Virus record (IMG/VR): IMGVR_UViG_3300043788_000060
Coordinates: 46,257 to 110,256 of that record
Direction: 5' to 3' (one strand)
Length of the DNA stretch: 64,000 bases
Source: a virus
Shown here: positions 1 to 64,000 of the stretch, one piece after another
Layout: every line of letters starts with the position of its first letter
Position numbering within the stretch: position 1 is the first letter of the stretch
Translations under genes and position numbers: made by a program
Notes under the pieces: generated by a model
Databases searched by the model: none
What the model was told of the DNA's origin: nothing
The model's input: only the letters and a program-made list of their open reading frames with translations

Positions 1-180
1 GAGACGCGCCCGCGAGCGGCACTAGGAATCAGGAACAGCGATGTATCAGCTACACCGCCTCCTCAAACTCCGACTGCGCCCACAGACGAGGACCTAGAGA
101 ATCTTCCTGACGAACAGATCAGCGCATTGCTGAGAGGCGTTCGCAAGATGAAAGCTCAACAGGCCCGGCGCTCTAACTAA
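1..180 (+). CDS. 3' end of a gene directly upstream of the capsid gene, probable scaffolding protein (partial)
   Basis: Frame 1 is open to TAA at 178-180 (...PTDEDLENLPDEQISALLRGVRKMKAQQARRSN). Position and short terminal helix fit a scaffold (inference). Confidence 0.5.
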   Translation, partial: ETRPRAALGIRNSDVSATPPPQTPTAPTDEDLENLPDEQISALLRGVRKMKAQQARRSN

Positions 181-196
181 ACAACAAGGAGTAACC

Positions 197-414
197 ATGA
201 GTTACTCTCCTACAAGTATCGTCACGAGCGGGGCGCTTCCGAACTTAGTCGCAATTCACTATGAGCGCGAAGCTGTTCCCAACCTCAAGGCGCAAACTCC
301 TTTCCTTTCCATGACCAAGCAGCGTCCGCTGCCGTTGCGGCAAGGTAACCAGATTCAGTTCTACACCTACGCGATCTTGGCTGCAAACCTGAACCAAGCC
401 GCTGAGGGAACCGT
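197..414 (+). CDS. Major capsid protein (N4-gp56-like family), exon 1; join(197..414,1472..2078,2297..2350,2573..2677), about 327 aa
   Basis: SD AAGGAG before ATG. MSYSPTS...KQRPLPLRQGNQIQFYTY...AEGTV continues in frame into GSPISESSTKIVATIGQYAD once the intron is removed. The exons total 984 nt, one open frame. Confidence 0.88.
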
Positions 415-461
415 GAATAAACCTGCGGTTCTAAAATTCGCCCAAATCCGTCAATACCTGT

Positions 462-489
462 TTGCAGAAGCCGCCTAGTGTGGTATAAT
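462..489 (+). promoter_or_regulatory. Sigma70-type promoter inside intron 1, upstream of the homing endonuclease
   Basis: TTGCAG-16 nt-TATAAT with extended -10 TGTGGTATAAT; the same motif recurs at other phage promoters. Confidence 0.65.
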
Positions 490-516
490 GTGAATAGACA
501 AGACGGAGGAAAATTC

Positions 517-1461
517 TTGCGAAGCGACATCCATCCCAAGCGTTGGGCTTTCATAGCCGGTCTAATTGACGGTGATGGAAGTTTCAGTATCCGATATGAC
601 AAAGAGTCCGGATATCAATTAACTGTTAACATATATTCGACATCGAGAAATCTGATGAACTGGTTGGTCAAGCTGATTGGTGGCCAGTATCGAAAGATGC
701 CTACGAAGGGCAATCGTAAACAGCGGTATGCTTGGTATTCAGGGAATTCAGAAATTCCCACCAATGTTGCTCCGTATCTCATTCTCAAGAAAAGTCAGGC
801 AGAGTCTTCCGTTCTATTCTTTAATCTTGGCTCAGAGAGAAATCCTCAAGCTAGAGAAGAATTGATGAGAGACATTCAAAATGCTAATGACTTTTATGTA
901 CCAGCCAATAAAAAAGATGTACAGGATAGTCGAAAAAATCCGATAGAACCCACCAAACTGGATTGGGCCTATCTCTCCGGATTGTTTGATGCTGAGGGGT
1001 CTTTCGGCCTCCAAAGGCGCAGCAAAAAGGGCAACGGTTCCTATACATCTTACGCACGAATTTCAAACACAGATAATCGGGTATTCTTGTGGATCGCGCC
1101 CCGCTTCGGCGGTCGGTTTTCGGTTACTACCAAGGAACACGATAAAGATGAAGGCGCATGGACGTTGTCCGGCTCCATCGGTTTAGAAGGAAGAAAAGAT
1201 CGAGAGAACAAACTCTTGGCTTTGGTTCCTTATCTGGTTGCTAAGAAAGAACGTGCGGTGCTCTTTATGGAGTGGATTAGAAATAACCACCTATTGACCA
1301 AAGAGCAAAAATTGGATTATTTTCTGAGAATGAAGGCGTTGAACAAACGCGGAATCTCTCTAGAGACTAATACGGCGAACTGTCCAGAAAATGGACAGAT
1401 GATAGAGTCCGATCCTGATAGCGATATCAGGTGCGACCCAGCAGTGATGTTGGAGTCCTAA
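517..1461 (+). CDS. Intron-encoded double-motif LAGLIDADG homing endonuclease
   Basis: Motifs FIAGLIDGDG and YLSGLFDAEG. TTG start at 517 follows SD GGAGG at 505-509. The track start at 478 falls inside the promoter. Confidence 0.9.
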   Translation: MRSDIHPKRWAFIAGLIDGDGSFSIRYDKESGYQLTVNIYSTSRNLMNWLVKLIGGQYRKMPTKGNRKQRYAWYSGNSEIPTNVAPYLILKKSQAESSVLFFNLGSERNPQAREELMRDIQNANDFYVPANKKDVQDSRKNPIEPTKLDWAYLSGLFDAEGSFGLQRRSKKGNGSYTSYARISNTDNRVFLWIAPRFGGRFSVTTKEHDKDEGAWTLSGSIGLEGRKDRENKLLALVPYLVAKKERAVLFMEWIRNNHLLTKEQKLDYFLRMKALNKRGISLETNTANCPENGQMIESDPDSDIRCDPAVMLES

Positions 1462-1471
1462 AACACAAATA

Positions 1472-2078
1472 AGGAAGCCCGATCTCCGAATCGAGCACCA
1501 AGATCGTTGCTACCATCGGGCAGTATGCCGATTTTATCAACAGTTCTGACTTGGCTCTCGACGTAGCAATCGACGATCCGGGTTTGCTCCAGAATCTGGC
1601 AAACGAACTCAACTACCGGCTTGCTCTTACCCTCAACTCTCTTGTCCAGATCACAGCGGACTCGGCAGTTGCGGTGGACTCGCTGGTCAACACACAACTG
1701 GCCAACGGCTCGTATCTGACGGCGAACAACCTTCGTTCGGCAGTTCAGTCGCTGGTATCGGTCAACGCACGGCCTCTCGTAAATAACTCCTACGGTGGAA
1801 TCATTCACCCGAACGTGGTACGAGACATCCTCAACGACACGTCTTTCAATGGTCTAACCGACATTGTAAAGCGCGATCCTGAGATGGCGAAGATGCTGTA
1901 CGAACTCCCGAAGAATGATGATGTTATCAAGTTCGCCGGGGTCACGTTCAAGCAAACAAGCACTGCGCCGACGGTGACCATCAGTTCGAACACGTATTAC
2001 AACACTTACATCTTCGGGGACGACGCGATTTTCAGCGTCTTCTTGGGCAAGAATCCCGAGGATGGATCGAAGAACTAT
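1472..2078 (+). CDS. Major capsid protein, exon 2
   Basis: GSPISESSTKIVATIGQYADFINSSDLALDVAIDDP...YGGIIHPNVVRDI...GVTF...KNY, typical N4-gp56-family capsid motifs. Confidence 0.9.
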
Positions 2079-2296
2079 TTGCAAAAAGTAGCTTGAGCGG
2101 GCAACTGCTCTCGAACAGACCGTAAATTCGGTGGAACCCTCACAGAGGCAATACCGAGCCAAGTCGCGAAAGCGGAAGGTGTAGAGACTAGAGACGGTCC
2201 TCCCTATGGGATGATAGTATAGTCCGGACTGCACAGCGATGTGCAGAGGCAAACAGAAATGATTTGCCCGTCCGAATAATGGACAGTAACAAAACG
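2079..2296 (+). ncRNA. Group I intron 2 (218 nt, no ORF)
   Basis: P1 CUAU/GUAG with U2078-G2088; P3 GACCGU/ACGGUC; P4 UUCGGU/ACCGAG; P7 GAGACUA/UAGUCC; P9 GCGA-loop hairpin; terminal G2296. Removal restores the frame (KNY-KLF). Confidence 0.92.
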
Positions 2297-2350
2297 AAAC
2301 TCTTCATCCAGAGTGCGCCTGAGCAGGGAAGTGTAAGTGATCCAGCACGT
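2297..2350 (+). CDS. Major capsid protein, exon 3 (18 codons, KLFIQSAPEQGSVSDPAR)
   Basis: Lies in frame between the terminal G of intron 2 and the P1 splice site of intron 3. Confidence 0.85.
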
Positions 2351-2572
2351 CAACTTTAGGCGTCACTAAGGCGAAATCCTTAGAAGAAAATTCTATCTAA
2401 TTGACTTGGAAGCTGAGAAGCCAACAAGGCGGAACCCAGAAATCGGGACCGTGAGAGACTAAACGATAGAACACCCTTTGGGGTGATGCGATAGTCCGGC
2501 CTCATACGAAATGAAGTATGAGAGGTGTGCAGAAATGACGCACCCCGTCCATTTTAGACGAGTAACATTCCG
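2351..2572 (+). ncRNA. Group I intron 3 (222 nt, no ORF)
   Basis: P1 ACGU/GCGU with U2350-G2360; P3 UUCUAUC/GAUAGAA; P7 GAGACUA/UAGUCC; P9.0 GG/CC; terminal G2572. Confidence 0.92.
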
Positions 2573-2677
2573 CAAATTGGAGGCTGGGTTTCTTACAATG
2601 TACGGTACACAAACACTTTGCGTCCGGGCAGCACAATGACGCTAAGACGTTTGCAATCAGAGACATCCAGTTCATAG
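2573..2677 (+). CDS. Major capsid protein, exon 4
   Basis: QIGGWVSYNVRYTNTLRPGSTMTLRRLQSETSSS-stop; the DP..Q.G.W pattern matches the C-terminus of this capsid family. Confidence 0.85.
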   Translation, partial: QIGGWVSYNVRYTNTLRPGSTMTLRRLQSETSSS

Positions 2678-2726
2678 GAGTCTTTGAAAAAATAGTTTCG
2701 AAATTCTTTACACAAAGCCATTAAAC

Positions 2727-2737
2727 TGTGGTATAAT
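2727..2737 (+). promoter_or_regulatory. Extended -10 promoter upstream of the GIY-YIG gene
   Basis: TGTGGTATAAT in intergenic DNA, with TTTACA upstream. Confidence 0.6.
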
Positions 2738-2817
2738 GTATTTGAGTTTCGAAATTCAAACCGGGAAGGGCGGTACCTCACTACCGCCCAACTCGACTCA
2801 TGTGAGGATGAGAGAAC

Positions 2818-3597
2818 ATGTATTACATCTATTTGGTAACGAATAAAGTCAACGGAAAGATTTATGTTGGTCAGACTGGGTTGACCATAGAGGAACGTTT
2901 TAAAAGTCACATCTGGTCTCGGAACAAGGACGATCATTTTCATGCGGCAATCCGAAAGTATGGAGAAGACGCTTTCGTCATCCAAGAGTTGGGCAAGTTC
3001 GAATCTCTCGAAGAAGCCAACAACGCAGAATCTTTGTGGATAATCTCCCTTCGATCCTACGACAGCAAAATTGGCTACAACACGAAATTTGGTGGCGAAA
3101 ACGGAGGAGCCCCCACCGAAGAAACAAGAATCAAAATCGGATTAGCAAGCAGCCAAAGAGTTCATGCTGCTGAGACTCGGGAAAAGATGCGAAATTCTCA
3201 TCTCAAACGCCAAGGAAAAACTACTTCCCACGAGGGAGTGGGGGTTTTTAAAGGACGTTTTCGGGCGAGAATCAAGATTCACGGAAAAGAAATTTCTTTG
3301 GGACAACACGATACCATTGAAGAGGCGGTTGAGTTTCGAAAAAAGAGTTTAGAACGGCTGAGCCAAATCGGACTAGAAGCTTTCACGGGAGAACTAGAAA
3401 TCTTCCGTAAAGAAGTAAACAAGAAAAGAATCGCAAACCGGCCTCACAGAGGACCTTTATCTGACGAAGAAAAGGAACAGATTAGTATTCGCACCAAGAA
3501 ACGATGGGCGAAGAACTTTAATTGGATGGACGCTCAATTCGTTTCTCCCTTTGTAACGGACGCCCAAACCCAGCAGAACGATCAGGTTGCATCATGA
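2818..3597 (+). CDS. Free-standing GIY-YIG homing endonuclease (NUMOD3-like and AP2-like DNA-binding parts)
   Basis: YIYLVTNKVNGKIYVGQT...GYN; EETRIKI and ETREKMR repeats; FRARIKIHGKEISLGQHDTIEEA. Confidence 0.88.
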   Translation: MYYIYLVTNKVNGKIYVGQTGLTIEERFKSHIWSRNKDDHFHAAIRKYGEDAFVIQELGKFESLEEANNAESLWIISLRSYDSKIGYNTKFGGENGGAPTEETRIKIGLASSQRVHAAETREKMRNSHLKRQGKTTSHEGVGVFKGRFRARIKIHGKEISLGQHDTIEEAVEFRKKSLERLSQIGLEAFTGELEIFRKEVNKKRIANRPHRGPLSDEEKEQISIRTKKRWAKNFNWMDAQFVSPFVTDAQTQQNDQVAS

Positions 3598-3863
3598 GCT
3601 ACGAAACTTGGTTTCACGGCACGAACGAGGATTCGGCTCGTCTAATTATTCAAACCGGATTTCAACCCGGAACATATTTTGCAAAACACATGGAAGACGC
3701 AATCATATTTGGCGGTCCCTGCGTTTTCTGGATTAGAGTAGAATGGGAGCGAAAGAGTTTGGACGGATGGCAGCAGATAAGTTCTAACCATATTCCATCC
3801 AAGGCAATTGTAGGATTTTTCCTTGGAGAAGGTTGGTTCGAAGAAGCCAAGGAGGCCGCATGA
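3594..3863 (+). CDS. Small ADP-ribosyltransferase-fold-like protein
   Basis: WFHGT...IIQTGF...YFA pattern of ART-fold proteins; ATGA overlap with the upstream stop. Confidence 0.5.
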   Translation: MSYETWFHGTNEDSARLIIQTGFQPGTYFAKHMEDAIIFGGPCVFWIRVEWERKSLDGWQQISSNHIPSKAIVGFFLGEGWFEEAKEAA

Positions 3864-4108
3864 TCGCCTGTTGCGGGAGCCGGGCTATTGCGGATTATTG
3901 CAAACGGTGCGGTCGGAATTTAACGGCTCTTGGGCAATACCGAGATTATGTTCACTATGTCCCCGGAACTCAGACCCCATGTTTGACCATCGAAGAAGCC
4001 CTCGGAATGACCGAAGAGGAATTTGACGAGATAATAAATCCTCTTCAAGAAGAACTCGCAAGAAAGCTATCCGAAACCATTGACCTTTTAGTAAAGGATT
4101 TCACCTAA
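3860..4108 (+). CDS. Hypothetical protein with Cys motifs
   Basis: SD AGGAGG, ATGA coupling, CC..CxxC. Confidence 0.6.
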   Translation: MIACCGSRAIADYCKRCGRNLTALGQYRDYVHYVPGTQTPCLTIEEALGMTEEEFDEIINPLQEELARKLSETIDLLVKDFT

Positions 4109-4215
4109 TGCCCGTCTCCCCAGCATCCTCCAGTACCGGCCTGACAACTACCACAGCGGTTTTCTACGGCGCGAAAAAGAAACCCAAGCCGAGGAAGAAG
4201 CCAAAGAAGAAATGA
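4108..4215 (+). CDS. 35-aa peptide with a Lys-rich tail (MPVSPASSSTGLTTTTAVFYGAKKKPKPRKKPKKK)
   Basis: TAATG coupling at the start and ATGA coupling at the end; below the ORF-track cutoff. Confidence 0.55.
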   Translation: MPVSPASSSTGLTTTTAVFYGAKKKPKPRKKPKKK

Positions 4216-4334
4216 CGGCGCTTTGGATAGTCGGGATAAGTTTAGGATGCCTTCTTGTAGCCACAATTGCAGCGGCGGTCGTCATCGGCATTGCTAAACA
4301 AGCTATCAACTATTTCATTGGTCGCTCTCGATGA
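4212..4334 (+). CDS. 40-aa single-TM membrane peptide
   Basis: Coupled start and a long hydrophobic stretch. Confidence 0.5.
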   Translation: MTALWIVGISLGCLLVATIAAAVVIGIAKQAINYFIGRSR

Positions 4335-4447
4335 CGACGATCTAGTAGCCGACGGAACCCTGTCCGAAGAAGAACTGAAAGAAGCGGTCGAGAAATTCAG
4401 GCGGCTGCGGTCGGCGCACTCCGAAGTTTGGGAAGAAGAGGAGTCCG

Positions 4448-4714
4448 ATGTTTAAAAAGGTCCGCCTGAGCCTGCCTGCCTATTATTGCGTTCTTGGACA
4501 GTTCCCGCATTGTGACCAAAGAATTCTTCACGCCCGGGGCGAGTGCCAATATTGTGATAAGCACCCAGACTGGCAAGCTCTTCGGGAGGCGTGGGGAATA
4601 TCCTTTACTGGATACGAACCGGAAGACAAAGAATTGCCCTGTCCGGCGGATTATGCACGAGGAGATTCTCATAAGCTCTGGTATGGAAACGTAGCAGCGA
4701 AGGAGTCCGAATAA
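4448..4714 (+). CDS. Hypothetical Cys/His-rich protein
   Basis: SD GAGGAG; HC..H..CxxC. Confidence 0.65.
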   Translation: MFKKVRLSLPAYYCVLGQFPHCDQRILHARGECQYCDKHPDWQALREAWGISFTGYEPEDKELPCPADYARGDSHKLWYGNVAAKESE

Positions 4715-4950
4715 TGGACAAATTCAACCCATTTCGCAAGCTGGTCCCAAAGTCCAACCGAGTTGTCGGCGCAGTCAAAGCAATCCCGCTGTGGTTCCGG
4801 CCTAACATCAAACCGTGGGGTTACTACTCCGGAAGATTGGAAAGTCGTCCGGATTTCCGGAGACCGAACAGGGTACATCGAATCGAGATTTGTGCAGTAG
4901 TTTTTTACTGCATTTGCAGTAAAATGCCCGAGAGGGCCAAAACCAACTGA
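4714..4950 (+). CDS. Hypothetical basic protein
   Basis: TAATG coupling supplied by a copy of the 15-bp site. Confidence 0.4.
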   Translation: MDKFNPFRKLVPKSNRVVGAVKAIPLWFRPNIKPWGYYSGRLESRPDFRRPNRVHRIEICAVVFYCICSKMPERAKTN

Positions 4951-4995
4951 CTTTAATTCTGAGCACCTAGTCAGTGTGCTGTTCAAGGAGAACAC

Positions 4996-5940
4996 ATGAT
5001 GTACACGCAGGGATACATAGCATCTTTGAAGGTCGGAGGTAAAATCCTCCGGGAATCAAACGGAACAGTTTCGCTCCCATTTGGGTCTGAATATTCCGTG
5101 CTCCTCAAAAACAAACTCTCCCGTCGGGCTCAAGTCAAAGTCGAAGTAGACGGCCAAGACGCGACCGAGGGAACCAAGCTGATCCTGCCCGCAAACGGAT
5201 CGCTGGAGCTAGAACGCTTTATCAAGTCTGGCAACCTAAAAGCGGGCAACAAGTTCAAGTTTATCGAACGGACTTCGAAGATCGAAGAACACCGGGGAAT
5301 CAAAGAAGACGACGGCTTGATCCGAATCGAATTCTGGGCTGAGAAAGAAGTCGTAGATGTACCGGTTGTCCGGCATCATTATTACGATGATTGGGTTCCA
5401 GTCCGCAGATATTACTGGGATCGCCCGTGGTATGATCCGTACTACCCGACATGGCCTCAACCGACGATTACTTGGAATTCCAATTCCGGTATCCAAACTT
5501 CCTGCTATAATACAAGCGGAAGTTTAGGAGAGGCACAAAGCGATAATCTGGGCTCGGCGCAAAATTTTTCTGGCAGTTTGCAAAAATCTTCTGCGAGACA
5601 GACCAGAAGTCTACACCCGCAAGCGTCTAGCGGCATCACTCGCGATTCAGGTCAGCAAGTTCATGCTCAGAACTGCATGATGGCGGAAACCAGTTTCAAC
5701 GACGCAGGAATCACGGTCCCGGGAAGTCACTCAAACCAAGAGTTCCAAAGCACTTACGGGTTTGAAACCGAATCGAACAGTCACGTGATTGTACTTCAGT
5801 TGCGGGGTGTGGTTGGGGACAAACCAGTCGTAGTTCCGGTTACCGTAGACCACAAGCCGGTCTGCCCAACCTGCGGAACTACAAACAAGGCGCAAAATAA
5901 ATTCTGCAAAGAATGCGGAACGGCCTTGCAATTAGTCTAA
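4996..5940 (+). CDS. Hypothetical phage protein with a beta-rich N-domain and C-terminal double zinc ribbon
   Basis: SD AAGGAG; 314 aa; CPTCG..NKFCKECG. Confidence 0.8.
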   Translation: MMYTQGYIASLKVGGKILRESNGTVSLPFGSEYSVLLKNKLSRRAQVKVEVDGQDATEGTKLILPANGSLELERFIKSGNLKAGNKFKFIERTSKIEEHRGIKEDDGLIRIEFWAEKEVVDVPVVRHHYYDDWVPVRRYYWDRPWYDPYYPTWPQPTITWNSNSGIQTSCYNTSGSLGEAQSDNLGSAQNFSGSLQKSSARQTRSLHPQASSGITRDSGQQVHAQNCMMAETSFNDAGITVPGSHSNQEFQSTYGFETESNSHVIVLQLRGVVGDKPVVVPVTVDHKPVCPTCGTTNKAQNKFCKECGTALQLV

Positions 5941-5953
5941 AGTGTGGTATAAT
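5926..5953 (+). promoter_or_regulatory. Sigma70-type promoter in front of the large ncRNA candidate
   Basis: TTGCAA-16 nt-TATAAT with extended -10. Confidence 0.7.
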
Positions 5954-5959
5954 GTATTT

Positions 5960-6750
5960 GTTAGGTAGCGGGTTTCACCGGCCAAGGCGGAGTCTTTAAG
6001 CGAGAACAAAAACGGGAATGACTCTAACCGGTAGAGTGACCTTGGTTTGCAGATAGCAACATAACCGCCCAGAGCGTGATTATGCTGCCTATAAATTTCG
6101 AGTTTGCGTAAATCGAGGGATGCTGGCTACTGAGGAGCGAAGGTAGCTGGATCGGGAACTTCCCAAACCACCCCGATCTTTGCCCTCCTTGCTCAGAAAT
6201 GACGATTTACGCAATGAAGGTGAGGGCCACGGTTGGTCATACGTCCAAACTGTTGGGTAGGTACTGGATGGGACAGCCTCCAACAGCCCGTGGCCTGATT
6301 CCCAAAGGACAACATGATTGATTCAGAGTTTGGTTGGTGGCGTAGTTGGATTAGTGAGCTTCTTTCCTAGATCGATCTGGGAAAGATGAACCAGAGGTAG
6401 TTTCAGTTCAGCCCTCTCACCCCCGGAAGTCATGAGCCGGACTCGGGTGCTTATTAGAACTGAAGCGGGGATGGGGCTCGGGTTTGGCCTCAACGCATAC
6501 CCACGGGGTTCATTACCCAACAGGCCCAACATTTTAGGTTTGACCCTCTTCGGAGGAGAACAGCAACAAGCGGAACTTTAGTTCACACAAACTTGAGTTT
6601 TGACGCATCCCCCTCGCCCGGTACCTGCTTGTTTGGGGTGGCCCCTGAATTCCTAGGAATTCAGTAATCCGGTGGTCAAATGGTGGTGACACCTACCAGC
6701 CTGTGTGGGCAAAGTGGTGTGACTCTAGCATTCTCAGAGTAGAAGCTTAA
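5960..6750 (+). ncRNA. Large (~790 nt) structured ncRNA candidate, GOLLD/ROOL size class
   Basis: No + strand ORF of 60 aa or more in a gene-dense genome; own promoter; long-range helices 5962-5969/6084-6091, 6104-6115/6203-6214, 6225-6232/6288-6295, 6402-6409/6457-6464, 6357-6363/6741-6747. Confidence 0.7.
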
Positions 6751-6782
6751 TTTCGTCCAGATAATGGACTAGGGAGAAAACG

Positions 6783-6938
6783 ATGGCACCAAAGCATCCG
6801 GGGTTCAAAGCAGTTCAATCGAAGATCGCAGGAGAAGGCTATAGCAAGAAAGCAGCCGGAGCGATCCTCGCAAACGCGACACGAAATGCCAGCAAGTCTG
6901 CGAAGGCAAAGAACCCCAAACTCCGCAAAGTCAAGTAG
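6783..6938 (+). CDS. 51-aa very basic protein (MAPKHPGFKAVQSKIA...KNPKLRKVK)
   Basis: SD GGGAG; abuts the next gene; Lys/Ala-rich. Confidence 0.7.
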   Translation: MAPKHPGFKAVQSKIAGEGYSKKAAGAILANATRNASKSAKAKNPKLRKVK

Positions 6939-7166
6939 ATGGAAGAATCTCTTCAAATCCACCACAGCGAGCAGATTCACTGGGCTTCCTACGATCCGGA
7001 CACCCAGCAATTGAACCTGACGCTCAACGACCGGAGAAAGCACGGGTATTCGCCGGTCCCCCAAAAGGTGGTTAACGGATTTGTCCGCGCTAAATCCCAC
7101 GGGGATTTTTTCCACAAGAACATCAGAAACAACCCGAATTACCGATACCACGGAAAGGTAGAATGA
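6939..7166 (+). CDS. KTSC-domain protein
   Basis: S..I..ASYD...L.L....Y..VP...F..A.S.G.FF..NIR pattern. Confidence 0.75.
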   Translation: MEESLQIHHSEQIHWASYDPDTQQLNLTLNDRRKHGYSPVPQKVVNGFVRAKSHGDFFHKNIRNNPNYRYHGKVE

Positions 7167-7492
7167 ACATGAAACTGGCTTTACTTTCAGTGTTCCTAGC
7201 GTTACCACTTTTGCTTCCGGCGCAAGTCGTGGTTTCTCCCGCCCCGGAAACGACCGTGACCTTGTCTGGAGCGGGCACAATTTCCTCCTACAGTATTTTG
7301 GTTTCAACGGGGGACCCATGTGCGCTATACGGGGGAAAACAACTCAAGGATGGAACCTGTCAAACGACCTTTGATTTTCATATGGGTCCGGACAATTCCG
7401 TTTGTCTCTTGCATTTTTCTCTAAAACTCTGGCACGATCCGAAGGTAATTTGCACTTGGACTCCCAACACCTCGAAAGGAAACACCAAATGA
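7163..7492 (+). CDS. Exported protein (signal peptide, four Cys)
   Basis: MKLALLSVFLALPLLLPA-Q. Confidence 0.7.
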   Translation: MNMKLALLSVFLALPLLLPAQVVVSPAPETTVTLSGAGTISSYSILVSTGDPCALYGGKQLKDGTCQTTFDFHMGPDNSVCLLHFSLKLWHDPKVICTWTPNTSKGNTK

Positions 7493-7800
7493 AGAAAGTA
7501 TCCGGCCTACTGGCGGTACTGTTCGCCGCAACACTCGTAGCACAAACACCGCTTCCGCCTAAGATTCCGGTGGAAGTTCTCAAACAGTTTTATGCGGCAG
7601 ACGCCGCCCAGCAAAGGGCCCAGCGCGAATTGGATTCAGCGCAGAGAGATATCCAATCAGCAAACGACGGCTGGAAGCAGGCTGTTAGTTCTCTACAAAA
7701 GATTTGTGGAGATAAATTTGCTCTGAAACAGGATACAGTCAACACCGACCCGTATTGTGTGGCCAAACCTGAACCAGAGAAACCATCTGAAAAGAAATAA
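7489..7800 (+). CDS. Exported coiled-coil protein
   Basis: MKKVSGLLAVLFAATLVA-Q; ATGA coupling; one Cys pair. Confidence 0.7.
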   Translation: MKKVSGLLAVLFAATLVAQTPLPPKIPVEVLKQFYAADAAQQRAQRELDSAQRDIQSANDGWKQAVSSLQKICGDKFALKQDTVNTDPYCVAKPEPEKPSEKK

Positions 7801-7805
7801 GCTCG

Positions 7806-7876
7806 GCTCGGCGCTTTATCCTCCTTTCTCGCCGAGTCACCGGGGACGGAATAATTCCTCCTTCCTCCGTCCCCGG
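7806..7876 (+). promoter_or_regulatory. Two tandem hairpins with CCUCCUU (anti-SD) loops
   Basis: Stems 7806-7813/7830-7837 and 7840-7850/7866-7876; both loops contain TCCTCCTT. Confidence 0.55.
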
Positions 7877-7899
7877 AGTTCTTCAATCGAAAGGCTTTT

Positions 7900-8265
7900 A
7901 TGACAAACTGGCGCACTTTCCAACCGGTGTCGAAAGAAGAACACCTGATTCTCATTAACGAAATTCAACTTCTCCGAAAGGAAATTAAAGAACTCATGAG
8001 CACCGTACCTACTGGACTAGCAGCACTTACCCAAGCCGATGCCGATCTCGCGGCAGCAATCACAGCTAACACCACCGAAACCACCGCAGTTGTTGCGGCA
8101 ATTGCAGCACTTAGCGCACAGCTTACTGCGCTGAATAGCGAGGACCCGCAGGTAGCGACTATCGCCGCCGATCTCGAAACCAAAGTTGCTGCCCTGACAG
8201 CGAATACAACCGCGTTGACAGCCGCTATTGCTCCGCCCGCATCGACAACCCCAGCAGCTTCCTAA
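7900..8265 (+). CDS. Ala/Thr-rich coiled-coil protein
   Basis: ORF with heptad pattern; start uncertain (7900 or 7996). Confidence 0.65.
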   Translation: MTNWRTFQPVSKEEHLILINEIQLLRKEIKELMSTVPTGLAALTQADADLAAAITANTTETTAVVAAIAALSAQLTALNSEDPQVATIAADLETKVAALTANTTALTAAIAPPASTTPAAS

Positions 8266-8267
8266 CC

Positions 8268-8393
8268 ATGCGCCGTCTACTGTTTGACCTTTCGCTTCCG
8301 TTCGTTATCTGTTGGGGATTACTTATCTGGTTTATCGCCAACTGCGGAAATGGGGGCGATTGGCAAACATGGATGGAAGACCATCTTTCGTAG
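8268..8393 (+). CDS. 41-aa membrane peptide
   Basis: MRRLLFDLSLPFVICWGLLIWFIANC..., starts 2 nt after the upstream stop. Confidence 0.45.
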   Translation: MRRLLFDLSLPFVICWGLLIWFIANCGNGGDWQTWMEDHLS

Positions 8394-8660
8394 TTTGCGC
8401 GGGGAGCCTAAATACACCGGCCAAGACTCTGAGAGGGCCGGACGCGCAAAGTTTTAATGTCCGAATAATGGACAGCAGGTTGCCTTTCACAGAGGAGTCG
8501 AACCGCTGGTTTACTAGCCCTAATCTGGCGGCAAGGTTACTTTAACAGGTTGTTCCAAGGAGCAGGACTCGCCGCAGACGATCTCTACGGAGGAGCAGTT
8601 TCTGAAGCGCAACCGGGCAACGTCATCGTAATATCCGAAACGAATCGCGACCTGCCCTTT
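8394..8660 (+). ncRNA. Structured RNA candidate(s)
   Basis: Helices 8394-8401/8443-8450, 8417-8422/8436-8441 and closing stem 8475-8483/8647-8655 followed by a U-run; no convincing ORF. Confidence 0.4.
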
Positions 8661-8923
8661 TTACTTCCATGCCAAATCATATCAAAAATCTCGGTATATG
8701 TGCTCTTTGCAGACAAGAGGTATTGTCAGTAATGGACCTAAAGGAGCATGTCATGGGAGATGTTAATAAAAATGGTTTGATTGGCTGGTCCGAAGGGAAA
8801 GATTTATCTCCTCTTTGAAAGCAACTTTGGTGCAGCAAATGTATTGCTCGCATCCACCCACGGATATGTATCTGTCCACATTGCAAAGCCGCCAAACTAT
8901 CCGAATAATGGACTAAGGAACTC

Positions 8924-9394
8924 ATGCCAATCGATCCGCTCGATAGTATCCACATCACCAAAAACTTCCCAGACCACGTCCTCTTAGATATTGCTCGCAA
9001 CGGTTCCGCCCAGCAAGATTACCGGTTACTCGCTGTTGAAATCCTGAACGCCCGCAAGTCTCCCAAACTACAGCATCCGGACATACAATTTCTGGTTCGT
9101 GATTTGGAAATCGAGTTGGAAGGAATTGTGTTTGAGCACCCGGCCCCCTCGGGACCGGGGCCGCTGACTGCTGGTGTGACGACCGCGACTATGTTTGCGG
9201 ACGTGCCGATTCAAAACGAGTTTACGGGGTTTGAGTCCATCGATATGGACTCCTTGCGTGAGGATGGAATTCTTGTAGATGCTGTAACAACGGAGGTCAT
9301 CTCTGACATTCCGCCGACAGAGCCCGAAGCCGTTTCGACCAAGCCGAAGAGAAATCCAAAGCCACCAAAGGATAAACCCGATGCCGCCGAATGA
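8924..9394 (+). CDS. Hypothetical protein
   Basis: SD AAGGA; 156 aa. Confidence 0.7.
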   Translation: MPIDPLDSIHITKNFPDHVLLDIARNGSAQQDYRLLAVEILNARKSPKLQHPDIQFLVRDLEIELEGIVFEHPAPSGPGPLTAGVTTATMFADVPIQNEFTGFESIDMDSLREDGILVDAVTTEVISDIPPTEPEAVSTKPKRNPKPPKDKPDAAE

Positions 9395-10007
9395 TCCCGC
9401 AGTATATGTCGTCCGGCACGGGCGAACTGAACTCAACGCAACCCAAAAATTTAGAGGAAACGCCAATCCCCCTCTTGATAGTGTCGGAATAAAGCAAGCC
9501 CATAAATTAGCCAGCCTGTTCTCAAACATTCCAATCTCCCACATCTTCTGCTCCGATAAACAGCGAGCAACTAAAACAGCCGAAATCATAGCGCAAGCCA
9601 AGGGTGGTCAGATTCACCAGTCCGAAGCCTTACGGGCTCTTAATGTAGGAGAATTCTCCGGCAAACCCCGCAACAAAGAATCCGAAGCAGAACTTCAGCA
9701 GTATCTCGATGACCCTGATTGCTGCATACCCGGTGGAGAGTCGTTAAACGACTTTAGAGCCCGCATCAGACCCTGTCTACTAGAAGCGATAGATATTTAT
9801 CTTGAGTGCGGAGTGCCTCCCATGTTGGTCGCGCATTCCTCGGTGGTTCATGAGGTTTCGAATATCGCAACAGGTAATCATAAAAAGATTCTAGTAGAGC
9901 CCGGCGGAGCAATCGCTGTGTACTGCGATGGCGGAAAAATTACCGCCGAACCAATTTTCAAACCAGTCAAGATTGAGCACGGAACACCCGCTCAGATTAT
10001 CACATAA
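9381..10007 (+). CDS. Histidine phosphatase (phosphoglycerate mutase family)
   Basis: VVRHGRT, SDKQRA..TA, PGGES, LVAHS motifs. Confidence 0.9.
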   Translation: MPPNDPAVYVVRHGRTELNATQKFRGNANPPLDSVGIKQAHKLASLFSNIPISHIFCSDKQRATKTAEIIAQAKGGQIHQSEALRALNVGEFSGKPRNKESEAELQQYLDDPDCCIPGGESLNDFRARIRPCLLEAIDIYLECGVPPMLVAHSSVVHEVSNIATGNHKKILVEPGGAIAVYCDGGKITAEPIFKPVKIEHGTPAQIIT

Positions 10008-10052
10008 TTCACAAACCCGCTCTGCGGGCATAATCAAACAAAGGAAACAATC

Positions 10053-10733
10053 ATGTCCAATCCAGCATCAATAGCGGGTTTCACGGGTTCCGGTACTGTA
10101 CGCAATACGTGGCCCACGCAAACTGTGGCTACCGTCACGGAAACAATTTTACAGATCAACACCGACGGATCGGCGGTAGGAGCCTACATAACGGTGCCTA
10201 CTGGCGGTCAGTATTTGGGTGCCCAAACCAACCTTAACGTAAACGCTAACGCCTCCATTACGGGACGTTCAGGCCGTCATTACGGCCTAGCCGCAGGCGT
10301 ATCAAACGATCAATTCTCTTCTGAATCTTGGAGCGGTCGCCCGTTCTTTGTCCGGGTATCCGGAATAGGTAATGCAGGCGCTAACGCTGCTCAGTCAATT
10401 CAGGTTAACCTATATCAGGGTTCATCGGCAACCGTAGCTTCGAACAAGAAGGTTGGAACGACCGGAACGGGCCTTGCAGCAGTGGCTGGCGGCGCGTTCA
10501 ACTTCTATGTGGAAGCGGAGATGCTGTGGGACCCAACATCGCAGATTTTGTCCGGTTCGTACACAGCAAACATTGCCTTCGGAACTACGTCACAGTTCAC
10601 AACTACGACTGTTTCTCCAAGCGTTGTGGCTTCGGTAACCGCAGCAAACTTGGTGTTCAACGCAACGTTGGTTCTTGGTAACGGTGCGTCGAGCACTATC
10701 ACGGTCAAGGAATTTGTGATCGACCAAATCTAA
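10053..10733 (+). CDS. Beta-rich putative virion protein (decoration/cement-like)
   Basis: SD AAGGA; Ser/Thr/Gly/Ala-rich with few charges; function inferred from composition and position. Confidence 0.55.
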   Translation: MSNPASIAGFTGSGTVRNTWPTQTVATVTETILQINTDGSAVGAYITVPTGGQYLGAQTNLNVNANASITGRSGRHYGLAAGVSNDQFSSESWSGRPFFVRVSGIGNAGANAAQSIQVNLYQGSSATVASNKKVGTTGTGLAAVAGGAFNFYVEAEMLWDPTSQILSGSYTANIAFGTTSQFTTTTVSPSVVASVTAANLVFNATLVLGNGASSTITVKEFVIDQI

Positions 10734-10777
10734 AGTAACCGAGTTTCCGGCCTCGACAAAACCGGATTGTCCGAATA

Positions 10778-11116
10778 ATGGACTACGGAGTCAAAATGTC
10801 AGTTGTTATTAAGATTCTCCATGAACGGGACTGGAACGGAAGAGAGTACGCGGAAGCGGCTATCAGGGACCCCAGACTTACGTCTGACGCGATTTCCGGA
10901 GTCATCGGTTACGTTGTCGCGGCCCTTGTCAAACATCCTTCGGATGGGGCAGTTACCCTTGAAAGGGCTATCGCTGTAACCGCCGATAACTCCGAAGACA
11001 ATGAACTCGCCGAGTCAGTCGTCAAAACCATCGAACGCAAACTGAACGAGGCTTTTCCTGACCCAAATCAACAGGAAGTTCCCGAAGTCTCGCTCTGGGT
11101 ACCCGATGGCAATTGA
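10778..11116 (+). CDS. Hypothetical protein
   Basis: ORF; alternative start at 10796 has SD GGAG. Confidence 0.7.
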   Translation: MDYGVKMSVVIKILHERDWNGREYAEAAIRDPRLTSDAISGVIGYVVAALVKHPSDGAVTLERAIAVTADNSEDNELAESVVKTIERKLNEAFPDPNQQEVPEVSLWVPDGN

Positions 11117-11822
11117 GTCTGATTACGACGTACTTGACTACGAAGCTGGAGCGGACAACGAAGTTCGTGGACAAGAATGTTGTAGCTGCTTTCGACTACT
11201 CCGGTGGGAGTTCTTCGATAGAAATTCTGCCTATAAAAACGGCTACTCTCCGCAATGTAGCTGGTGCAAGCAACAGCCCGTTCTTAGCGTAGCCGAGCAC
11301 ACCGCTCGTTTACGGCAGATGAACTACAACTCCGATGGAACCAAACGTCAGAGGCACATAGATCAAGACGAGTTCCATAAAGAGCGCAAGGGCGAAGTCG
11401 TGGACTTTTCCTTGTTCCTTCAGAAACTCCACCACATCTATCCAAATCTCTATATCACCCCCGGAGCAGTAACCGTAAACGGTAAAATCGCCGATATCTC
11501 ACTGTTCGCCACCAGCGGCGTAGCCAAATCCGAATGGAGAGGCCAAACCGCAAAATACATGGGATACATTACCATAGGCCCCATGCCCGAGTACAACGAG
11601 TACGAGTTCGATTCGAGAGATATTATGCTACGAGCAACTCGGATTGGATGGAGAGATGTCCTTCTTCGGTTTATCAAGAACGGAATTTTGACCGAAGAAC
11701 AATGTAACAGAGAATTTGGACCCCCGTCTGGGTTCGCAGATTCGACCTACTGGTACAAGAAATTGCATCAGTTTAGAAATTCCAAGAAACTCGTAAACAC
11801 ACCTTCCGTTAGTTCGGATTGA
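11106..11822 (+). CDS. Hypothetical protein with N-terminal CxxC..CxxC
   Basis: 238-aa ORF in operon context. Confidence 0.75.
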   Translation: MAIESDYDVLDYEAGADNEVRGQECCSCFRLLRWEFFDRNSAYKNGYSPQCSWCKQQPVLSVAEHTARLRQMNYNSDGTKRQRHIDQDEFHKERKGEVVDFSLFLQKLHHIYPNLYITPGAVTVNGKIADISLFATSGVAKSEWRGQTAKYMGYITIGPMPEYNEYEFDSRDIMLRATRIGWRDVLLRFIKNGILTEEQCNREFGPPSGFADSTYWYKKLHQFRNSKKLVNTPSVSSD

Positions 11823-11836
11823 ACTAGGAGCCCGAA

Positions 11837-12439
11837 ATGTCCATAAAACCCATCAAGCCCAAATCAGATTCACCCGAAGAGCCAGTTTCAGCAAACGTTG
11901 AAATTCCCCCAGTCGTTGAAACTGCTGTAGATACTAGCGCGAAGCCCTTGTCTACCGAGCAGTTGCTTCAGATCATCGTTTCCCTGCAACAGGACAACGC
12001 CAAAGCGAACGCCGCTCTGGCCAACGCTATCTTGGAAACCACCAAGCCCCGCGAAGTTCTCAAGACTAAAGAGCAACTCGCTCGGGAAGCCAACGACAAG
12101 ATTTTCGAAGAGCAAGCCAAAGAAACCAGACGGCGTCAGAGGCAAACCAAGCAAACCGAGCAAGAACAGTGCGACCACATCGCCGGTAGTCTTGGAGAGA
12201 CCCGAGACGTTCACCAACGTACCTCGATTGTCTGGCACCGCACAGACGCTCAAGTGGACATCGGAATTTGCTCAACCTGCCAGCGATTGTTCCACCCCGA
12301 AGACCCGGTCGATGCCCAAGGCCACAACTATTCGTATTGGCGTCGTAAGGGCTCGTTCAACCGCATCTCCGCAGCCGGTGTCCGCCAGTTTATGGACCCG
12401 CTCCGAGCCCAACACGATTCGTTTTTGCGCGACAGCTAA
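11837..12439 (+). CDS. Hypothetical coiled-coil protein with a zinc-binding motif
   Basis: SD AGGAG; CDH..CSTC. Confidence 0.75.
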   Translation: MSIKPIKPKSDSPEEPVSANVEIPPVVETAVDTSAKPLSTEQLLQIIVSLQQDNAKANAALANAILETTKPREVLKTKEQLAREANDKIFEEQAKETRRRQRQTKQTEQEQCDHIAGSLGETRDVHQRTSIVWHRTDAQVDIGICSTCQRLFHPEDPVDAQGHNYSYWRRKGSFNRISAAGVRQFMDPLRAQHDSFLRDS

Positions 12440-12449
12440 CTGAGGATAT

Positions 12450-12863
12450 ATGGAAGAACTTCTTGATTATGAAAGCTGGGTACGCCAGTTCATAGAGAAC
12501 CTGTTCTCCTATTTTGATATTGTTGGATGGGAACTCCGCATTGAATTTGCTAACGCTCCATCGGAAAAACACGGGGGAAATGCCTACGCAAGTATCGATG
12601 TGGAGCCCACCTATCAAATGGCCACCATTACCTGCTTTCCAATCGTAAAAGAAGATTTTGACGAGAAGAAGATAGATGACATGGTCCAACGCCTGACTCA
12701 CGAAGTCGTGCATGTTTTCCTCTCTCCGTTTCAAGAATTTGTAGAACCCCACCTCTCGACAACCACTTCTCCTTATTTCAATAAAATCCTAGAACAGCAG
12801 ACGCAAAAGCTGACGATGGTTTTCTTGAAAACCCTTCCTAAAAATCTAATCCCACCAAGGTAG
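12450..12863 (+). CDS. Small zincin-like (HExxH) protein
   Basis: LTHEVVH motif followed by a Glu-containing helix. Confidence 0.55.
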   Translation: MEELLDYESWVRQFIENLFSYFDIVGWELRIEFANAPSEKHGGNAYASIDVEPTYQMATITCFPIVKEDFDEKKIDDMVQRLTHEVVHVFLSPFQEFVEPHLSTTTSPYFNKILEQQTQKLTMVFLKTLPKNLIPPR

Positions 12864-12864
12864 C

Positions 12865-13581
12865 ATGGCTTCCTCCACGATCCAACTTCAGCGGACGATC
12901 AACCGCTCCTCGCAATACGCCCGCTTGGAGCCACTGACGTTTGTCTCAAATACCGCTAATGACCCGGCGTTTTCAAACGCCGATTGGGTGATGCAGACTA
13001 TTTTGGCTCCCCCGTTTGCGTGGAGATGGAACAGGACCTCGGAAGGAACTCCGTCGGCCCCTGCGTTTGTCACTGAAATCGGCGTAACGGACTATCAAGT
13101 TAATCTCCCAACTTTTGGTTGGCTCGAAAAGGCTACTTTGTACGATCCAACTTCTGGATACGCGGCTCTGGAATTGCAAGTAGAACTGATCAAGGCTATC
13201 GAAACCAACCCTATCCAACCCCAGCGTATCGCAACACAACTTGACGACGGACAAGGAAACATAACGTTCCGATTATTCGGGTCCCCGGATCAGGTCTATA
13301 ATGTTTGTCTGGAATTTCAAAACGCGGCCCAATTATTCACCGATCCAACAAATACGTGGGCTCCTATTCCGGACTACTTATCATACATCTACAACGAAGG
13401 CATGGATTATAAGACGTTTGAATATTTGTCGGACCCCCGTATGCAGACATCTGGACAGTTGTTCTTTCAATCCCTCGCTGCGGCTTCTGAAGGGCTGACG
13501 GAATCTCAGAAAAATCTTTGGCTAAGTGACAAAATGAATACGCTCCGTCAGACTGCATCCGTTCAATCGGGGAGGGCCTAA
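12865..13581 (+). CDS. Head-tail adaptor / tail tubular A-like protein, paralog 1
   Basis: IL.PPFAWRWNR...DY...GWLE...FRL..P...IPDY pattern shared with 26096..27187. Confidence 0.55.
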   Translation: MASSTIQLQRTINRSSQYARLEPLTFVSNTANDPAFSNADWVMQTILAPPFAWRWNRTSEGTPSAPAFVTEIGVTDYQVNLPTFGWLEKATLYDPTSGYAALELQVELIKAIETNPIQPQRIATQLDDGQGNITFRLFGSPDQVYNVCLEFQNAAQLFTDPTNTWAPIPDYLSYIYNEGMDYKTFEYLSDPRMQTSGQLFFQSLAAASEGLTESQKNLWLSDKMNTLRQTASVQSGRA

Positions 13582-13880
13582 TGGGAACAGCAACTACCGG
13601 GTTTCATCGCTTTAGTAACGTCACTGCTCGGGCTCCATACTCAACTACCCAAGAGGTGGTTCCCGGGGCTACTATTTATGTAACTTTGACGACGACCGGA
13701 GCCGGGGCTGTTATTTATTCGGACCCGGGACTGTCTGTAGTTATACCGGGGTCGTTGATTACTGCCGACCCCTCGGGGTGGTACGAATATTATATTCCCC
13801 TGAATTACAACGTGACAGAAACCATTACCTCGGTTTCCGGATTGAATTTTACGATCACGAACATCGTGTCTAACACATAG
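13581..13880 (+). CDS. 99-aa protein paralogous to the N-terminal domain of the giant fibre (no signal peptide)
   Basis: TTGFHR..VVP.A.I.VT.T.TG..A.IYSDP.LS..I....TAD..G.Y.YY.PLNY.VTETIT aligns directly with the fibre N-terminus. Confidence 0.8.
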   Translation: MGTATTGFHRFSNVTARAPYSTTQEVVPGATIYVTLTTTGAGAVIYSDPGLSVVIPGSLITADPSGWYEYYIPLNYNVTETITSVSGLNFTITNIVSNT

Positions 13881-13887
13881 GATTGGA

Positions 13888-16800
13888 ATGAAGAAATTTC
13901 TTCTCATCGTCGCTTTGTTCCTCGCAATCTGTCCATTATCCGGACTGAATGCTCAAGCCACGACCGGCTATCATCGGGTAAATCAGGTGCTGTCCCGAGC
14001 CTCTACCGGGATCAACGCTCAGGTGGTCCCCAACGCCAGAATCACGGTTACCCAAACGGCTACCGGAACTGCGGCAACTATCTATTCCGACCCCCTGTTG
14101 TCCAACCTTATAACTCCGTCTGTAGTCACTGCCGATAACGCAGGGAACTATTCATATTATGTCCCTCTGAACTATTGTGTAACAGAAACAATCACTGCCC
14201 CCGGTCAGGGGACTCAGATAATCCCTAACATCTGTTCAAACAGCGCCAGCAGCAGTACCTTTCCTTCCCCTCCGTCATTTTCTGTACAATTCGCAAACAG
14301 CGGGTCATCGGCTTTTGATAGTGATTCGACTATTAACGTCACTCCCTCTACTCATACCCTTACTTCTCCAACGGTACAACCGGGTCAGGATGTTACCCAG
14401 AGTTCTCCTGTTATAGACATTCGCAACACTGCCTTTGCGGGCGGTGCGGTGATCGACGGCCACACCGATATTAGCCCCGCAGTGTGCGCCGCCCGTGAAA
14501 GTTGGAGCGCCTCACATCCGGGTCAAAGTCAGACAATTTTATTGGCCTGCGGCGGCGGTGGTTCATCCGCTTCTTGCTGGTGGGCTAACCCTTTGGCGAG
14601 TTGTTCTGGAAGCATAGGCAGTGATTTTAAGTACGTCCTGCAAGGCACTCTCAATGTAGGTACCACGTTGTCCGTTGGTGCGGGTGGGGCTTCTATAGGC
14701 GCGTCAGAGTTCGATGGGGAATCGGGAGAGTTTGGAACTCAATTCCAAGGCACTTTGGCGACAGCAGTAGTCAACGGTCCTCTATGTTTTGGTACGCTCG
14801 GCACCGCAATCACAACGATCAACACCCCGGTCACGGTGACGCCGACATTTTCCGGAACGACTATCGGCGGTGCATGTTCGATTGCAAATCTTCCGGTAAA
14901 TTCCGCGCTGACTATGCGCGGCATGGAAACGTCAGCGGCTACGGGTACGCGGTCTTCAACTTCACTCAGCGGAAGCGGTGGGTACGCGGTACTGACCTTA
15001 TCTTCTGCCGTGCGTATTTCGGCGGGGTCGAACATTCAGGTAACTGGCTGCTCAGACACAGCGTTCAATACCGGTACTCTGGGAACGCTGTCACAAAGCG
15101 TAGTCGCCACTCCGGATTATCCCAATCAGCAACTCGGCTATTACATCTCGACATCTGGTACCGGGTCATCAACAGGATGCACGGTGAAGGGGGCCAGTGA
15201 CGACCGTTTTGAGACAGAGCTAGTGCAGTGCTCAAACGGCACGGCTAATCCCGGATACTCCTGCGGCGCGGGACAGATCACTTTCGTAAACGCCCATACA
15301 TACGCATCGACTGACCAGTGGGGCGAAGTGGCGATGGAAAGCCCGTTCAACGACGGGGCCGGTGGAACTGGGTTGGTAATGAAGCGGATTCTAGTCCAAG
15401 GTTCCGCAGGAGCAGAATTCTTCTCCGATGAGTCCATCCATGAGACGTTCGAGGATGATGGGTTTATTGCCTTTGGGACGCCCACTTCGATTCCTTTCGA
15501 GGCAGATTACCCGCAGAACCTCACAGTCCATTCATCGGCTTTTAATTCGGTCAACAATGGGTATAGCACTTGCCAATCCGGTAACTGTGGGAACGTGAGT
15601 TACCCGTTCGGATTTCGCTGTACCATGATCCCGCCCAGTATCAGTTCTTATCAGGCGGGAACGTGTAACAACTCGAAAATTGATACTTACTCTCAGGTTC
15701 GCGGTGGAATCAAAGTCGATACCAACGGATTCTCTCTGAACTTCGGTATTGAGGCAGCAGCCCCGGAACTTGACCGTGTTTTAATCGAGGAGCCTGTATG
15801 GGGTGGAATTACTTTCGATACCCGAGATGGAGTCACAGGCCCGGTTTACATCAAGGATAGCTACTTACAGGATTTCGTTTCTGGGAGCACCGATCAGGCT
15901 TTTATTGCTGCGGAAAATCCGGGGGGCACTGGATATATTTTTGAGAACAATACCTACTCAGAAAATCCTTTTCTCGTCAATAAATATTGGTATAGTCCAG
16001 CAATCAGTGTGCGCGGAAACATCTCTGATCAGCTTTATACTCCGTGGCCTTATCAAGGGATAGGGGCTGTAGGGCTATTTGAGGACAATGGATTTCTCAA
16101 GGGTGAAGTTGAAGCTCCCGCATTTACTGGTTTCGAGAGTTTGCCCTTCGGTTCGCTCGCTGTAAATCAGTCGCCTGCATCTTGGACTTCGGCTTGCAGC
16201 ACGAACTGTACGGTAACAACGGTTCAAGACCCCACAGGCGGTCAGAACGGCGCTAATATCGCCTCAAACTCAACCACTCATCAAACGATCCTGATTAGCA
16301 TACAATCCGTATCCACCTACCCCGGCGATCAGTTTATCTTTATGGATTGGTTGCGTCCCGGTACCGGACAACTCATACCTAATGACTGGCGAGGTAACTA
16401 TCCATTCCAACTCCAAACTTTGGGCACGGATACCTTTCAGAACAACGGATGCGAAAGCGGCATTGGGTCAAATACAGCCTGCGCTACTAATTACGGACTT
16501 CCTATGTTGAACGACGACTGGGCACCTTACGTGGCTACCGCCACTATCGGGACAGGCGAGTCAGCAGCGCACTTCATGGAGTTTAATCTCGAAAGCGGCC
16601 AATGCACGAATGGTTCGATCCTCAACTGCGGAACACAGCATTTCTGCCCGCAGTGGGCTTTTGTACCGGGGCCTAATAACCCCTCCTACACAGGTGTTTC
16701 TACGTTCGACGTGCAAATCGCCCGCATGTACAACTATCACGGTTGTGCGCCGGGCGGGTTACTTGCCGGACAGGTGGCGACTAATCAAACTGTTGTAGCC

Positions 16801-19800
16801 GCCCAGATTATCGATTCAGGAACCCCATCCAGCACAGCCCCGCTATGTCCAAACGGTCCTAACGGTCAATTCACTACTTCTGGTTGCGTAGCTGGTGCGG
16901 TAACCTCCGTCTCCAACTCCGATGGAACTTTAACTATCTTCCCAACAACGAGTGCGGTAGTAGCCTCTCTAAACACAAGCCACGCGAATTCATGGACCGG
17001 GTTACAGACGTTTGGAACAGATATCTCTATAGGCGGTGTAACAGCTACAGGGGCCACAGGAACTGGTAACGTCGTATTCTCGGCTGCTCCGACCTTTACC
17101 GGAACAATCACGGGGGTAAATCTTACGTTGACCGGTATTGAGTCGGGCAGCGGAAGTTCTTGCTTGCAGATCAGCACTGCCGGAGTCATCAGCAATACAG
17201 GAGCCCCCTGCGGATCGGGAAGCGGCGCGGTTAATTCTATCACCGGAGACGGCGGTATAATCACCAACAGCCTATCTACCGGTGCCGTTACTCTGACTTT
17301 AGGAGCTACAGAAGCAGGCCAGTTTATAGTGGCTTCTGGGTCGGGAACCGCCGTATGGGGAAAGCAAGTCACGCTTGGTCACCAAAATGATAGCGGCGCT
17401 TTAGCTAACGGCTCTCTTACGATTGCCGGTAGCACAACTGCGTCTGGAAATTTAACTCTTAACGGAACAGGGTCTTCTCCCGGACAGATGTCGTTATTCC
17501 TTAATTCTGCCGGAACTATTATGGATTTGGGAAGCACCAACGCCACGGTATCGGCAGCCGGGGCCTATGTTGGAACGAATGTAACTGATTCAGCACTAAA
17601 CGTGGCTGGATTGGTAACTAACTCGTCTGCTGGACTTCTAGGAACAGAAGCTAATTGTACTATCGCACAAGGATGTACGAACGCAACTAGTGCGACGGCG
17701 GGTACAGTTCCTAACGCTACTAGCGGGACTGCGTCTAGCTGGACCCCAACTCCTGCGTTGGGAACAGACAACAGTGTGTCCGGAACTCTACAACTTTCGA
17801 ATAACACCGCAAACGCCCACTCAATTCTCGGAAGCGCGGCTACGACAAGCAACACGGTCAAGTTATTTGCTACCACTCCTACAAATCTGGATTTGATCTA
17901 TTGTGCCAGTTCTGGAGGAGTATGCACGCTAACCGACGCCGGTTATGCCTACAACTCAATTCCATTAGCTGATATTGCTTCACAATCAGCCAATATCATA
18001 GTTGGAACCACAACCAGCGGTAGTCCCGTAGCTCTGTCCGCTCCTTCTTGTTCAGGGGCAACTAACGCTCTAATTTGGACAACTGGAACGGGTTTTGGTT
18101 GCAACACAATCACCACAAGCAGTGTTGCTTTCTCTGGGCTCACCTCCTCGACCAATACCACAGCAGCTATGGTCGTTGGAACCGGAGCAAGTCTGTCTAC
18201 CTCCGGATCGGGAACTATCGTAGCCACAAGCAGTCCATTTTCCGGACTAACTACCTCTACAAATACTACGGCTACCATGACTGTCGGAACTGGGGCAACT
18301 ATTACCTATTCCGGGTCGGCGGTGATAAACTCCACCGCAGTAGAATCGGCTGGAGCTATTACAACTAACGCAACTTATTATTTCCCGATTATATCTTCAA
18401 GTTCGTCCGGAAACTACGAGTTGAATGCTGTAGCTGGTCTAACAATTAACCCGTCAACCGGGTCTATGGATGTTCCTTCGGGCATCGCAACTGGCGGACT
18501 ATCCAACACAATCTCCGGGGGAACAGCAGGATTCTATGGTCCAATAGAAGGAACCGCTCCCACTGCTATAACGGGCTCTGGCAATTTTGATATCATCTAT
18601 GCGGATTCGACTCTGCACGCCGACATGGAGTGCCCGGAGTCTAATTCAACCGCCGTGACTACATGCCTGCCCGTTGCCTTGATGCCAGCTACGAGCACGG
18701 CTGGGGATGTGGTGTATAGCACTAACTCAAACGGGTATAACCTATCGGATGCTGGATACCCATACAACGCAATCCCCAACGCCGATCTTGCTCATTCTGC
18801 AATAACCATCGCAGGCACCTCAGTATCTTTGGGTGGATCAACTACTTCGCTCCCGAGTCCCGGCGTAATCGGCGGAACAACCCCGGCGGCGGCTACCTTC
18901 ACGGCTCTGACCGCCAACACGAGTCTCGTAATCAACGGCGGAACGGCTCAAACTGGAACACAAGGCACTGATACAAAGCTACTGACAGCCGGAACTATAA
19001 GCGGTACCAGTATACTTCTTTGCACGGATGCAAACGGCGGAGCAACCACCACAAGCTGCCCGAGCGGTGGTTCTGGGGTTGTGTCAGCCGCTGCACAATA
19101 CGATATCGCATACTACACTCAGTCGGGGACTACAGCACAAGTCGGCGGAGCGGCAATTAGTGGTTTCCAATTCGATTCAACTTCCGGAGCACCAGCCGCG
19201 GCTACCGCAGCGCAACTTGGAACTCTGGCTGCTATTGCAACTGGAGATTTGGTCTACAGCGGAGGAACGTCATCGGCGCTCCAAGGAAGCGCAGACTTCA
19301 CGATTTCATCGCATACTCTGACTGGAGGATCAAACGCTATCTTCGATATGAGTGCTGGCGTGAACGTGAAACTGCCGGTCACCGCTTCTTACACTAGCGC
19401 AGCCAATGGCGAACAGGGTTACGACTCAACAAATAAGAATTGGCATATATGGGGAAACGCTGTTGATAATTTCAATGTGATCGTACCGGTATCAACATCG
19501 ATCACGAACGGCCACTGTTCTCAATGGTCTCTATCAGGCGGTGTGCTGACGCTCATCGATGCTGGTTCAACGTGTGGCTCGGACTCCGGTGGAGGAATAT
19601 CGGGGTGGTCTGGAACACCGTTAACCTTTATTTCAAGCACTACACAATATGCTCCCCCAGTGGGCGGAGGCTTGACCGCCACTTCCGAATCGACGGCAGA
19701 CGTAGCTGCGCCTGCTGCCGAAACTATCTCCAGCCTTGCTGTAAGTCTTAGTGCGGCCTTGGGCGCTGGTGCAACACTCCAAGTCACCTTCCGAGATAAC

Positions 19801-20775
19801 GGCGCGTCAACGGCGCTTACTTGCACTACAGCATCGGGTGGAACGTCCTGTACCGACACGACGCACAGCGTGAACATCGCTAAGGGCGATTTGATCGATC
19901 TATTGTTGGTCTCTTCCGGCACGGTAACCGCTGGTGTTCCTCAAATTATCGCAAACTATGCAGTCGGCACGAGTGGTGTCGGTGTGACTAGTATTGCCAC
20001 TACAGGCCCCATCACTGGCGGGACAATCACTTCGACGGGTACCATCGCCTGCGCGACGTGCGTTACCAGCGCCGCGTCACTGACGGCCAACGGCATCGTA
20101 ATTGGCGCAGGGAGTCAAGGGGCACAAACCTTGGCTTTAGTGGCGAACGCGGTCCTCAGCACAAACAGTATCGGCGTGCCATCGGAAAGCACAACGTTGC
20201 CTATCGCGCTGACGATTCCCGACGCTGCATCGATTCAGGCGCAGACGGTTCTTCCGCTCACGCAAGTTGGCATCTACAATACAGCGGCTCTGCCGGTAAC
20301 GACTACCAATCCGGCATTGACTTCTTACACTGTCTCAAAGAATCGTCGCGCCTGCGTGATCGATAACGATACGCAGTCAGCGACCGCACTGACAGCGGCG
20401 CAGTTCTCAGGGAAATGCGTCATTCCGTTTGCGGCGACCATCGTCGAAGTAGACGTTTCGGGCGGAACGCAGACCTTGAACGGAACCGCGACGGCTCCGA
20501 CTTACACAGGTACAAGTTCGATCCAGATCGGCAAATCTGGAGCGCAAAACGTAACCGGAATTCTTTCGGGAGTTCTTGCTACGGCTTCGGGCAGGGCCTG
20601 TGCGGTTGCGGGAACTTCGGGAACCTGCATTTTCGATAACGGTATGACCAGCAGCACGACAGTACAACTGTCTGATACCTCGGTCGCAGCCGGAGATCAA
20701 CTTTACATTTCTGCCGCAACGGCGGACGCAACACAGACGTGGTACGACGTAACCATTGTCTACACGGTAAATTAA
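13888..20775 (+). CDS. Giant (2295 aa) tail fibre/spike-like protein with an N-terminal signal peptide
   Basis: MKKFLLIVALFLAICPLSGLNA-Q; fibre-type repeats (AVTSVSNSDGTLTI, GAVNSITG, GVTSIATTGPITGGTITSTGTI); probable beta-helix region; many Cys pairs. Confidence 0.75.
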   Translation: MKKFLLIVALFLAICPLSGLNAQATTGYHRVNQVLSRASTGINAQVVPNARITVTQTATGTAATIYSDPLLSNLITPSVVTADNAGNYSYYVPLNYCVTETITAPGQGTQIIPNICSNSASSSTFPSPPSFSVQFANSGSSAFDSDSTINVTPSTHTLTSPTVQPGQDVTQSSPVIDIRNTAFAGGAVIDGHTDISPAVCAARESWSASHPGQSQTILLACGGGGSSASCWWANPLASCSGSIGSDFKYVLQGTLNVGTTLSVGAGGASIGASEFDGESGEFGTQFQGTLATAVVNGPLCFGTLGTAITTINTPVTVTPTFSGTTIGGACSIANLPVNSALTMRGMETSAATGTRSSTSLSGSGGYAVLTLSSAVRISAGSNIQVTGCSDTAFNTGTLGTLSQSVVATPDYPNQQLGYYISTSGTGSSTGCTVKGASDDRFETELVQCSNGTANPGYSCGAGQITFVNAHTYASTDQWGEVAMESPFNDGAGGTGLVMKRILVQGSAGAEFFSDESIHETFEDDGFIAFGTPTSIPFEADYPQNLTVHSSAFNSVNNGYSTCQSGNCGNVSYPFGFRCTMIPPSISSYQAGTCNNSKIDTYSQVRGGIKVDTNGFSLNFGIEAAAPELDRVLIEEPVWGGITFDTRDGVTGPVYIKDSYLQDFVSGSTDQAFIAAENPGGTGYIFENNTYSENPFLVNKYWYSPAISVRGNISDQLYTPWPYQGIGAVGLFEDNGFLKGEVEAPAFTGFESLPFGSLAVNQSPASWTSACSTNCTVTTVQDPTGGQNGANIASNSTTHQTILISIQSVSTYPGDQFIFMDWLRPGTGQLIPNDWRGNYPFQLQTLGTDTFQNNGCESGIGSNTACATNYGLPMLNDDWAPYVATATIGTGESAAHFMEFNLESGQCTNGSILNCGTQHFCPQWAFVPGPNNPSYTGVSTFDVQIARMYNYHGCAPGGLLAGQVATNQTVVAAQIIDSGTPSSTAPLCPNGPNGQFTTSGCVAGAVTSVSNSDGTLTIFPTTSAVVASLNTSHANSWTGLQTFGTDISIGGVTATGATGTGNVVFSAAPTFTGTITGVNLTLTGIESGSGSSCLQISTAGVISNTGAPCGSGSGAVNSITGDGGIITNSLSTGAVTLTLGATEAGQFIVASGSGTAVWGKQVTLGHQNDSGALANGSLTIAGSTTASGNLTLNGTGSSPGQMSLFLNSAGTIMDLGSTNATVSAAGAYVGTNVTDSALNVAGLVTNSSAGLLGTEANCTIAQGCTNATSATAGTVPNATSGTASSWTPTPALGTDNSVSGTLQLSNNTANAHSILGSAATTSNTVKLFATTPTNLDLIYCASSGGVCTLTDAGYAYNSIPLADIASQSANIIVGTTTSGSPVALSAPSCSGATNALIWTTGTGFGCNTITTSSVAFSGLTSSTNTTAAMVVGTGASLSTSGSGTIVATSSPFSGLTTSTNTTATMTVGTGATITYSGSAVINSTAVESAGAITTNATYYFPIISSSSSGNYELNAVAGLTINPSTGSMDVPSGIATGGLSNTISGGTAGFYGPIEGTAPTAITGSGNFDIIYADSTLHADMECPESNSTAVTTCLPVALMPATSTAGDVVYSTNSNGYNLSDAGYPYNAIPNADLAHSAITIAGTSVSLGGSTTSLPSPGVIGGTTPAAATFTALTANTSLVINGGTAQTGTQGTDTKLLTAGTISGTSILLCTDANGGATTTSCPSGGSGVVSAAAQYDIAYYTQSGTTAQVGGAAISGFQFDSTSGAPAAATAAQLGTLAAIATGDLVYSGGTSSALQGSADFTISSHTLTGGSNAIFDMSAGVNVKLPVTASYTSAANGEQGYDSTNKNWHIWGNAVDNFNVIVPVSTSITNGHCSQWSLSGGVLTLIDAGSTCGSDSGGGISGWSGTPLTFISSTTQYAPPVGGGLTATSESTADVAAPAAETISSLAVSLSAALGAGATLQVTFRDNGASTALTCTTASGGTSCTDTTHSVNIAKGDLIDLLLVSSGTVTAGVPQIIANYAVGTSGVGVTSIATTGPITGGTITSTGTIACATCVTSAASLTANGIVIGAGSQGAQTLALVANAVLSTNSIGVPSESTTLPIALTIPDAASIQAQTVLPLTQVGIYNTAALPVTTTNPALTSYTVSKNRRACVIDNDTQSATALTAAQFSGKCVIPFAATIVEVDVSGGTQTLNGTATAPTYTGTSSIQIGKSGAQNVTGILSGVLATASGRACAVAGTSGTCIFDNGMTSSTTVQLSDTSVAAGDQLYISAATADATQTWYDVTIVYTVN

Positions 20776-20788
20776 CCAAGGAGAATCT

Positions 20789-21580
20789 ATGAAGAAGTTT
20801 ATTTTTGTGATCGCGATGCTGGTAATTGCCGCCGTGATTGGGGGTGCCCAGAACCAAGCTCCTGTTACAGGTCCAATTGCTCCTAACGGGTTTGCCATAC
20901 CAAACGTCAATTTGATAGACGATTTTCTCGGCAATACTCCAGCGACTTCGACGACAATCGGGCAATTGGGGTGGGATTCTACCGTTGTTTCTGGTGGAAC
21001 CAACCCAGTTGCTGCTACGGCTTCTGTAGCCAATCATCCGGGGCTGATTACCCTCACTACTGCTGCAACAACTGGTGACGGTGTATATGTGTCGTTGGGT
21101 CACGCGGTGGGAGTTCTATTTCCCGGTAACACAACCAACTGGCAAGCGGAATGGATTCAGGAGTACAACCAGATATCCACAGGTTCAACTAGAATCGGTT
21201 TTGGTACTGTCGATTCGTCTTCTGCTATTCCGACAAACGGCATCTATATCCGATATCTTCAAGGCACGGACTCTTTCTTGAATGTCTGCTCGGATACTTC
21301 TTCAACAGAGACCTGCGGGGCGACGACCATTCTTCCAACCGCAGCGGACTACGTTGACATCATTATGAGTTCGTCTGCTACCGGGACGATCAGCGTCACG
21401 GTAAACGACATCACGACTCCGGCGACTTCTACGATAAGGGTATGCTCAAGCGGCTGCAACGTTACAGCGACTCCTCCAACAGGAGTCCTATCACCTATGT
21501 TCTCAATCGTTTCAACCAGCAACACGGCGGATGTCCTGACTGTGGATTATTGGAACTATCAACAAATCGCCGCCAGATAA
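20789..21580 (+). CDS. Exported beta-sandwich/lectin-like protein
   Basis: SD AAGGAG; MKKFIFVIAMLVIAAVIGGA-Q; two Cys pairs. Confidence 0.7.
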   Translation: MKKFIFVIAMLVIAAVIGGAQNQAPVTGPIAPNGFAIPNVNLIDDFLGNTPATSTTIGQLGWDSTVVSGGTNPVAATASVANHPGLITLTTAATTGDGVYVSLGHAVGVLFPGNTTNWQAEWIQEYNQISTGSTRIGFGTVDSSSAIPTNGIYIRYLQGTDSFLNVCSDTSSTETCGATTILPTAADYVDIIMSSSATGTISVTVNDITTPATSTIRVCSSGCNVTATPPTGVLSPMFSIVSTSNTADVLTVDYWNYQQIAAR

Positions 21581-21584
21581 TATA

Positions 21585-23117
21585 ATGAAACGACTTATCC
21601 TATTTTTGTTCTTTCTGTTCTCGGTACCTACGTGGGCGGTTACCCCAGTTGTTCTTCAGTATTTCGGCGGTCCGAATGAGTCAAACGAGTTTGCGCTTAC
21701 GACCAGTTTGACAAAGAATGTTCCGTTGGCTAGAGCCGCGACTGCTGGGGATACGCTCGTCTGGTGCATGTACTACAACACCGGAAGCGGCTGGGCTGTC
21801 AAGACAGATGCAGGCGCTGAGACTTTTACCGAAGGCGTTCATGGAACCGATTCGGGTGTCGGAACATTGGACTGCTACTACTTCATCAACTTGGCAGGCG
21901 GTGAAACTAGTATCCAGATCACGCACACGTCAGGGAGTCCTACCTATGTGGGCGGAGTGGGATACGAAGTGAACAACATCACCGCTCATCACGTCGCCGG
22001 AACCTGTACGTCGGGGTCAGGGGCACTAGGACAGGCAGCTTCTACGACAGTTACTTCCGGCACTACAGGGACAGTCGCATCGGGAGATTGGCTTTCTGTC
22101 TACACCTTTCAATTCTCGACGCCGCAATTGACGGTTGCCTACGCTCCTGTGACCCACGCGAACATCACTTGGCAGATGATTCATTCGGAACTGATGGTCG
22201 CGCAAGCCATGATGGTAGGTCAATATAGCACTACCACAGCCTTCCAGCCTTCAATGACTCAAGCCAACGTGCAGACCTCGAATATGTGTACGGATGCTTT
22301 CACGACGGGCACCAGTGGAGCGGCGGGATTCCCGACAGGCGAAGTTGTGGCTGGAGTGCAGGCCGAGACGTTCTTGAACGGTGGCACGAATCCGATGGAT
22401 ATAGAAATAACGCCTATCGGAAACACGCTCGTGGTAATGGGACCAACGGGGTTTGGTGGATATTTCACGTCGGTCACGAGCAGTCCAAGTGCAACGTGGA
22501 AGTGGAATGACGGGTCGGGCAGCGACCCGGCTAGGTGTTTCGATTCAGGCGATGTTACCGAGACGCCTTACTTCTACGCTACGGGTCTGACTCCGGGCAC
22601 GACCTACACCATCACGGTAACTTCTAATACGGCGGCAGTCGATACAGCCTTCGCTGAGTTCGATATTGCTAAAGGGTCAACCCCGAACATCGGTAGCGCC
22701 GGTTCATGTAATACCGGTGTTTTTTCTGCGACCAGTGGAAATCTGAATATCAGCCTTACCACAGGAGGCGGTGCGGCGACCAATGCGGCCTTTGTACCAA
22801 CGAGCGCCAATGGGATCGTTATTTCCAGCGACAGCGTATCGTTCGATACAAACTCTGGCACTACAACCTCCGGCGCATTTGTCAATATGGGCTACAACAG
22901 CGGAGCGACCCAGATTGGAAACAGCCCGTGGTACGAGAATGACGGAGATTTAAGCTATCCGCATAGTTCAACGTCGAGTGTGGCCTTCATCTACACAATC
23001 ACCAGTTCTCCCCCCAACACATCAAGTGATGTAAGTGATTGGTCCGCTTCTACCATCGATGTTCCCGCAGCGTCATCACCGAGCACTTCCATACACCATA
23101 AGGTTACATCGGAATGA
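21585..23117 (+). CDS. Exported Thr/Ser/Gly-rich protein, probably two beta domains
   Basis: MKRLILFLFFLFSVPTWA-V. Confidence 0.7.
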   Translation: MKRLILFLFFLFSVPTWAVTPVVLQYFGGPNESNEFALTTSLTKNVPLARAATAGDTLVWCMYYNTGSGWAVKTDAGAETFTEGVHGTDSGVGTLDCYYFINLAGGETSIQITHTSGSPTYVGGVGYEVNNITAHHVAGTCTSGSGALGQAASTTVTSGTTGTVASGDWLSVYTFQFSTPQLTVAYAPVTHANITWQMIHSELMVAQAMMVGQYSTTTAFQPSMTQANVQTSNMCTDAFTTGTSGAAGFPTGEVVAGVQAETFLNGGTNPMDIEITPIGNTLVVMGPTGFGGYFTSVTSSPSATWKWNDGSGSDPARCFDSGDVTETPYFYATGLTPGTTYTITVTSNTAAVDTAFAEFDIAKGSTPNIGSAGSCNTGVFSATSGNLNISLTTGGGAATNAAFVPTSANGIVISSDSVSFDTNSGTTTSGAFVNMGYNSGATQIGNSPWYENDGDLSYPHSSTSSVAFIYTITSSPPNTSSDVSDWSASTIDVPAASSPSTSIHHKVTSE

Positions 23118-25537
23118 AGAAACTCTTTCTTCTTGCATTTGCTATCGTGCTGACGGCACCGTTATGCGCCCAATCGTGGTCGAACGTACTATCTTCTTCG
23201 CGGGCCATAAACTGGACCAACGCCGGATTACCTGCCACGTTGCCTGATGGGGAAACGACTCCCAATCCGTGGACCCCTCCGACTCGTCCCGCATGTACCA
23301 CGGGGCAGGCCGGAACAACCGTTCCCATTCCCTCGGGTGCTTCGGTTACGACGATCAACTCGGCCATTGCTTCCTGTGCAGCAGCCAACCCAAACGGATC
23401 ATACCTGCTGCTTGGTGGGTCTACAGCCAGTCCTGCGACGTTCACTGTCGCGTCCACGCAGTTAAGACTCGTTGATACCTCGGGCGGCATTTCGCACAAC
23501 GCTGTCACCCTGCGAGGTGGCGGAGCAATGGCAACGAAGATTGTAGTGACAGGTACAGGTGTAGTTGTCTTTGGAAATGCTTGGAGTTCTGGATCGGCTC
23601 CGTGGACCGCCGGGTTTAGTCAAGGCACAACATCAATCACCGTTGGAACTCCTACATCAGGAACTATTCCTGTGGCAGGCAATTTGGTTCTATTACAGAT
23701 GTGCAACACCGGGTTTTCTGGAGCGGGCTGCTCTACCGGATCAGTTGCAGATAACGGCAATGTGTTTCTGTGTGGTGGATCAACTTTCTGCGCAAATCAG
23801 GCAGGCAACGATACTCTTCAGGGTCAGATGGTAAGAGTCACCAGCGTAACCGGCTCAGGCCCATACACAGTTAATTTCACACCCGGTCTTTACATGCAAA
23901 ATTGGACTTCTACCGGAGGGGGTTCGACGATGAGTTGGACCGGGGCTGGGTCGATTAACTCTCCTTATGGTATAGGTCTGGAAGATTTGACGGTTGATGA
24001 GACGGGAATATGGAACACAGAAAACTTTGGCATTCAATTTGATTATGTCTACGCATCGTGGATGAAAGGCGTCCGCGTAGTGGGGTCAGGAGAAGCGGAT
24101 TCGGTCGAGTTCGAGGATTGCAAAAATAGTCTGATATTCAACTCTATGTTTGATGACTATTCCTACAATCGTGGAGATTTATCTCTTTCTATTCAGGAAA
24201 CCAACGATTCCGATAATCTAATCCTAAATACTCAGATGCTCCACGGACTGTCTTGGGAAGGTCATGGACCCAACGAGGGGGATATTCTGGCGTACAACTT
24301 CATTGGCCAGACTCATACCCTTTATTATGAAGCAAATCCGTTTCAGCACACCCCGGGCACGGCGTTTACTCTTTATGAAGGAAATGAAACCGGCCATATC
24401 ACAGACGATGACACTTGGGGAACCGCAAACCTGAATACGTTTTTCCGGAACTATATGTCGGGATGGGACCCGCCGTATCTTCTCTCAAGCCAGTGCGCTT
24501 CTTTATCATGTGTGGCAATGAAAGTGGATGGGGGGCACCGATTCGCTAATGTCATTGGTAATGCTATTGGAAGCCCGTTCCTGACGAACTATCAGGCTAC
24601 ATTGTCAACCCCAACTAACGGGATCACCAATAACGCTGTCTATCGATGGTCAGCAGACATGAACGACCCCCTCGTTTTGCTCACAGTCATGAGATGGGGA
24701 AATGTTTCTTCAGTAACGCAATCGTCAGACACTCCTGCTAATTCAGGTATCCGGTTTGTATCGTCAGAAGTTCCCTCTTCGATCAACGTCAATGGGCAGT
24801 GTTCTGCTAGCGCCAGTCCATATTCCTGTTGCACAGGATCGGGAACAGGAACATGCTCTGCTTCGACGTGGGCGAATTCAGTACCTTCCAATGACAATCT
24901 GCCGTGTTCGTTTTTCCTTGCCGGATATACTGGAACCAGTTGTACTCCTACCCACACAGGTGGTACTGGGCTAAGCTGGTGGAAAGTATGCAAAACATGG
25001 GCGACTTTTCCCACTTCCTGCTCCGCCACCCAAACCCAAGCCTTTCCGATTGCCGGTCCAGACATCACGAGCGGTCCATACGTTGGGGGAACGGCTTATG
25101 ATGTTCCGGCCTACGTTGCGTTTACCACTCTGCCGGTTGATACGACCTACGAGAATTCCTACTCGATCACCGGCTCCAGCTGGTCGGGGACTTGCGCAAA
25201 CCAACCATCGGGAACCTATGCTTGTGAAACCCTGACTGTCACCGGATTACCTTCCGGCAGCGCCCACATTATGGGCGATATCCAGATATCAGGGACTTCC
25301 GGATGCAACACGTCTACGAACGGTGTATTTACCATGACAGCGTCAAGTCTTAGCGGCACTACAGGAACCATAGTGTATCCTTTGGCTTCTAACCCCGGTT
25401 CATGTTCTGGCGGAACCATGCTATTTCCGGTGGTACGTCAGTTCGATGAAGCAGTCTATCAAAACGATCCTGCGGGAAACCCAATCGGATCAGTCCTATC
25501 CCCCTCAAACATATTTGGAAAATCAGTAATTCAATAA
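23114..25537 (+). CDS. Exported pectate-lyase-like beta-helix protein (possible depolymerase/adhesin)
   Basis: MKKLFLLAFAIVLTAPLCA-Q; TINSAIASC..VTLRGGG..T.I; IGLEDLTVD; Asn-ladder repeats; Cys-rich. Confidence 0.7.
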   Translation: MKKLFLLAFAIVLTAPLCAQSWSNVLSSSRAINWTNAGLPATLPDGETTPNPWTPPTRPACTTGQAGTTVPIPSGASVTTINSAIASCAAANPNGSYLLLGGSTASPATFTVASTQLRLVDTSGGISHNAVTLRGGGAMATKIVVTGTGVVVFGNAWSSGSAPWTAGFSQGTTSITVGTPTSGTIPVAGNLVLLQMCNTGFSGAGCSTGSVADNGNVFLCGGSTFCANQAGNDTLQGQMVRVTSVTGSGPYTVNFTPGLYMQNWTSTGGGSTMSWTGAGSINSPYGIGLEDLTVDETGIWNTENFGIQFDYVYASWMKGVRVVGSGEADSVEFEDCKNSLIFNSMFDDYSYNRGDLSLSIQETNDSDNLILNTQMLHGLSWEGHGPNEGDILAYNFIGQTHTLYYEANPFQHTPGTAFTLYEGNETGHITDDDTWGTANLNTFFRNYMSGWDPPYLLSSQCASLSCVAMKVDGGHRFANVIGNAIGSPFLTNYQATLSTPTNGITNNAVYRWSADMNDPLVLLTVMRWGNVSSVTQSSDTPANSGIRFVSSEVPSSINVNGQCSASASPYSCCTGSGTGTCSASTWANSVPSNDNLPCSFFLAGYTGTSCTPTHTGGTGLSWWKVCKTWATFPTSCSATQTQAFPIAGPDITSGPYVGGTAYDVPAYVAFTTLPVDTTYENSYSITGSSWSGTCANQPSGTYACETLTVTGLPSGSAHIMGDIQISGTSGCNTSTNGVFTMTASSLSGTTGTIVYPLASNPGSCSGGTMLFPVVRQFDEAVYQNDPAGNPIGSVLSPSNIFGKSVIQ

Positions 25538-25545
25538 GGAAAACA

Positions 25546-26061
25546 ATGAAAAAGTTTGTTCTTTCGCTTATCTTTTCGGCATCGGCGTTATTAGCTGGAG
25601 TCGGTTGCGCACACGCAGGTCAGCTTCCTCCAACGCCCGGATACAACACCGTGTGGACATGGACGGCCCCTAGCCCGTGTAGCGGGTGTACCTATGTTGT
25701 GTCCACGCTCGTTCTGTCCAGTGGGACGACTTGCCCCGCGTCAACAGGATCGAATTACATCCCTCAACAAACTGTGACCACAGGAGTAACTGGGACGACT
25801 TGGACCCAGACAAACACAACTGGGTTGACGTTGTGTGCTGTTGCCCAGACAATTCAGGGGGGAAATACTTCCACTGCTTCAGCACAAAGCGCAGCGGTAA
25901 TTAACCCGACCCTGCCATCAGCCCCCGGAGTACCAAGCGGAAATTCGGCGGTATCTGCGTTGGCTCCCCCTGTCTCCCCAAACTCCCTGCCAGTGCCTAG
26001 CTCCCAGATGGCAATGAATATTCCTATGCAGATTGTAGGACATTCGGTTCCGAGACAATAA
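25546..26061 (+). CDS. Exported FN3-like small protein (possible lipoprotein)
   Basis: MKKFVLSLIFSASALLAGVGCAHA; WTWTAP..Y.V..C.V....S..S..PSAP. Confidence 0.65.
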   Translation: MKKFVLSLIFSASALLAGVGCAHAGQLPPTPGYNTVWTWTAPSPCSGCTYVVSTLVLSSGTTCPASTGSNYIPQQTVTTGVTGTTWTQTNTTGLTLCAVAQTIQGGNTSTASAQSAAVINPTLPSAPGVPSGNSAVSALAPPVSPNSLPVPSSQMAMNIPMQIVGHSVPRQ

Positions 26062-26095
26062 TTAGCAATTAGTCCATTATTCGGACGGAGAAACG

Positions 26096-27187
26096 ATGCC
26101 TGTATTACCCGGGAACCAAGCTAATTCGCCGACAGTTCAGCAGATAGCTCAACAACTAAAAGCGGACCCCTCTTTCTATAACATATTAGGAGGGGCTGCT
26201 GGTTGGGCTACCGAACCAATCCTGACTATCGCCAACGAAGTTCTGTCGCGAATTCTCGCCGAGAACATGCCTTGGATTTGGAATCGGGCAATCGTTCCTC
26301 CGTTCTTAACTGTCAGCCTTCAGCAGGATTATTGCACTCAGCTTACGGATATTGGGTGGTTGGAAGATGGCTGGCGTATAGACATCAACAACTCGACATC
26401 GAATAACAACGGGGCCCCGAAACCTATCTTTAGCCTCGAAACGGTCAGGTACACCCCGCAGGCGTCCGCCCAATCCGTACCATTCAACATTAGCTTCGTC
26501 CCTAACTCACAGGCGTTTCTAGGATCGTGGCAGGCTAATACTGCTTATGGTTGTGGGTATGGAGTTCCTATGACTCCTCGAACCCCCATCCAGCAGTTCA
26601 TGGATGTAAATGGCAACATCCTATACATCGACTCGACCCAACTAGGATTGACCATTTCTTCTCCGGGGTACACTGGAACTACCATCCTTCCCCCCGGAAC
26701 AGTGTTTCCTTACGGCACATCTGGGGCTACTCAACCCGCCGCTCCTCCTAACGCTACTCCCGGAACTTTAGTTCAGGATGGTTCGGTCATTTGGGCAGTC
26801 GCTGATCCAAATGGTTATGCGATACGGCTATTTCCTCTTCCGGCGTTGAACGGTCTCTGTTGGTGGATCGTAACTCAGTATCAGGTAGCTCCCCCGGTTA
26901 TCGCAAGATTGCAAGATTCGATTGCTCCTATTCCTAACTACATGGCGTACCTCTTCCGTCAAGGGTGCCGGGCGATGCTCTATCAGTTTCAAGGAAACCA
27001 GCAAGGTACTCAAATGTATCAGGAGTGGGAAGAGCAACTTTTTAAGGCTTTGAGAGCGGGGGACCGCCAGCAATCAGACGAGCGTCTATACCCTGATCAT
27101 TCAATTATGGGAAGCTACAACCCGTGGATGGACCCTGCTGGCATTGGCGCAGCTTGGCCTTATGGCCCCGGCCCGTATGCCTATTGA
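26096..27187 (+). CDS. Head-tail adaptor / tail tubular A-like protein, paralog 2, with an inserted Trp-rich module
   Basis: MPWIWNR..QQDY..GWLE..IRLFP.P..PIP; insert WQANTAY..GTSG..QDGSVIW. Confidence 0.55.
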   Translation: MPVLPGNQANSPTVQQIAQQLKADPSFYNILGGAAGWATEPILTIANEVLSRILAENMPWIWNRAIVPPFLTVSLQQDYCTQLTDIGWLEDGWRIDINNSTSNNNGAPKPIFSLETVRYTPQASAQSVPFNISFVPNSQAFLGSWQANTAYGCGYGVPMTPRTPIQQFMDVNGNILYIDSTQLGLTISSPGYTGTTILPPGTVFPYGTSGATQPAAPPNATPGTLVQDGSVIWAVADPNGYAIRLFPLPALNGLCWWIVTQYQVAPPVIARLQDSIAPIPNYMAYLFRQGCRAMLYQFQGNQQGTQMYQEWEEQLFKALRAGDRQQSDERLYPDHSIMGSYNPWMDPAGIGAAWPYGPGPYAY

Positions 27188-27909
27188 TATTGGTCTGTGA
27201 TTGATGGTCTCATTTTGATTCCGGCCTTTTTGAGCCTGTGCCGCACCCCAGCTTCCGTTAAAGGAAATAGTTTGGAAATTTGTGGGCAACTTTTTCCTTC
27301 CAAATAAAGCTTAATCAGGTCTTCCGTTTTTACTTCTTGGTTGAAGGAAGTACTCTTATCTCCAGAAAATCTTTCCCTAAGTTTCTGTCGAGTTTCTTCG
27401 GATAAAGAAGGACGATTCTTTTGGGCTTCCCCGATCTTTTTCCTTGTTATTTCTGATACGGGCGGTCGAGGATTGATGAGCAAAGATTTTTTAATGGCTT
27501 CGCTCATCTTCTTTCGAGATTCTAAGCTGTGTTTGAATCCTTTTGGAAGACCGCCGCTTTCCCTCACTTCTTCCGATGGTTTTCCATTAGCTCCCCCTCT
27601 TTTTAGGTTATAACCTTTGGATTTATTCATCGAATCATAAGCCGCTATGTAGAGGTCTTCCATCAAGTCTAATTCCTCTTTTGATTGGCAAGAACAAAGA
27701 AGTTCGATTTTGAATGATTCTTTTCCATACCGACGAATTGCCCGGAAAAGAGGCGTATCCTGCCCCTTGTATTTTCCCGACAGATATGCCACGGCGTGGG
27801 ATACGTGATTGCGAAACCGCAGTTTTAGGGACGACACTGTCTGGCCAACATAAATCTTTTTGTTGACTAAGCATGTAATCAAGTAAATTCTACCGTAAAC
27901 CAAAATCAT
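27181..27909 (-). CDS. Free-standing GIY-YIG homing endonuclease, antisense to the structural operon
   Basis: RIYLITCLVNKKIYVGQT..GYN; NUMOD3-like HSLESRKKMS repeats; C-terminal HTH. The track start at 27927 lies inside the promoter. Confidence 0.88.
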   Translation of the reverse strand: MILVYGRIYLITCLVNKKIYVGQTVSSLKLRFRNHVSHAVAYLSGKYKGQDTPLFRAIRRYGKESFKIELLCSCQSKEELDLMEDLYIAAYDSMNKSKGYNLKRGGANGKPSEEVRESGGLPKGFKHSLESRKKMSEAIKKSLLINPRPPVSEITRKKIGEAQKNRPSLSEETRQKLRERFSGDKSTSFNQEVKTEDLIKLYLEGKSCPQISKLFPLTEAGVRHRLKKAGIKMRPSITDQYQ

Positions 27910-27915
27910 AGTTTT

Positions 27916-27943
27916 ATTATACCACACTTCCCCAGTTTGTCAA
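27916..27943 (-). promoter_or_regulatory. Consensus sigma70 promoter
   Basis: TTGACA-16 nt-TATAAT with extended -10; ATG 6 nt downstream. Confidence 0.8.
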
Positions 27944-27973
27944 CACCCAACGTAAAAATTTCTTTAGAGGACC

Positions 27974-30900
27974 ATGCCCAATAACCTTCAAAAAGTCGGA
28001 GCACAGCCCAGCAGGCCCGCACGGTTTGGCGTTCTCTGGCACAACAATTTCTATCTCGGCATGGTTACTCAGCGGAATCCGCTGCACAGCTACCTGCAAC
28101 ACATCGAAGAGGAGTTTTACGGAAACCAACCGGCGCTGATTGGCGGGTCTAATACCGAGGTCTCTACCAAGCTGACGTTAATCCGCAGACCGGGACACTC
28201 TGTCTACAACTCAAGTACCTTTCCGACAATAAACCGGTTCTACGAAAACCGGTTGTCGATTTTCAATGCCACCCAAACGACGACCACCGAGTCAATTCAG
28301 ATCGTCGCAGATTGCGCACCTGTCACACAAGGACCGTTTACCTTCAATATTTCCAGTGTACAGGTTCTGAAAATTCAAACGAATTTCAGCATCATCCATC
28401 CTACATATACCTACTACGCTCTGGTAACTTTCTCGACGACTCTACCAAGCGTTGTCTATGGACAAACTTTTACCTTTTCCGGTCTTACTGGATATACCGC
28501 CTTAAACGGACATGCGTTAATCGGCGTATCGTCCGTAATTAGATATCATTTGTCTGCTGGACCCAATCAGGCGCTTTTCTCGTTTGGGTCTGCTGCTTAT
28601 CCAAATACCCCGGATACCGGAATAGCGACGGTTCCTGCTGTAACCGGAGTAGGAACCGTAAGAGATGTTACCGGCCCTTCGACTAACAAAGTTCTGTTTT
28701 CTAAAACAGCGGGGGCCGGAACCGCGAGTTTTCAATCGGTCGGAAACACTCTATATTTTTCGGACGGCCCCGATCAGGAAAAACTGATTACCCCTAATCT
28801 AATCTGGTCGGCTAATCAGACTTTCAATACCGGAAACCAAGTTTTAGACACCAACGGAAATCTTCAGATCGTCCAAGGAACCGGAACAGCCACGATAACG
28901 GAAATCGCAGTTATCAGTTCTACTCTAGGAGTAGTCGGCGGTCCTACCCAATATTTCTTACAGATAACTTTCTCTTCCGAAGTGTTCTGGACTCAAGGAA
29001 CACTCGTTACTTTCTCCGGGGTTACAACTTATACGTCTATAAACGGTCAGACCCAGACCGTTGTGGTGAATCCTACCTATCTTCCTCCGGGAGTTAACAC
29101 AGCTTATTTCACGACAGCAGCAATCACTACCTACGGTCCGGCGGTGGATACAGGCACAGCCACTTCTACGAATTCTACCGGCAGTGGAACCAGCGGAGGC
29201 ACAACTCCTTCTTGGAGTCCAACAATAGGCGGATTTACTACCGACGGAGATTTGACGTGGCAAAACTTCGGAATCCCTCTTTATAACTGGGCAGTACCCC
29301 CTCCGACTCTCCCCCCCACTTTAAGCATACCGTCTGGAAACAGATACTGGCAGCCAAATTTTTCGGTTCCTCAGTGGTACTCCGTTTTAGACCAGAACAA
29401 TCATATTCAGTTTGTATCCTCCCCGGGAATCACAGGAACCCAACAACCTGTTTGGAGTAGCTTATACGATACCGGGTCTTCGTCCAACGGAGTTGTAGCG
29501 GGGTCTACTACAGACGGGACTGTAACTTGGCTAAACGCCGGTCCATTAGGCACGTGGCAGGCCGACACGACGTATTATGTTTTCCAGTGTATCTTGGATT
29601 CAAACGGGAATATTCAAATCGCAGAAAGCGGAGGAACCAGCGGAGGCTCCGCGCCTGTCTGGAACACAACTATTGGAGTAACTACCACAGACAACACTAT
29701 TACTTGGGTTTGTGCAGGTCCCGGTCACGTTATCATAACCGGAAATGTATATTACGGGTATAGTTGGGTCTCTACGGACGGAAGTGTAACCACCTCCTCG
29801 CCAGTAGTTTCTCTAAATATCAACAGTGCGGTTTTAGGCCCCGCAGGAAACCCGATAGCGACAGTGTCCGGAAGTTTCCCGGCTGATCAACAGGTAACGC
29901 AGGCATGGGTATGGAGATCGGTTCAAGGTGGGTCAGCAGCAGAGTTATTCTTCGACTCTGCCCAGTACAACCCCACTCCCGGTGCCGGGTCTAACTGGTC
30001 GTTCAACGATGTAATCCCAGATGTTTATCTGAACGAACTAATTCAGGCACCTCTGGATGACCAAAACGATCCTCCTCCTGTAGGACTAACGGCTCTTGCC
30101 TATCACCTCAACCGCGTGTGGGGCTCCGTCGGAAATATTGTTTTCAGTTCTCAGACCTCCGGTATCGTCGGAAACCCCTACACAGCTTGGGACCCGGGAG
30201 TGTTCTTCACTTTCCCGGACACCGTGGTACGATTGTGGCCTACCTCAAACGGTCTGCTCGTATTTACGGTCGCCGATATTTTTGTCATTCAAGGATTGGG
30301 AGATGCTTCTAGTTCCTTCTTTTCGACACCGTTCTTACAAGGAACGGGGCTTGCGAATTACGATGCTTTTACAGTAAAAGGCGCGATTCCGTATTTTTAT
30401 ACCACAGACAATCAGGTACTTACAATCGACCCAAGCACTGGACTATCAGAAGTAGGGGCCCCGGTCGGAGATCAATTTGGTCCGAATAATGGAACAAACA
30501 CCTTTCTTCCTTCTACGGCTCGGTTGACTTGGAATTTCTCCGGGTCGCAGGAAAAGGCGTTGTACGTTTCGGATTTCTCTCAGAACTGGTGGAGGATGTT
30601 ACCCACCCCGTCTCCAGAAACCGGAACAACGTGGTGCCCAATGGCAACTATTGTCGGCGGGTTCTCCGCTGTTCAGTCGGTAGAAACTTCCCCGGGAATT
30701 CATAACTTGTTGCTGGGTCCACAGACGACCGGTCCGATTCTTATGAGAGACCCGTCTGTCTATTCCGACAACGGTTCGTCGTACAGCGCCTATACCATAA
30801 TCGGCAGCATAGTTCTGGCCCAGCCGGGACAATTGGCGTACATCAAATTGTTAACAACAGACTGTCAGGCAGTAGGAACTCCGATAACCCTTGAAGTTCA

Positions 30901-31138
30901 ATTGGATGAGATAGCTCCGTTGTCTTCCGGGTATTTCGAACCCTTAACTTTGTATGTTCCTGATCCGACCCAGTTAACCGCCCCTAACAGCTTATATGCA
31001 CAACGATTCTATATGTCGCAGACGCAACAACCGGCGGTATGCAGGCACTTCCAAGTTCTAGTTTCTTTTGGAACCGATGTTGTTAAGAACGAATTACTTA
31101 GCCTGTCTATTTTCGGTGCCTACGATCAAGAGGACTAA
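27974..31138 (+). CDS. Tail nozzle / stabilisation (tail tubular B-like) protein with inserted repeats
   Basis: LIRRPG N-terminal motif, propeller-like C-half (LAYHLNRVW..VFSS), Trp-rich repeats; lies before the ejection genes. Confidence 0.6.
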   Translation: MPNNLQKVGAQPSRPARFGVLWHNNFYLGMVTQRNPLHSYLQHIEEEFYGNQPALIGGSNTEVSTKLTLIRRPGHSVYNSSTFPTINRFYENRLSIFNATQTTTTESIQIVADCAPVTQGPFTFNISSVQVLKIQTNFSIIHPTYTYYALVTFSTTLPSVVYGQTFTFSGLTGYTALNGHALIGVSSVIRYHLSAGPNQALFSFGSAAYPNTPDTGIATVPAVTGVGTVRDVTGPSTNKVLFSKTAGAGTASFQSVGNTLYFSDGPDQEKLITPNLIWSANQTFNTGNQVLDTNGNLQIVQGTGTATITEIAVISSTLGVVGGPTQYFLQITFSSEVFWTQGTLVTFSGVTTYTSINGQTQTVVVNPTYLPPGVNTAYFTTAAITTYGPAVDTGTATSTNSTGSGTSGGTTPSWSPTIGGFTTDGDLTWQNFGIPLYNWAVPPPTLPPTLSIPSGNRYWQPNFSVPQWYSVLDQNNHIQFVSSPGITGTQQPVWSSLYDTGSSSNGVVAGSTTDGTVTWLNAGPLGTWQADTTYYVFQCILDSNGNIQIAESGGTSGGSAPVWNTTIGVTTTDNTITWVCAGPGHVIITGNVYYGYSWVSTDGSVTTSSPVVSLNINSAVLGPAGNPIATVSGSFPADQQVTQAWVWRSVQGGSAAELFFDSAQYNPTPGAGSNWSFNDVIPDVYLNELIQAPLDDQNDPPPVGLTALAYHLNRVWGSVGNIVFSSQTSGIVGNPYTAWDPGVFFTFPDTVVRLWPTSNGLLVFTVADIFVIQGLGDASSSFFSTPFLQGTGLANYDAFTVKGAIPYFYTTDNQVLTIDPSTGLSEVGAPVGDQFGPNNGTNTFLPSTARLTWNFSGSQEKALYVSDFSQNWWRMLPTPSPETGTTWCPMATIVGGFSAVQSVETSPGIHNLLLGPQTTGPILMRDPSVYSDNGSSYSAYTIIGSIVLAQPGQLAYIKLLTTDCQAVGTPITLEVQLDEIAPLSSGYFEPLTLYVPDPTQLTAPNSLYAQRFYMSQTQQPAVCRHFQVLVSFGTDVVKNELLSLSIFGAYDQED

Positions 31139-31368
31139 TGCCGTCAATCGCCTCCAGACTTCGTCCTAGTCTTCCCCGCATATCGGCAGTTCCCCCGGTT
31201 GCTCTTCAGCCGAAGCCCCCGATTCCTCCCCCGTCTCCGGGAATTAGCTCCACTCTCCGGTCGCCACTTCCAAATATTGTTGTTACTCAACCAGACTCTC
31301 TTCGCCAGTATTACGCCGGAGGTAAAGTCCCTCAATACCGTTTTCCGCCTCTCAAACCAATTTCATAG
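31138..31368 (+). CDS. Pro-rich small protein
   Basis: TAATG coupling and SD GAGGA. Confidence 0.6.
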   Translation: MPSIASRLRPSLPRISAVPPVALQPKPPIPPPSPGISSTLRSPLPNIVVTQPDSLRQYYAGGKVPQYRFPPLKPIS

Positions 31369-31375
31369 GATATTT

Positions 31376-31678
31376 ATGCAATTCTTTCAGTGGATAGTTT
31401 CAAACTGGCAGGTAGTGTGCGGGTGGGTGACGGGAATTTTCGTTCTCAGTAAATTACTCAGAGGTTTTACTCGTCTTATTTCTTCCGTTCTGGCTGTAGT
31501 GACACGGTTCGAAAAAGCCGAAGGGACTTTAACTTCTTTGGCCATCAATCATATCCCTCACTTACAAATGGAACTTGAGCGAGTTAACAAAGCATTAGAT
31601 TCTCAAAGCTCACTACTTGAAAGTATGGACGAGATTCTGAAGAAAAGCTACGAGAAGCAGTTCGGAGATTATGTCTAA
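31376..31678 (+). CDS. Membrane protein, TM plus coiled coil (holin-like candidate)
   Basis: SD AGGA; N-terminal hydrophobic helix. Confidence 0.55.
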   Translation: MQFFQWIVSNWQVVCGWVTGIFVLSKLLRGFTRLISSVLAVVTRFEKAEGTLTSLAINHIPHLQMELERVNKALDSQSSLLESMDEILKKSYEKQFGDYV

Positions 31679-32075
31679 ACCTGTTTTTGTCAGATCGGTG
31701 AAACCGGACGAAGGTAAAATTTTTCTGGATTGGGTTCGAGAAAATCCGGTCAATGAGTTCGATCCGGATGTTGCTTTGTTTCCGTCCAGCATTACGTGGT
31801 GCGCCTACGACAAAGATGGGCCCCTTGCGTACCAAACGGTACAGCGCCCTCTAATGTTGGAGTCTCTCGCCCCAAGACCCGGCGCAACAAAACAGCAGGT
31901 AGCTTCGGCCCTAAAAGAGCTAACTCAAAATGCTGTTACTCAAGCCGGATTGTCTGGGGCTGGTGAGATTTATTTCTTGGGCAGCGATTCGGCCACGAGC
32001 GAGTTTGCAACCAATCATATCTTCGAAGAAGTCAAGATGAAGGTATATCGCGTTAAGATCAAGGATTTGGAATGA
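31671..32075 (+). CDS. Hypothetical protein, possibly a GNAT-like virion assembly factor
   Basis: Position between nozzle and ejection genes; VRSVKPDE start; fold inferred only. Confidence 0.45.
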   Translation: MSKPVFVRSVKPDEGKIFLDWVRENPVNEFDPDVALFPSSITWCAYDKDGPLAYQTVQRPLMLESLAPRPGATKQQVASALKELTQNAVTQAGLSGAGEIYFLGSDSATSEFATNHIFEEVKMKVYRVKIKDLE

Positions 32076-32875
32076 GAATAACCACGTCAGCACAGTTTGT
32101 CTGGAGCGAGAAGCAGAATAAATATCTGCTCGTTAAAAAGTCGTCCATTATCTGGACTGGCGATATTTTGTATTGCAAGGGCGCGTCTGCCGCACAGGAG
32201 AATTTGGCGAATCAGCAGGCGCAATTCTACCAAACACTGACTTCGGATTACGGACAGCAATTCGCAAATCAATCAGCAATTCTTAATACTCTTCAGAATT
32301 CTTTGAACCCTATCGTCCAAGCCGGACCAAACCAGTTCGGCTTCAGCCAAGCAGAGACCAACAACCTCAACGCGCAGGCTATCCAAGGAACCGGGGCGCA
32401 ATACGCCAACGCCTCGAAAGCTTTGGGTGCCCAGCAGGCCGCACAGGGCGGGGGAAATTCATATCTTCCAACCGGGGCGCAAGCCGCACAGCAAGGAGCG
32501 TTAGCTTCGTCTGCTGCAAATCAAGCTTCGAATCAACTTATGGGGGTTCAGCAGGCGGGTTACCAGCAAGGCTATAACCAATATCAATCTGCTATCGGCC
32601 AACTCGGCGGAGTAGCTTCTCAATACAATCCAACCGGATACGCCGGACAGGCAACTGGTGCCGGATCGTCTGCCTTCAATTCTGCAACTCAAGTTCAGCA
32701 AATGAACAACGCAGCAAGTCCGTGGAATGTAGTCGGCGGAATCCTCGGAGGAGCCGTAGGCGCAGGACTCGATGCGTTTACTGGCGGTCTTGGCGGGGCT
32801 GGGGCCAGCGCGTTAGGTGGCATGTTCAGTGGAGGTAATGGGGGACCATCGACCGGCGGCGGACTAGATGACTAA
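32072..32875 (+). CDS. DNA ejection/pilot protein (small)
   Basis: Gln/Ala/Gly-rich with a C-terminal Gly-rich hydrophobic segment. Confidence 0.6.
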   Translation: MRITTSAQFVWSEKQNKYLLVKKSSIIWTGDILYCKGASAAQENLANQQAQFYQTLTSDYGQQFANQSAILNTLQNSLNPIVQAGPNQFGFSQAETNNLNAQAIQGTGAQYANASKALGAQQAAQGGGNSYLPTGAQAAQQGALASSAANQASNQLMGVQQAGYQQGYNQYQSAIGQLGGVASQYNPTGYAGQATGAGSSAFNSATQVQQMNNAASPWNVVGGILGGAVGAGLDAFTGGLGGAGASALGGMFSGGNGGPSTGGGLDD

Positions 32876-32887
32876 CAGGAAAAAACA

Positions 32888-33283
32888 ATGAATGAAAAAC
32901 GGATTGAGGCGTTAGTAGATGCAATCGCGAATTTGAAGGGGTCCACGACCAACCCAGACGGCGTTTTGTATCAGATAAAGAACCCGACAGGAATACTCAG
33001 TTTTTCCCGTCCGGGTAAAAATGAAATAGACTCTGAAGGCCGACGGATTTTCAAAAGCTGGCTTGCCGGATACAGGGCTGCGTGTTTTGACGCCGGTATT
33101 AAAATCGAGGGAAGGTCTCGTGCCGGAATCAAAGAAGAAGATCGCTTAGAAAACTTCCTTCGTGTAATGGGAATCGACCAACGACTTGGGCAACAGCAGG
33201 TTGTGAAGTTCCTACGCAGAGCCCTCAAGGATCAAAATATTACACCAGAAACCCCGCTTTCGTATTTTCGTGAGGAGAACTAA
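32888..33283 (+). CDS. Virion-associated protein, possibly lysozyme-fold (NNPGNI-like)
   Basis: KNPTGI....GRRIFKSWLAGYRA resembles NNPGNI..F.S...G..A. Confidence 0.4.
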   Translation: MNEKRIEALVDAIANLKGSTTNPDGVLYQIKNPTGILSFSRPGKNEIDSEGRRIFKSWLAGYRAACFDAGIKIEGRSRAGIKEEDRLENFLRVMGIDQRLGQQQVVKFLRRALKDQNITPETPLSYFREEN

Positions 33284-34857
33284 TGCCTGATCCAGTTCCA
33301 AATCCCGTAGCCTCCGCAATAGTCACTCCTCCTCCGTCTCCTGTTCCTCCACAGGTTCAGAATCCTCCTGCGCCCGACCAACTACAACAGGGACCCGGTC
33401 CACAGAACGTTACACCTCCAACTCAAAATCAGCCGGTAAAACCCCCAAGCCCGTGGCAAAGAGCGGTTCACGCTTTACTGGGAAGTCAAACCGAATATCA
33501 GCAAACGCCTAACGGCCCGGTTCCTGTCCAAGTTCAGAACAAACCCGGACAGCTATTTCGCAGCATTTTAGCCGGAGCTATTTTGGGTGCTGGAGCCGGG
33601 TCGGCAAACGCCGAACATGATGCAGGCAGCGGTTGGTCTGCTGCTGGTCGCGGTGCGGCTGCTGCGGCACAAAACCAGCAACAGCAGCAACAGCAACGTG
33701 CGGCGCAGGCCCAGAAACAGTGGGAGAACCAGAGGCAGGCACAACAGGATAATCAGGAAGAAATGGTGCGTAAGGCACAAATTGCCGAGGCCAACGCCAA
33801 CACCCTCCGGATTAACAAAGAGAGTAACGGTCTCGATTATACCCAACACAAAGAAATAGCCGATGCCGGAAAGGCCGCAGTTCAGGCTTACGATGACGCG
33901 GGAATACACCCGGTAGCTGAATCCATACCTGAGTCTCAAATGCAGCAGTATATCCAAGACCACCCCGGGTCGTCTTCCTTAGATTGGGAACACACCGGAG
34001 TAAAAACGGTTATTGGTGCTGACGGAACTCCCACCTACGAATACACTTTGTCCGCATACGATCCGAAAGGAAAAGTATCGGTTCCTCCGGTACTTTATGA
34101 TCAATGGAAGAAAGACGGGGTTTTTGACAGATATCCGGAGTATGGTCAGATTCTAAAGGACGGTAAAACTCTGACCGCTAGTCAATATATTCAGGTCAAA
34201 AGGGATGCCGAAAAGGTTCAGGCAGATAATTTAGCCAAAACCAATCAAGGACTCGAAACCACTCTGAAGCAGACTCAAATAGACGCAGCTAAGGCGGAGA
34301 TCACGGAACGCAGAGCAGCGGCTTGGAACGATAGTTTGTCCGCAAAGGAAAAACAGGATCAGGAAAAAGAGAAGAACGAACTTAATACCGCTTGGGATCA
34401 TTTGGCTAAAGCGGATAACGATCCTTCTAAATCTCCTATGACTGCCGAAGATCGGGTGGCTATTGCCAGAAACGCACAGCCCCTCATCCAAGATTCTTTG
34501 AATGCGATTAAAGTCGCAGCGGCGGACCCGTCTCAGGCCGATCAGCTTCCACAGCTTTGGGAAACCTACCACTCTCTGTCTAGGTTGGCTAATCTGGGCG
34601 GAGGAGGGTCCGCAGCCGATCCTATCCAAAAAACCGTGGATACCCTGAAAGGTAAAACTCCGCAGGAAATCCAAGCAGCACTCGACGACCCTAAGAACGG
34701 AGTTCCCGATGCAGCTAAAACGGAAATCTGGAAAAGGCTGGGAATGGCTCCTCCGGCTTCTAAATCAGCCATTGCTCTTAACCCAGCAGGAAAAGCGGTA
34801 TCTAATTTTGTTCAAACAGCCGCACCTGTCGTTGCCAATATCCCAGTAATACCATAA
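33283..34857 (+). CDS. DNA ejection protein (middle)
   Basis: Pro/Gln-rich N-terminus, ILAGAILGAGAG segment, coiled coils. Confidence 0.6.
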   Translation: MPDPVPNPVASAIVTPPPSPVPPQVQNPPAPDQLQQGPGPQNVTPPTQNQPVKPPSPWQRAVHALLGSQTEYQQTPNGPVPVQVQNKPGQLFRSILAGAILGAGAGSANAEHDAGSGWSAAGRGAAAAAQNQQQQQQQRAAQAQKQWENQRQAQQDNQEEMVRKAQIAEANANTLRINKESNGLDYTQHKEIADAGKAAVQAYDDAGIHPVAESIPESQMQQYIQDHPGSSSLDWEHTGVKTVIGADGTPTYEYTLSAYDPKGKVSVPPVLYDQWKKDGVFDRYPEYGQILKDGKTLTASQYIQVKRDAEKVQADNLAKTNQGLETTLKQTQIDAAKAEITERRAAAWNDSLSAKEKQDQEKEKNELNTAWDHLAKADNDPSKSPMTAEDRVAIARNAQPLIQDSLNAIKVAAADPSQADQLPQLWETYHSLSRLANLGGGGSAADPIQKTVDTLKGKTPQEIQAALDDPKNGVPDAAKTEIWKRLGMAPPASKSAIALNPAGKAVSNFVQTAAPVVANIPVIP

Positions 34858-34869
34858 CCATAGGAAAGC

Positions 34870-37800
34870 ATGGCTACCGACTCAGTAGACCTAAGCAGCA
34901 TCTGGGGGAATACCTCCGCTTCGGCTCCTCAATCTAGCTCGACCGACTTGAGCAAAATTTGGGGTTCGGGAGGGGGTGTTCCTCCTGTTGTGTCTCGGGC
35001 GCAAGAAACCCCTTCGTCCAGCATAGACCTCAGTTCAATCTGGGGCGGAGGAGAAGCTCGTCCGAATAATGGACAAACCGCCCCGTTACCGGTTCAGCAC
35101 CTCTACCAAGACTCTTCGCAGCCGTGGTATAAACGGGCATGGGATTTCGCGAATACACCACTGACCGAGAGCCTGTTCGGCCTACCCGAAGAACGCCAAG
35201 GCGCGGGTGGTTTTGAACGCGGGGTCGAACACATTGTTTCCGGATTGACAAGTCCGCTTTCCGTGGCTCTAACCGCTGCTACGTTTGGGACCGGTGGAAT
35301 CATTGAATCAGCCGGAGCTTCTGCACTCAAGGAAGCCGGTTTGACGGCTGCTGAGATTGCGGACGCTACCAAGGCTTCCCAAGTCGCGGTGGACGCGGCT
35401 AAAGCCGTCCCAGAGGGCGCTACAGCTATTACTGACGCTGTCAAGGACGCTGGACTCGATCCGGCTCTCTGGAAGCGGGCACAGGGCATTTTGTATGACA
35501 ACGGCCTGACCGAGCATGACCTGCTGGGGGGCAATGCTGTCGAGCGCGGGGCGTTCCAAGTTCTACGCAATACCGTACCCGATCTACCAATTGCCGTAAC
35601 TGCGAGGGCCGCTAAAACCGCCAATACCCTGTTGAACGCAGGATTCACCCTCCAACAATTGGAATCAGCATCCGCGATGTCCCCCCGGTTTTTGGATGCT
35701 CTTAAAGAGGGGGACTACGACCACGCCCTAGAATACGGCACAGAGATGTTTGCTTCGGGGGCCCTCGGAGTTCTGGGAGCAAGTCATGCCCTGCACTCCG
35801 CTGGCGAATTATTCAAACCCCTAGTTGAAAACAACGCCGTTCGTCCTTCCGACGAATGGAACGCGATTACCCGGGCCAACCAAGAGCGCGAAGCCCAGCA
35901 CGCCGAAGCCGAACAACACGCCATCAATTTGTCCAAGCAAGCCAAGGATTTGCTAGGGCACGCGGAACCACGTCCGATTTTGGGTGATACCGCCGAAGTG
36001 AAATCCCAGAAGAATCTGGAACTGGCTACGGTTCTACATCAGATTGTAACCGGCGGAGACCAGACGAAAGCTGCAACTTGGCATGACGCATTGGCCGAAG
36101 CCGCTGGCCGCACCGAAGAACCAACGCTGGTTCATCCGAATAATGGACCGGTCGGCAACCCCGACGTTCAATCGCTGGCCGAAAGCTATACCAAATCCGC
36201 AGGCATCGACAAAACTCCACACGAAGGTCTGGTCACCGTAGACCCGGAAGCCGCGAAACGGGTTGCTGACGCCTACGAGGAGATGCAACATAACCCGAAC
36301 GACCCGAAGGTCAAGGCGTCCTACGACGCTTTAATCCGGGAAACCAAGGCCCAGTGGGATGCCGCTAAAGCCGCCGGATACAAACTAGAGCCGTGGCCGG
36401 AAGCTGGACAGCCCTACGCCAATTCCGCAGAAATGGCTGCGGATGTTCGGGACAACAAGCACCTCTACTACTTCCAAGGCGGAGAAGTCCCAGAAGGGCA
36501 CCCGCTCGCGCAGATAGACCCAGAAACCGGAGAAACCTACAACAACATTTTCAGAGCGGTCCACGATTTATTGGGACACGCCAAAAACGGCTACGAGTTC
36601 GGCCCTCGTGGTGAAGAGAATGCTTTCTTAGCTCACAGCCGGATGTACTCGGACGAAGCCATCCCCGCGCTGCTATCCGAAACCAAAGGCCAGAATTCAT
36701 GGGTAAACTTCGGTAAGCACCTCCGCGACGAGAACGGAAATCTGCCCGCCAAAGGTGAGAAGGGTTTTATCCCACCGCCGGAAAGGCCCTACGCCGATCA
36801 GAAAGCTGGCATCCTACCTCCCGAGATCGTCAACCCGCATCTCGGCAAAGAACCTCAAGTAGGAACCCCGATTGAAACACCGAGTCGTGCCAACACCCAA
36901 GTCGTTCACTCGAACGCTGCGGGTGAAGTGCGTGTCGGCGCAGACGGCAGACCGATTGTCTGGTTGAGCCCGGAGGCGTGGGAAGCGTATAATAGAATCG
37001 CGCACCCGGGTGCCATAATTCTAGGGGTCAGCTACTCTCCGGACGAAGCTGCTGACATTGCCAAGAAACTGCTCAAAGCAAACGAACCGGGAGACGCCCA
37101 ACAAGTTCTCGATTTGTTCTGGAAAGCCCAGAATGTTTCAAAACAAGGATTGCTCACAGCGGCTAAAACCGGAACGGATGTCACGGTTGCTGCCGAGGAA
37201 CTCCACCATACATGGGCCCGAGAATTGTCTAAGGACGGAGAAATTGCAAACCATCTAAAACCCAAGCAGTGGATCAAACTAAATGATATAATACCCCCAG
37301 CTTGGACTGCGGACATGGATCGGCTGGGGTACGAAAAAGACCCGATCTCCCGTGTCATAGAAACCGCACACCAGTTTAGGGCTGGAAAAGCAAAGGGTAT
37401 AGTTCCAGATACCGATATTGTTCGGTTTTTGGACTCCTACTATTCCGAAGTTGAAGCAACCCACGGGAAGAATGTTCTTGAAGAAGCAAACAAAATCAAT
37501 GACATTGCTGCCCAACACATAAAGGACATTTATGAAAACAGAAGAACGAGACAAACTACTCCAGAAGGTGGGCTGGCCGACCGACAAACAGACAACGGAC
37601 AGCTACCTAGCGTGGAAGCAGGGCGGGAAACTGGGCCTCCTAAAGTGGGTTCAGGAGAACCACCAGAAGGCTTAACCGCCCGCGAAGACAAAGAATTCAG
37701 CAAACTTTCCGGTCTAAAACTCCGTGTAGGAATGGGAGACGCGGGGAGTGCCGGTTTAGTAACTGGGGACAACGATGTATTGATTGGTAGAGACCACGCC

Positions 37801-40800
37801 GAACTCGCAAGAGAAGCTGGGTACAAAGCTACGCCTGCTGTCGGAAACAAACCCGGAGAAGACCTCTACTCCAAGTTCTTCAGAGATGGTGGTGTCAGAA
37901 TCCGGTCGTTTGGCGGAACTGTCAATATCGACTTCATGGAACCGAACGCCGATACTTGGGACAGAGTCTATCGCTCGATAGCCTCGGTTCCGGACGCAAA
38001 TTATTATCGGGTAGAATTCCGTCCACTAAAAGGTGGAACCGGTTTCAATATCGATGCCTACGACAAAGACAACCTGTTATTCAAACTCAAGGATTTGGAA
38101 AACGGCGGAACTCGCCCGGCTCCTGCGGGAAGTGTGCAATATTTCAGGCAAGGATTGTTATCTCGCGAAGGGGAATACAGGAATAAAGAACCCAGATTTC
38201 CCGGGTTGGCCGCTCGGGGCTCCGTAGACTTCGAAGACATCAAGCCATATCTAACGGATGAAGAGCTTACCAAACATGACTCTCCCGAAAAGAAAGCTCT
38301 GCTTACCGCCGCATTTAACGCGATGCCCGACGCCGACGAATGGAAAGAAGCAATTAAAGCTGGACGTGCCGGACAGATGTGGTATGAAAGATCGTCCCGC
38401 GCCTTCGATGCCCTGCTCGATTCCGGTGCTGACTTCATCTCGAAGAAAGATAAATCGAAATTCCTGAATTTCGTCGCCGCTCTTTCTCCGGTTCAGCCGG
38501 TCCGTCAAAACCTGCTCATGGCTTTGAACCTTTGGTCAAAGTGGGACAAAGCCGGTCGTCCGACAGACGTTGAATGGAAAGACGGAGCCCCGAATAAGAA
38601 CGCTTCGCTCTGGAGAATTCTCAAGGGACGAGGAAACACACAGGGAGTAGACCTGCCAGCAAGAATGAACAACGCAATTCGTGCGTTGCAGGGCGAGCCC
38701 CTGTCCGGACCCAAAGTATCGGCGTTTACCACCAACTTGGGTAAGGATGTCAACCGGGTCACCAACGACACATGGATGGCCGTGTTCGGCGGTCACGATC
38801 CGAACCGGATCAACAAGCCCGCCGTTTACGACGCCATGTCCGCCAAGGTCCGCGAAGCGGCTAAATCGGAAGGCATCGCCCCGCGTCAAGCCCAAGCTGC
38901 GATCTGGAGCTTCATCAAGTCCCTAGCCGAACTATCAGGCTGGGGCAATGACCGCTGGATTCCGCCCCAAGAAATCATCAAGCAAGGTCTGCTCACGCCA
39001 GAGTTAGTTGGTATGCACTCGGCGGATTTCGCAGACATGCTTCAGAACGATCCCGAAATCCGGGAAGCTATCCGGAAAATAGGAGGAGACCTAAATGCCC
39101 TCGACTCAAAACTCAAATCTTACGTCCCCGGAAAGCCTGCCGAGGGAGAAGCTGCGGTCGCTAGTCCTCAACTTCTTAACGCGGCTCAAAGACTCGAAGC
39201 CGCCCGCACCGACTCAAGAATAGCAGCGCACCTCGCACGCAAACAAGAACCCGGTTTGTTCGATACGGAATTCCGTCCGAATAATGGACTATTTGCGCGA
39301 AACCCAGAACTCACCCAGCAGATCGATTCGAACGTCTTCAAAAACCAGCCCAAGGAATATCAGGACCTTGTCCTCAACTCGTTACGTAGAGTAGCGAACG
39401 GAGAACTGTCTGACCGCGAGCAAGCGGCAGCGAAATTCCTGCGCGACGAACAGGATAAGAACTTTGAAATCGGCTCGTCGAACGACCTGCTCCATCACTA
39501 CCTCGAAGACTATATGACCCGCGTGTACAAGGACACCAACCCACAGGGCAAGGTGATTTTGTCGGACGCCAAGGGCGGCAGATTCGCGACCAATGTTTCG
39601 ATGGCCAAGCAGCGGGTGTACGACTCGAACCTGACTGCGTTGCTCAAATCTCCGAAGCAGATGCTGCTGGACCCGGTAGACATCACGGCCAGAGGTCGGG
39701 CTATGCTCATTAAAGCAGCGGCGAACCGGCAGTTGATTGATACGCTTCGGGATAAGTTTACTCGTGCGTCAGACGGTCGGCCTGCGGTTGTATTGTCTGG
39801 GGCCGGACAGGTTGTCTCTGGCGCAAACGGCGAGGACCCGAAGACGTTCATCGATCCGAACCGCGTTCGTAAAATCAACATCTCACCGAATGTCGTAGAG
39901 CAGTTATCAAAATCCGGCGACTTACAGAGATTTTTGGACGAGGGTACGATCCGGGATATCACACCGTATGTCCGCCCAAACAATATTTCTGCTGCAATCG
40001 AAAAGTTGGAAGCGCAATACGATGAAGTGGGTAACAACAAACTTCGCACAGATATCATGTATCTGAAGTCGGTGTTGAACAACAAAGATTTCTCGGGACT
40101 CAAAGATTTCAACGACAAACAGCCGAAGCAATACGCTTGGGACCCGCAGGACTATATCAGCTTGGCGAACGGCGCGATGAAGGGCTGGAATTTTGTTACA
40201 AACGACTCCGCCGGGAACGGTGTGTATGTCCGTAGCGATATCAAGGTACATCCTGAATTTGCCGAGTATCTCCAGAATCGTTTGGGTCTAGCTCCGTCCG
40301 ACATTGCAAAGCACCCTGTGGGTAAAGCGTTACTCGGAGCAGGAACTAAGTTGAAGGAAACCCTGCTATCGCTGTCACCATTCCACATGGTGCAGGAAGC
40401 TCTGCGTGGAATTATGGTGGGAGTGAATCCGTTCCATATCACCGGTCCAGACATTCTGACCGGCGAGAAAGTAGACCCCACCGATCCGAATTCGCCGACG
40501 ATCATCCGCAAGGCCGTCGAGCATGGGTTTACGACCGGCACGGATTACAATGCCTTACAAGCACACAGCGAGGGCGTGGCGTCTGGTGGCGGTGGATTGC
40601 TTTCGAAAATTCCGGGAGTAGGCAAAGTCCTGTCTAATTCTCTAGATTGGTACCAGAACTTCCTCTTCAAGCGGTACATACCGGCGCTCAAGGCCCGCTC
40701 TGTTGAATTGATGTACCACGAATATCAGAATGCTCACCCTGATTGGTCGGTAGATAAGATCGCCAAAGCTGCTGCTATGCACACAAACGATACGTTCGGC

Positions 40801-41838
40801 GGAATCAACTGGAAGGCAATGGGCCGGTCTGCTACTACTCAGGATTGGGGCCGGTTAATGTTACTCGCGCCCGACTGGCTCGAATCCGAAATGCGGTCTG
40901 GTGCAAGACTATTTAACAAGGACGAAGGCGGACTGGGCCGGGCACAAGTAGCTAAGATGGCTTTGGGACTTTGGGGAATTGCCAGAGTTCTCAACTTAGT
41001 AACTACAGGTAAGCCGCACTTAGAAGCACCATTCGGGCTGGCTGTGAAAAATAAGGAAGGCAAGGAAACGGTATTTTCTATCCGGACTTTGCCAACCGAT
41101 TTGTTACATGCCGCGAGCGATCCTGTCGGATTCGTTCAAGGTCGTCTATCTCCTGTTGTTCGCTCCGGAACCGAGTTAGTAACTCAGCGCGATCAATTTG
41201 GCCGCAAGTTACAGCCACAGGATTTATGGGCTGACGTGTTCAGAAATATGGCACCCATCCCGCTACAGGCCGTAAACCAAGCTATATCTGGGACTGGCCC
41301 GCAAGTCGGAAACGTCGGACAAGCCGTAAAGGCCGTAGGCGGAACTGCGCAAACTTACCAGACCCCTGCACAGAAATTAGCCGCCGATCTGGCTAGTTCT
41401 CATACCGAATCGGGACCGGTAGACCCGGCCCAGATGGCAAGGCACTCCCGGATAATTCAACTCGAAGATCAGGCAAGGGCCGGAGAAATTTCTTGGCCGG
41501 ACCTCTACAAGCTGGCCTACCAGACGGATCAGATTTCTGAGTCCGAGTTGAAAACCATAGAGGCAAATGTCAAGTCCACCCAAGGTATGGACCCGAGCAT
41601 GGCCGCGCTTTACACCAGAGCTTCGCGCCTACCTGCCAAGGAGTATCTGGACCTCTTGGATATCGCTAATCCCTCGGAGAAAGCCGCACTGGTTCCTCTA
41701 ACTATCAAAGTTCAGAAGCGGTACCTGACCAAAGCGAAAAAGGAAGAAACCCCGGAAGAGCGGGCCCATGATCCTGTGTTTATGCGGCTATTAAACATGA
41801 TCCCCCAATCGCTCCAACAGAAACAAACCCAGAAATAA
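34870..41838 (+). CDS. Giant (2322 aa) ejection / polyvalent internal virion protein
   Basis: DLSSIWG N-terminal repeats; internal RAVHDLLGH, EELHH and WY..LSP..GPKV..VTND.W domains; helical C-terminus. Confidence 0.7.
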   Translation: MATDSVDLSSIWGNTSASAPQSSSTDLSKIWGSGGGVPPVVSRAQETPSSSIDLSSIWGGGEARPNNGQTAPLPVQHLYQDSSQPWYKRAWDFANTPLTESLFGLPEERQGAGGFERGVEHIVSGLTSPLSVALTAATFGTGGIIESAGASALKEAGLTAAEIADATKASQVAVDAAKAVPEGATAITDAVKDAGLDPALWKRAQGILYDNGLTEHDLLGGNAVERGAFQVLRNTVPDLPIAVTARAAKTANTLLNAGFTLQQLESASAMSPRFLDALKEGDYDHALEYGTEMFASGALGVLGASHALHSAGELFKPLVENNAVRPSDEWNAITRANQEREAQHAEAEQHAINLSKQAKDLLGHAEPRPILGDTAEVKSQKNLELATVLHQIVTGGDQTKAATWHDALAEAAGRTEEPTLVHPNNGPVGNPDVQSLAESYTKSAGIDKTPHEGLVTVDPEAAKRVADAYEEMQHNPNDPKVKASYDALIRETKAQWDAAKAAGYKLEPWPEAGQPYANSAEMAADVRDNKHLYYFQGGEVPEGHPLAQIDPETGETYNNIFRAVHDLLGHAKNGYEFGPRGEENAFLAHSRMYSDEAIPALLSETKGQNSWVNFGKHLRDENGNLPAKGEKGFIPPPERPYADQKAGILPPEIVNPHLGKEPQVGTPIETPSRANTQVVHSNAAGEVRVGADGRPIVWLSPEAWEAYNRIAHPGAIILGVSYSPDEAADIAKKLLKANEPGDAQQVLDLFWKAQNVSKQGLLTAAKTGTDVTVAAEELHHTWARELSKDGEIANHLKPKQWIKLNDIIPPAWTADMDRLGYEKDPISRVIETAHQFRAGKAKGIVPDTDIVRFLDSYYSEVEATHGKNVLEEANKINDIAAQHIKDIYENRRTRQTTPEGGLADRQTDNGQLPSVEAGRETGPPKVGSGEPPEGLTAREDKEFSKLSGLKLRVGMGDAGSAGLVTGDNDVLIGRDHAELAREAGYKATPAVGNKPGEDLYSKFFRDGGVRIRSFGGTVNIDFMEPNADTWDRVYRSIASVPDANYYRVEFRPLKGGTGFNIDAYDKDNLLFKLKDLENGGTRPAPAGSVQYFRQGLLSREGEYRNKEPRFPGLAARGSVDFEDIKPYLTDEELTKHDSPEKKALLTAAFNAMPDADEWKEAIKAGRAGQMWYERSSRAFDALLDSGADFISKKDKSKFLNFVAALSPVQPVRQNLLMALNLWSKWDKAGRPTDVEWKDGAPNKNASLWRILKGRGNTQGVDLPARMNNAIRALQGEPLSGPKVSAFTTNLGKDVNRVTNDTWMAVFGGHDPNRINKPAVYDAMSAKVREAAKSEGIAPRQAQAAIWSFIKSLAELSGWGNDRWIPPQEIIKQGLLTPELVGMHSADFADMLQNDPEIREAIRKIGGDLNALDSKLKSYVPGKPAEGEAAVASPQLLNAAQRLEAARTDSRIAAHLARKQEPGLFDTEFRPNNGLFARNPELTQQIDSNVFKNQPKEYQDLVLNSLRRVANGELSDREQAAAKFLRDEQDKNFEIGSSNDLLHHYLEDYMTRVYKDTNPQGKVILSDAKGGRFATNVSMAKQRVYDSNLTALLKSPKQMLLDPVDITARGRAMLIKAAANRQLIDTLRDKFTRASDGRPAVVLSGAGQVVSGANGEDPKTFIDPNRVRKINISPNVVEQLSKSGDLQRFLDEGTIRDITPYVRPNNISAAIEKLEAQYDEVGNNKLRTDIMYLKSVLNNKDFSGLKDFNDKQPKQYAWDPQDYISLANGAMKGWNFVTNDSAGNGVYVRSDIKVHPEFAEYLQNRLGLAPSDIAKHPVGKALLGAGTKLKETLLSLSPFHMVQEALRGIMVGVNPFHITGPDILTGEKVDPTDPNSPTIIRKAVEHGFTTGTDYNALQAHSEGVASGGGGLLSKIPGVGKVLSNSLDWYQNFLFKRYIPALKARSVELMYHEYQNAHPDWSVDKIAKAAAMHTNDTFGGINWKAMGRSATTQDWGRLMLLAPDWLESEMRSGARLFNKDEGGLGRAQVAKMALGLWGIARVLNLVTTGKPHLEAPFGLAVKNKEGKETVFSIRTLPTDLLHAASDPVGFVQGRLSPVVRSGTELVTQRDQFGRKLQPQDLWADVFRNMAPIPLQAVNQAISGTGPQVGNVGQAVKAVGGTAQTYQTPAQKLAADLASSHTESGPVDPAQMARHSRIIQLEDQARAGEISWPDLYKLAYQTDQISESELKTIEANVKSTQGMDPSMAALYTRASRLPAKEYLDLLDIANPSEKAALVPLTIKVQKRYLTKAKKEETPEERAHDPVFMRLLNMIPQSLQQKQTQK
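37532..37675 (+). CDS. Candidate overprinted 47-aa ORF (+1 frame) inside the giant protein
   Basis: SD AAGGA 5 nt before ATG; MKTEERDKLLQKVGWPTDKQTTDSYLAWKQGGKLGLLKWVQENHQKA; the main frame is linker-like here. Confidence 0.5.
   Translation: MKTEERDKLLQKVGWPTDKQTTDSYLAWKQGGKLGLLKWVQENHQKA
39095..39223 (+). CDS. Candidate overprinted 42-aa ORF (+1 frame) inside the giant protein
   Basis: SD AGGAGG 8 nt before ATG; contains amphipathic PREKLRSLVLNFLTRLKD. Confidence 0.45.
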   Translation: MPSTQNSNLTSPESLPREKLRSLVLNFLTRLKDSKPPAPTQE

Positions 41839-41855
41839 ACATCCCCACAAACACG

Positions 41856-41886
41856 AAGGCCCTCCTGATTTCTCGGGAGGGCTTTT
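41856..41886. terminator. Rho-independent terminator between the convergent arms
   Basis: AAGGCCCTCCTGA-TTTC-TCGGGAGGGCTTTT. Confidence 0.75.
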
Positions 41887-41904
41887 CTGTGTCCATTATT
41901 CGGA

Positions 41905-42273
41905 TTAAATTTGATCTGTTGGGTCTCGCAGGATGTTTGCTTCTCGTTGCGCGGCTCCTTGGGCCTTGGCTTGGTTACTGCGCTCCTCCAAAATCTTCTC
42001 TGCGACCGCGCAAGCTCTCCACGCCATAGCCCCGGCATGGCTCACCCCGTTTTCGTCTGGGTCGTTTCGCTGTATGGCGTGTCTAATCATGGCATCGAAG
42101 TCGTCTTTACTTTTTGATCTGTCCCAGTGAAGCGGGGTTCCCGGAACGTGCTGTTTGTTTCCGGCTACACTCGCTTTCGCTATCTCAGTCATTGTCAGAG
42201 GAAAGTAATCCAGCACTCCGGTTCCGATAGGAATCTCCTTTCGTTCTTTTGCGTCAGTCGGCAACAACGGCAT
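41905..42273 (-). CDS. dATP/dGTP diphosphohydrolase-like protein (DUF5664-type)
   Basis: RK..P...YFP....IA..S..GN.QH...W.R.KS....A..RH...H....AWRA. Confidence 0.65.
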   Translation of the reverse strand: MPLLPTDAKERKEIPIGTGVLDYFPLTMTEIAKASVAGNKQHVPGTPLHWDRSKSKDDFDAMIRHAIQRNDPDENGVSHAGAMAWRACAVAEKILEERSNQAKAQGAAQREANILRDPTDQI

Positions 42274-42667
42274 TTTGAATCCCTCCAGTTATAAATTCCG
42301 CGATCTCGCTCCAATTTTCTTGATACCGAATCGCTTTGTCGTCGATATAGTAGGCGGCGTAGACTTTGCCCATTGTGCCGTCGTCCACGTCATCGTAAGG
42401 CACTTGGTTCTCGTCCAGATAGGCAATCATCTGCTTAACTGTTGGGCGGCTCATATCCAAAATCTCCCCGGTCGGGTTGAATATTTCCGGATAGAATTTG
42501 CAAGTTCGACAGGACCAAACGATGATCCAATATCCAGATTCCTTTATTTTGGACAAAGCCTCTCGAACTCCGGGTTTCAATGACCCCAAAGTTGGGTAAG
42601 TAGAATCGCAGATCGTCTTGTCAAAATCGACGGCGACAATCCTTTCGATATTTGGAGGTTGGATCAT
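42254..42667 (-). CDS. HAD-family phosphatase
   Basis: VAVDFDKTI, WSCR, K..A.YYIDDKA. Confidence 0.8.
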   Translation of the reverse strand: MIQPPNIERIVAVDFDKTICDSTYPTLGSLKPGVREALSKIKESGYWIIVWSCRTCKFYPEIFNPTGEILDMSRPTVKQMIAYLDENQVPYDDVDDGTMGKVYAAYYIDDKAIRYQENWSEIAEFITGGIQNAVVAD

Positions 42668-42705
42668 ATTATCCGTCCATTATTCGGACAAATCGTGTGA
42701 AAAGG

Positions 42706-43215
42706 CTAAACTTGATTGAATTCCACTAAAGGTCCGTACCCCAACATCACGGGATGGCTGGGGTGCCCTTGCTTCGTTTTATTCAAGCACCAAAGTTTTC
42801 GGTTCAGTAGCTCTATGGTTTTCCGTACCCGATCCTCCACCCAAGGCTTGTTGGCAAAAGTTGCACCCCACGCTACGCATACGGTTTCTTCCGGCGGCAA
42901 GTCTCGAACATAGGCATCGTTATCCGGACCCACGATGTCTGCCCGGTAGTTCACATATTCTCGTTGCAACACCTTCGGGTCGGTCGAGCGAAAAGCGAAG
43001 AGATTGACGATCCGGATCGCGTTGAAATCGTTCAACTTGGCAAATCCTATACACTTACGCACAGTTGCATCGTCCTGCAATCCGTCTGCCGTGCTGGGAT
43101 TCAACATACAAAAATTTAGAACACGGACTCCGACAAAGATGGGGTTTTCGGCCCATTCCCGGTACAACGTGTATCGGTATTTCCGGTCATCACTGATTAC
43201 GGCTTCCCGAATCAC
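42706..43215 (-). CDS. DUF1643-family protein
   Basis: YRYTL.R.W, MLNPSTAD..DD.T, NLFAFRSTDP, AWG, G.P.HP. Confidence 0.85.
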   Translation of the reverse strand: MIREAVISDDRKYRYTLYREWAENPIFVGVRVLNFCMLNPSTADGLQDDATVRKCIGFAKLNDFNAIRIVNLFAFRSTDPKVLQREYVNYRADIVGPDNDAYVRDLPPEETVCVAWGATFANKPWVEDRVRKTIELLNRKLWCLNKTKQGHPSHPVMLGYGPLVEFNQV

Positions 43216-43466
43216 AACCTAATTACCTGCCCATTCGATTTAACTCCGTACTTCTCCCCGAGTTCGTACTGCCTTGGTTGCCGGTCTTTATCCCTACGCC
43301 CTGTAAGGGGTTTCGTCTCGTCCAGATTTCGGACGGGTTCGTAGGTGCCGTCGAGGTCTTTCAACCATTGACGCCATACGGCAAAGAGCCCGGGATCACG
43401 TTGTCTGAATAATGGACTTCCTCCGGAGGCGTGGCCATAGATTGAGGTTCCGATGTTTTGGTTCAT
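43212..43466 (-). CDS. Hypothetical protein
   Basis: Coupled at both ends. Confidence 0.6.
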   Translation of the reverse strand: MNQNIGTSIYGHASGGSPLFRQRDPGLFAVWRQWLKDLDGTYEPVRNLDETKPLTGRRDKDRQPRQYELGEKYGVKSNGQVIRL

Positions 43467-44299
43467 ATTGGTCTCACTGGAAAACCGGTTTTGAATCCGG
43501 CGGCGTGTTTATGGCCCCCGCCCCCGTACTGTTTTGCGATTTCGGACACATCAATCCCGTCATCAGTCGATCTCAAACTGAAGTGGGCGTAGTTTCCGTC
43601 GAGATAAAACGTCGATCCAAATGGTTGTCCTTGTGCCAGAATATGTCCGGCGTCCGACGAAAACGTGTATGGTAAGTTACAGGTCCAAGTCTCGTATCCG
43701 CCAATTGTAATCCGGAATTTGTTTTGTAGAAGTTCCTTGGTGTCCTTCTCCTGTTTCCGAATAATGGATTTTCCAGCTAACAAGAGTTCGTTGGGTAATT
43801 CGCCTCGCTCTGCATCATACTCAACTTCTGTGTGGGTTACTTCCCAGAGGCTGAAATCGTACTCAAGACTGAAAAGGTAAGCAGAGAACGCTTTAGTTTC
43901 CGGGTACACAAATCTCCACAAATCCCGATCTTCTACATATCTCACAAGATTCGGAACATCGACGTAAGAGTGAAAATGCTCCCAAGCCAGACGTGCTCCG
44001 GACTTTCCCAGATCGAAATGCACGAAAACATTATCGGGCAAATTGACTAGATCAGCCTCGGCGGTTTTGTGGTGGTCCAAGATTGTGATGTCTTGGGCCT
44101 GTTTTGCTAATTCCAAAATCACCGGTCGCTTGTAAGAGAAGTCCACCATGTAGACGATTCTATCTGTCACATCAGGCGGCGGGTCTCCGTGTTTAGCGGG
44201 ATAGAAATCCCATCCCGGATGCGCCCGCCATACGGCCCAAGCTGCGGTAAATCCGTCCTGACAGTTGCCGTGATATATGACGATAGGTTTGTCAGTCAT
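43463..44299 (-). CDS. DHH/DHHA1 phosphoesterase
   Basis: YH..C.DG, VDFS, LDHHKT, SGA.LAW, DRDLW, SLRS, GGGGHKHAAGF; start placed at the coupled ATG 44299. Confidence 0.9.
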   Translation of the reverse strand: MTDKPIVIYHGNCQDGFTAAWAVWRAHPGWDFYPAKHGDPPPDVTDRIVYMVDFSYKRPVILELAKQAQDITILDHHKTAEADLVNLPDNVFVHFDLGKSGARLAWEHFHSYVDVPNLVRYVEDRDLWRFVYPETKAFSAYLFSLEYDFSLWEVTHTEVEYDAERGELPNELLLAGKSIIRKQEKDTKELLQNKFRITIGGYETWTCNLPYTFSSDAGHILAQGQPFGSTFYLDGNYAHFSLRSTDDGIDVSEIAKQYGGGGHKHAAGFKTGFPVRPI

Positions 44300-44856
44300 G
44301 CCGCCCTCATTTCTCGAAAATCTCGTATTGCTTTTCCAATATGCTTCCATTCTTCATAAGAAAAAGAATCTCCTTTTCCCATGTTACATCGGCTACAACA
44401 TACCACACAGTTGGCTGGGGTATATCCAACATTGTTATCTATCCGGTCTAGATAGTACGCTTCTCTTTCTGGTCCCTTGCTACGGCTGTATTCGGGCCAC
44501 TCTATCGGAAACGAACAATAGTGACACGAATTGATTTTTGTAAAAATTAGGAAATCTTCATACGTTAGAGAATGGGGGATATCTCTTCTGTCAGACGCAG
44601 AAGTAAAGATATTAAACAACCATTCAAAAGGTCTTAACCTGTTTCTGTCTCGAAGAGATTCAAAACGCAAACACCCACAAGACAAGCACGCCCCAGCAGT
44701 AAGCCTGCTTCCCTCTGTTGTTATTTTATTCCCGCACTCACACTGGCAAAGGTACCTCGATCTTCTTCTTTTGGGGCCACCCTCGGAAGGAATTATTCTT
44801 TCTATGGCGGTTAAACGACCAAACACTTGTCCAGTAAGATTCTTCCTTTTCCCCAA
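44296..44856 (-). CDS. HNH homing-endonuclease-like protein
   Basis: LTGQVFGRLT..CQCECG..SCGC; CHYC..LDRIDNNVGY..NCVVCC..CN..K. Confidence 0.8.
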   Translation of the reverse strand: MGKRKNLTGQVFGRLTAIERIIPSEGGPKRRRSRYLCQCECGNKITTEGSRLTAGACLSCGCLRFESLRDRNRLRPFEWLFNIFTSASDRRDIPHSLTYEDFLIFTKINSCHYCSFPIEWPEYSRSKGPEREAYYLDRIDNNVGYTPANCVVCCSRCNMGKGDSFSYEEWKHIGKAIRDFREMRAA

Positions 44857-44858
44857 GA

Positions 44859-45995
44859 TTAAGAAAACCTCTTTTCATAGAATTTTCTGTCGAAGAAAGG
44901 ACACCACTGAACCTGAAACCCGGCTATTGCCCCAGATTCTTCTTGTTTTATCCTGACAATCGAGTACCCGACGTGGGCTTGTAATCTTTTCTTGCGCATA
45001 AACAAACTCTGGTCGGTCGTACAGCCACCCTGCAATGTGTGGACCTCTCGTGGGTATCCGTAGTTGAATTTGTGATAATGTCCGACGAGTTCGATCTGAG
45101 GTTTCTCTCCGCCCTGATAACTTTCCACGCGCTTCTGATCGGTGTATGAAATTGCGTAGGCAGAACCTCCGCCCGGATGGACAACGCGCATCACCGAGGA
45201 ACCCCGTCCGAACGAAAGTTGGACATCTGCTTCCCCGTATCCCAAATACTTGAGATCAGTCCTACCCGCGTCTTCTGCCCGGTTCTGGAGGTATCTTCCA
45301 ACTTCCAAACCTTCGCGCTGCTGGTACCAGCCCTCGTGATCGTCTCCAGCAATGTAGTGCGTCTCGATACCTTCGCGGATCGGGAAATTGTCAATCATGT
45401 AGTCCAATTGGTTGTCAAGCCCCGGAGCCACGATCAGTTCGGTCTTGTTAAATCGGGCTTCTCCGTCGATCCAGTTGCCCGCGTTATAAACGATGTTTAT
45501 ACCCTCCCGCTCGAAGTGGTCGTAGGCCGCGTTCAAAACGTCGAGTCTGGAGTGTCGGTTGCACAAATGGTTGTCGGTCGTAAACCCGAATATATGTGTC
45601 CAGTCTCCCTTCTCGCCCCGGACCTCGCTCTTGCCGGGCTCCAATAATACTGAGTCGCCAAGATCGTGCTTGCCATCCACGGTTGTGAGCAGGAGCACGC
45701 CCTTGGACTTCATCTCCTTAATGGCGTCTCGCACTAGCTTGACAGGGGCATCCAAAGATTTGGCCAGTTGCTCAGTTGAAGCCGGGCCCTTCTTGAGCAG
45801 CTTGCGAATATCGTCGTGCCCAATTGATTTTACCCCAGCGATTTCGATCTCGGGCTCTCGAAGAATCTTGTTAACCGTCTTTTGATGGTATCCGACGAAC
45901 CCCGCTATCTCGCGTCCGGACTTCTCCGGGTGGAGTTGCTTGATCCTGCGTATCGCTTTCTTGTCTACTTCAGGTACCTGTGTGGTTTTAGGCAT
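44859..45995 (-). CDS. Calcineurin-like metallophosphoesterase with N-terminal HTH regions
   Basis: TDNHL, GNWIDG, GDDHE, VHP, GHYH. Confidence 0.85.
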   Translation of the reverse strand: MPKTTQVPEVDKKAIRRIKQLHPEKSGREIAGFVGYHQKTVNKILREPEIEIAGVKSIGHDDIRKLLKKGPASTEQLAKSLDAPVKLVRDAIKEMKSKGVLLLTTVDGKHDLGDSVLLEPGKSEVRGEKGDWTHIFGFTTDNHLCNRHSRLDVLNAAYDHFEREGINIVYNAGNWIDGEARFNKTELIVAPGLDNQLDYMIDNFPIREGIETHYIAGDDHEGWYQQREGLEVGRYLQNRAEDAGRTDLKYLGYGEADVQLSFGRGSSVMRVVHPGGGSAYAISYTDQKRVESYQGGEKPQIELVGHYHKFNYGYPREVHTLQGGCTTDQSLFMRKKRLQAHVGYSIVRIKQEESGAIAGFQVQWCPFFDRKFYEKRFS

Positions 45996-46189
45996 TAGTC
46001 TGGTTGTCCTTCCCACGGATTTTCGCCCGTGACTGCTACGAATCCTTGTTTCAGTTCTCGAACCACTTCGGGCAGAATAGATTTCAATTGCACGATGTGA
46101 AAAGTATCTGACATCGGGAGTTGCAGTCCGTGTGTCAAATTATCAAGTCGATCTATAGCCTGCCCCAGAATCTCTTTCGCGTCGTCCAT
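45995..46189 (-). CDS. Hypothetical protein
   Basis: TAATG coupling at both ends. Confidence 0.65.
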   Translation of the reverse strand: MDDAKEILGQAIDRLDNLTHGLQLPMSDTFHIVQLKSILPEVVRELKQGFVAVTGENPWEGQPD

Positions 46190-46380
46190 TATTCGGACTC
46201 CAATTCCGCCGGAACTTCCACATCCGGCTTCAACTCTCCCAGAATGTCTTGGGCCAGCAAAGTCTGCCCGTCCTCAAGACCCTTGGCATAAATCCACTGG
46301 TCTTCCGAATCGATTTTCCTTGCCAAGGCTCGGGTTGCGTATTTGTTCAACAAACCCACGGCGGCGTCTGAAATTTTCAC
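46189..46380 (-). CDS. Hypothetical protein
   Basis: SD AGGAGG; coupled. Confidence 0.65.
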   Translation of the reverse strand: MKISDAAVGLLNKYATRALARKIDSEDQWIYAKGLEDGQTLLAQDILGELKPDVEVPAELESE

Positions 46381-46676
46381 TTGACCTCCTTGAGGCAGAC
46401 AATGTCGTAACTGAGTTTTGATCCAACGGTCGATGTCATGATTTTTCCGGGCGCAACGTAATATAAATCTCTGTCCTCCGGAATTTTACCCCGGACAGCC
46501 ACGTACACGTCAAACCCTTCCGGACATCCGCGCAGCTTCTTGTCCGGTCCTATCACAAACGCTTTCGAGGACAGTTCCCCGGAATCGACATACGCCGGTT
46601 TGGTTTCGAGACGTAGTTCCTGCGGTAAAGCCAAAGCGGTCCCGAGCAGGAATAGAACGACTAAAGCAAATCGCAT
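46377..46676 (-). CDS. Exported small protein
   Basis: MRFALVVLFLLGTALA signal; one Cys pair; SD GGAGG. Confidence 0.6.
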   Translation of the reverse strand: MRFALVVLFLLGTALALPQELRLETKPAYVDSGELSSKAFVIGPDKKLRGCPEGFDVYVAVRGKIPEDRDLYYVAPGKIMTSTVGSKLSYDIVCLKEVK

Positions 46677-46827
46677 TGAGCCTCCGGGTCATGGGCCGCG
46701 CACCGGGGTTGCACAGACGATTTGTCCGGGCTCCCGAAAATATCTTTGGATGCCAGTACCCAGACAGTCGCCGGTTGTTGGCAAACCGTGCATTTTCTCG
46801 GCGTTGAATATTGGGAAATCGGTCGGC

Positions 46828-47010
46828 TCATTTTGTTCCTTCACTAAGACAATAGAGTAGGAAAAGAAATTCTATTGCACATATTACGGAGTGAAAAATA
46901 GACTCAGAAAACTCTCCTGTAAATATTGGGTGGGGTACAGGAACAATCAGATCGCGGAATCCAATAAAGAACATGATAGCCCACGCAAAACGCATTACTA
47001 GCTTTTTCAT
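46828..47010 (-). CDS. Small two-TM membrane protein
   Basis: SD GGAGGAG; hydrophobic. Confidence 0.55.
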   Translation of the reverse strand: MKKLVMRFAWAIMFFIGFRDLIVPVPHPIFTGEFSESIFHSVICAIEFLFLLYCLSEGTK

Positions 47011-47189
47011 TGCTCCTCCTCCTCTTCGATATCTGCCCGCTCCTGAATAAACAAAGCGGCTCCGGCAGCTATCACTAATACCCCCGCGATCCAAGATTTC
47101 TGGACAACAGAGACCACCAACGCACCACCTAAAATCGAGGCGAGAATATCTCGTAATACGTGGCGCTCAACTCGGATGGTGTGTTTCAT
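47007..47189 (-). CDS. Small two-TM membrane protein
   Basis: Two hydrophobic helices and an acidic tail. Confidence 0.6.
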   Translation of the reverse strand: MKHTIRVERHVLRDILASILGGALVVSVVQKSWIAGVLVIAAGAALFIQERADIEEEEEQ

Positions 47190-47623
47190 ATTTTTACTCC
47201 TTGGTGCTTTTCCAGATAATCAGCAGCAGACCGCAGAATTTTGGGGTCATCCTGAAATTTTTGAAGACCCGCGTTGTGTGTATAGCACAAAAGGCCCCGG
47301 ACACTGGCTCGTTTGAGCCTGCTCTTCACTTCTTTCAATGCCGCTGACTTCGTCCGTTCAGTAGCGTAGAACTCCGTTCCGTTATATACAGCTACCGCTT
47401 GCCAGCAATCCGGATAGTTGGTCGATTCAATCTTAACTTTCTTCCAGCCATGGTCGTGATCCACGTGCAATCTCTTTGCTCCGGGAGGCCGGTGACAGAT
47501 GTAACACCCCCCTCGTCCCTCGCGCAACAAAACTTCGTATTCAGCCAGTGTGATGCCGTATTTGTTCCTGAGCCTCCGGTCGGTTTCTCTATCGAGTTGT
47601 TCCTGTGTCTTGGGTGTGGTCAT
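47186..47623 (-). CDS. Endonuclease VII-family nuclease
   Basis: KYGIT..Y..L....C.IC..LHVDHDH..VRGLLC..N.GL..F.DDP..L..A..YL. Confidence 0.85.
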   Translation of the reverse strand: MTTPKTQEQLDRETDRRLRNKYGITLAEYEVLLREGRGGCYICHRPPGAKRLHVDHDHGWKKVKIESTNYPDCWQAVAVYNGTEFYATERTKSAALKEVKSRLKRASVRGLLCYTHNAGLQKFQDDPKILRSAADYLEKHQGVKI

Positions 47624-47784
47624 AAAGAACCTTTACTGCATTTCCAAACCGCTGGACTCGGCGTACTCCAGACCTGCACGGTCTTTTTCCCGCACCCCGG
47701 ACACTCAGGCGGTTCGTCCATTTTTCGGACTAACCGGTCGAACTTGGTGTTGCAGTGGGCACATGAATACGAATAGACGGGCAT
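47620..47784 (-). CDS. FmdB-like zinc-ribbon protein (54 aa)
   Basis: MPVYSYSCAHCNTKFD..CPGCG. Confidence 0.75.
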   Translation of the reverse strand: MPVYSYSCAHCNTKFDRLVRKMDEPPECPGCGKKTVQVWSTPSPAVWKCSKGSL

Positions 47785-47786
47785 GG

Positions 47787-47996
47787 TTACTCGTTGATGA
47801 AAATCGTCCGGATTTCCGGGTCTTGACTGTCGTAATGATCGCCTTGGATATCGATGAAGTCGTCAATTTTTAGTTCTTGAGCCTTGGACACAGCCTCCTC
47901 CCAAGAGGACGCAGAGATATCTATTCCAATGTCGGCTCGGATTCGCCCAGTTACATTATAAGACTTTGTGCCTGTCGTTGCTTTCTTCGTCGCCAT
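47787..47996 (-). CDS. Hypothetical protein
   Basis: SD GAGGAG. Confidence 0.65.
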   Translation of the reverse strand: MATKKATTGTKSYNVTGRIRADIGIDISASSWEEAVSKAQELKIDDFIDIQGDHYDSQDPEIRTIFINE

Positions 47997-48004
47997 GTTT
48001 CTCC

Positions 48005-48370
48005 TCATTTGCAGAAAATCATTTGTCCGATTTCCGCAGTTCTTGTGAATGGTTTAAGCAAGTCCGGGGTCAGCTTGTCTTTCGATACAAACCATAGTGC
48101 CCCGTCAGTTTTGTCCGGCACTCTACCATCGAGCACCGATTCGATTTTTGAAATCAAGTTCTGAAATTGCGGGTCCCGGATATCAGGAAAATCGCCGTCT
48201 GGATTTTCATCAATGTAAGAGGCGGCTACTCGGTAGATATCTTGTTGTATAGCCCGAGCCCTGTTCATGAACGTCTGGCAGACCGCCAGCATCACCGAAT
48301 GAAGTTCGGTTCTGGCCGCCCTCCAGCAGGCCAAAGCGATGATCGAAGTGGTAAAGTCGTTAGGCGTCAT
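48005..48370 (-). CDS. SleB/Hydrolase_2-like cell-wall hydrolase homologue, catalytic Glu apparently absent
   Basis: ALACWRAARTE..MLAV....NR..D.TDGALWF..IG.MIF. Confidence 0.6.
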   Translation of the reverse strand: MTPNDFTTSIIALACWRAARTELHSVMLAVCQTFMNRARAIQQDIYRVAASYIDENPDGDFPDIRDPQFQNLISKIESVLDGRVPDKTDGALWFVSKDKLTPDLLKPFTRTAEIGQMIFCK

Positions 48371-48761
48371 GCGGCTCGCCCCCCGGGTCGTCAGAACTAT
48401 ACCCGTCCGGTTGGGGAATTGGATCGTTCTCCGATCTCATTTGCATCGGTTGATCCAATTTATGTGCCAGCCACGGAGGTAATGTAGATTTTTCCTCGGC
48501 ATCTTTGGGAAATTCGATTACCTTCTTCTGTACTGCTTCGTATCCGGGCGGTAGGAAGTATTGAGCGGCGTGCAACTGGCAGCAGAAGGCCATCTGGTTC
48601 CCGTTGATGTTGAGCAGTACCAAGTATTTTGATTCATCTGGGGCCTGCTGCCTGCCCGCCTCGACTTCGGTCATGTTCCACGAAACAACTGCCGGAACCC
48701 CTTGTGGGGTCTTACATCCGGAGTAATCGCAAGTAACCATTACTGATTTCGAAACGCCCAT
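48360..48761 (-). CDS. Hypothetical protein with Cys motifs
   Basis: SD GAGGT; CD..C, FCC. Confidence 0.7.
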   Translation of the reverse strand: MGVSKSVMVTCDYSGCKTPQGVPAVVSWNMTEVEAGRQQAPDESKYLVLLNINGNQMAFCCQLHAAQYFLPPGYEAVQKKVIEFPKDAEEKSTLPPWLAHKLDQPMQMRSENDPIPQPDGYSSDDPGGEPHDA

Positions 48762-49262
48762 TTACACCTCAAACTTTTGACGCAATTTCATTATACCACA
48801 CTTTTGTCTCCAGCGCACAGCATCAACCGAAATTCCTAATTTTTCTGCGGTTTTTGCTTGGGTGAGACCTTCGATGAATAAGCTCCGGATCACGGATTGT
48901 TCCTCCCCGGGCAACGAATCGATAGCCTGATATAATTCCGATTCCGAAACTTCGCCTTCGATTTCTGCTGCGATTCTTTCTAGATGCCGGGCCATCGACG
49001 GATCATCTGCTGACACCAGTTTGGGGGGTTTGCTGTACCCTGTCCACGGTCTCAGAATATTTCGAACCTGCTTTTGACAAATCTCCAGTGCTATGTCTTC
49101 GTGGTCGGGCCCAGTAAGTTTGTCCTGATTCTCAAGTAACGCCACATAACAATCTTGAGTCAGGTCTTCTTTCTGAGTTTTGTTGAGCCTGATTTTGCCC
49201 AGCCCTATTCTCGATGTGAGAGCGATTTTGATTACCGGTGCGTATTGAGTAACGTCTGCCAT
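48762..49262 (-). CDS. ECF/sigma70-like factor (regions 2 and 4)
   Basis: EDLTQDCYVALL; LYQAIDSLP.EEQSVI..LFIEGLTQAKTAEKLGISVDAV. Confidence 0.75.
   Translation of the reverse strand: MADVTQYAPVIKIALTSRIGLGKIRLNKTQKEDLTQDCYVALLENQDKLTGPDHEDIALEICQKQVRNILRPWTGYSKPPKLVSADDPSMARHLERIAAEIEGEVSESELYQAIDSLPGEEQSVIRSLFIEGLTQAKTAEKLGISVDAVRWRQKCGIMKLRQKFEV
48790..48800 (-). promoter_or_regulatory. Extended -10 promoter candidate
   Basis: TGTGGTATAAT, 29 nt upstream of the ATG at 48761. Confidence 0.5.
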
Positions 49263-49270
49263 TTTGTCCT

Positions 49271-49645
49271 TTAGGACTTGATTTTTGCTGTGTGCCAACG
49301 CCGATTCCCATGAGCAGAATCCGGACTTCCTGTGTGGCATTGGTGGCACAACGCCTCACAATTTTTCATCGAAACTTCGCCTCCACTGCCTTTGGGAATT
49401 GTTTCGTGCATCTCGAACGTTTCCCACCGAATATTTCTACCGCATCTCTCGCATTCACTGGTTTCTCCGCCTGCGGGGGAATCTCCGGTTGCCCTAGCGA
49501 AAACCTGAGCCCGGATTGCCCCTACCGCGTGTGCTCTGTCCATTATTCGGACTTCGTCTACGGGCAGGTCTCGCCAACTGCGGTCTCGGAAAATCCGGAT
49601 TGGCAGGCCATTCAATCCGATTTGGACGTGGACTTGCTTAGACAT
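49271..49645 (-). CDS. HNH endonuclease
   Basis: CERCG..EMHE.IPKGSGG..NCEALC..CH. Confidence 0.75.
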   Translation of the reverse strand: MSKQVHVQIGLNGLPIRIFRDRSWRDLPVDEVRIMDRAHAVGAIRAQVFARATGDSPAGGETSECERCGRNIRWETFEMHETIPKGSGGEVSMKNCEALCHQCHTGSPDSAHGNRRWHTAKIKS

Positions 49646-50124
49646 TAGAGAGAAACCACCCTAGATAGCATAATAAGGGATTCCAAAGCCGAGTTATGAT
49701 GAATGAATACTCCTCCCATTTCTTCCCACAGATGTTTATACTTAAGATAATCATCAATGAGGATATCTCCGGGTTTGGCATGGTCTCTTTTGTTCTTGGA
49801 CAGAGTCGTAATCATTGGGACTCCGGGAAAGTTTTTGTTTCTCCACCTAAGTTTTTGTTCTTGGGCCCAACCTCCTTGGGGACACCCCGTTATGATGATT
49901 GGGTTCAAATGCCGAGTCGCCTCATAAAGTGCAGAAGCGTCTTCCATAACAGGTAGATTCTCATAGAATTTAGGGTGGGCGTGCAATGTTGCCCAGAATT
50001 TTTCTGTCCCGTGCTCATTCTCATATTTTCTGGGATGACAACCAAAAACAGTCTCCGCCCCTCTATCGAAATCTGCTAGGACGCCGTCGCAATCCAAAAA
50101 TAGTTGTGGCGGTCTAATTCGCAT
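49645..50124 (-). CDS. 5'(3')-deoxyribonucleotidase-like HAD phosphatase
   Basis: FLDCDGVLADF, IITG, QK..W, ILIDD...WE..GG.FI.H. Confidence 0.85.
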   Translation of the reverse strand: MRIRPPQLFLDCDGVLADFDRGAETVFGCHPRKYENEHGTEKFWATLHAHPKFYENLPVMEDASALYEATRHLNPIIITGCPQGGWAQEQKLRWRNKNFPGVPMITTLSKNKRDHAKPGDILIDDYLKYKHLWEEMGGVFIHHNSALESLIMLSRVVSL

Positions 50125-50824
50125 TTGCACTCCATTCTCCAAGACATTCTCTCACCCCATCCATAAACACTACCTTCTTCCACTTCCAGTCGTCGGTTTC
50201 GTCTTGCGGATGCAGGAGTTTCTTGCCTAGTTCCCAAAACTGGTTGATTTCTTTTCGCTCGTCGGGCGTAGCATAAAACCCGCCGAGGTCTAACCACAAC
50301 CCTTGTACGTCTTCCTTGACATGAAGGACCTCGTTGACCTTAACCCGGAGTTGTTTGGCGGTTACCTTCGGGTCGGCAGCATAGTCCATTATTCGGACGA
50401 GCGGCCTGCTCGCGTCTCCTTCTTCGAACTCAATTCTTGGGTCCGGAAATCCGGCTTGTAGATTTCCGCCTTGAGCCACTAGCCTCCGCAATTCGTGCGC
50501 CTTGGTAATCCCGATTGTTTCTAGTTGTTCTTCGGTCATTACAGGAAGCAGGGCTTCAGCCACTTGTAAGATCGCATAGACCTGACTGCGCTCCCTGCCT
50601 ATTCTTGACCGAATAGATTCCAGATACGACGAGAACCGCTCGAACCCATAGCTCATCCAGTATTGCTGATTCTTGACTTCTCGGAGTTTGCTGCCCAGTC
50701 TTGCGTAACTTTTTGCTAGGCGGAGTTCGTGAGTTGAAATCTGGCCGACAAGCTGGTCGATTTCTGCTGCAACTTGGATCGCTGCTTCTTTATTTAGGGG
50801 TTCGAGGATGGCGATTTCGGTCAT
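50114..50824 (-). CDS. Hypothetical helical protein, possibly DNA-binding
   Basis: LG..L.EVK....W..YGF..F..YL pattern. Confidence 0.65.
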   Translation of the reverse strand: MTEIAILEPLNKEAAIQVAAEIDQLVGQISTHELRLAKSYARLGSKLREVKNQQYWMSYGFERFSSYLESIRSRIGRERSQVYAILQVAEALLPVMTEEQLETIGITKAHELRRLVAQGGNLQAGFPDPRIEFEEGDASRPLVRIMDYAADPKVTAKQLRVKVNEVLHVKEDVQGLWLDLGGFYATPDERKEINQFWELGKKLLHPQDETDDWKWKKVVFMDGVRECLGEWSANAN

Positions 50825-51876
50825 TTCTTTCCCCCGGGCATAGTCAGCACCACCACGTTGTCCGATTCCAGCCTCACCGGCATATCGATAATTCCCAGAG
50901 TTGCCTCGGCTCCGGCCTTGCTCAGAAATCCGGACAGATATTTTGCTGACAGTCTCAAATCAAATTCCTTTGGATCGAAAATCGGATCGGGGTCTAGCTG
51001 CTCGTACCCGGCTTCGTCTGACGCCGTGTTTCCAATTCCAACGTTAAGAAATTGTACCACATCCGAGCTAAAATGTAAAGCGATTTGACCGTTGTCCTTT
51101 TCTTCGTCGATCAGCGGCTCCACGGTTTTGATCGCAGTCAGCCAGTCTGCCGGTTTGAAACTGAGTTTGATCGTCGGCTTTTTGACCAGTAGTACATCGA
51201 AATTTGGATAAGCCTGCACTGGTTTCGATGCGTAGACCGTCACGTTTTCGGACTGAAGTTGTAGATGGGTGTCCGATTCCCCGATCCGCAGAGTCTTTCC
51301 GTCCATTATCTGGACAACCGAGGCGGCGGTCAGGTTGAGCAGCCATTTGAATTGATCAGGCAGCGGCTGAGAAACAGTGACTACCGTTAGCACGATTGAA
51401 TCGGTTCCTACAATTCGGTATCCCGGAGAGTGCGTGTCTTCGATACCCAACGACAGGTTTTGAATCTGAACCGAGCCCCCGAACGAAGCAGATTTTGCTG
51501 GAGAGGCTGAAGCGGCTGCTAAAGCCAACGCTTTTTTGAACTCAGGCAGGTCGAAGCTAACAACGTTGTCCGTGAGCTTCGGCAGGGTAACCGATTTTAC
51601 CGGCTGAATTTCTAATTCGATGCGGGCCTTGGCAGACTTCAAGACCAGCGATTTTTCCGCCCGTTCAATTTCGATCTGCCCGCCCATCCGGTTTACGACC
51701 GAAGTCAGCTTCTTGCTGTTCGCATTAAACGCGCCGTCAAACGCGGGCCCGGGGGCCGATACAGCGGCGTCCGAATCTTGCGCAACAATTGTTCCTCCGT
51801 CAAACCGGAATATCTCGGTCTTGACCGGCTGTAGCCGCTTGAGCGCGTGTTTGAGTTCAGATGCTTGGACTATCAT
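50821..51876 (-). CDS. dnaN: DNA polymerase III beta-type sliding clamp
   Basis: 351 aa; VGTDS..L, YPNF..LL, L.AKYL..FL, VLTMP at the C-terminus. Confidence 0.75.
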   Translation of the reverse strand: MIVQASELKHALKRLQPVKTEIFRFDGGTIVAQDSDAAVSAPGPAFDGAFNANSKKLTSVVNRMGGQIEIERAEKSLVLKSAKARIELEIQPVKSVTLPKLTDNVVSFDLPEFKKALALAAASASPAKSASFGGSVQIQNLSLGIEDTHSPGYRIVGTDSIVLTVVTVSQPLPDQFKWLLNLTAASVVQIMDGKTLRIGESDTHLQLQSENVTVYASKPVQAYPNFDVLLVKKPTIKLSFKPADWLTAIKTVEPLIDEEKDNGQIALHFSSDVVQFLNVGIGNTASDEAGYEQLDPDPIFDPKEFDLRLSAKYLSGFLSKAGAEATLGIIDMPVRLESDNVVVLTMPGGKK

Positions 51877-52516
51877 TGTTTCCTTTCACGCAAACGCAGG
51901 GATCATATCCGCAGTGTTCGCAAAGTTGTAAAGTCAATAGCATCTCCGTTCGGTGTTTTCGCAGAAAATCACAGAGTTGAAGTTTGCCGATGTGGAAAGC
52001 GATGTGACCAAGTTTAGAAATCAAGAGTTTGTATTCATTTTCTTTACCCAGCGGACTCAGTCGCTTCTCCTTAGCTGCCCATTCCTCGTCTTTCCATCCG
52101 GTTATCTTTTTGGAGATTCGTATTTGTGTAGGATGAGCAACCAAAAGCCCCCATGAATTATGATAATTCCAATGTAAAGGGGTCCATCGATCCTTGGGTC
52201 CTTCTAAAACCCTTTTTGCATCTTCTTCTAACTCCTTTGGGACTAGATACCACCGATAATTACCCATTCCCAAGTCCGGATAGAGTCTCCACGGCTTCTT
52301 GAAATCTGCTTTAAGGTTCTCAATAGATGCTTTACATTCAACCAAAATGCTGATGCCGTTGTGCCATCCAATAGCGTCCGGCATTTCCCCGACGCCCCCA
52401 CCGCCCTGCTCCGATAAAACGATCTGGCAATCCTGAGATTCGGAGAGCCACCAGACGGCTCGACGAACTAAATCATCATGAGTCATTGGTTTGGGTTCGC
52501 TTGCCGGGGTGATCAT
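51857..52516 (-). CDS. PD-(D/E)XK-like nuclease-fold protein
   Basis: EMPDAIGW..SILVECKAS. Confidence 0.6.
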   Translation of the reverse strand: MITPASEPKPMTHDDLVRRAVWWLSESQDCQIVLSEQGGGGVGEMPDAIGWHNGISILVECKASIENLKADFKKPWRLYPDLGMGNYRWYLVPKELEEDAKRVLEGPKDRWTPLHWNYHNSWGLLVAHPTQIRISKKITGWKDEEWAAKEKRLSPLGKENEYKLLISKLGHIAFHIGKLQLCDFLRKHRTEMLLTLQLCEHCGYDPCVCVKGNNDSPSI

Positions 52517-52770
52517 CAGTTTGCCTTCCGTGCGCAGAACTGCGGTACCGTTTCCCTATCCACGTCGTAAACGCCGATCTCAGAGCCATCTTCTCTCTGA
52601 ATTATCAAAGTAATCGGCCAGAGGGCTTCGAACCCTTCGTGCTTGTTGTGATAATTTTCAGCAGCGGCTTCTGCCAACCAGTCCCCATCTGTCTCATCGA
52701 AATTCGATTTGAATTCGTTGTAATCTTCCGGCCCCATTGTTTCAGGACGATTGTAGCGATATGTTTTCAC
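52516..52770 (-). CDS. Hypothetical acidic protein
   Basis: GTG start after SD GAGGAGG. Confidence 0.6.
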   Translation of the reverse strand: MKTYRYNRPETMGPEDYNEFKSNFDETDGDWLAEAAAENYHNKHEGFEALWPITLIIQREDGSEIGVYDVDRETVPQFCARKAN

Positions 52771-54691
52771 CCGGTGCCTCCTCGTAGTTGGATTCCAATT
52801 GCTCGAACGAAGCGAACTCCCCAAAACAGGTGATGTAAGTAGCAGACGCCCCGGTACCCATCGACCGGCCCTTCAGAAGTTTCACCAGTGTTTTGTCTTC
52901 GTACACACCTTTGGACAGTGTGGGGTCCTCTGATTTATTCAGATCACGATGTAGGACAATTGCAGCGTTTGCCGCGTCTCCCCACGCTCCCGAACCCTTG
53001 AAATCCGAGATGTGGAGGTGCTTTCCTTTGGTCTGCTGGGTAGCCTTTCTCGGTTGGCCCACATTGATGAAAATCACTTTGTAGACCTGAGCTATTTGTT
53101 TGATCCGGGTCATAGCCGTCTGCTGAATCTTGGTTTCGTTGTCCATTCCGGTAGTGAGATGGTGGAAGTGGTCAAGAATTACAATATCGGCCCCCAATCT
53201 GCGGACAGCCGCTTCAATTACATCCAGAACCTCGTTGATGTCCGTCAGCAGGGGGTTGTTGCCCACATAGTAATTCACCCCGTCCAGTTCGCTTGCCGCC
53301 AGTTTCCGGTCTTCAGCGGTCAGGAAGTTCCGATCTCTTCGCAGGGCCTGAGCCGCAATCATTGTGGCAATTTCGGAAGGTCGCATCTCGACTTGATAAT
53401 TCAACACTGTCTTCCCGTATTTCCGGGCATTAAACAGCGATAGCTGAACCGTCCACATAGTTTTGCCCATACCGGTGTTGGTAGAACCCACTCCAAGCAC
53501 ATCTTCTGGTAAGACGTTAACCATTTTGTCAGCCGACGGCCAAGGGAATCTGAGCCTGTCGGGGTGCTCTGAAAGCACCGGTACGTCCCCATTTTCAAGA
53601 ACACTCTGAATGGAATACACATCCGGCATGGGTTGGAGTTTAGCTTTGCTGGTTAGCTCATTAACCAACGCCCGAAACTTATCTAAATCCCTTGAGCAGT
53701 GCTCCAAGAAGGTTTGATTCCCATCCTTCATCAAAGAGGGCCAAAATAGCAGGTAAGTCCTTTCCGACAACTCTTTCCAAAGTTTGGACATATACCCCGC
53801 ACCGGTCGAGTCCGTGTCGCCAGCTAGAATCACTTCGCTGGCCTGCATCAGTTTGTCTTTCATTTCGGGGGTCAGCTTGGTGCCTCCCGAGGGCACACTG
53901 ACGGCCCGAAAACCAGCAGCCTCTAGGATACATGCGTCGAATTCTCCTTCTGTGAGATACACCGGGGAAAATGGATCGATGGTTTCGGTGTTGAACATCG
54001 CGGTTGCCATGCCGGGCTGTCTGGCGAACCCTCCGGGTTTTTTCCGAATAATGGACCGGTATTTGACACTGATAATTTTGTCTCCTTCGATGCAAGGAAA
54101 AGCAATCCAGCCTTTGTCGGCAATATCGGCTCCGGCTTCCCCGGCAAGGTTGCCTAAGTTCTGGACAAATCCTAGCTTCAACTGTCGCGCAGTTTTTAGC
54201 TCGATTCCCCGTTCCTGCTGAAGCCACTCTATTGCCCGGGGCGTTAAAGCTAACCCAATCTCTAATTTTTCCCAAGCAGACAGGGGAATGGTCTTGTATG
54301 TTTTCGGTTCGGTTACCGGCTTAAAAACCGATTCGACTTTTTCCTTGGCCTCGCCCCATGATCCGAGTTCTTTCTTCACTTTCTCGACCGCCGTTTTGAA
54401 ATCGCAGGAGTCCATTATCTGGACAAGCTGAAAAATGTTTCCCGCTTCTCCGCAACCAAAGCACTGGTAACGCATGTCGGGATAAATTGTAAAGCTGGGA
54501 GTTTTCTCCTGATGCAGGCAGCAACATCCGGAATACTTATCCCCAACTTTCTTGAGCCGGAGATATTGGCTGTAGACCCGCAAGCATCCGATATCCGATT
54601 TGATTTGATCTAAATCTTCCACATTAAGTCCAGTCCGAATATCCCAAAATGTTGATTCGCCTGATTTGATGTTCCCAGTCTTCGGTTTCAT
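52742..54691 (-). CDS. Bifunctional DNA primase-helicase (CHC2 zinc finger, TOPRIM, SF4 helicase)
   Basis: C.LH.EKTPSF..CFGC; TEGEFDA; DTD..G; TGMGKT; ILDH; FKGSG. The true start may be near 54622. Confidence 0.9.
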   Translation of the reverse strand: MKPKTGNIKSGESTFWDIRTGLNVEDLDQIKSDIGCLRVYSQYLRLKKVGDKYSGCCCLHQEKTPSFTIYPDMRYQCFGCGEAGNIFQLVQIMDSCDFKTAVEKVKKELGSWGEAKEKVESVFKPVTEPKTYKTIPLSAWEKLEIGLALTPRAIEWLQQERGIELKTARQLKLGFVQNLGNLAGEAGADIADKGWIAFPCIEGDKIISVKYRSIIRKKPGGFARQPGMATAMFNTETIDPFSPVYLTEGEFDACILEAAGFRAVSVPSGGTKLTPEMKDKLMQASEVILAGDTDSTGAGYMSKLWKELSERTYLLFWPSLMKDGNQTFLEHCSRDLDKFRALVNELTSKAKLQPMPDVYSIQSVLENGDVPVLSEHPDRLRFPWPSADKMVNVLPEDVLGVGSTNTGMGKTMWTVQLSLFNARKYGKTVLNYQVEMRPSEIATMIAAQALRRDRNFLTAEDRKLAASELDGVNYYVGNNPLLTDINEVLDVIEAAVRRLGADIVILDHFHHLTTGMDNETKIQQTAMTRIKQIAQVYKVIFINVGQPRKATQQTKGKHLHISDFKGSGAWGDAANAAIVLHRDLNKSEDPTLSKGVYEDKTLVKLLKGRSMGTGASATYITCFGEFASFEQLESNYEEAPGENISLQSS

Positions 54692-54845
54692 CGAAGAAAT
54701 CGCAGATGATTTTGGACGCCTTGTCTATTGCTTCTCCAGCCTGAAAGTTTTCGCCGAACTGCTGGCCATGTCTTTCAAGATATACCCCTGCATAAGCCAC
54801 CTCTGGGGTAACGGGATTGATTTTAGCCCATTCTGGAAAGTTCAT
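54624..54845 (-). CDS. Hypothetical protein
   Basis: Coupled ORF. Confidence 0.6.
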   Translation of the reverse strand: MNFPEWAKINPVTPEVAYAGVYLERHGQQFGENFQAGEAIDKASKIICDFFDETEDWEHQIRRINILGYSDWT

Positions 54846-55015
54846 TCGTCATCCCTCGAATAGCCCGCGTCTGACGCCCAGTCTGATAAGGCTTCGTCGT
54901 CAAACACATCTTCAGGCGCAAGATTGGCACCGATCCATTCGACCATGTCTTCCAAAAGATTATGTGGAACGGTTTCAGAGATGAATCGGGCGTTGAGATT
55001 AACTGGTAAGCTCAT
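54842..55015 (-). CDS. Hypothetical acidic protein (57 aa)
   Basis: SD AAGGAG; ATGA coupling at both ends. Confidence 0.6.
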   Translation of the reverse strand: MSLPVNLNARFISETVPHNLLEDMVEWIGANLAPEDVFDDEALSDWASDAGYSRDDE

Positions 55016-55275
55016 GGTTTCTCCTTTATTTCTTCTAACTTTTGAAGAATCTTGTTTGTGCAGAATCCTATTAGTTGCATGAGGTCTCTGTCCCCATATT
55101 GTTCCGGATATTCTACGGAATTTCCAATGAATGATTCAGCGCATAATTCACACAATCTTTTTGGTTGTTTTCTTCCGCTGAACGGGTTCGCTTGGTAGGT
55201 TTCAAGGATTAAACCCGGGAACCGGCATCCATCGCATTCTTCTGGTTCTTCGTTATTTAGAATAGGTTCGCTCAC
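55012..55275 (-). CDS. Hypothetical zinc-finger protein
   Basis: CDGC..CELC. Confidence 0.65.
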   Translation of the reverse strand: MSEPILNNEEPEECDGCRFPGLILETYQANPFSGRKQPKRLCELCAESFIGNSVEYPEQYGDRDLMQLIGFCTNKILQKLEEIKEKP

Positions 55276-55760
55276 TTGCTACCCACCGTCTGGGAGCGGG
55301 CGGCGAGGGCATTCTTCGCGTTCATCCACGCATCGCCGGGGGTTTTTCCTGCGGCCAATGTCTGAGCCCATTCGATGCAACTAGCGCGGATAACGTAGTA
55401 ATCGGGATACGTCGCCTCAGCCATCGGTGCAGCGTGTGCCCCCGGATACATCTCTTTAACGGCACGTTCGGCTTCCACCGGCTGCTTGAGCTTCGTATTC
55501 TCAGCCCGCAGTTGTGCGTTCTCCTGCTGCAAGGCTTCCAGCGTGGCCTCGGCCAGCTTTGCCTCTTTGCGTAGATCAGTCTCCAGTTGCCGTGCGCGGT
55601 CGAGTTCTTCCTCCCTCATCGACACGCGCAAGATCAGAGCGTACTTCTCGTCCGGCAGCTTCTTGCCTTCCATGTAGGGCCGCGCCATCGGGATGAGGTC
55701 GCGGGGTATTTGGGGCACCTTCGGGTTATCGGTCACTGGTTTGCTCCTTCGTCTCGACAA
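55272..55760 (-). CDS. Hypothetical coiled-coil protein
   Basis: ORF; start uncertain. Confidence 0.6.
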   Translation of the reverse strand: MSRRRSKPVTDNPKVPQIPRDLIPMARPYMEGKKLPDEKYALILRVSMREEELDRARQLETDLRKEAKLAEATLEALQQENAQLRAENTKLKQPVEAERAVKEMYPGAHAAPMAEATYPDYYVIRASCIEWAQTLAAGKTPGDAWMNAKNALAARSQTVGSK

Positions 55761-56067
55761 TGCTTTCCAGCCTTTTCAGCTTCGCCATGAGTTCCTGCCA
55801 CTCGCGCTTGGTGACTGGGTGCATGTCGTCCACGCATTTGTCGGGCGGCGGCGAAGAGCATTCAGCGGTGCAGACCTGGCTCGATAGGTCACAATGCGAA
55901 GGGCCGCACTGACCGGGCCAGTGATCGACGTGCTGATACTTCCCGCACTTGAGCACGGGCGGAGACTGCGCTTGGGTTTGAGCGTTCTGAACAAAAGTTG
56001 GCTGGACCCACGGCTGCTGCGCCCCGCACGCCGCCGCAAAGATCAGGATTCCGATGATTGCCTTCAT
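55726..56067 (-). CDS. Exported Cys-rich small protein
   Basis: SD AAGGAG; MKAIIGILIFAAACGA-Q; six further Cys. Confidence 0.65.
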   Translation of the reverse strand: MKAIIGILIFAAACGAQQPWVQPTFVQNAQTQAQSPPVLKCGKYQHVDHWPGQCGPSHCDLSSQVCTAECSSPPPDKCVDDMHPVTKREWQELMAKLKRLESIVETKEQTSDR

Positions 56068-57041
56068 TTTTGCTCCTTCTGTTGGGCGAGTTCCTGCCGC
56101 AGACCGTTGGCGTAGCGTTCGGCGTGGTGCTGGCCGAATATTTTCTTGCCCGCATACCAGCCACTTTTGAAGTGCTGCCATAGAAATTCTGTTTCCTGAA
56201 ATGAATAAGGAATATCCGGGTGCTTAGAAATACGCCCGAAGCCCTTTCGTGCAATCGTCTTCTCAAACGCTGGCCGAATCAATCGCTCTTGCTCAACTAA
56301 TTGAGGATCATGCGAATGTGGCGTGTCTGCACCGCATATATCGCACTGGAATGTCCCCTTATCTAGCTCGGGCTCCGGCACTCTCTCACGCGCTGTGAGA
56401 CGGGCGATCTCGACCTCAGCTTTCGTCGCCCTTTCTTCCCAGTGCTTCATGTATTCCGCCACGCTCGAATTGCGGACAGATACCTCAACAATTCCCCACG
56501 CGCCCCATTCTGCATCTCTGGATTCCTGTGCAACTTTCACTGCGGCAGCAATGATGCGCTTACCCCATTCGGTAGACCGAAAACGAAGATGTCCGCAACC
56601 TAAAGCATCTGCGACTTTTTGGGCTGCTTGAGTTGCGCTGTCCACAATCTGCTCCCCTGAGTGGAGCGCATCCGCGTCCTTGTACACGAGCGGCTCGGGG
56701 GCGGGATAGTTGACCGTGGTCACGCCGGTTGTCAAGTGCGGCATGGGGGTATCGCAATCGTCACAGACCGCTACGCCGGGATGCGCAGTGTTCTCCTTGT
56801 AGACCCATCGCGTGCAAGGCAGTTTACAGACTTGCGGCGCATCCTCGACCGGCTGCGCATCGGCGGTGAGGGCGGCGCGGAGTTCGTGATAGGCTTCATT
56901 GCCTTCCTTGCGGAAGTCGCTGTCTTTCCAGTTCACGATGGATTGCCCGCGTTCCAGCGCAAGATCGTTGCCGTTCAGGATGTTCCGCAGCGCCTCTAAT
57001 GCTCTCCGCGCGGCCTTCGCTACTCTCTCGCTGTCGATCAT
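56064..57041 (-). CDS. Mosaic hypothetical protein
   Basis: Start placed at the coupled ATG (MIDSE). Confidence 0.65.
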   Translation of the reverse strand: MIDSERVAKAARRALEALRNILNGNDLALERGQSIVNWKDSDFRKEGNEAYHELRAALTADAQPVEDAPQVCKLPCTRWVYKENTAHPGVAVCDDCDTPMPHLTTGVTTVNYPAPEPLVYKDADALHSGEQIVDSATQAAQKVADALGCGHLRFRSTEWGKRIIAAAVKVAQESRDAEWGAWGIVEVSVRNSSVAEYMKHWEERATKAEVEIARLTARERVPEPELDKGTFQCDICGADTPHSHDPQLVEQERLIRPAFEKTIARKGFGRISKHPDIPYSFQETEFLWQHFKSGWYAGKKIFGQHHAERYANGLRQELAQQKEQK

Positions 57042-57234
57042 GCCTTGTCTCCGTTGTCTCGCTTTTCCGCCCACGCCAGCAATTCTTCGATTGTTTGCGG
57101 CTCCGGGATTGAAGAATCGTAATCAGGATTTTCGCAACCACACGCTGGCCAATACTGCACCCAAGGATTCAGCGGCTTGTGTGTCCTGCCGCAAGGTCCG
57201 GTTTCAACTCGATCCTCGCTGTCGATCATGCCTT
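57027..57234. repeat. 20-bp direct repeat (57027-57046 and 57215-57234)
   Basis: CTCGCTGTCGATCATGCCTT twice; each copy covers the start of a gene. Confidence 0.85.
57038..57229 (-). CDS. Hypothetical protein
   Basis: Lies between the direct repeats. Confidence 0.6.
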   Translation of the reverse strand: MIDSEDRVETGPCGRTHKPLNPWVQYWPACGCENPDYDSSIPEPQTIEELLAWAEKRDNGDKA

Positions 57235-57252
57235 CAGTCCTTTCCGAGCGGA

Positions 57253-57876
57253 TTAAAAATCCTTGGTTTTCAGTTTCACAATTAGACGTGAACTCTTTTT
57301 GTCGAAGAGAGCTTCAATCGGTCTACCCACCATTCCTTCAGCCTGCGCAAGTCCAGCACCGACAGCAGATTTGAAACCGACGCGCACTTTTTCCGTAGCT
57401 TCGGCCAACGTCATTTCACCAATCAGGGGTACAGCCTGCAAATTGAGTTTCTGCGCCACATCACGCATATTCTCATCGCTCAACCACCAACCGCCGATCT
57501 TCACATCAAAGACAATCAGTTGCTTCGTGGCCGAATACAGACCCCCGCCTTTCTGGATGCCCGCTCCAAAACCTTCGCCGTAAATCACCGCATCGGTAAC
57601 GTCCGGCGAGAAAGCAGCCGCCAGCTTTTCCGGGGTGATGTGTTCATAGAGCCACTTCACCAATTCGGAATGAATTTGTGCATTGTCAGTCTTGCCGCCG
57701 AACGCGAGTTTGCCATCTTTCCAGATAACGCGGATATTGGTGCCATCGATCTTCTCAGTCCAAATCCACGGGTTTACGATTCCGTAGACACGGTTTTTGA
57801 GGATCAACTCAGGCTTAAGGCGATGTGTTGCTTCGTCACGTTCGTACAGCGTCTCGATTTTGTGATACTCGCTCAT
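57253..57876 (-). CDS. ATP-dependent RNA ligase (Rnl2-like nucleotidyltransferase domain)
   Basis: TEKIDGTN, YGE, VFDV, EGMV, KLK motifs. Confidence 0.8.
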   Translation of the reverse strand: MSEYHKIETLYERDEATHRLKPELILKNRVYGIVNPWIWTEKIDGTNIRVIWKDGKLAFGGKTDNAQIHSELVKWLYEHITPEKLAAAFSPDVTDAVIYGEGFGAGIQKGGGLYSATKQLIVFDVKIGGWWLSDENMRDVAQKLNLQAVPLIGEMTLAEATEKVRVGFKSAVGAGLAQAEGMVGRPIEALFDKKSSRLIVKLKTKDF

Positions 57877-58238
57877 GCTATAGGTCCTTTCATTCCGCGC
57901 CGTAGCTCGTCCAGTGCGGCTTGCTCGCGCGCGATAATTGAGGTCACCATCCCGTTATACTTGAACGCTTCCACATCCAGACGATTCATTAACCATCTAA
58001 TCTCTTGCGCAATCTTCGCGATCTGCTTCTCCCGCTTCTCGGTAAAGGCGCGGGCTGCGGACCATGCTCTTGCGATAGTCGCGTATGCGTCAGTGTGATG
58101 CAGTCCACATCCTGTCACTTCAGCCCAAACCATTGCGCTGTCGTAGACCATCTCCACACGAAAGCGATCAGGCATCGAAGGCAACCAATGCACCCGGACC
58201 TGCTCCCACTTCGATCTCACGTATTGCTCGTCGTCCAT
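57873..58238 (-). CDS. Hypothetical protein
   Basis: SD GAGGGGAG before ATG 58238. Confidence 0.65.
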   Translation of the reverse strand: MDDEQYVRSKWEQVRVHWLPSMPDRFRVEMVYDSAMVWAEVTGCGLHHTDAYATIARAWSAARAFTEKREKQIAKIAQEIRWLMNRLDVEAFKYNGMVTSIIAREQAALDELRRGMKGPIA

Positions 58239-58270
58239 ACTCCCCTCGCTACGAGTCAATCAATACTTAC

Positions 58271-58281
58271 ATTATACCACA
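58271..58281 (-). promoter_or_regulatory. Extended -10 promoter with a 15-bp site over its -35 region
   Basis: TGTGGTATAAT; site copy at 58287-58301. Confidence 0.6.
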
Positions 58282-58291
58282 ATTCCGTCCA

Positions 58292-58921
58292 TTATCCGGA
58301 CAATGGGTCAAAAATTTCCTCCTCCGCCTGTTTCTTTTTAGCGGCCTCTCTTTCCCGCTCTGCTTCTTCCTGCAACTTTCTGGCCATATCTTCCCTCAAA
58401 ACCCGGGCGTCGTCGGCTTCCTGCTTTCGGCGTCGGGCTGAGTAGCACAGGCTGTCCACTATCTGGACAAACTTATTAGGTAAAAATTGCACGTTTTTGG
58501 GGTCATTCAGGTCCTGCTCCTCAAGCCATGCGGAGAATACGGATTTAATCTCCGCAGCCGGGAACTCTCGGAGGACCTCCGCCAACCTCGCCCGTTGTTT
58601 GTCCTGAAACGCTATTTTGCCCTCAGAGGCGTAGGTAAGTTCTCGGGCAAGGGAAACTACCTCTGGGTCCTTGGCGGCGGCTGTAATCGAATTTGTGGGG
58701 CTAGACAGCCTACCGTGGGCGACGTGGGTATACATCGAAACTGCTCCTTGAGGGAAATCGTCTCCCTGCATCTCTTCCAGCCACTCGGTAAAATCTCTAA
58801 CAACAGCCCCGGTTGAGTGGGCAATCGCCAGACTCTGAATTTCCTCCCACGTGCTCTGGTAGCCGCCAGCTTTAATTCCGAACCCGCCGCATACCGCCTG
58901 AAGTTCTTTCTTGATTTTCAT
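58292..58921 (-). CDS. Hypothetical protein, possibly replication-associated
   Basis: SD AGGAG; follows the initiator-like gene. Confidence 0.65.
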   Translation of the reverse strand: MKIKKELQAVCGGFGIKAGGYQSTWEEIQSLAIAHSTGAVVRDFTEWLEEMQGDDFPQGAVSMYTHVAHGRLSSPTNSITAAAKDPEVVSLARELTYASEGKIAFQDKQRARLAEVLREFPAAEIKSVFSAWLEEQDLNDPKNVQFLPNKFVQIVDSLCYSARRRKQEADDARVLREDMARKLQEEAEREREAAKKKQAEEEIFDPLSG

Positions 58922-59003
58922 GTCCGTTTTCTCCTAGTTTCAAAAATCAGCGCCGCAGGCTCCTATCCAATCCATACCTAACCAATACCAAACCAAGAGG
59001 GAG

Positions 59004-59399
59004 TTATCCGGGAGACTCCGGGACAAATCCGTCGTCGAGAATTTTCAAGGGCGGATTTGGCGGTAAGTTCTTGTATCTTTTACGATGTTCCTTACCCGGA
59101 AGCCTCCCGAATTTGTCGATCCCCGTCCAGTATCCCCACCTCTTTCCCGCTTCTGTCCAAATTCTCAATAAATCCACTCTTTCGAAGTCCGCAAACAAAT
59201 CCCGGACCCATCCCGGAGTTATCCCATCCCGGTGGTAAGAATAAGCCAAAGCCCAAACCCGGTCGGGATTGGCCTCAAACACACCGTTCGCTTCGGCCAG
59301 CGGGATGAGATAGCTGTATTCTGCCCGATATTCGGGTTTCAAGGATTTGACTTTATCGGAGAGATAGATAGCGTCTCCGTCCACTACTCGTGCTGGCAT
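59004..59399 (-). CDS. Replication initiator N-terminal-like (winged helix) protein
   Basis: MP.R....I..S.KV..L....Y..LI..A...G.F pattern of phage replisome organisers. Confidence 0.5.
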   Translation of the reverse strand: MPARVVDGDAIYLSDKVKSLKPEYRAEYSYLIPLAEANGVFEANPDRVWALAYSYHRDGITPGWVRDLFADFERVDLLRIWTEAGKRWGYWTGIDKFGRLPGKEHRKRYKNLPPNPPLKILDDGFVPESPG

Positions 59400-59480
59400 G
59401 TCTCTCCGTCCATTATTCGGACAACTCCTGTGACTAGTTAGAGATAGTCAAAATGGTCTTAAACGGCTATCTATAGATTG

Positions 59481-59672
59481 TCAGTCCGGGATTTCTTCGA
59501 TTACGCTAAGTTCTTCCATGTTCTCTGGATATCCGCAACGTTTTAGATAATCGTGGCCCCCGTCTACTGCATTGCCACATAGACAGGCGACGTAATCCCA
59601 CCGATGAAGAGATTCTAGGACTACGTTGCAGGTTTTGCACCGGACTTTGTTCTTAATGATTCGAGTTTTCAT
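59481..59672 (-). CDS. Small zinc-binding phage protein
   Basis: N.VRC..C..VLES.H..DY..C.CG..VDGG..Y.KR. Confidence 0.75.
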   Translation of the reverse strand: MKTRIIKNKVRCKTCNVVLESLHRWDYVACLCGNAVDGGHDYLKRCGYPENMEELSVIEEIPD

Positions 59673-59887
59673 GCCTTCTCCTTAGACCACCAAAGTGTGC
59701 CGAGTTCTCCGGTCCCGCAGGTGAATGTTATCGGTTTACATTTTCTGTACCGCACGGTCGAACCCGGTGGAATGGATGTCGTATATCGATAACGGTAAGA
59801 AACTTCGTCGCGGAAAAATCGTCCGAATAATGGACTAGCCGCCAACCCCGCCAGCATCCCGAAGAAACCACGTCTGGTGGTCGTCAT
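59669..59887 (-). CDS. Small protein with a twin-arginine-like N-terminus
   Basis: MTTTRRGFFGMLAGLAA; SD GAGGT. Confidence 0.55.
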   Translation of the reverse strand: MTTTRRGFFGMLAGLAASPLFGRFFRDEVSYRYRYTTSIPPGSTVRYRKCKPITFTCGTGELGTLWWSKEKA

Positions 59888-60126
59888 GCTAACCTCACTG
59901 TGTGTCGGTGGAATTCTTGTTCCAAACTTTTGATTCGATCTTCCAAATTCTGTTCGTAGCTGCTTGGATGGTAGACATAGCGGGTTCTTGCTGGCCAAAA
60001 TAGAGAACCATCCCCGCATTTTGGACACTTCTTGTAATACTCTGCATAACTACCCCCATACTCAGGACTAACTCCGCAACAATCAGTAACTTCTTGTTGC
60101 CAAGAGGCTTTGTATTCTTCAGCCAT
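59884..60126 (-). CDS. Hypothetical zinc-ribbon protein
   Basis: CCG..CPKCG; SD GAGGAG. Confidence 0.65.
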   Translation of the reverse strand: MAEEYKASWQQEVTDCCGVSPEYGGSYAEYYKKCPKCGDGSLFWPARTRYVYHPSSYEQNLEDRIKSLEQEFHRHTVRLA

Positions 60127-60371
60127 CAGTATCTCCTCGGAGGACTGTCGAACAAGAAACTAACATGGGTGAAACCGGAATAGTCCTCGTTGATTTTCCA
60201 GATTTTTCCTTCGGCATCCAGAGCTAAGACGTTGTCCCTCCAGTACATCAACTGGACAAATTTGTTCGGATTCCATTCTGAGGGATAGACGTAGATTTTG
60301 TCTGGGGCGATGGTCTTTTGTCGCAGTACCCGCCATGCTTGCTTAAATCGGTTGAACATCGTCTGCTCCAT
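60126..60371 (-). CDS. Hypothetical protein
   Basis: Coupled ORF. Confidence 0.6.
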   Translation of the reverse strand: MEQTMFNRFKQAWRVLRQKTIAPDKIYVYPSEWNPNKFVQLMYWRDNVLALDAEGKIWKINEDYSGFTHVSFLFDSPPRRY

Positions 60372-60648
60372 AGTGAAATGGTTCTATCATTTTGCCGCCC
60401 GTAAATACCTTGGGGGCGTCGTGTATTCGGTAGGAGAGTGGTCCGCGTTTATCCTTTTCCCCCTCAATCAAATTCAGACTGTAAGCTAGCCCGGATAACC
60501 AAGCGTCGGCGAGCATAAATTTTAGTTCGCGAAGACTTACCCGGGCAACAGCTTCTTCCCAGCAGGTTTCAGGTCCGTAATAGACAACGAGATCGGTTTT
60601 TAGCGGGGCAACGGCTCTGTCCACGTAATCATCATAAGGTGCGCTCAT
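60343..60648 (-). CDS. Hypothetical protein
   Basis: Start placed at the coupled ATG 60648. Confidence 0.55.
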   Translation of the reverse strand: MSAPYDDYVDRAVAPLKTDLVVYYGPETCWEEAVARVSLRELKFMLADAWLSGLAYSLNLIEGEKDKRGPLSYRIHDAPKVFTGGKMIEPFHYGADDVQPI

Positions 60649-61811
60649 TCCACATCTCCTTCCAGTTCCTTGAGCCAGTCGTCCTCTTCTTCCTTCTTGG
60701 GCTTGGCTCCGGTCTTTATGAGTAACTGATCCACCAAGTCCGGGCGATTTAGGCATAGACCACGCATCCGGCAGTTCGGACACTTGGTGTTCGGGTAGCG
60801 GACGCCGCCAGTTTTAGGAAAGAATCCTGTTTCGACCGCTCGTTTGATCTCAATCAGCTTGTTGCCTATAAGCTGTCCGACTACCGGTACTTCTTTTTCT
60901 GGTACATCGGCGGTCAGAAATTGCAGGCGCGTTTTTGTTATATCAGATTTACTTACAGAACACAGTTTACCATCACAGACGTACTTAGCGATTACCTGCT
61001 CCTTCTTTTCCGTTGCCCCCTTTCCCGAGATGGTGTCAAGTTTTTCGTCCATTATTCGGACGGTTTCTTCTGTGCCCAAAAGAATCAACTCCATTTTATC
61101 ATCTTTCGCGGCGGAAAATTTGGCGACCGTCAGGGAAGTCCCAGCTTTGAAATCCAAAGTGTCGTTCAGGAGTGTTACCGAATCTCCCTTTTTGAAACTG
61201 GGCCGACCCTTGATCAGCCAGAGGAAGGCCACTGTTCGGATTCCTGTGGTCCAAGCATAATCTTTGAGTTGCGGGTCTAGAGCTACCATGCCCGGAGTTG
61301 AATCCAACGGCGACTTGGCTGTTTTTACGTCCACAATCAAACGTGATCCGTCGTCTAAAGTAGACAGGATGTCGATGTATGAAGTGAAGCCTAGACCAGC
61401 CAGATCAGTTCCCGGCCACAAGTCCTTCCGGTAATTCAATTGGAACTTTGGGTTCTTGATTGGCAAAGTGGGCAGGAATATCTCGTAGAGGCGCAGAAGA
61501 TCAGCGCCCATTCCAAGTAGGTCAAACCACGACCCCTCTTGTTCCGTGAAAACCAAAGTAACATCTTTGAACTTTAACCACAGGCGCTTGAACTCATCAA
61601 CCCCTTCGCCCGGTTTCAGCCCATTCTCGTGATAGAACTGGATCGCCGTTTCGACACAATTTCCGAATTGGAAAGCGGCCCGCTTCTCCTTATCTCGGTA
61701 ACCTTCGATGCGACTGAGACGGAACAGTTCCGGACAGTAGTCATAGTCAGAGATTGCCGAGTAAGATAGGTCATTTACCTCTCTGCCCGAAGCCGATTTA
61801 TACAGACTCAT
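60645..61811 (-). CDS. PD-(D/E)XK exonuclease (Cas4/RecB-like)
   Basis: LSYS....YCP; IDIL..IVDVKT; QL..Y; C-terminal CPNC...C. Confidence 0.85.
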   Translation of the reverse strand: MSLYKSASGREVNDLSYSAISDYDYCPELFRLSRIEGYRDKEKRAAFQFGNCVETAIQFYHENGLKPGEGVDEFKRLWLKFKDVTLVFTEQEGSWFDLLGMGADLLRLYEIFLPTLPIKNPKFQLNYRKDLWPGTDLAGLGFTSYIDILSTLDDGSRLIVDVKTAKSPLDSTPGMVALDPQLKDYAWTTGIRTVAFLWLIKGRPSFKKGDSVTLLNDTLDFKAGTSLTVAKFSAAKDDKMELILLGTEETVRIMDEKLDTISGKGATEKKEQVIAKYVCDGKLCSVSKSDITKTRLQFLTADVPEKEVPVVGQLIGNKLIEIKRAVETGFFPKTGGVRYPNTKCPNCRMRGLCLNRPDLVDQLLIKTGAKPKKEEEDDWLKELEGDVE

Positions 61812-61978
61812 TTCCTACCCCCATAAAACCAATCCTGTAGCTTCCGCATAAGGGCTTCTCCGTCCTCTTTTTCTACCCGAATCGTCCAGTCGTGGTCCGC
61901 GTTTCCGTCAGTAAAATCCACACCTAGAACGCCGGGTCTAAGCTGCGGGTCGTATTCGTATATCGTGACGGTTTTCAT
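61808..61978 (-). CDS. Hypothetical protein
   Basis: Coupled ORF. Confidence 0.55.
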   Translation of the reverse strand: MKTVTIYEYDPQLRPGVLGVDFTDGNADHDWTIRVEKEDGEALMRKLQDWFYGGRK

Positions 61979-62244
61979 CTCCAAACCTTTTTCCAAAAAT
62001 CTTTGATTGGTTGGTACCACGGTTCGTCCACAGTAGAGACTCGCATCAAAACAACATGTAGCTGATCTTCCTTCTTCAGACGACCAAAATCTACTCCGGA
62101 CAAGTTGTCCAGAAATGTGTGCGATCTGCCGTCTTTGCTTCTCACGTTGAGAATGATTGTTGGGTCCCGATAGGAGATAAATGGTTCATTTCCCTTGATC
62201 ACACTTATGGTTTGGGAGAGATTGTCGAATCGTAGGCGTTTCAT
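61975..62244 (-). CDS. Hypothetical protein
   Basis: SD GAGGAGG. Confidence 0.6.
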   Translation of the reverse strand: MKRLRFDNLSQTISVIKGNEPFISYRDPTIILNVRSKDGRSHTFLDNLSGVDFGRLKKEDQLHVVLMRVSTVDEPWYQPIKDFWKKVWR

Positions 62245-62744
62245 TTCTTCCTCCTCGTTTTCGGCGTGTCCAGATAATGGATGAATTCGTGGCGGGCCCA
62301 GAACAGGTTTTTGTCACTCGCCCACGTAGATAGGAGTTTTCCTACGTGGGGCCAATAAGCATTATACCATCCCCATTCGCCTTTGTTGATTACAGAATTA
62401 GAAAAGGCTAGTCGGTAGGACAAATCACCCCACTGGGGTTCTGACGTTCTTTTTACCGTCGCGGGCTTCGAGATGCCGCCGCATGTCTGGCACACCCGTC
62501 GTTCTTTGTATCCGTCAATTGAGATGTTGTCGAATGTTTGCATCACGTGTTTCTTCGGGCACACATACCCAAAACAGTATCCGATTACATCTTTGGGTTT
62601 AGTAGACAGATCGGGCGGTGGGTCTTTGGGCGGCACGATAACGGTCTCCTTTGGGTTGTCACACGAAATGATTTCGCCGGGCGTTCCTTTTGCCTCGACC
62701 GCATAAGGCTCTGGCGGTTTAATTTTTCGGTTCCACCGAGTCAT
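62241..62744 (-). CDS. Hypothetical zinc-ribbon protein
   Basis: C.KKH..CQTCG; SD GGAGG. Confidence 0.65.
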   Translation of the reverse strand: MTRWNRKIKPPEPYAVEAKGTPGEIISCDNPKETVIVPPKDPPPDLSTKPKDVIGYCFGYVCPKKHVMQTFDNISIDGYKERRVCQTCGGISKPATVKRTSEPQWGDLSYRLAFSNSVINKGEWGWYNAYWPHVGKLLSTWASDKNLFWARHEFIHYLDTPKTRRKK

Positions 62745-62983
62745 TCTGATACCTCCATTTGCACGGGATGATACAAATCCTCAAATATGTACTGGGTCAT
62801 CAAAATATCCGCCCCGGCGGCAATACGCTGTCGTTCCTCGTCGTCCAGCTTCCATCTGGAGAGAACAGGTTTTCCCGGGTCTTTCAGGATCAGCGCGGGC
62901 AGCGGTAAATATTCCTTCTGGTTTTTGGCGAAGATTACTTCTTTATCTTGGTAACCGTCCAGAACTGGCGAAATGGGTTTCAT
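62741..62983 (-). CDS. Hypothetical protein
   Basis: AKNQKEYLPLPA..SRWKL..EER; start placed at MKPISP. Confidence 0.65.
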   Translation of the reverse strand: MKPISPVLDGYQDKEVIFAKNQKEYLPLPALILKDPGKPVLSRWKLDDEERQRIAAGADILMTQYIFEDLYHPVQMEVSE

Positions 62984-63156
62984 TTCATGTGCTCCTTCTC
63001 GATAGCCTCGTTGAGGATGTTGATCGCCTCTTGCCGACCGGATAGGACACCACGGAGCCACTCAGAGTAGATGATCTCCTTGGTCCCTATGCTGTGCCTC
63101 TTGAAATACCCTTCCAAATAGGTTCGGGCGAAGATGAGGGCATCGAGTCTGTCCAT
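62980..63156 (-). CDS. Hypothetical protein (58 aa)
   Basis: Start supplied by the TAATG in a 15-bp site; ATGA coupling at the end. Confidence 0.55.
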   Translation of the reverse strand: MDRLDALIFARTYLEGYFKRHSIGTKEIIYSEWLRGVLSGRQEAINILNEAIEKEHMK

Positions 63157-63392
63157 TATTTGGACTCCCTTGCTATGATTCTCATAGCTTCCTTCTCTAA
63201 TTCCCGAAGCATCCCTTGGAACTTTCCTTCGTGCAGGGGATTACCTTCGTCATCTTCTTCCTCGGCGTAATCAAGAATCCCCTCGAAATCGCCCGCCTGT
63301 CGGGCGAAGGCCGCGCAGCGTTCGATGATGTCAATACTTGATCCTCGCAGGACCTGATGTTCGTCGGTATAGTGATGTAAACTAACATTCAT
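63156..63392 (-). CDS. Hypothetical protein
   Basis: ORF in operon context. Confidence 0.6.
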   Translation of the reverse strand: MNVSLHHYTDEHQVLRGSSIDIIERCAAFARQAGDFEGILDYAEEEDDEGNPLHEGKFQGMLRELEKEAMRIIARESK

Positions 63393-63792
63393 TGGATGGA
63401 ACTCCTTCGTGATTGATCGGCAGACTGATATAGGCCCAATGGGTCACCTTTATCGGTTTGTAGTTGTTGCAAAACTCGGGTTCGAGAACCTTCGGGCTAT
63501 CTGGACGCCACACAAAACCATCCTCCGTCCACTCCCCGGTTGCGGTACCTATGTTGGGGTAATAAACGCGGTCGGTTTTAATCAGGACTTGGTCGGTATC
63601 CGGACCTACTGGGCTATTTTGCGGAAATCCATTTTCAACCGGGACCCAATTAAGCTCGCCGAGGTGCTGATAGTGCTCGAAATACCCGCCACCTTCGAAA
63701 TAGTAGCGAATATACGGTTCGGAACCGGTCACAGCTATCAGCTTCCTGCCGACAAACCAGTTGTTGTGTAGGTCTACGACGGTTTCGGACAT
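63382..63792 (-). CDS. Hypothetical protein (DUF551-like C-terminal part)
   Basis: WVPV..P...VTHW; SD GAGGAG; promoter-like GTGGTATAAT at 63814-63823. Confidence 0.6.
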   Translation of the reverse strand: MSETVVDLHNNWFVGRKLIAVTGSEPYIRYYFEGGGYFEHYQHLGELNWVPVENGFPQNSPVGPDTDQVLIKTDRVYYPNIGTATGEWTEDGFVWRPDSPKVLEPEFCNNYKPIKVTHWAYISLPINHEGVPSNEC

Positions 63793-64000
63793 AAGGTCTC
63801 CTCGGATTTTTCCATTATACCACTTTCTAGTTCCTCCAGCCAATTATTTTCTTCTGAGATAGCGAGAAGCCCCGGTGGATTTTTCAAATATTTGGCCGCG
63901 TCCCGAAGAATCTTTGGGTTGTCTTGAGCATATCCTATCATCAAATTGCATGTAGAACATAATAAACCACGAACTACCCCTGTTTCGTGGTTGTGATCTA
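63774..64000 (-). CDS. Endonuclease VII-family nuclease, C-terminal part (partial)
   Basis: DHNHETGVVRGLLCSTCN..IG...DNP..L..A..YL read on the - strand; missing from the ORF track. Confidence 0.8.
   Translation of the reverse strand, partial: DHNHETGVVRGLLCSTCNLMIGYAQDNPKILRDAAKYLKNPPGLLAISEENNWLEELESGIMEKSEETLCPKPS

Follow-up and report, generated by a model that had tools for sequence, protein, structure and literature searches.

In model tailed phages, the reducing cytoplasm is where tail fibres fold and become attached to the particle. In phages of the SP6/K1-5 type, the adaptor gp37, encoded beside the tailspike genes, is essentially the N-terminal tail-attachment module of a fibre; adaptors of this kind hold tailspikes that have no anchor domain, and all of the parts are cytoplasmic. 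Virions of filamentous phages are extruded as they assemble at the membrane, and g3p and g8p of these phages are virion proteins with Sec leaders, g3p being disulfide-bearing and made outside the cytoplasm. In the literature searched, we found no description of tail fibres with a Sec leader in tailed phages and no described precedent for an exported fibre that joins a particle built in the cytoplasm.

The locus considered here lies in a window of 64,000 nucleotides (positions 46,257 to 110,256 of the 110,256 bp virus record IMGVR_UViG_3300043788_000060 of IMG/VR), to which all coordinates below refer. The phage is tailed and DNA-packaging, with a terminase and a portal in its genome; it is called a soil phage. 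At 13581..13880 on the plus strand, a maximal open reading frame with an ATG start encodes a 99-aa protein (the twin), and it is followed by the gene of a giant 2295-aa fibre (13888..20775, plus strand). Position 13581 is the first start codon past an in-frame stop, so that a signal peptide or any other N-terminal extension of the twin is impossible. The twin contains no Cys; that it has neither Cys nor signal peptide had been stated in the sequence-only reading. That reading had also described the twin as an aligned counterpart of the first mature domain of the fibre, and BLASTP against the N-terminal 200 residues of the giant bears this out: twin residues 4-98 align with giant residues 24-118 with 51/95 identities (54%), no gaps and an E value of 8e-24. 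By this measure the similarity is far above chance. The strings on which the reading had relied turned out to be correct. The twin reads NYNVTETIT...TNIV and the giant NYCVTETIT...PNIC, with N77 (codon 13809-13811) and V96 (codon 13866-13868) of the twin standing where the other copy has C97 (14176-14178) and C116 (14233-14235). The mature N-termini of the two proteins start no more than one residue apart, and an N-terminal TTGxHR motif is conserved in both. The whole record holds exactly two copies of this domain, the twin and giant residues 23-120 (13954..14247, plus strand).

The AlphaFold model of the twin is all-beta with a pLDDT of 89.9, and the Cys-equivalent positions flank its last hairpin (strands 78-83 and 89-95). 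The best structural match in the PDB is the Pam1 tail machine (7eeq_A), with Z 9.5 and rmsd 2.0 over 83/99 residues. P22 gp9N (2vnl, 8tvr, 8eb7) scores Z 7.4-7.5 (8eb7, 8tvr) and Sf6 gp14N (7sg7) Z 7.0, while generic transthyretin-like folds reach Z 7.5-8.2 and CnaB is near too, so the margin of the tailspike matches is modest. The Pan3 'Tail spike protein' (9vyg) is matched by Foldseek with E 2e-3 and probability 1.0, and by sequence profile with E 0.002 over only 46 residues. In BFVD there are 12 viral matches at E<=1e-3, and the named ones among those listed are tail fibres, tailspikes, depolymerases and pectate-lyase/beta-helix proteins. Pfam gave no match for the domain at E<=0.1, Head_binding (PF09008) included; an Atlas neighbour that carries Head_binding scores 0.88, which serves as a lead only. 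An assignment to the CarboxypepD_reg/transthyretin-like class (PF13620-type) was rejected, as Pfam shows no match at E<=0.1 and the likeness is at the level of the fold only (Z 7.5-7.6). As modelled, the shared domain is a beta-sandwich of the podovirus tailspike/fibre type, that is, an N-terminal particle-binding (anchor) module, and the attachment function that had been proposed for it agrees with these fold and profile matches. We take the twin and giant residues 23-120 to be old paralogues of this one domain.

The giant fibre begins with a predicted Sec/SPI-type signal peptide (residues 1-22; 13888..13953, plus strand), its N-terminus being MKKFLLIVALFLAICPLSGLNA followed by Q, with the predicted cleavage between LNA and Q. 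The leader starts with MKK, has two Lys in the n-region and a 9-residue hydrophobicity maximum of 3.48, and the cleavage site has a small residue at -1 and L at -3. The mature part of the fibre contains 48 Cys in closely spaced pairs over its full length, long and short gaps alternating. Four more signal-peptide-bearing, Cys-containing proteins of 263, 510, 807 and 171 aa (20789..26061, plus strand), recognised by their N-termini, hydrophobicity and Cys counts, complete a putative exported cassette. Several signal-less proteins of the late operon (2322, 524, 382 and 226 aa) are free of Cys. The cassette sits within the structural operon and is flanked by two paralogous tail genes, and its content differs among relatives.

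The upstream flanking gene (12865..13581, plus strand) encodes a conserved 238-aa tail-module protein, recognised by homologues and synteny and presumed to be the docking partner. Six related contigs have homologues of it, 57-81% identical, immediately before the twin. The cassette is closed by a 363-aa paralogue of this protein (26096..27187, plus strand), detected by BLASTP in two collinear segments with E values of 4e-6 and 3e-4; homologues of the 363-aa protein come after the fibres in two of the related contigs (L004 and L009). The structure model of the 238-aa protein has a pLDDT of 49, with no fold assigned, and its profile found no matches among PDB sequences. Pfam and PHROGs searches gave nothing usable for the twin, the giant fibre, the 238-aa protein and their neighbours, the giant fibre having no match in either. 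The twin appears to be coupled to the 238-aa gene: a Shine-Dalgarno-like GGGAGGG motif is followed by TAATG (13570..13583, plus strand), in which the stop codon of the 238-aa gene and the start codon of the twin overlap. A like abutment, with a spacing of -1 to +9 nt, occurs in L001, L002, L004, L009 and L014, and the arrangement is conserved in six contigs. A scan for promoters and terminators yielded no more sites than shuffled sequence, and thus gives no indication that the genes are transcribed as separate units.

The domain belongs to a family of at least 165 clusters/representatives at E<=1e-3. It starts at residue 1-25, mostly at about 16-25, in nearly all of 150 listed representatives, whose total length ranges from about 95 to 1843 aa with very variable C-terminal parts. 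A leader is present in 125/133 representatives (about 94%). Gln stands at +1 in 120 of these 125, and among the 120 the residue at -1 is G, A or S in 114, two K/R occur within the first 8 residues in 97, and the mean leader length is 19. Some leaders contain an internal Cys; a lipoprotein reading of this residue was rejected, as the residue preceding it is mostly T, V, L or I and it is missing from many members.

The sequence-only reading had proposed that the Cys pair tracks with the signal peptide across homologues, and here the result is mixed. C/C is found at both columns in 113/125 signal-bearing representatives and in 0/13 signal-less twins, which agrees with the proposal. All 13 signal-less copies, however, form one clade (SH-aLRT 95), and the pattern is therefore one ancestral event and not a statistical correlation; independent contrasts of leader versus Cys pair number only two, hence they have no statistical power. 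Moreover, the pair was lost in about five signal-bearing lineages (11 representatives). The two columns read C/C, [LMFI]/G or x/V and never hold a single Cys. Since the cysteines are always lost together, the pair behaves as a disulfide, though a dispensable one. Export is more strongly supported by the parity of Cys, counted from the domain through to the C-terminal end: of the 125 signal-bearing proteins, 111 have an even number and 14 an odd one (p 7e-20), and 5/7 twins counted in the same way have none. On these grounds the giant copy is very probably exported, as had been supposed, and the twin is its cytoplasmic counterpart. That one anchor domain is encoded twice, Cys-free for the cytoplasm and Cys-paired behind a leader, suggests fibre folding outside the cytoplasm, and the parity suggests that the exported class as a whole folds there with disulfide bonds.

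The pair of twin and fibre genes is also found in five other IMG/VR phage contigs. The present twin is 74% identical to the twins of other phages and 54% to its own neighbour, and the tree makes the twins one lineage, in which leader and cysteines have both been lost. The twins elsewhere that form short fibres are 168-341 aa long and carry a small distal knob, of which there are two types, and sometimes fibre/shaft repeats; anchor-only twins are present in both the N/V and the M/G sub-lineages. Judged against these relatives, the short fibre of the present phage is cut back to the anchor alone; no knob domain was found elsewhere in its genome. As most other twins have shaft repeats or a knob, a permanent short fibre is suggested rather than a transient plug. 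The non-synonymous change in the twin (pN 0.20-0.46, with 0.20-0.37 listed for the present locus) is low against synonymous change that is saturated (pS 0.69-0.88), which indicates that the twin is a functional gene under purifying selection. Exported fibres also occur without a twin, in L005 and L007, which have the same synteny, and in further lineages such as an 86%-complete 93-kb genome; the corresponding gap in L005 holds no remnant of a twin, just a small hydrophobic ORF.

A first scan of bacterial genome contigs gave no matches, and a 43-row alignment was too diverse for a pattern search. A scan with the 4-Cys subfamily found the family at two Acidobacteriota loci, in Tunturiibacter gelidiferens and in an Acidobacteriales MAG. 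The copy in the MAG consists of leader, anchor and GDSL esterase amid metabolic genes, and therefore the leader-anchor module can occur without an obvious virion. Shine-Dalgarno-like motifs precede 32/72 ORFs of the phage. The host is probably a member of the Acidobacteriota. A Bacteroidota host, raised by the Q at +1, was rejected, given the phage's use of Shine-Dalgarno motifs and the Acidobacteriota bacterial matches. According to the Q-rule of Bacteroidetes, Gln is the first mature residue of signal peptidase I substrates (PMC5837995, PMC10653852), and Acidobacteria are absent from this work. The family has the Gln in common with Q-rule proteins; its bacterial genomes, however, are Acidobacteriota. 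Among 50,697 phage records, tblastn of the twin, the giant N-terminus and a chromosomal homologue returned nothing meaningful, and the primase/helicase is less than 25% identical to those of cultured phages.

The best explanation overall, to which we give a probability of roughly one half, is that the two copies are paralogous anchors of an exported fibre class and a cytoplasmic short-fibre class, with the stub as an occupant of a tail socket. While still in the cytoplasm, the stub, probably a trimer, would be placed on the tail along with the 238-aa protein, and it would then stay on as a structural component filling one set of fibre sockets. The giant, for its part, would be exported and oxidised, and would dock through its like anchor on free or paralogous sockets only once lysis mixes periplasm and cytoplasm; the 363-aa paralogue may represent a second set of sockets. 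We regard as unlikely a two-compartment assembly in which the Cys-free stub keeps the sockets and is exchanged for, or joined by, Sec-exported disulfide-bonded giant fibres at lysis. It seems similarly improbable that the stub is a placeholder or seed, occupying the sockets of particles still waiting in the cytoplasm, to be displaced or stacked upon by the exported fibre at lysis. The common anchor fold and TTGxHR motif make the same socket plausible, the nearly coincident mature N-termini fit this, the stub as found here has no distal part with which to bind a receptor itself, and its Shine-Dalgarno motif is stronger than that of the giant fibre. The lineages with exported fibres and no twin, among them L005 and L007 with their shared gene order, nevertheless argue against a requirement for such a placeholder, and most twins resemble permanent fibres in having a knob or a shaft. 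In addition, the binding of tailspike anchors such as P22 gp9 is almost irreversible, which makes an exchange unlikely.

It is also doubtful that the signal-bearing proteins are secreted enzymes or adhesins acting on the host envelope or exopolysaccharide, with the signal-less twin as the only one of the two carried by the particle. This would keep the compartments separate and would agree with the chromosomal esterase homologue and with the variable content of the cassette. The twin of this genome, however, lacks any part for binding a receptor, and the 110 kb showed no further fibre-like ORF without a signal; hypervariable C-termini behind a conserved anchor are the hallmark of virion receptor-binding proteins, and the cassette stands in a structural operon between paralogous tail genes. 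SignalP-type false positives have been suggested for phage structural (capsid) proteins (PMC10367356), and the hydrophobic N-termini might accordingly tether the proteins to a membrane or be cut off as propeptides by a protease of the phage, while the fibre itself folds in the cytoplasm. We consider this very unlikely in view of the n/h/c architecture, which is canonical in 125 representatives and includes small residues at -1, the even Cys parity and the joint loss of leader and cysteines in the twin clade. Finally, the position of the twin directly before a gene that opens with the same domain, and the loss of its knob in the present phage, could speak for a dead remnant of tail-fibre gene replacement or tandem duplication. 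This is close to refuted: the twin is nearer to other phages' twins than to its neighbour, its clade is monophyletic and intact in six contigs with the saturated synonymous and low non-synonymous change given above, and its ribosome-binding site is strong.

The family combines a secretion signal and paired cysteines on a fibre with a classical virion anchor, and the twin and the giant form a natural control, with the same domain Cys-free where there is no leader and Cys-bearing where there is one. The twin also provides a concrete handle on socket occupancy. If exported fibres do join particles at lysis, a new branch would have to be added to the assembly pathways of the textbooks, and the stabilisation of the very long fibres of soil phages would be easier to explain. 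The annotation and expression of the receptor-binding proteins of uncultured phages would change as well, since oxidising conditions may be needed.

Among known systems, the podophage tailspike anchors (Pam1, Pan3, P22 gp9 and Sf6 gp14N) are likewise beta-sandwiches of about 100 residues at the extreme N-terminus, followed by variable C-terminal parts. The present domain, in contrast, mostly stands behind a Sec signal peptide, has one or two disulfide-type Cys pairs, and here adjoins a stand-alone copy without a signal. The twin resembles the gp37 adaptors in being a small attachment module, but the long fibre here keeps its own anchor and is predicted to be exported. With g3p and g8p of filamentous phages the exported proteins have Sec leaders in common, whereas the present phage is a tailed, DNA-packaging one.

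The 99-aa protein of the window (the twin; ORF 13581-13880) aligns without gaps over its residues 4-98 with residues 24-118 of the adjacent 2295-aa giant fibre (ORF 13888-20775), with 51 of 95 positions identical (BLASTP, E 8e-24). The virus record that contains them is complete (110,256 bp). The ATG of the twin is preceded by GGGAGGG, shares bases with the upstream gene's stop codon (TAATG) and is the first start past an in-frame stop, so the twin cannot gain a leader, i.e., a Sec-type signal peptide; it has no Cys. The giant begins with MKKFLLIVALFLAICPLSGLNA, followed by a predicted cleavage before Q, and its C97 and C116 correspond to N77 and V96 of the twin. The sequence-only reading had described the small protein as a copy of the giant's first mature domain that lacks signal peptide, Cys and hence the Cys pair, and all of this holds.

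The AlphaFold model of the twin (43-row input alignment) is confident (pLDDT 89.9) and all-beta, and both Cys-equivalent positions flank its last beta-hairpin (strands 78-83 and 89-95). Among solved structures, the cyanophage Pam1 tail machine (chain A) superposes best, at Z 9.5 with an rmsd of 2.0 for 83 residues. Lower scores go to the head-binding domain of P22 gp9 (Z 7.4-7.5), Pan3 (Z 7.3) and Sf6 gp14N (Z 7.0), interspersed with transthyretin-like and CnaB folds of the generic kind, which score Z 7-8. Foldseek places the Pan3 tail complex and Pam1 at the top (E 2e-3 to 4e-3, probability 1.0), and the family profile matches the N-terminus of the Pan3 'Tail spike protein' (E 0.002). Twelve viral proteins of BFVD reach E<=1e-3; those with a name among the listed matches are tail fibres, tailspikes, pectate-lyase/beta-helix proteins and one EPS depolymerase. 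Neither Pfam nor PHROGs recognises the domain. We read this anchor as a probable N-terminal particle-binding module of podovirus-type receptor-binding proteins. An exhaustive profile search yields 165 cluster representatives at E<=1e-3 (113 at E<=1e-10), with the anchor N-terminal and the rest ranging from nothing to >2000 residues, the classical pattern of conserved anchor and variable tip.

A leader is predicted in 125 of the 133 representatives with a near-complete domain. Of these, 113 have Cys in both of the two columns (C/C) and 11 have [L/M/F/I] plus G or a gap; Cys at one column only is never seen, save for one alignment gap. The pair is present in none of 13 signal-less copies (seven representatives and the copies of the window, L001, L002, L004, L009 and L014), and five of those seven representatives have no Cys at all. 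One further representative, P0139, which starts MA|QG... and has four Cys, looks like a truncated gene call. All 13 signal-less copies fall into a single clade of the maximum-likelihood tree (SH-aLRT 95), on which the leader changes state twice and C/C six times. The expected correlation between Cys and signal peptide across homologues therefore stands as a pattern but not as a statistical correlation: it shrinks to a single ancestral event, and two independent contrasts permit no test. In exported lineages the pair was lost several times, always both Cys together, which fits a dispensable disulfide. A distant branch (P0106-P0145, e.g., L020:8001-10010) carries a second conserved pair (VC...TGC), making four Cys per ~100-residue anchor.

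Better evidence for the predicted export than this tracking is provided by Cys parity. From domain start to C-terminus, 111 of the 125 leader-bearing representatives carry an even number of Cys and 14 an odd number (binomial p 7e-20), and the C-terminal parts of the 125 are mutually unrelated. Of the giant's 49 Cys, all but one (in the leader) belong to the mature chain, where these 48 show the alternating long and short spacing typical of local disulfide loops. The four other proteins of the exported cassette (starts 20789, 21585, 23114 and 25546) each have a leader and 4-22 Cys; signal-less proteins of 2322, 524, 382 and 226 aa in the same late operon are Cys-free. That the leader-bearing proteins are not really exported thus appears very improbable.

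By its sequence, the twin is a genuine gene with a separate history: P0010 and the L014 twin each share 74% identity with it, against 54% for the adjacent giant, and between twins pS is 0.69-0.88 (saturated) and pN 0.20-0.46. In six contigs a twin follows a homologue of the 238-aa tail-module gene (12865-13581 in the window) at -1 to +9 nt, and in five of these a leader-bearing fibre comes directly after it. In L014, the closest relative, a ~2.2-kb insert (2341-4593) separates the two; the window has neither this insert nor the twin's knob. The cassette ends with a 363-aa protein (26096-27187) paralogous to the 238-aa one, so that these two bracket it, as in L004 and L009. Elsewhere twins have 168-341 aa and combine the anchor with one of two knob types, sometimes with fibre-type repeats (P0044). 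The N/V and the M/G sub-lineage each include anchor-only forms (window, P0008, L009, P0089), which suggests more than one knob loss. The rest of the window's genome showed neither a knob domain nor a fibre-like ORF without a signal peptide. Forms, synteny and selection together point to a lineage of cytoplasmic short fibres, cut to a stub in this phage; a dead remnant is hardly credible.

The late operon runs from terminase (PHROG 38) through a portal-like protein, the capsid region, the 238-aa gene, the twin and the exported cassette to a Cys-free 2322-aa protein (34870-41838). The latter matches DUF7178 and PHROGs 3170/3842 (function unknown) and could serve in ejection or as the virion RNA polymerase. 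A LAGLIDADG/HNH-type gene (478-1461) and a GIY-YIG homing endonuclease gene (2818-3597) lie inside the capsid-gene region, and a GIY-YIG-like ORF (27181-27927, minus strand) lies between two tail genes.

Our best reading, at a probability of about 0.5, is that two fibre classes use one anchor: the stub would be mounted in the cytoplasm together with the 238-aa protein and stay as a structural occupant of its socket, and the giant would be exported, oxidised and docked at lysis. Whether the socket is shared or paralogous, the computed evidence does not discriminate. Exchange of the stub as a placeholder for the exported fibre, as the sequence-only reading allowed, seems unlikely. A twin and two exported copies occur together in a relative that is 98% complete, but exported fibres would not in general need a twin: one 93-kb genome, 86% complete, carries a single leader-bearing copy but lacks a twin, and in L005 and L007, with the entire upstream gene order of the window, a small hydrophobic membrane-type ORF of ~90 aa (L005:4311-4580) occupies the twin's slot, followed by two leader-bearing anchor proteins. 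It is also rather unlikely that the leader-bearing proteins are not virion-bound. On the other side, an Acidobacteriales MAG encodes leader, anchor and a GDSL-like esterase in one 796-aa protein (L021:7950-10340) among metabolic genes, its gene lying between those for TetR, SDR, epimerase and GMC-oxidoreductase; this is a prophage remnant or else a tailspike that has been domesticated.

The anchor family is absent among cultured phage records, and the only bacteria in which it was found are Tunturiibacter gelidiferens, an Acidobacteriales MAG and, of the 301 genomes of that bacterial family, 3; one copy adjoins a recombinase and primase gene. These matches and the frequent SD motifs of the phage genome point to an acidobacterial host. 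In the literature searched, no description of Sec-leader tail fibres of tailed phages was found; one paper (PMC10367356) mentions Q-rule leaders on Porphyromonas phage proteins of unknown function. The leaders of the anchor family average 19 residues, and Gln stands immediately before the conserved xTTGxHR motif in 120 of the 125 leader-bearing members, with G/A/S at -1 in 114 and two K/R among the first eight residues in 97 of these 120. Gln is also the predicted first mature residue of cassette proteins 20789 and 23114, as of the giant (13951-13956). The Bacteroidetes Q-rule (PMC5837995) likewise places Gln at +1; however, the host here is seemingly an acidobacterium, so that rule does not explain the near-universal Gln, which may reflect a Q-rule-like preference outside Bacteroidota.

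Follow-up and report, generated by a model that had tools for sequence, protein, structure and literature searches.

According to textbooks, tailed phages are assembled entirely in the reducing cytoplasm. Sec-dependent virion proteins are known from filamentous phages in the form of Ff pIII and pVIII, of which pIII is disulfide-bonded and receptor-binding, and phage T5 encodes a lipoprotein, Llp, beside its receptor-binding genes. Described exports of tailed phages include the lysis proteins fOg44 Lys44, SAR endolysins, and T4 RI (PMC6116005). The MAT fibres of Bdellovibrio bacteriovorus combine a signal with a conserved, beta-rich N-domain (~130 aa) and a mosaic, phage-fibre-like shaft (PMC10769870), and AlgoCIS, a contractile particle built in the cytoplasm, carries a functional disulfide, indicating that disulfides can arise after release from the cell (PMC13314943). 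A literature search that covered few subscription journals found no published description of signal-bearing tailed-phage fibres, the matches being limited to lysis proteins, cargo signals of contractile injection systems, and unrelated uses of the words.

Here we describe five genes with predicted signal peptides that form a cassette within the late tail operon of a podovirus-type phage, whose genome of 110,256 bp is complete (CheckV 100%). The window analysed comprises 64,000 nucleotides (positions 46,257 to 110,256 of IMG/VR record IMGVR_UViG_3300043788_000060), and all coordinates given below refer to it. The virus is probably a soil phage with an Acidobacteriota host; three soil DNA metagenomes contain 26-31% of the sampled words, and no RNA dataset was listed. 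We propose that the cassette is the variable host-recognition module of a podovirus-type Acidobacteriota phage, synthesized as Sec pre-proteins, with fibre docking at lysis, a reading for which we consider the case evenly poised.

Cassette layout and related loci

The five genes are tightly packed on the + strand between positions 13888 and 26061, encode proteins of 2295, 263, 510, 807, and 171 aa, and are separated by intergenic gaps of 13, 4, -4, and 8 nt, with no terminator-like site found between the cassette and the tail genes. An earlier sequence-only reading had claimed five consecutive signal-bearing genes between signal-less flanks, and both points were confirmed by the open reading frames and the N-termini of the flanking proteins. 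Upstream lie t238, a 238-aa tail-module protein (12865..13581, + strand) with 30% identity to gp13 ('tail protein') of Tunturi_3 (PP885686.1), and s99 (13581..13880, + strand), a protein of 99 aa that consists of the fibre N-domain alone and contains no Cys. Downstream are u363, a 363-aa tail-module protein (26096..27187, + strand; 31% identity to Tunturi_3 gp12, 'structural protein'), and a 1054-aa conserved virion-module protein (27974..31138, + strand) with 41% identity to Tunturi_3 gp19 and 38-57% in relatives. None of these four proteins carries a signal. The same reading had called the flanking genes adaptor/tail-tube paralogs; t238 and u363 do show weak paralogy (30% identity across 93 aa, E 4e-5), and the adaptor/tail-tube label drew no family or PDB match. 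Searches of Pfam, PHROGs, and NCBIfam (E up to 10) returned no match for any cassette protein or flanking tail protein, and sequence searches of the PDB gave no match to the 2295-aa protein (hereafter the giant), nor to t238, u363, or the 1054-aa protein when these were used as profiles.

The position of the cassette corresponds to a variable fibre slot. Across 20 related viral loci t238 is 57-81% identical and always lies immediately 5' of this slot, u363 is 61-79% identical across 14 related loci and always lies immediately 3' of it, and in the 14 related loci in which both flanks were seen the slot holds 0-5 signal-bearing genes. Tunturi_3 is a cultured podovirus relative (PMC11924767), and at the same position it encodes a 95-aa protein, gp14, which matches the N-terminus of gp15 ('tail fiber protein') at 42% identity, both without a signal. 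When the N-domain and Tunturi_3 gp14 were compared as profiles, no sequence relation emerged, and only the gene arrangement is shared.

Two direct copies of a 15-bp site that occurs genome-wide bracket the cassette. The copy at the 5' end (13931..13945, - strand; 1 mismatch) lies within codons 15-19 of the giant's predicted signal peptide (read as CPLSG), and the exact copy at the 3' end (26072..26086, - strand) lies in the 34-nt gap ahead of the next tail gene. Placement within signal codons is shared by related loci L049, L050, L056, L067, and L068, and the 3' copy recurs at the same position in L049 (12733), L050 (13056), and L067 (11255).

Predicted export and cysteine content

Signals were called by heuristics together with conservation, using Sec/signal peptidase I criteria (positive n-region, h-region of ~10-15 residues, and small residues at -3/-1). 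The heuristic scan recovered this n-h-c form in all five proteins, bearing out the reported N-termini: behind an initial MKK or MKR, each has a hydrophobic core free of charged residues and then a small-x-small site, with predicted cleavage (marked by a slash) at LNA/Q, GGA/Q, TWA/V, LCA/Q, and AHA/G in gene order. When all 721 open reading frames of 50 aa or more were scanned genome-wide for hydrophobicity, the cassette five were the only large genes to score, along with four scattered small ones, so the run of five signal genes is not attributable to chance. The objection that translation might begin downstream was examined, and in none of the five genes is the signal followed by another in-frame start codon that has a ribosome-binding site.

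The signals are N-terminal additions of variable sequence, and in the N-domain, 807-, 510-, and 263-aa families the sequence is conserved from the predicted +1 residue onwards. They are also retained in homologous loci, mostly, across relatives of all five families: by the heuristic in 99 of 120 relatives of the 807-aa protein, in 4/4 of the 510-aa protein, in nearly all 45 of the 263-aa protein, and in 4/4 of the 171-aa protein. The possibility that the 'CPLFG' signals found in the N-domain family are those of lipoproteins was considered and dropped; the residue preceding the Cys is bulky (L, I, or F).

Cysteine content follows the signals. The mature part of the giant contains 48 Cys, with Cys97 and Cys116 falling within its N-domain, and this pair occurs in all 15 locus copies and in 57 of the 67 representatives with a signal, as against none of 18 signal-less forms (0/5 and 0/13). 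The number of Cys in the mature part is even in 57/67 signal-bearing N-domain proteins and in four of the five cassette proteins. Closely spaced Cys pairs had been reported for all five; they occur, for example, in the 263-aa protein (167/176 and 219/223), and the exception is the 510-aa protein, whose six Cys are spaced 36-94 residues apart. No phage-encoded DsbA, thioredoxin, or signal peptidase was found in the complete genome.

Given the conserved signals, the Cys pair that tracks them, the even Cys counts, and the host-derived secreted enzyme family described below, export of the five proteins via predicted Sec-type signals is well supported, and oxidative folding of the exported proteins is strongly supported at the level of sequence. 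The particle is built in the cytoplasm, and the five proteins would very probably fold outside it.

Folds and families of the cassette proteins

The giant (13888..20775, + strand) is a fibre-like protein with 49 Cys, comprising a predicted signal (residues 1-22), the N-domain (~23-118), and a mosaic distal part, whose segments are common to giant signal-bearing proteins on other phage contigs. Residues 4-98 of s99 align to residues 24-118 of the giant with 54% identity, the match beginning just after the predicted cleavage site. The AlphaFold model of the s99/N-domain is a beta-sandwich (pLDDT 87), and its best fold match is chain 7eeq_A of the Pam1 tail machine (Z 9.3, 87 residues aligned), followed by the Pan3 tail complex 9vyg (TM 0.60-0.64), the P22 tailspike (8eb7/8tvr, Z 7.2-7.3), and Sf6 (7sg7, Z 6.9). 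Foldseek comparison with 1lkt, 2xc1, and 8tvr gave a probability of 0.99 and TM of 0.55-0.57, but E values of 0.12-0.17. It is important to note that the scores to P22-type domains fall within the generic beta-sandwich range, whereas the Pam1 chain stands out. The beta-sandwich fold is common, and the non-Pam1 Z scores overlap those of unrelated transthyretin-like domains. No Pfam model, including Head_binding (PF09008), matched the N-domain (E up to 10); as a lead only, an atlas feature score of 0.88 linked it to a Head_binding cluster.

A phmmer search against 1.84 billion representatives, clustered at 50% identity, returned 114 matches to the N-domain. Approximately 95 of these consist of a signal, an N-domain starting at residue 16-24, and a distal part of 130-1843 aa, and approximately eight are signal-less, short, and contain 0-2 Cys. 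The family was found on 41 viral contigs from two phage lineages, and the N-domain remains 50-70% identical among proteins whose distal parts are unrelated which, together with the cytoplasmic twin, suggests a conserved phage-encoded partner. Sequence comparison detected no N-domain in the remaining four cassette proteins. The tail-fibre-type repeats previously ascribed to the giant were not recovered, as neither Tandem Repeats Finder nor BLAST self-comparison found any. Its fibre nature is nevertheless supported by a modelled fold resembling podovirus tailspike anchors and by tail-fibre synteny.

The 807-aa protein (23114..25537, + strand; predicted signal, 22 Cys) was modelled as a right-handed parallel beta-helix (pTM 0.85) with a strand ladder over residues 96-512. 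Its best Foldseek match is the K1 capsule lyase 7w1c (E 1e-11), with the LKA1, phi297, KP34, and AP22 tailspikes also matching (to 4e-8, probability 1.0), and there is a weak profile match to polygalacturonase 1bhe. The fold check suggested for these proteins thus gave a podovirus tailspike-anchor-like sandwich for the N-domain and a depolymerase-tailspike-like helix for the 807-aa protein. The family of the latter has over 400 full-length members with signals and a conserved mature start, QxWS..SSRAINW; its bacterial members sit in acidobacterial Wzx/Wzy EPS (slime) clusters, and phage copies are interspersed among bacterial copies in the family tree. Viral contigs scanned with the 807-aa sequence by itself gave no match, and a profile scan did recover relatives. 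The mature protein begins like its bacterial homologs and shows no similarity to the N-domain, i.e. it has no particle-attachment domain. These data support its assignment, by modelled fold, as a candidate polysaccharide depolymerase of the beta-helix type, copied from a secreted host slime-cluster enzyme.

The 263-aa protein (20789..21580, + strand; predicted signal, 4 Cys) has 45 relatives with a conserved mature start, AQNQAPV, and its domain also forms the C-terminal module of signal-bearing proteins of 374-428 aa. Its resemblance to phage fibre tips supports a fibre nature, making it a candidate fibre-tip or receptor-binding module. The atlas look-alikes (~235-aa viral proteins, SO2946-like_C, DUF2793, and Mtd_N) are a lead only. 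A fibre or receptor-binding nature had been proposed for the cassette as a whole, and it finds support for the giant, the 807-aa protein, and the 263-aa protein only.

The 510-aa protein (21585..23117, + strand; predicted signal, 6 conserved Cys) has four relatives of 29-85% identity, all with signal-like N-termini. Residues 1-61 show conservation at the protein level, and the source gene call, which takes Met62 as its start and yields 449 aa, probably falls short of the full gene. The last cassette gene encodes the 171-aa protein (25546..26061, + strand; predicted signal, Pro/Ser-rich tail, 5 Cys), whose signal-bearing homologs of 153-164 aa close the cassettes of L049, L068, L071, and L074. 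Its hydrophobic core ends in G-C, as in four of five relatives, one lacking the Cys; positions -3/-2 are atypical for a lipobox ([LVI][ASTVI][GAS]C), and an AxA/Q site follows. On this motif the protein may be a lipoprotein.

Assembly model, alternatives, and comparison with known systems

Under the proposed model, host Sec, signal peptidase, and disulfide-forming enzymes would export, trim, and oxidise the cassette proteins in the periplasm late in infection, with capsids and tails being assembled in the cytoplasm, where the signal-less 99-aa twin of the anchor would be present. Lysis would then mix the compartments, allowing the giant to dock on the tail through its anchor domain, and the anchor-less partners may ride on the giant fibre or work as free enzymes. 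The likely reason for such a route would be the origin of the modules in host proteins that are secreted and depend on disulfides for folding. A more specific version, in which assembly spans two compartments, with the Cys-free 99-aa protein as a stand-in for the fibre anchor until giant fibre, depolymerase, and tip modules dock at lysis, and the cassette is exchanged as a unit between the two direct 15-bp sites, one of them in the signal peptide, is tentative, and we place it a little short of an even prospect.

The genomic distribution of related cassettes bears on a somewhat unlikely alternative, namely that the cassette proteins are exported and never become parts of the virion, acting instead as free periplasmic or extracellular tools (a slime depolymerase, and binders that strip or mask the receptor layer) that free progeny from matrix and debris or block superinfection. 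The N-domain would then serve oligomerisation or binding to the host envelope, and the signal-less 99/171-aa forms would be the real appendage. In relatives, cassettes with a signal and N-domain also occur between terminase and portal or ahead of terminase (L041, L055, L057, L060-L066, L071), which keeps this alternative alive; in L075, L078, and L079 the tail slot holds only a signal-less 170/171-aa form, so that the protein actually bound to the tail may be the signal-less form, with the exported forms as cargo. It is further favoured by the 807-aa family being an ordinary secreted EPS-cluster protein that lacks a phage anchor, by the scattering of phage copies among bacterial ones, as expected of exchangeable cargo, by the absence of an N-domain from four of the five proteins, and by the last small gene, which, like T5 Llp, may encode a lipoprotein beside receptor-binding genes. 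However, the retention of the N-domain on unrelated proteins and the existence of its cytoplasmic twin suggest a conserved phage-encoded partner, the best fold matches of the domain are tail-bound podovirus domains, the genes are translationally packed in a late tail operon where the cultured relative has an annotated tail fibre, and a 2295-aa protein would be costly as a free factor.

Display of the cassette proteins on the surface of infected or lysogenised cells as adhesins or receptor decoys, with the N-domain as an envelope anchor, is quite improbable. The shared layout of the Bdellovibrio MAT fibres and the mosaic, Cys-rich character of the giant are in keeping with it, but the genes lie in the late structural operon of a complete phage genome, the N-domain family comes from viral contigs of two phage lineages, and a cytoplasmic twin of an envelope anchor makes little sense; moreover, inspection of the C-termini revealed no sorting signal for the outer membrane, and no family model matches. 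Bor/Lom-type lysogenic-conversion morons were set aside on the basis of the late structural operon and the tail-anchor-type domain. Finally, while cytoplasmic assembly is, to our knowledge, the rule for all known tailed-phage fibres, AlgoCIS carries a functional disulfide, and the signals were called heuristically, it is very doubtful that the hydrophobic N-termini are uncleaved tethers or remnants on proteins that fold and join in the cytoplasm and form disulfides after release, given that the signals persist at 29-87% identity over five unrelated families with constant n-h-c form and conservation from +1, that signal-less N-domain twins never have the Cys pair, that the bacterial 807-aa relatives are plainly secreted, and that a remnant would decay.

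If the proposed export and docking at lysis are correct, they would constitute a new assembly step for a large group of soil phages, with ~95 clusters (50% identity) in at least two lineages for this anchor alone, and would imply that phages can recruit secreted, disulfide-dependent host enzymes from slime clusters as host-recognition modules. Annotation practice would need to change, as signal-bearing genes in virion modules are now usually dismissed as non-structural, and recombinant depolymerases of this kind may require oxidising expression hosts. Even under the reading as free exported tools, Acidobacteriota phages would secrete slime-degrading enzymes during infection, which is relevant to the turnover of carbon in peat and tundra soils.

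Compared with known systems, the cassette resembles the Ff virion proteins and the exported lysis proteins in that phage proteins with signals would be matured by host Sec and signal peptidase; filamentous phages, however, assemble at the membrane without lysis, and the published exported proteins of tailed phages are lysis factors, not appendages. The MAT fibres have the same architecture as the giant, a likeness of design that does not imply homology. Their genes belong to the cell, a predatory bacterium that carries the fibres on its own surface, and they show that phage-type fibres can mature via Sec (PMC10769870). The depolymerase tailspikes (the K1 lyase of NTUH-K2044-K1-1, LKA1 gp49, phi297 gp61, KP34p57, and AP22 gp54) have the same general beta-helix fold as the 807-aa protein at 10-13% identity, but the latter has a predicted signal and no particle-binding N-domain, and its nearest relatives are chromosomal, secreted Acidobacteriota proteins. 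The secreted beta-helix family of Terriglobales Wzx/Wzy (exosortase-type) EPS clusters shares 41-54% full-length identity with it, together with the signal and mature N-terminus; these copies are single genes among glycosyltransferase, flippase, and polymerase genes, whereas the phage copy lies within a signal-bearing, fibre-like cassette. The tail fibres and spikes of P22 (gp9), Sf6 (gp14), Pam1, and Pan3, like the giant as modelled, combine an N-terminal beta-sandwich of ~100 residues with an exchangeable distal part and are encoded in the tail module. Podovirus tailspikes, however, have no signal and join the tail in the cytoplasm, whereas here the putative anchor follows a predicted Sec signal, contains a Cys pair, and has a signal-less twin encoded upstream.

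The signal-bearing cassette and its genomic setting

The source record is a single contig of 110,256 bp (100% complete according to CheckV), of which bases 46257-110256 are considered here. Phage genes in this stretch encode an RNA ligase and a PD-(D/E)XK nuclease as well as a primase-helicase and homing endonucleases. Its sole match in the annotated phage collection was Tunturiibacter phage Tunturi_3 (PP885686.1), a podovirus in culture on an acidobacterial host, with a head of 77 nm and a tail of 21 nm (PMC11924767). Comparisons were made with approximately 20 uncultured IMG/VR relatives that are closer than Tunturi_3, including a genome of 104,680 bp (97% complete) whose terminase and portal share 58% and 71% identity, respectively, with those of the source phage. 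A 2322-aa protein (34870-41838, + strand), matching only DUF7178 (residues 1158-1350), probably belongs to the large internal proteins of the virion.

The sequence-only reading had proposed five consecutive genes at 13888-26061, and their coordinates and lengths proved correct, all lying on the + strand: 2295 aa (the "giant", 13888-20775), 263 aa (20789-21580), 510 aa (21585-23117), 807 aa (23114-25537), and 171 aa (25546-26061). They occupy a tail slot between two signal-less tail-module genes of 238 aa (12865-13581) and 363 aa (26096-27187). Given that the gaps within the cassette are short (13, 4, -4, and 8 nt), as are those from the preceding gene to the giant (7 nt) and from the last cassette gene to the next tail gene (34 nt), and that no terminator-like site was found between the cassette and the adjoining tail genes, the five genes were assigned to the late tail operon.

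The N-terminal sequences bear out the signal peptides claimed for all five, each opening with MKK or MKR and continuing through a hydrophobic segment free of charged residues to a small-x-small site, with predicted cleavage, in gene order, at LNA↓Q, GGA↓Q, TWA↓V, LCA↓Q, and AHA↓G. In a heuristic scan covering all 721 ORFs that reach 50 aa or more, these genes formed the only run of signal-like N-termini in the genome, four scattered small ORFs also scoring as signal-like, and no alternative start with a ribosome-binding site was found downstream of any of the five signals. Closely spaced Cys pairs had been described for every member, but the Cys of the 510-aa protein are not closely spaced, and no repeats were found in the giant, to which tail-fibre-type repeats had been attributed. 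A further small ORF of 109 aa without a family match (7163-7492, + strand), which precedes the tail module on the structural arm, has a clear signal-like N-terminus, MNMKLALLSVFLALPLLLPA↓Q.

The N-domain of the giant and its signal-less twin

Immediately upstream of the giant lies a 99-aa gene (13581-13880) encoding neither a signal nor Cys. Its product is 54% identical to residues 24-118 of the giant, the alignment starting one residue past the predicted cleavage site; the 22-residue signal has therefore been added as a separate piece in front of a domain that, where no signal precedes it, begins at residue 2 of a protein. A HMMER search with the 99-aa protein as query, run over the full set of 1.84 billion representatives, gave 114 matches. 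Approximately 95 of these have the form MKK, hydrophobic core, and ...GQ↓ATTG(Y/F)HR, with the domain starting at residue 16-24 and followed by mutually unrelated distal parts (130-1843 aa, 5-39 Cys), while approximately eight carry the domain from residue 1-5 in proteins of 99-341 aa with 0-2 Cys.

Signal-bearing copies share the motif Y-C-V-T-E ... N-I-C, whereas in copies without a signal the first Cys is replaced by N, M, S, D, or P and the second by V, G, or S. The complete pair was present in 57 of the 67 signal-bearing representatives that could be parsed and in all 15 signal-bearing locus copies, versus 0/5 representatives and 0/13 locus copies without a signal. The Cys count of the mature part is even in 57 of the 67 signal-bearing proteins and in four of the five cassette proteins.

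The N-domain was modelled as a beta-sandwich (pLDDT 87). Its top Foldseek matches were all podovirus tail complexes, although at E-values of only 2e-3 to 0.17, and included Pan3 (9vyg, TM 0.60-0.64), Pam1 (7eeq_A), and, at a probability of 0.99, the head-binding domain of the P22 tailspike. An independent all-against-representatives alignment ranked 7eeq_A first (Z 9.3, 87/99 residues), with P22 gp9N (Z 7.2-7.3), Pan3 (7.2), and Sf6 gp14N (6.9) lying amid many generic transthyretin-like sandwiches (Z 7-8). We read the modelled domain as functioning in the way that fibre anchors of podoviruses do; the fold scores stop short of placing it in the P22 family.

A second phage lineage, unrelated to the source phage (loci L081-L087), encodes signal-bearing proteins of 1150-1200 aa within a conserved gene string (~420, 240, 115, [fibre], 212, and 982 aa); their first domain, a distant version of the N-domain at 31-34% identity, comes with a signal of its own and contains an additional Cys pair (RVCAMPASGQPC).

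The other four proteins and variation of the cassette

The 807-aa protein belongs to a family of more than 400 full-length relatives. Among the 120 listed, 99 were signal-positive by the heuristic, the remainder being mostly mis-started, and all have in common a conserved mature start, Q-x-W-S ... S-S-R-A-I-N-W. Its model (pTM 0.85) is a right-handed beta-helix, closest among solved structures to a phage Klebsiella K1 capsule lyase (E 1e-11) and to the LKA1, phi297, KP34, and AP22 tailspikes. In 34 Acidobacteriota loci, the family is typically represented by a lone gene with a signal within long same-strand operons. One annotated locus, with Wzy-type polymerase, Wzx-type flippase, asparagine-synthase-like amidotransferase, GT1 and GT2 glycosyltransferase, methyltransferase, sugar epimerase, and nucleotidyl transferase genes, is by its gene content an exopolysaccharide cluster. 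In a quick maximum-likelihood tree, in which some "viral" or "bacterial" labels may denote prophages, seven phage copies were interspersed with 28 bacterial copies, the six label changes showing no tighter clustering than shuffled labels gave, and the copy studied here grouped with four Acidobacteriaceae copies (support 99). We take this tree to suggest repeated phage-bacterium exchange only, leaving direction aside. An 829-kb "chromosome" of an uncultured bacterium (OY970354.1) holds three copies (L005, L007, and L022) of a ~1950-aa signal-bearing protein with an 807-aa-type beta-helix, surrounded in L007 and L022 by other signal-bearing genes.

Of the 45 relatives of the 263-aa protein, nearly all carry a signal ahead of a conserved AQNQAPV, and the domain of this protein also forms the C-terminal module in longer proteins with signals. 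A lead, and a lead only, comes from language-model features and Atlas structures, which point to a resemblance to fibre-tip families (SO2946-like, DUF2793, and Mtd_N), the look-alikes including viral proteins of ~235 aa that are without its first ~22 residues. For the 510-aa protein, the source gene call starts at Met62 (449 aa); because residues 1-61, signal included, are kept in its four homologs (29-85% identity, signals in 4/4), the upstream start is favoured and likely correct. One distant relative, P0125 (625 aa), carries a C-terminal extension that by eye comprises a dockerin-like repeat and then a fibronectin-III-type domain; its likeness to ordinary secreted bacterial proteins hints that this family, too, could be of cellular origin. 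The 171-aa protein has four relatives, all with signals. In this protein and its homologs in L049, L068, and L074, the hydrophobic core ends in G-C and the C-terminal half is Pro/Ser-rich; it may be a lipoprotein adjoining receptor-binding genes, as is Llp of phage T5.

Across relatives, the tail slot contains from zero to five signal-bearing genes. In contigs L075, L078, and L079 its sole occupant is a 170/171-aa form that lacks a signal. The 104.7-kb relative has a single 976-aa fibre (its first 160 residues, signal included, 64% identical to those of the giant), L068 giant-like, 807-like, and 171-like genes, and L049 and L074 five genes. Fibres of the same signal and N-domain type are encoded in other places as well, either between terminase and portal (L060-L066, L071, L077) or before terminase (L041, L055, L057), sometimes coexisting with a tail-slot copy in one genome, and three further phage contigs (L036, L037, L040) encode a giant signal protein, a signal-bearing protein of ~250-600 aa, and then an 807-like helix.

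A 15-bp site, GTCCGAATAATGGAC, has 30 genome-wide copies (at most two mismatches) versus 0.16 expected, and nearly all copies on this arm are oriented along transcription. Two copies on the minus strand bracket the cassette as direct repeats, the first (13931-13945) within the signal codons of the giant and the second (26072-26086) in the gap that precedes the 363-aa gene; read in frame, the reverse complement encodes C-P-L-F-G-(Q), the conserved signal-peptide end across the N-domain family. The bracket recurs in L049 (4630 and 12733), L050/L051 (10047 and 13056 in L050), and L067 (348 and 11255), while L056 and L068-70 have the 5' copy alone. These sites may be recombination joints for cassette exchange, or a regulatory element or hairpin.

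Probable export, proposed docking, and alternative fates

Judged from sequence, the cassette proteins are very probably exported and oxidatively folded, and it is quite probable that at least the giant and the 807-aa protein are of fibre or depolymerase nature. No phage-encoded DsbA, thioredoxin, or signal peptidase was found in the genome, so the phage would rely on its host for these functions. In the full model that we propose, to which we assign even chances, particles would be built in the cytoplasm and the exported parts would dock on them at lysis. The main argument for docking is that a strongly conserved anchor-type domain with a cytoplasmic twin is not easily accounted for unless the phage encodes a conserved partner. 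The principal rival, which we consider rather improbable, holds that the exported proteins remain unattached, where they could for instance clear slime or mask receptors; the mobility of the cassette cuts both ways, being typical for receptor-binding modules yet equally the behaviour of cargo genes. Display on the cell surface, as with the MAT fibres of Bdellovibrio (PMC10769870), is less likely, as are signals that are present yet unused.

A literature search of incomplete coverage found no published account of Sec-exported tailed-phage appendages. Synteny with Tunturi_3 supports a role of the cassette in host recognition: there, the gene directly after the 238-aa homolog encodes gp14 (95 aa), which shares 42% identity with the N-terminal part of its neighbour gp15, annotated by the depositors as a tail fibre protein. 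Both are without signals, and the arrangement of a stub followed by a fibre, the two sharing an N-terminal domain, therefore predates the signals.

Follow-up and report, generated by a model that had tools for sequence, protein, structure and literature searches.

Two conserved small genes nested in the +1 frame of a gene for a giant modular phage protein

The window analyzed here is a 64,000-nucleotide stretch of viral DNA (IMGVR_UViG_3300043788_000060:46257-110256), in which all positions are counted from the first letter and all features described lie on the plus strand. At 34870-41838, it carries a phage gene that encodes a modular protein of 2322 amino acids. A module map drawn for 18 relatives revealed that the ends of this giant protein (amino acids 1-450 and 1485-2322) are conserved and that its central modules vary. 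The source phage is uncultured. When the gene was compared with cultured phages using blastn and tblastn, no DNA match was found and the C-terminal module was also without a match, the sole cultured-phage matches being distant DUF7178 genes of mycobacteriophages. One of the central modules, M3 (amino acids 640-890; 36787-37539), is a conserved block whose final codons hold the Shine-Dalgarno (SD) sequence and ATG of the first nested ORF described below. The AF2 model of M3 is of middling confidence (pLDDT 67), and a structural search with this model returned no fold match above Z 5 and nothing enzyme-like.

A second module, at amino acids 1150-1465 (38317-39264), belongs to DUF7178 and has, according to its predicted model, an HhH-GPD DNA-glycosylase fold and thus an enzyme-like appearance. 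DUF7178 was the only Pfam match in 31 of 31 module members (37.7-42.8 bits, against a gathering cutoff of 27); the Pfam HhH-GPD profile matched none of these 31 members, and no PDB chain matched the module by sequence. The AF2 model reached a pLDDT of 88.9 and a pTM of 0.88. A Foldseek search of the PDB with this model gave nothing significant, and in a wide structural search (VIA) the top 22 matches (Z 10.2-5.7) consisted entirely of HhH-GPD enzymes and the related queuine-salvage enzyme, the best being Tm1821 Ogg (Z 10.2, rmsd 3.7 A, 177 aligned residues). In addition, a Lys (module K133, codon 38713-38715) and an Asp (D151, codon 38767-38769), 18 residues apart, are invariant across the 31 sequences. 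In the superfamily, a catalytic Asp follows the Lys of the HhH motif by about 18-20 residues, and the spacing recalls that of Nth K120/D138, which may be the equivalent residues. By its predicted model, the module therefore has its fold in common with the HhH-GPD DNA glycosylases Ogg, Nth/EndoIII, MutY, and AlkA; unlike them, it forms part of a giant phage protein and continues at its C-terminus into additional helices.

As the first-pass annotation had noticed, two SD-led ORFs are present in the +1 frame of the giant gene. ORF1 (37532-37675) encodes 47 amino acids and is preceded by AAGGA at 37522-37526, with a spacer of 5 nucleotides to its ATG at 37532; in relatives, this position holds GGAG or GAGGA, despite variation of the main-frame residue among K, G, and E. 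ORF2 (39095-39223) encodes 42 amino acids and is preceded by AGGAGGA at 39081-39087, which spans main-frame Gly-Gly-Asp codons and leaves a spacer of 7 to the ATG at 39095, with a TAA immediately 5' of that ATG. The phage's own genes carry AAGGA, AGGAG, or GAGGA 4-8 nucleotides upstream, and both nested SDs are of this type, that of ORF2 being the strongest site in our survey of ribosome-binding sites in the phage. It had also been proposed that the main frame is mostly linker beneath both ORFs and that each begins where an enzyme-like domain ends. The linker description applies to ORF1, whereas ORF2 runs over the conserved and confidently modeled C-terminal helices of the DUF7178 module. As for the domain boundaries, a predicted glycosylase fold does precede ORF2, but the ORF starts within the folded module, and M3, upstream of ORF1, has no recognizable fold. 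Since ORF2 lies over a folded, conserved segment, both frames are constrained simultaneously there.

Both peptides are basic, with net charges of +3 for ORF1 and about +2 for ORF2 when charged residues are counted in the translations, and neither has a Cys, a hydrophobic N-terminus, or a signal peptide. They look helical by sequence pattern, and neither was folded confidently. The conserved core of ORF2 is EKLRxLxLxFLxRLxDSKPP, flanked by N- and C-terminal thirds of low-complexity Ser/Pro/Thr sequence. Pfam, PHROGs, and NCBIfam hold no name for either peptide.

For ORF1, 6 homologous viral contigs preserve the start codon, SD, and open frame, and for ORF2, 9 do so; the host protein in these contigs is 33-92% identical. 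The conserved nested frames span 42-62 codons and start with ATG, except for TTG in one contig; in most relatives, a +1-frame stop lies 0-3 codons 5' of the nested ATG, often directly before it. Among 217 twenty-codon windows of the gene, +1-frame identity equaled or exceeded frame-0 identity only at codons 1426 and 1431 (ORF2) and 902 (ORF1), against a mean difference of -0.31 (sd 0.12). Synonymous variation, which the first-pass annotation had named as a check, is reduced to ~0.3 of expectation for both ORFs: the lowest values in the gene are 0.27-0.36 of expectation, across codons 1403-1449, and 0.33, near codon 922, and the drop over ORF2 coincides exactly with the stretch bounded by its SD and its stop. 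Divergence at frame-0 third positions is 0.51-0.60 in the flanks but only 0.28-0.43 within the ORFs, where that at first and second positions goes up; the most variable codon position inside both ORFs is the +1 wobble. Moreover, the substitutions seen among relatives in both +1 peptides are conservative. Given the main-frame proteins and codon usage, the joint probabilities of such conservation arising by chance are ~10^-2.2 (open frame) x 10^-3.5 (start) for ORF1 and, under the same model, ~10^-7.7 x 10^-5.3 for ORF2; these values assume independent sequences, and because pairwise statistics ignore shared ancestry, they and the corresponding z-scores are overstated.

Collectively, these comparisons show, as read from the aligned sequences, that purifying selection acts on the nested +1 frames. 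Because related phages preserve the signals for starting translation as well as the open frames and the encoded peptide sequences, ORF1 and ORF2 are almost certainly real, unannotated genes. A third candidate, at L007 amino acids 1844-1870 of the relatives, was rejected, as stops and lost starts occur there in several sequences. This stretch is equally constrained at synonymous sites and has no conserved alternative ORF, which indicates that synonymous constraint is possible without a nested gene.

The proposal that the nested ORFs move with their upstream modules when these are shuffled agrees well with the distribution of both. ORF1 accompanies M3 in all 7 sequences that have this module, irrespective of what comes after it, and is missing from all 3 sequences that lack M3; all 10 sequences with the DUF7178 module have ORF2. 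The linkage of ORF2 is physically forced, because it overlaps the folded part of its module. For ORF1, the block shared by relatives stops within a few codons of the ORF1 stop regardless of which module comes next, which implies that M3 and ORF1 are exchanged as one piece. The aligned sequences thus support the view that each nested gene travels with the module whose 3' end holds it.

ORF1 also belongs to an unnamed family of small domains of ~35 amino acids with the motif [YWV]PTxxQ...A[WYF]xxGG..LL. Its profile retrieved 33 representative proteins at E<1e-3, 8 of them at E<1e-10 (best 5.7e-15), including free-standing proteins of 46-73 amino acids as well as C-terminal domains or tails, and the core PT..Q...A.xxGG is common to a 25-sequence alignment of ORF1-like domains. 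Matches to LRR and ankyrin proteins (P0019, P0020, and P0034) were discarded as repeat artifacts. The family alignment is too diverse to serve for a DNA scan. Two ORF1-like proteins, P0008 and P0047, were not found among the viral contigs searched, and the ESM Atlas yielded no usable match to ORF1. In some metagenomic proteins, an ORF1-like domain is fused to a homologue of amino acids 1485-1550 of the giant protein. Such domains also tail unrelated membrane proteins, the family's occurrences including an Acidobacteriaceae chromosome region amid housekeeping genes, and their presence in bacterial chromosomes without M3 counts against a strictly M3-specific function. An ORF2 profile run against 5.8 billion clusters found no free-standing homologue. 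In terms of codon usage, the +1 frame of ORF1 scored highest among all +1 windows of the gene (99.9th percentile) and frame 0 over ORF1 fell at the 2.6th percentile, which suggests that ORF1 is older than the linker written over it.

In view of the anatomy, conservation, +1-frame selection, module linkage, and ORF1 family membership shown here, we consider it likely that both ORFs are true genes overlapping the giant gene on the same strand, that each has its own SD and start and forms one evolutionary unit with its module, and that ORF1 is an older gene and ORF2 a younger frame. On the mRNA of the giant gene, ribosomes would initiate at the start codon of each ORF by way of its SD and make a basic protein of 42-58 amino acids in addition to the giant modular protein. 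M3 would form such a unit together with ORF1, and the DUF7178 module, with its glycosylase fold, together with ORF2. ORF1 was probably a small gene swallowed when neighboring genes fused, in which case the linker of the giant protein would be the younger frame, whereas ORF2 probably arose by overprinting of the glycosylase-like module at its C-terminal helices. The small proteins may act in the producing cell as module-specific partners, be it as inhibitor, chaperone, or adaptor.

Such a partnership is not the only way to read the linkage. The nested genes could be real but functionally unrelated accessory genes, for example, for host takeover or regulation, that stay near their modules through physical overlap only. 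Overlap alone would give the linkage observed; ORF1, whose codon usage points to the greater age, would have survived a gene fusion, ORF2 would have arisen by overprinting, and ORF1 has relatives that stand free or tail unrelated membrane proteins. The exchange of M3 and ORF1 as one piece, in a block that ends near the ORF1 stop, speaks against mere passengers, as does the metagenomic fusion of an ORF1-like domain to the homologue of amino acids 1485-1550, which hints at a functional tie to the giant-protein family. On balance, we regard this reading as a real contender that is nonetheless improbable.

We are more doubtful still about the specific role put forward by the first-pass annotation, in which each nested protein would be the putative cognate inhibitor, or immunity protein, of the adjacent cargo enzyme in the producer and be left behind at packaging or injection. 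The predicted glycosylase fold and conserved Lys/Asp of the DUF7178 module make DNA damage in the producer or capsid plausible, the nested genes do move together with their upstream modules, and the order of a domain followed by a small gene resembles effector-immunity pairs. However, M3 lacks an enzyme-like fold match, and the ORF1 family is found apart from M3. Ugi and p56, proteins known to inhibit DNA glycosylases, are strongly acidic DNA mimics, whereas both nested peptides carry a positive net charge. Furthermore, no ORF2-like gene was found beside the free-standing DUF7178 genes of mycobacteriophages; a small gene that follows a free-standing "glycosylase" in phage Scout proved not to be ORF2-like. 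A broader version, in which a built-in partner system lets each exchangeable cargo module bring along an out-of-frame gene whose product would bind the module in the producer as an inhibitor or holding chaperone and stay undelivered, seems to us unlikely to the same degree.

Readings in which the ORFs are not translated from their own starts fare considerably worse. The constraint might reflect a nucleic-acid element, such as an RNA structure, an SD-like pause, or a recombination or regulatory site. The 15-bp motif GTCCGAATAATGGAC, which occurs genome-wide, has a copy inside the giant gene (39275-39289), 52 nucleotides 3' of the ORF2 stop and at a junction where relatives hold an additional module; its synonymous sites are constrained without any ORF, as are those of the stretch in the relatives from which the third candidate was rejected, and RNAalifold paired the ORF2 SD with a conserved CTTCTT. 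Yet the consensus structure, at -9 kcal/mol for 160 nucleotides, is weak and has no covariation support, and an element of this kind sits poorly with the +1-frame codon periodicity of the constraint, with starts that are kept through a sole change of ATG to TTG, with conservative substitutions in the +1 peptides, and with significant protein homologues of the ORF1 peptide elsewhere, all of which make this explanation very unlikely. Programmed frameshifting into the +1 segments, giving truncated giant-protein isoforms with alternative C-terminal tails, is the least credible reading, for although SD-like sequences can stimulate frameshifting and an ORF1-like domain forms an in-frame C-terminal tail in some metagenomic proteins, most relatives place a +1 stop 0-3 codons before the ATG, share no conserved slippery sequence, and keep precisely a start codon at initiation-type SD spacing.

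The reading as genuine overlapping genes invites comparison with known systems. Small genes at the 3' ends of cargo modules that are co-exchanged with them are likewise a feature of effector-immunity (polymorphic toxin) cassettes and of type III secretion effectors with their chaperones; binding and neutralization are documented for such partners. Those partners are separate downstream genes, whereas ORF1 and ORF2 are nested out of frame. In architecture, the closer likeness is to phage lambda Rz1, a small gene with its own start that lies wholly in the +1 frame of the larger same-strand gene Rz, the constrained parts of one frame sitting on the tolerant parts of the other (PMC5295617). ORF1 and ORF2 likewise lie wholly inside a larger gene, on the same strand, out of frame, and with their own starts, and ORF1 over its linker matches the constrained-over-tolerant arrangement. 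In contrast, ORF2 overlaps a folded, conserved segment, the host gene here encodes a modular protein of 2322 amino acids and contains two nested genes, each at the end of a module, and the Rz1 product is secreted as a lipoprotein and has a lipobox Cys, so that the nested peptides, having neither signal peptide nor Cys, do not qualify as o-spanins.

Our literature search found no published description of nested small +1 genes in giant phage "polyvalent" or ejection genes. Gene callers never report out-of-frame nested genes, and such proteins are therefore missing from phage annotations; the comparative evidence for ORF1 and ORF2 is unusually clean. ORF1 illustrates how, through gene fusion, an older gene may come to lie beneath a newly formed linker, and ORF2 offers a natural case in which the same 130 bases encode two proteins under constraint, one being a predicted folded segment of an enzyme. 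Should the small proteins prove to pair with the cargo modules, they would account for the way in which phages deal with potentially dangerous enzymes ahead of packaging and would provide ready-made binders or inhibitors for uncharacterized enzyme domains. Under the partner system, ORF2 would represent a novel type of inhibitor or partner for an HhH-GPD glycosylase, a basic peptide that shares its coding DNA with the last helices of the enzyme.

The window corresponds to bases 46257-110256 of an IMG/VR virus record of 110,256 bp. The two nested ORFs, ORF1 (37532-37675, 47 aa) and ORF2 (39095-39223, 42 aa), are both contained in a giant gene on the + strand (34870-41838) that encodes a protein of 2322 aa. 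This is the last gene of a long + strand block without PHROG or Pfam matches, and its product has DUF7178 (aa 1158-1350) as its sole Pfam match, plus two PHROGs of unknown function. A DNA-level search of cultured phages left the giant gene unmatched, and it is called a putative ejection protein on the basis of size, position, and modular organization. Mapping of the modules in 18 relatives revealed that the N-terminal and C-terminal parts are kept and that the central modules are variable and shuffled. Across the family (the window, viral loci L003-L020, and proteins P0038-P0046), central modules have been gained, lost, and reordered, including the phrog_3170 domain, M3 (the module upstream of ORF1), M4 (the next module), DUF7178, and others. 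For instance, the phrog_3170 domain precedes M3 in the window and follows DUF7178 in P0041 and P0044.

Relatives were obtained by protein-guided scans of viral contigs, with giant proteins 33-92% identical in the relevant modules. As described in the first-pass annotation, both mini-ORFs are present in the +1 frame of the giant gene with Shine-Dalgarno (SD) sites, and the combination of SD and ORF proved to be conserved in homologues. ORF1 was found in all 6 distinct relatives that have the upstream block (L003, L004, L007, L008, L011, and L016), each with an ATG at the same place, an SD-like site (GGAG, GAGGA, or AAGGA, where the main-frame residue varies among K, G, and E), and an open frame of 45-58 codons. 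ORF2 was found in nine relatives, with an open frame of 42-62 codons and often a +1-frame stop directly before the start, which is ATG in 8 of the 9 and a TTG one codon upstream in L008. The site before ORF2 is GGAGGAGA or GGAGGAAA in seven relatives (L003, L004, L007, L008, L011, L016, and L019), GGAGTGGA in L009, and GGGGGTGA in L020. These features are kept down to L019, whose module is 38-46% identical, and, weakly, L020 (33-35%).

Four tests were run across the whole giant gene, beyond the ORFs alone. When +1-frame identity was compared with main-frame (frame 0) identity among five homologues in 217 gap-free 20-codon windows, the mean difference (+1 minus frame 0) was -0.31 (sd 0.12), and it exceeded 0 only at codons 1426 and 1431, in ORF2, and at codon 902, in ORF1; these three windows are free of +1-frame stops in every sequence. 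Synonymous differences among seven homologues, counted in 25-codon windows, reached their lowest values in the gene at codons 1424 (0.27 of expectation), 922 (0.33), 1468 (0.33), and 1403 (0.36), the dip at codon 1468 being a copy of a genome-wide 15-bp motif and not an ORF. On a finer scale, the ORF2 dip extends from the SD (codon 1403) to codons 1449-1451, just before the ORF2 stop. Synonymous sites are near saturation between most pairs of homologues.

Differences per site at main-frame third positions amounted to 0.51-0.60 in the flanks, 0.40-0.43 in ORF1, and 0.28 in ORF2, and inside both ORFs the first and second positions rose, with the first (i.e., the +1-frame wobble position) being the most variable. 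Selection acting on a +1-frame protein agrees with this codon-position pattern, whereas neither an aperiodic RNA element nor recent recombination fits it. We also modeled the chance of an open +1 frame and a start codon, given each main-frame protein and the gene's codon usage. The chance of an open frame was 0.04-0.67 per sequence for ORF2 (joint, 10^-7.7; start codon, 10^-5.3) and 0.35-0.60 for ORF1 (joint, 10^-2.2; start codon, 10^-3.5), where the joint probabilities assume independent sequences and hence overstate the case.

Synonymous constraint alone is insufficient because it also marks a stretch of the L007 giant protein (L007:7580-7660, aa 1844-1870; 0.30 of expectation) that has no conserved alternative-frame ORF among relatives. 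The same constrained stretch is found in L003, L004, L008, and L016, and its module (motif HVRFNDRTGPNGEKLLHLEELQSDWHQKGR) is absent from the window. The case for nested genes rests on constraint in combination with +1 periodicity and an open frame that has its SD and start codon, and on this sequence evidence we regard the nested genes as real. An RNA consensus fold across ORF2 was weak, and covariation support for it was absent. In that fold, the ORF2 SD (UAGGAGG, 39080-39087) pairs, with no covariation, with a conserved CUUCUU inside ORF2 (39172-39177), which may reflect chance or a brake on ORF2 translation. A moderate synonymous dip (0.58 of expectation) was also observed at ~39445-39520 (codons ~1526-1550), where the conserved C-terminal part begins.

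The expectation that the nested genes travel with their upstream modules was borne out. All sequences with M3 (aa 640-887) for which there is DNA sequence, namely, the window and 6 relatives, also have ORF1, with or without M4 following M3, and ORF1 is absent from the three loci without M3 (L009, L019, and L020). The block common to relatives ends within a few codons of the ORF1 stop. ORF2 accompanies the full DUF7178 module (aa 1150-1465) in 10 of 10 sequences, including L009, whose protein ends about 20 codons later; here the linkage results from physical overlap. The 15-bp motif, GTCCGAATAATGGAC, occurs 30 times in the window when up to 2 mismatches are allowed (0.16 expected), and three + strand copies lie in the giant gene (35060-35074, 36134-36148, and 39275-39289). 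Synonymous sites of the copy at 39275 are constrained in relatives, and it is located where relatives carry an extra module. Together with the copy at 36134, it flanks the variable cargo region, and the motif may serve in cassette exchange or regulation.

Among 1.84 billion representative proteins, an ORF1 profile built from seven peptides found 33 matches at E<1e-3, with 8 reaching E<1e-10. Three of the 33, LRR or ankyrin proteins, were discarded, and the remainder have a common ~35-aa core ([YWV]PTxxQ[IV]...[FYW]xA[WYF]xxGG...LL) that occurs in free-standing 46-73-aa proteins, in tandem duplicates, and as the C-terminal tail of larger proteins. No library searched gives a name for this family. 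The +1-frame codon-usage score of ORF1 is the best of all +1 windows in the gene (99.9th percentile), and the main frame there falls in the 2.6th percentile of frame-0 windows, is poorly conserved, and is rich in Gly, Pro, Glu, Thr, and Arg. We infer that ORF1 is the older frame and the linker the overprinted one, probably through gene fusion by read-through. A fold search with M3 (model pLDDT, 67) found no structural match above Z 5.

The description of the main frame as mostly linker holds over ORF1 but not over ORF2, where it is well conserved. An AF2 model of aa 1150-1465 (31-sequence alignment; pLDDT, 88.9; pTM, 0.88) confidently folds helices 259-269 and 284-308, which correspond to the ORF2 overlap (protein aa 1408-1457). 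ORF2 is probably the younger frame, because its codon-usage score is high for the +1 frame (95.9th percentile) while the main-frame score is normal. Its conserved core is amphipathic (EKLRxLxLxFLxRLxDSKPP), both flanking ends are Ser/Pro/Thr-rich, and a profile search found no free-standing relatives. The top 22 structural matches to the DUF7178 model were all HhH-GPD DNA glycosylases or a related queuine-salvage enzyme, such as Tm1821 Ogg (177 residues aligned at Z 10.2 with an rmsd of 3.7 A), EndoIII-3 (Z 8.4), MutYX (Z 7.8), and OGG1 (Z 7.6), in agreement with the "glycosylase" label on DUF7178 genes in some mycobacteriophage records. Sequence profiles linking the module to HhH-GPD were not found. 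An invariant Lys and Asp pair, spaced by 18 residues, occurs in 31 of 31 sequences, a spacing that we take, as a lead, to recall the K120/D138 arrangement of Nth.

The architecture matches that of lambda Rz1, whose whole coding sequence lies within Rz in the +1 frame, with constrained parts of one gene lying over tolerant parts of the other (PMC5295617). Unlike Rz1, ORF1 and ORF2 have no signal peptide and no Cys, so their products are not spanins. Our literature search found no paper on genes nested within the giant modular proteins of phages.

The first-pass annotation had proposed that the small proteins are cognate inhibitors; the best reading of the sequences is broader, namely, that each would be a partner made alongside its module, as an inhibitor, chaperone, or adaptor. 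That they are unrelated passengers is a serious rival. Glycosylase inhibitors of the known type are a poor match, since Ugi and p56 are acidic DNA mimics, whereas the ORF1 and ORF2 peptides are both basic. In two metagenomic proteins, P0008 and P0014, a segment homologous to giant protein aa 1485-1550 stands at the N terminus and an ORF1-like domain at the C terminus (E 2e-9 and 1e-12), fusions that hint at a tie between this domain and the giant protein. In addition, an Acidobacteriaceae MAG contig (DAIDKP010000006.1; L072:8001-9295) carries a P0048-family membrane protein gene followed by a gene for an 87-aa protein homologous to the same aa 1485-1550. In metagenomic proteins elsewhere, a C-terminal ORF1-like tail is attached to either of these types. 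The two-gene locus is chromosomal and lies among housekeeping genes, between those for class II ribonucleotide reductase and DnaK. Together, these observations suggest an Acidobacteria host for the phage and a module common to host and phage.
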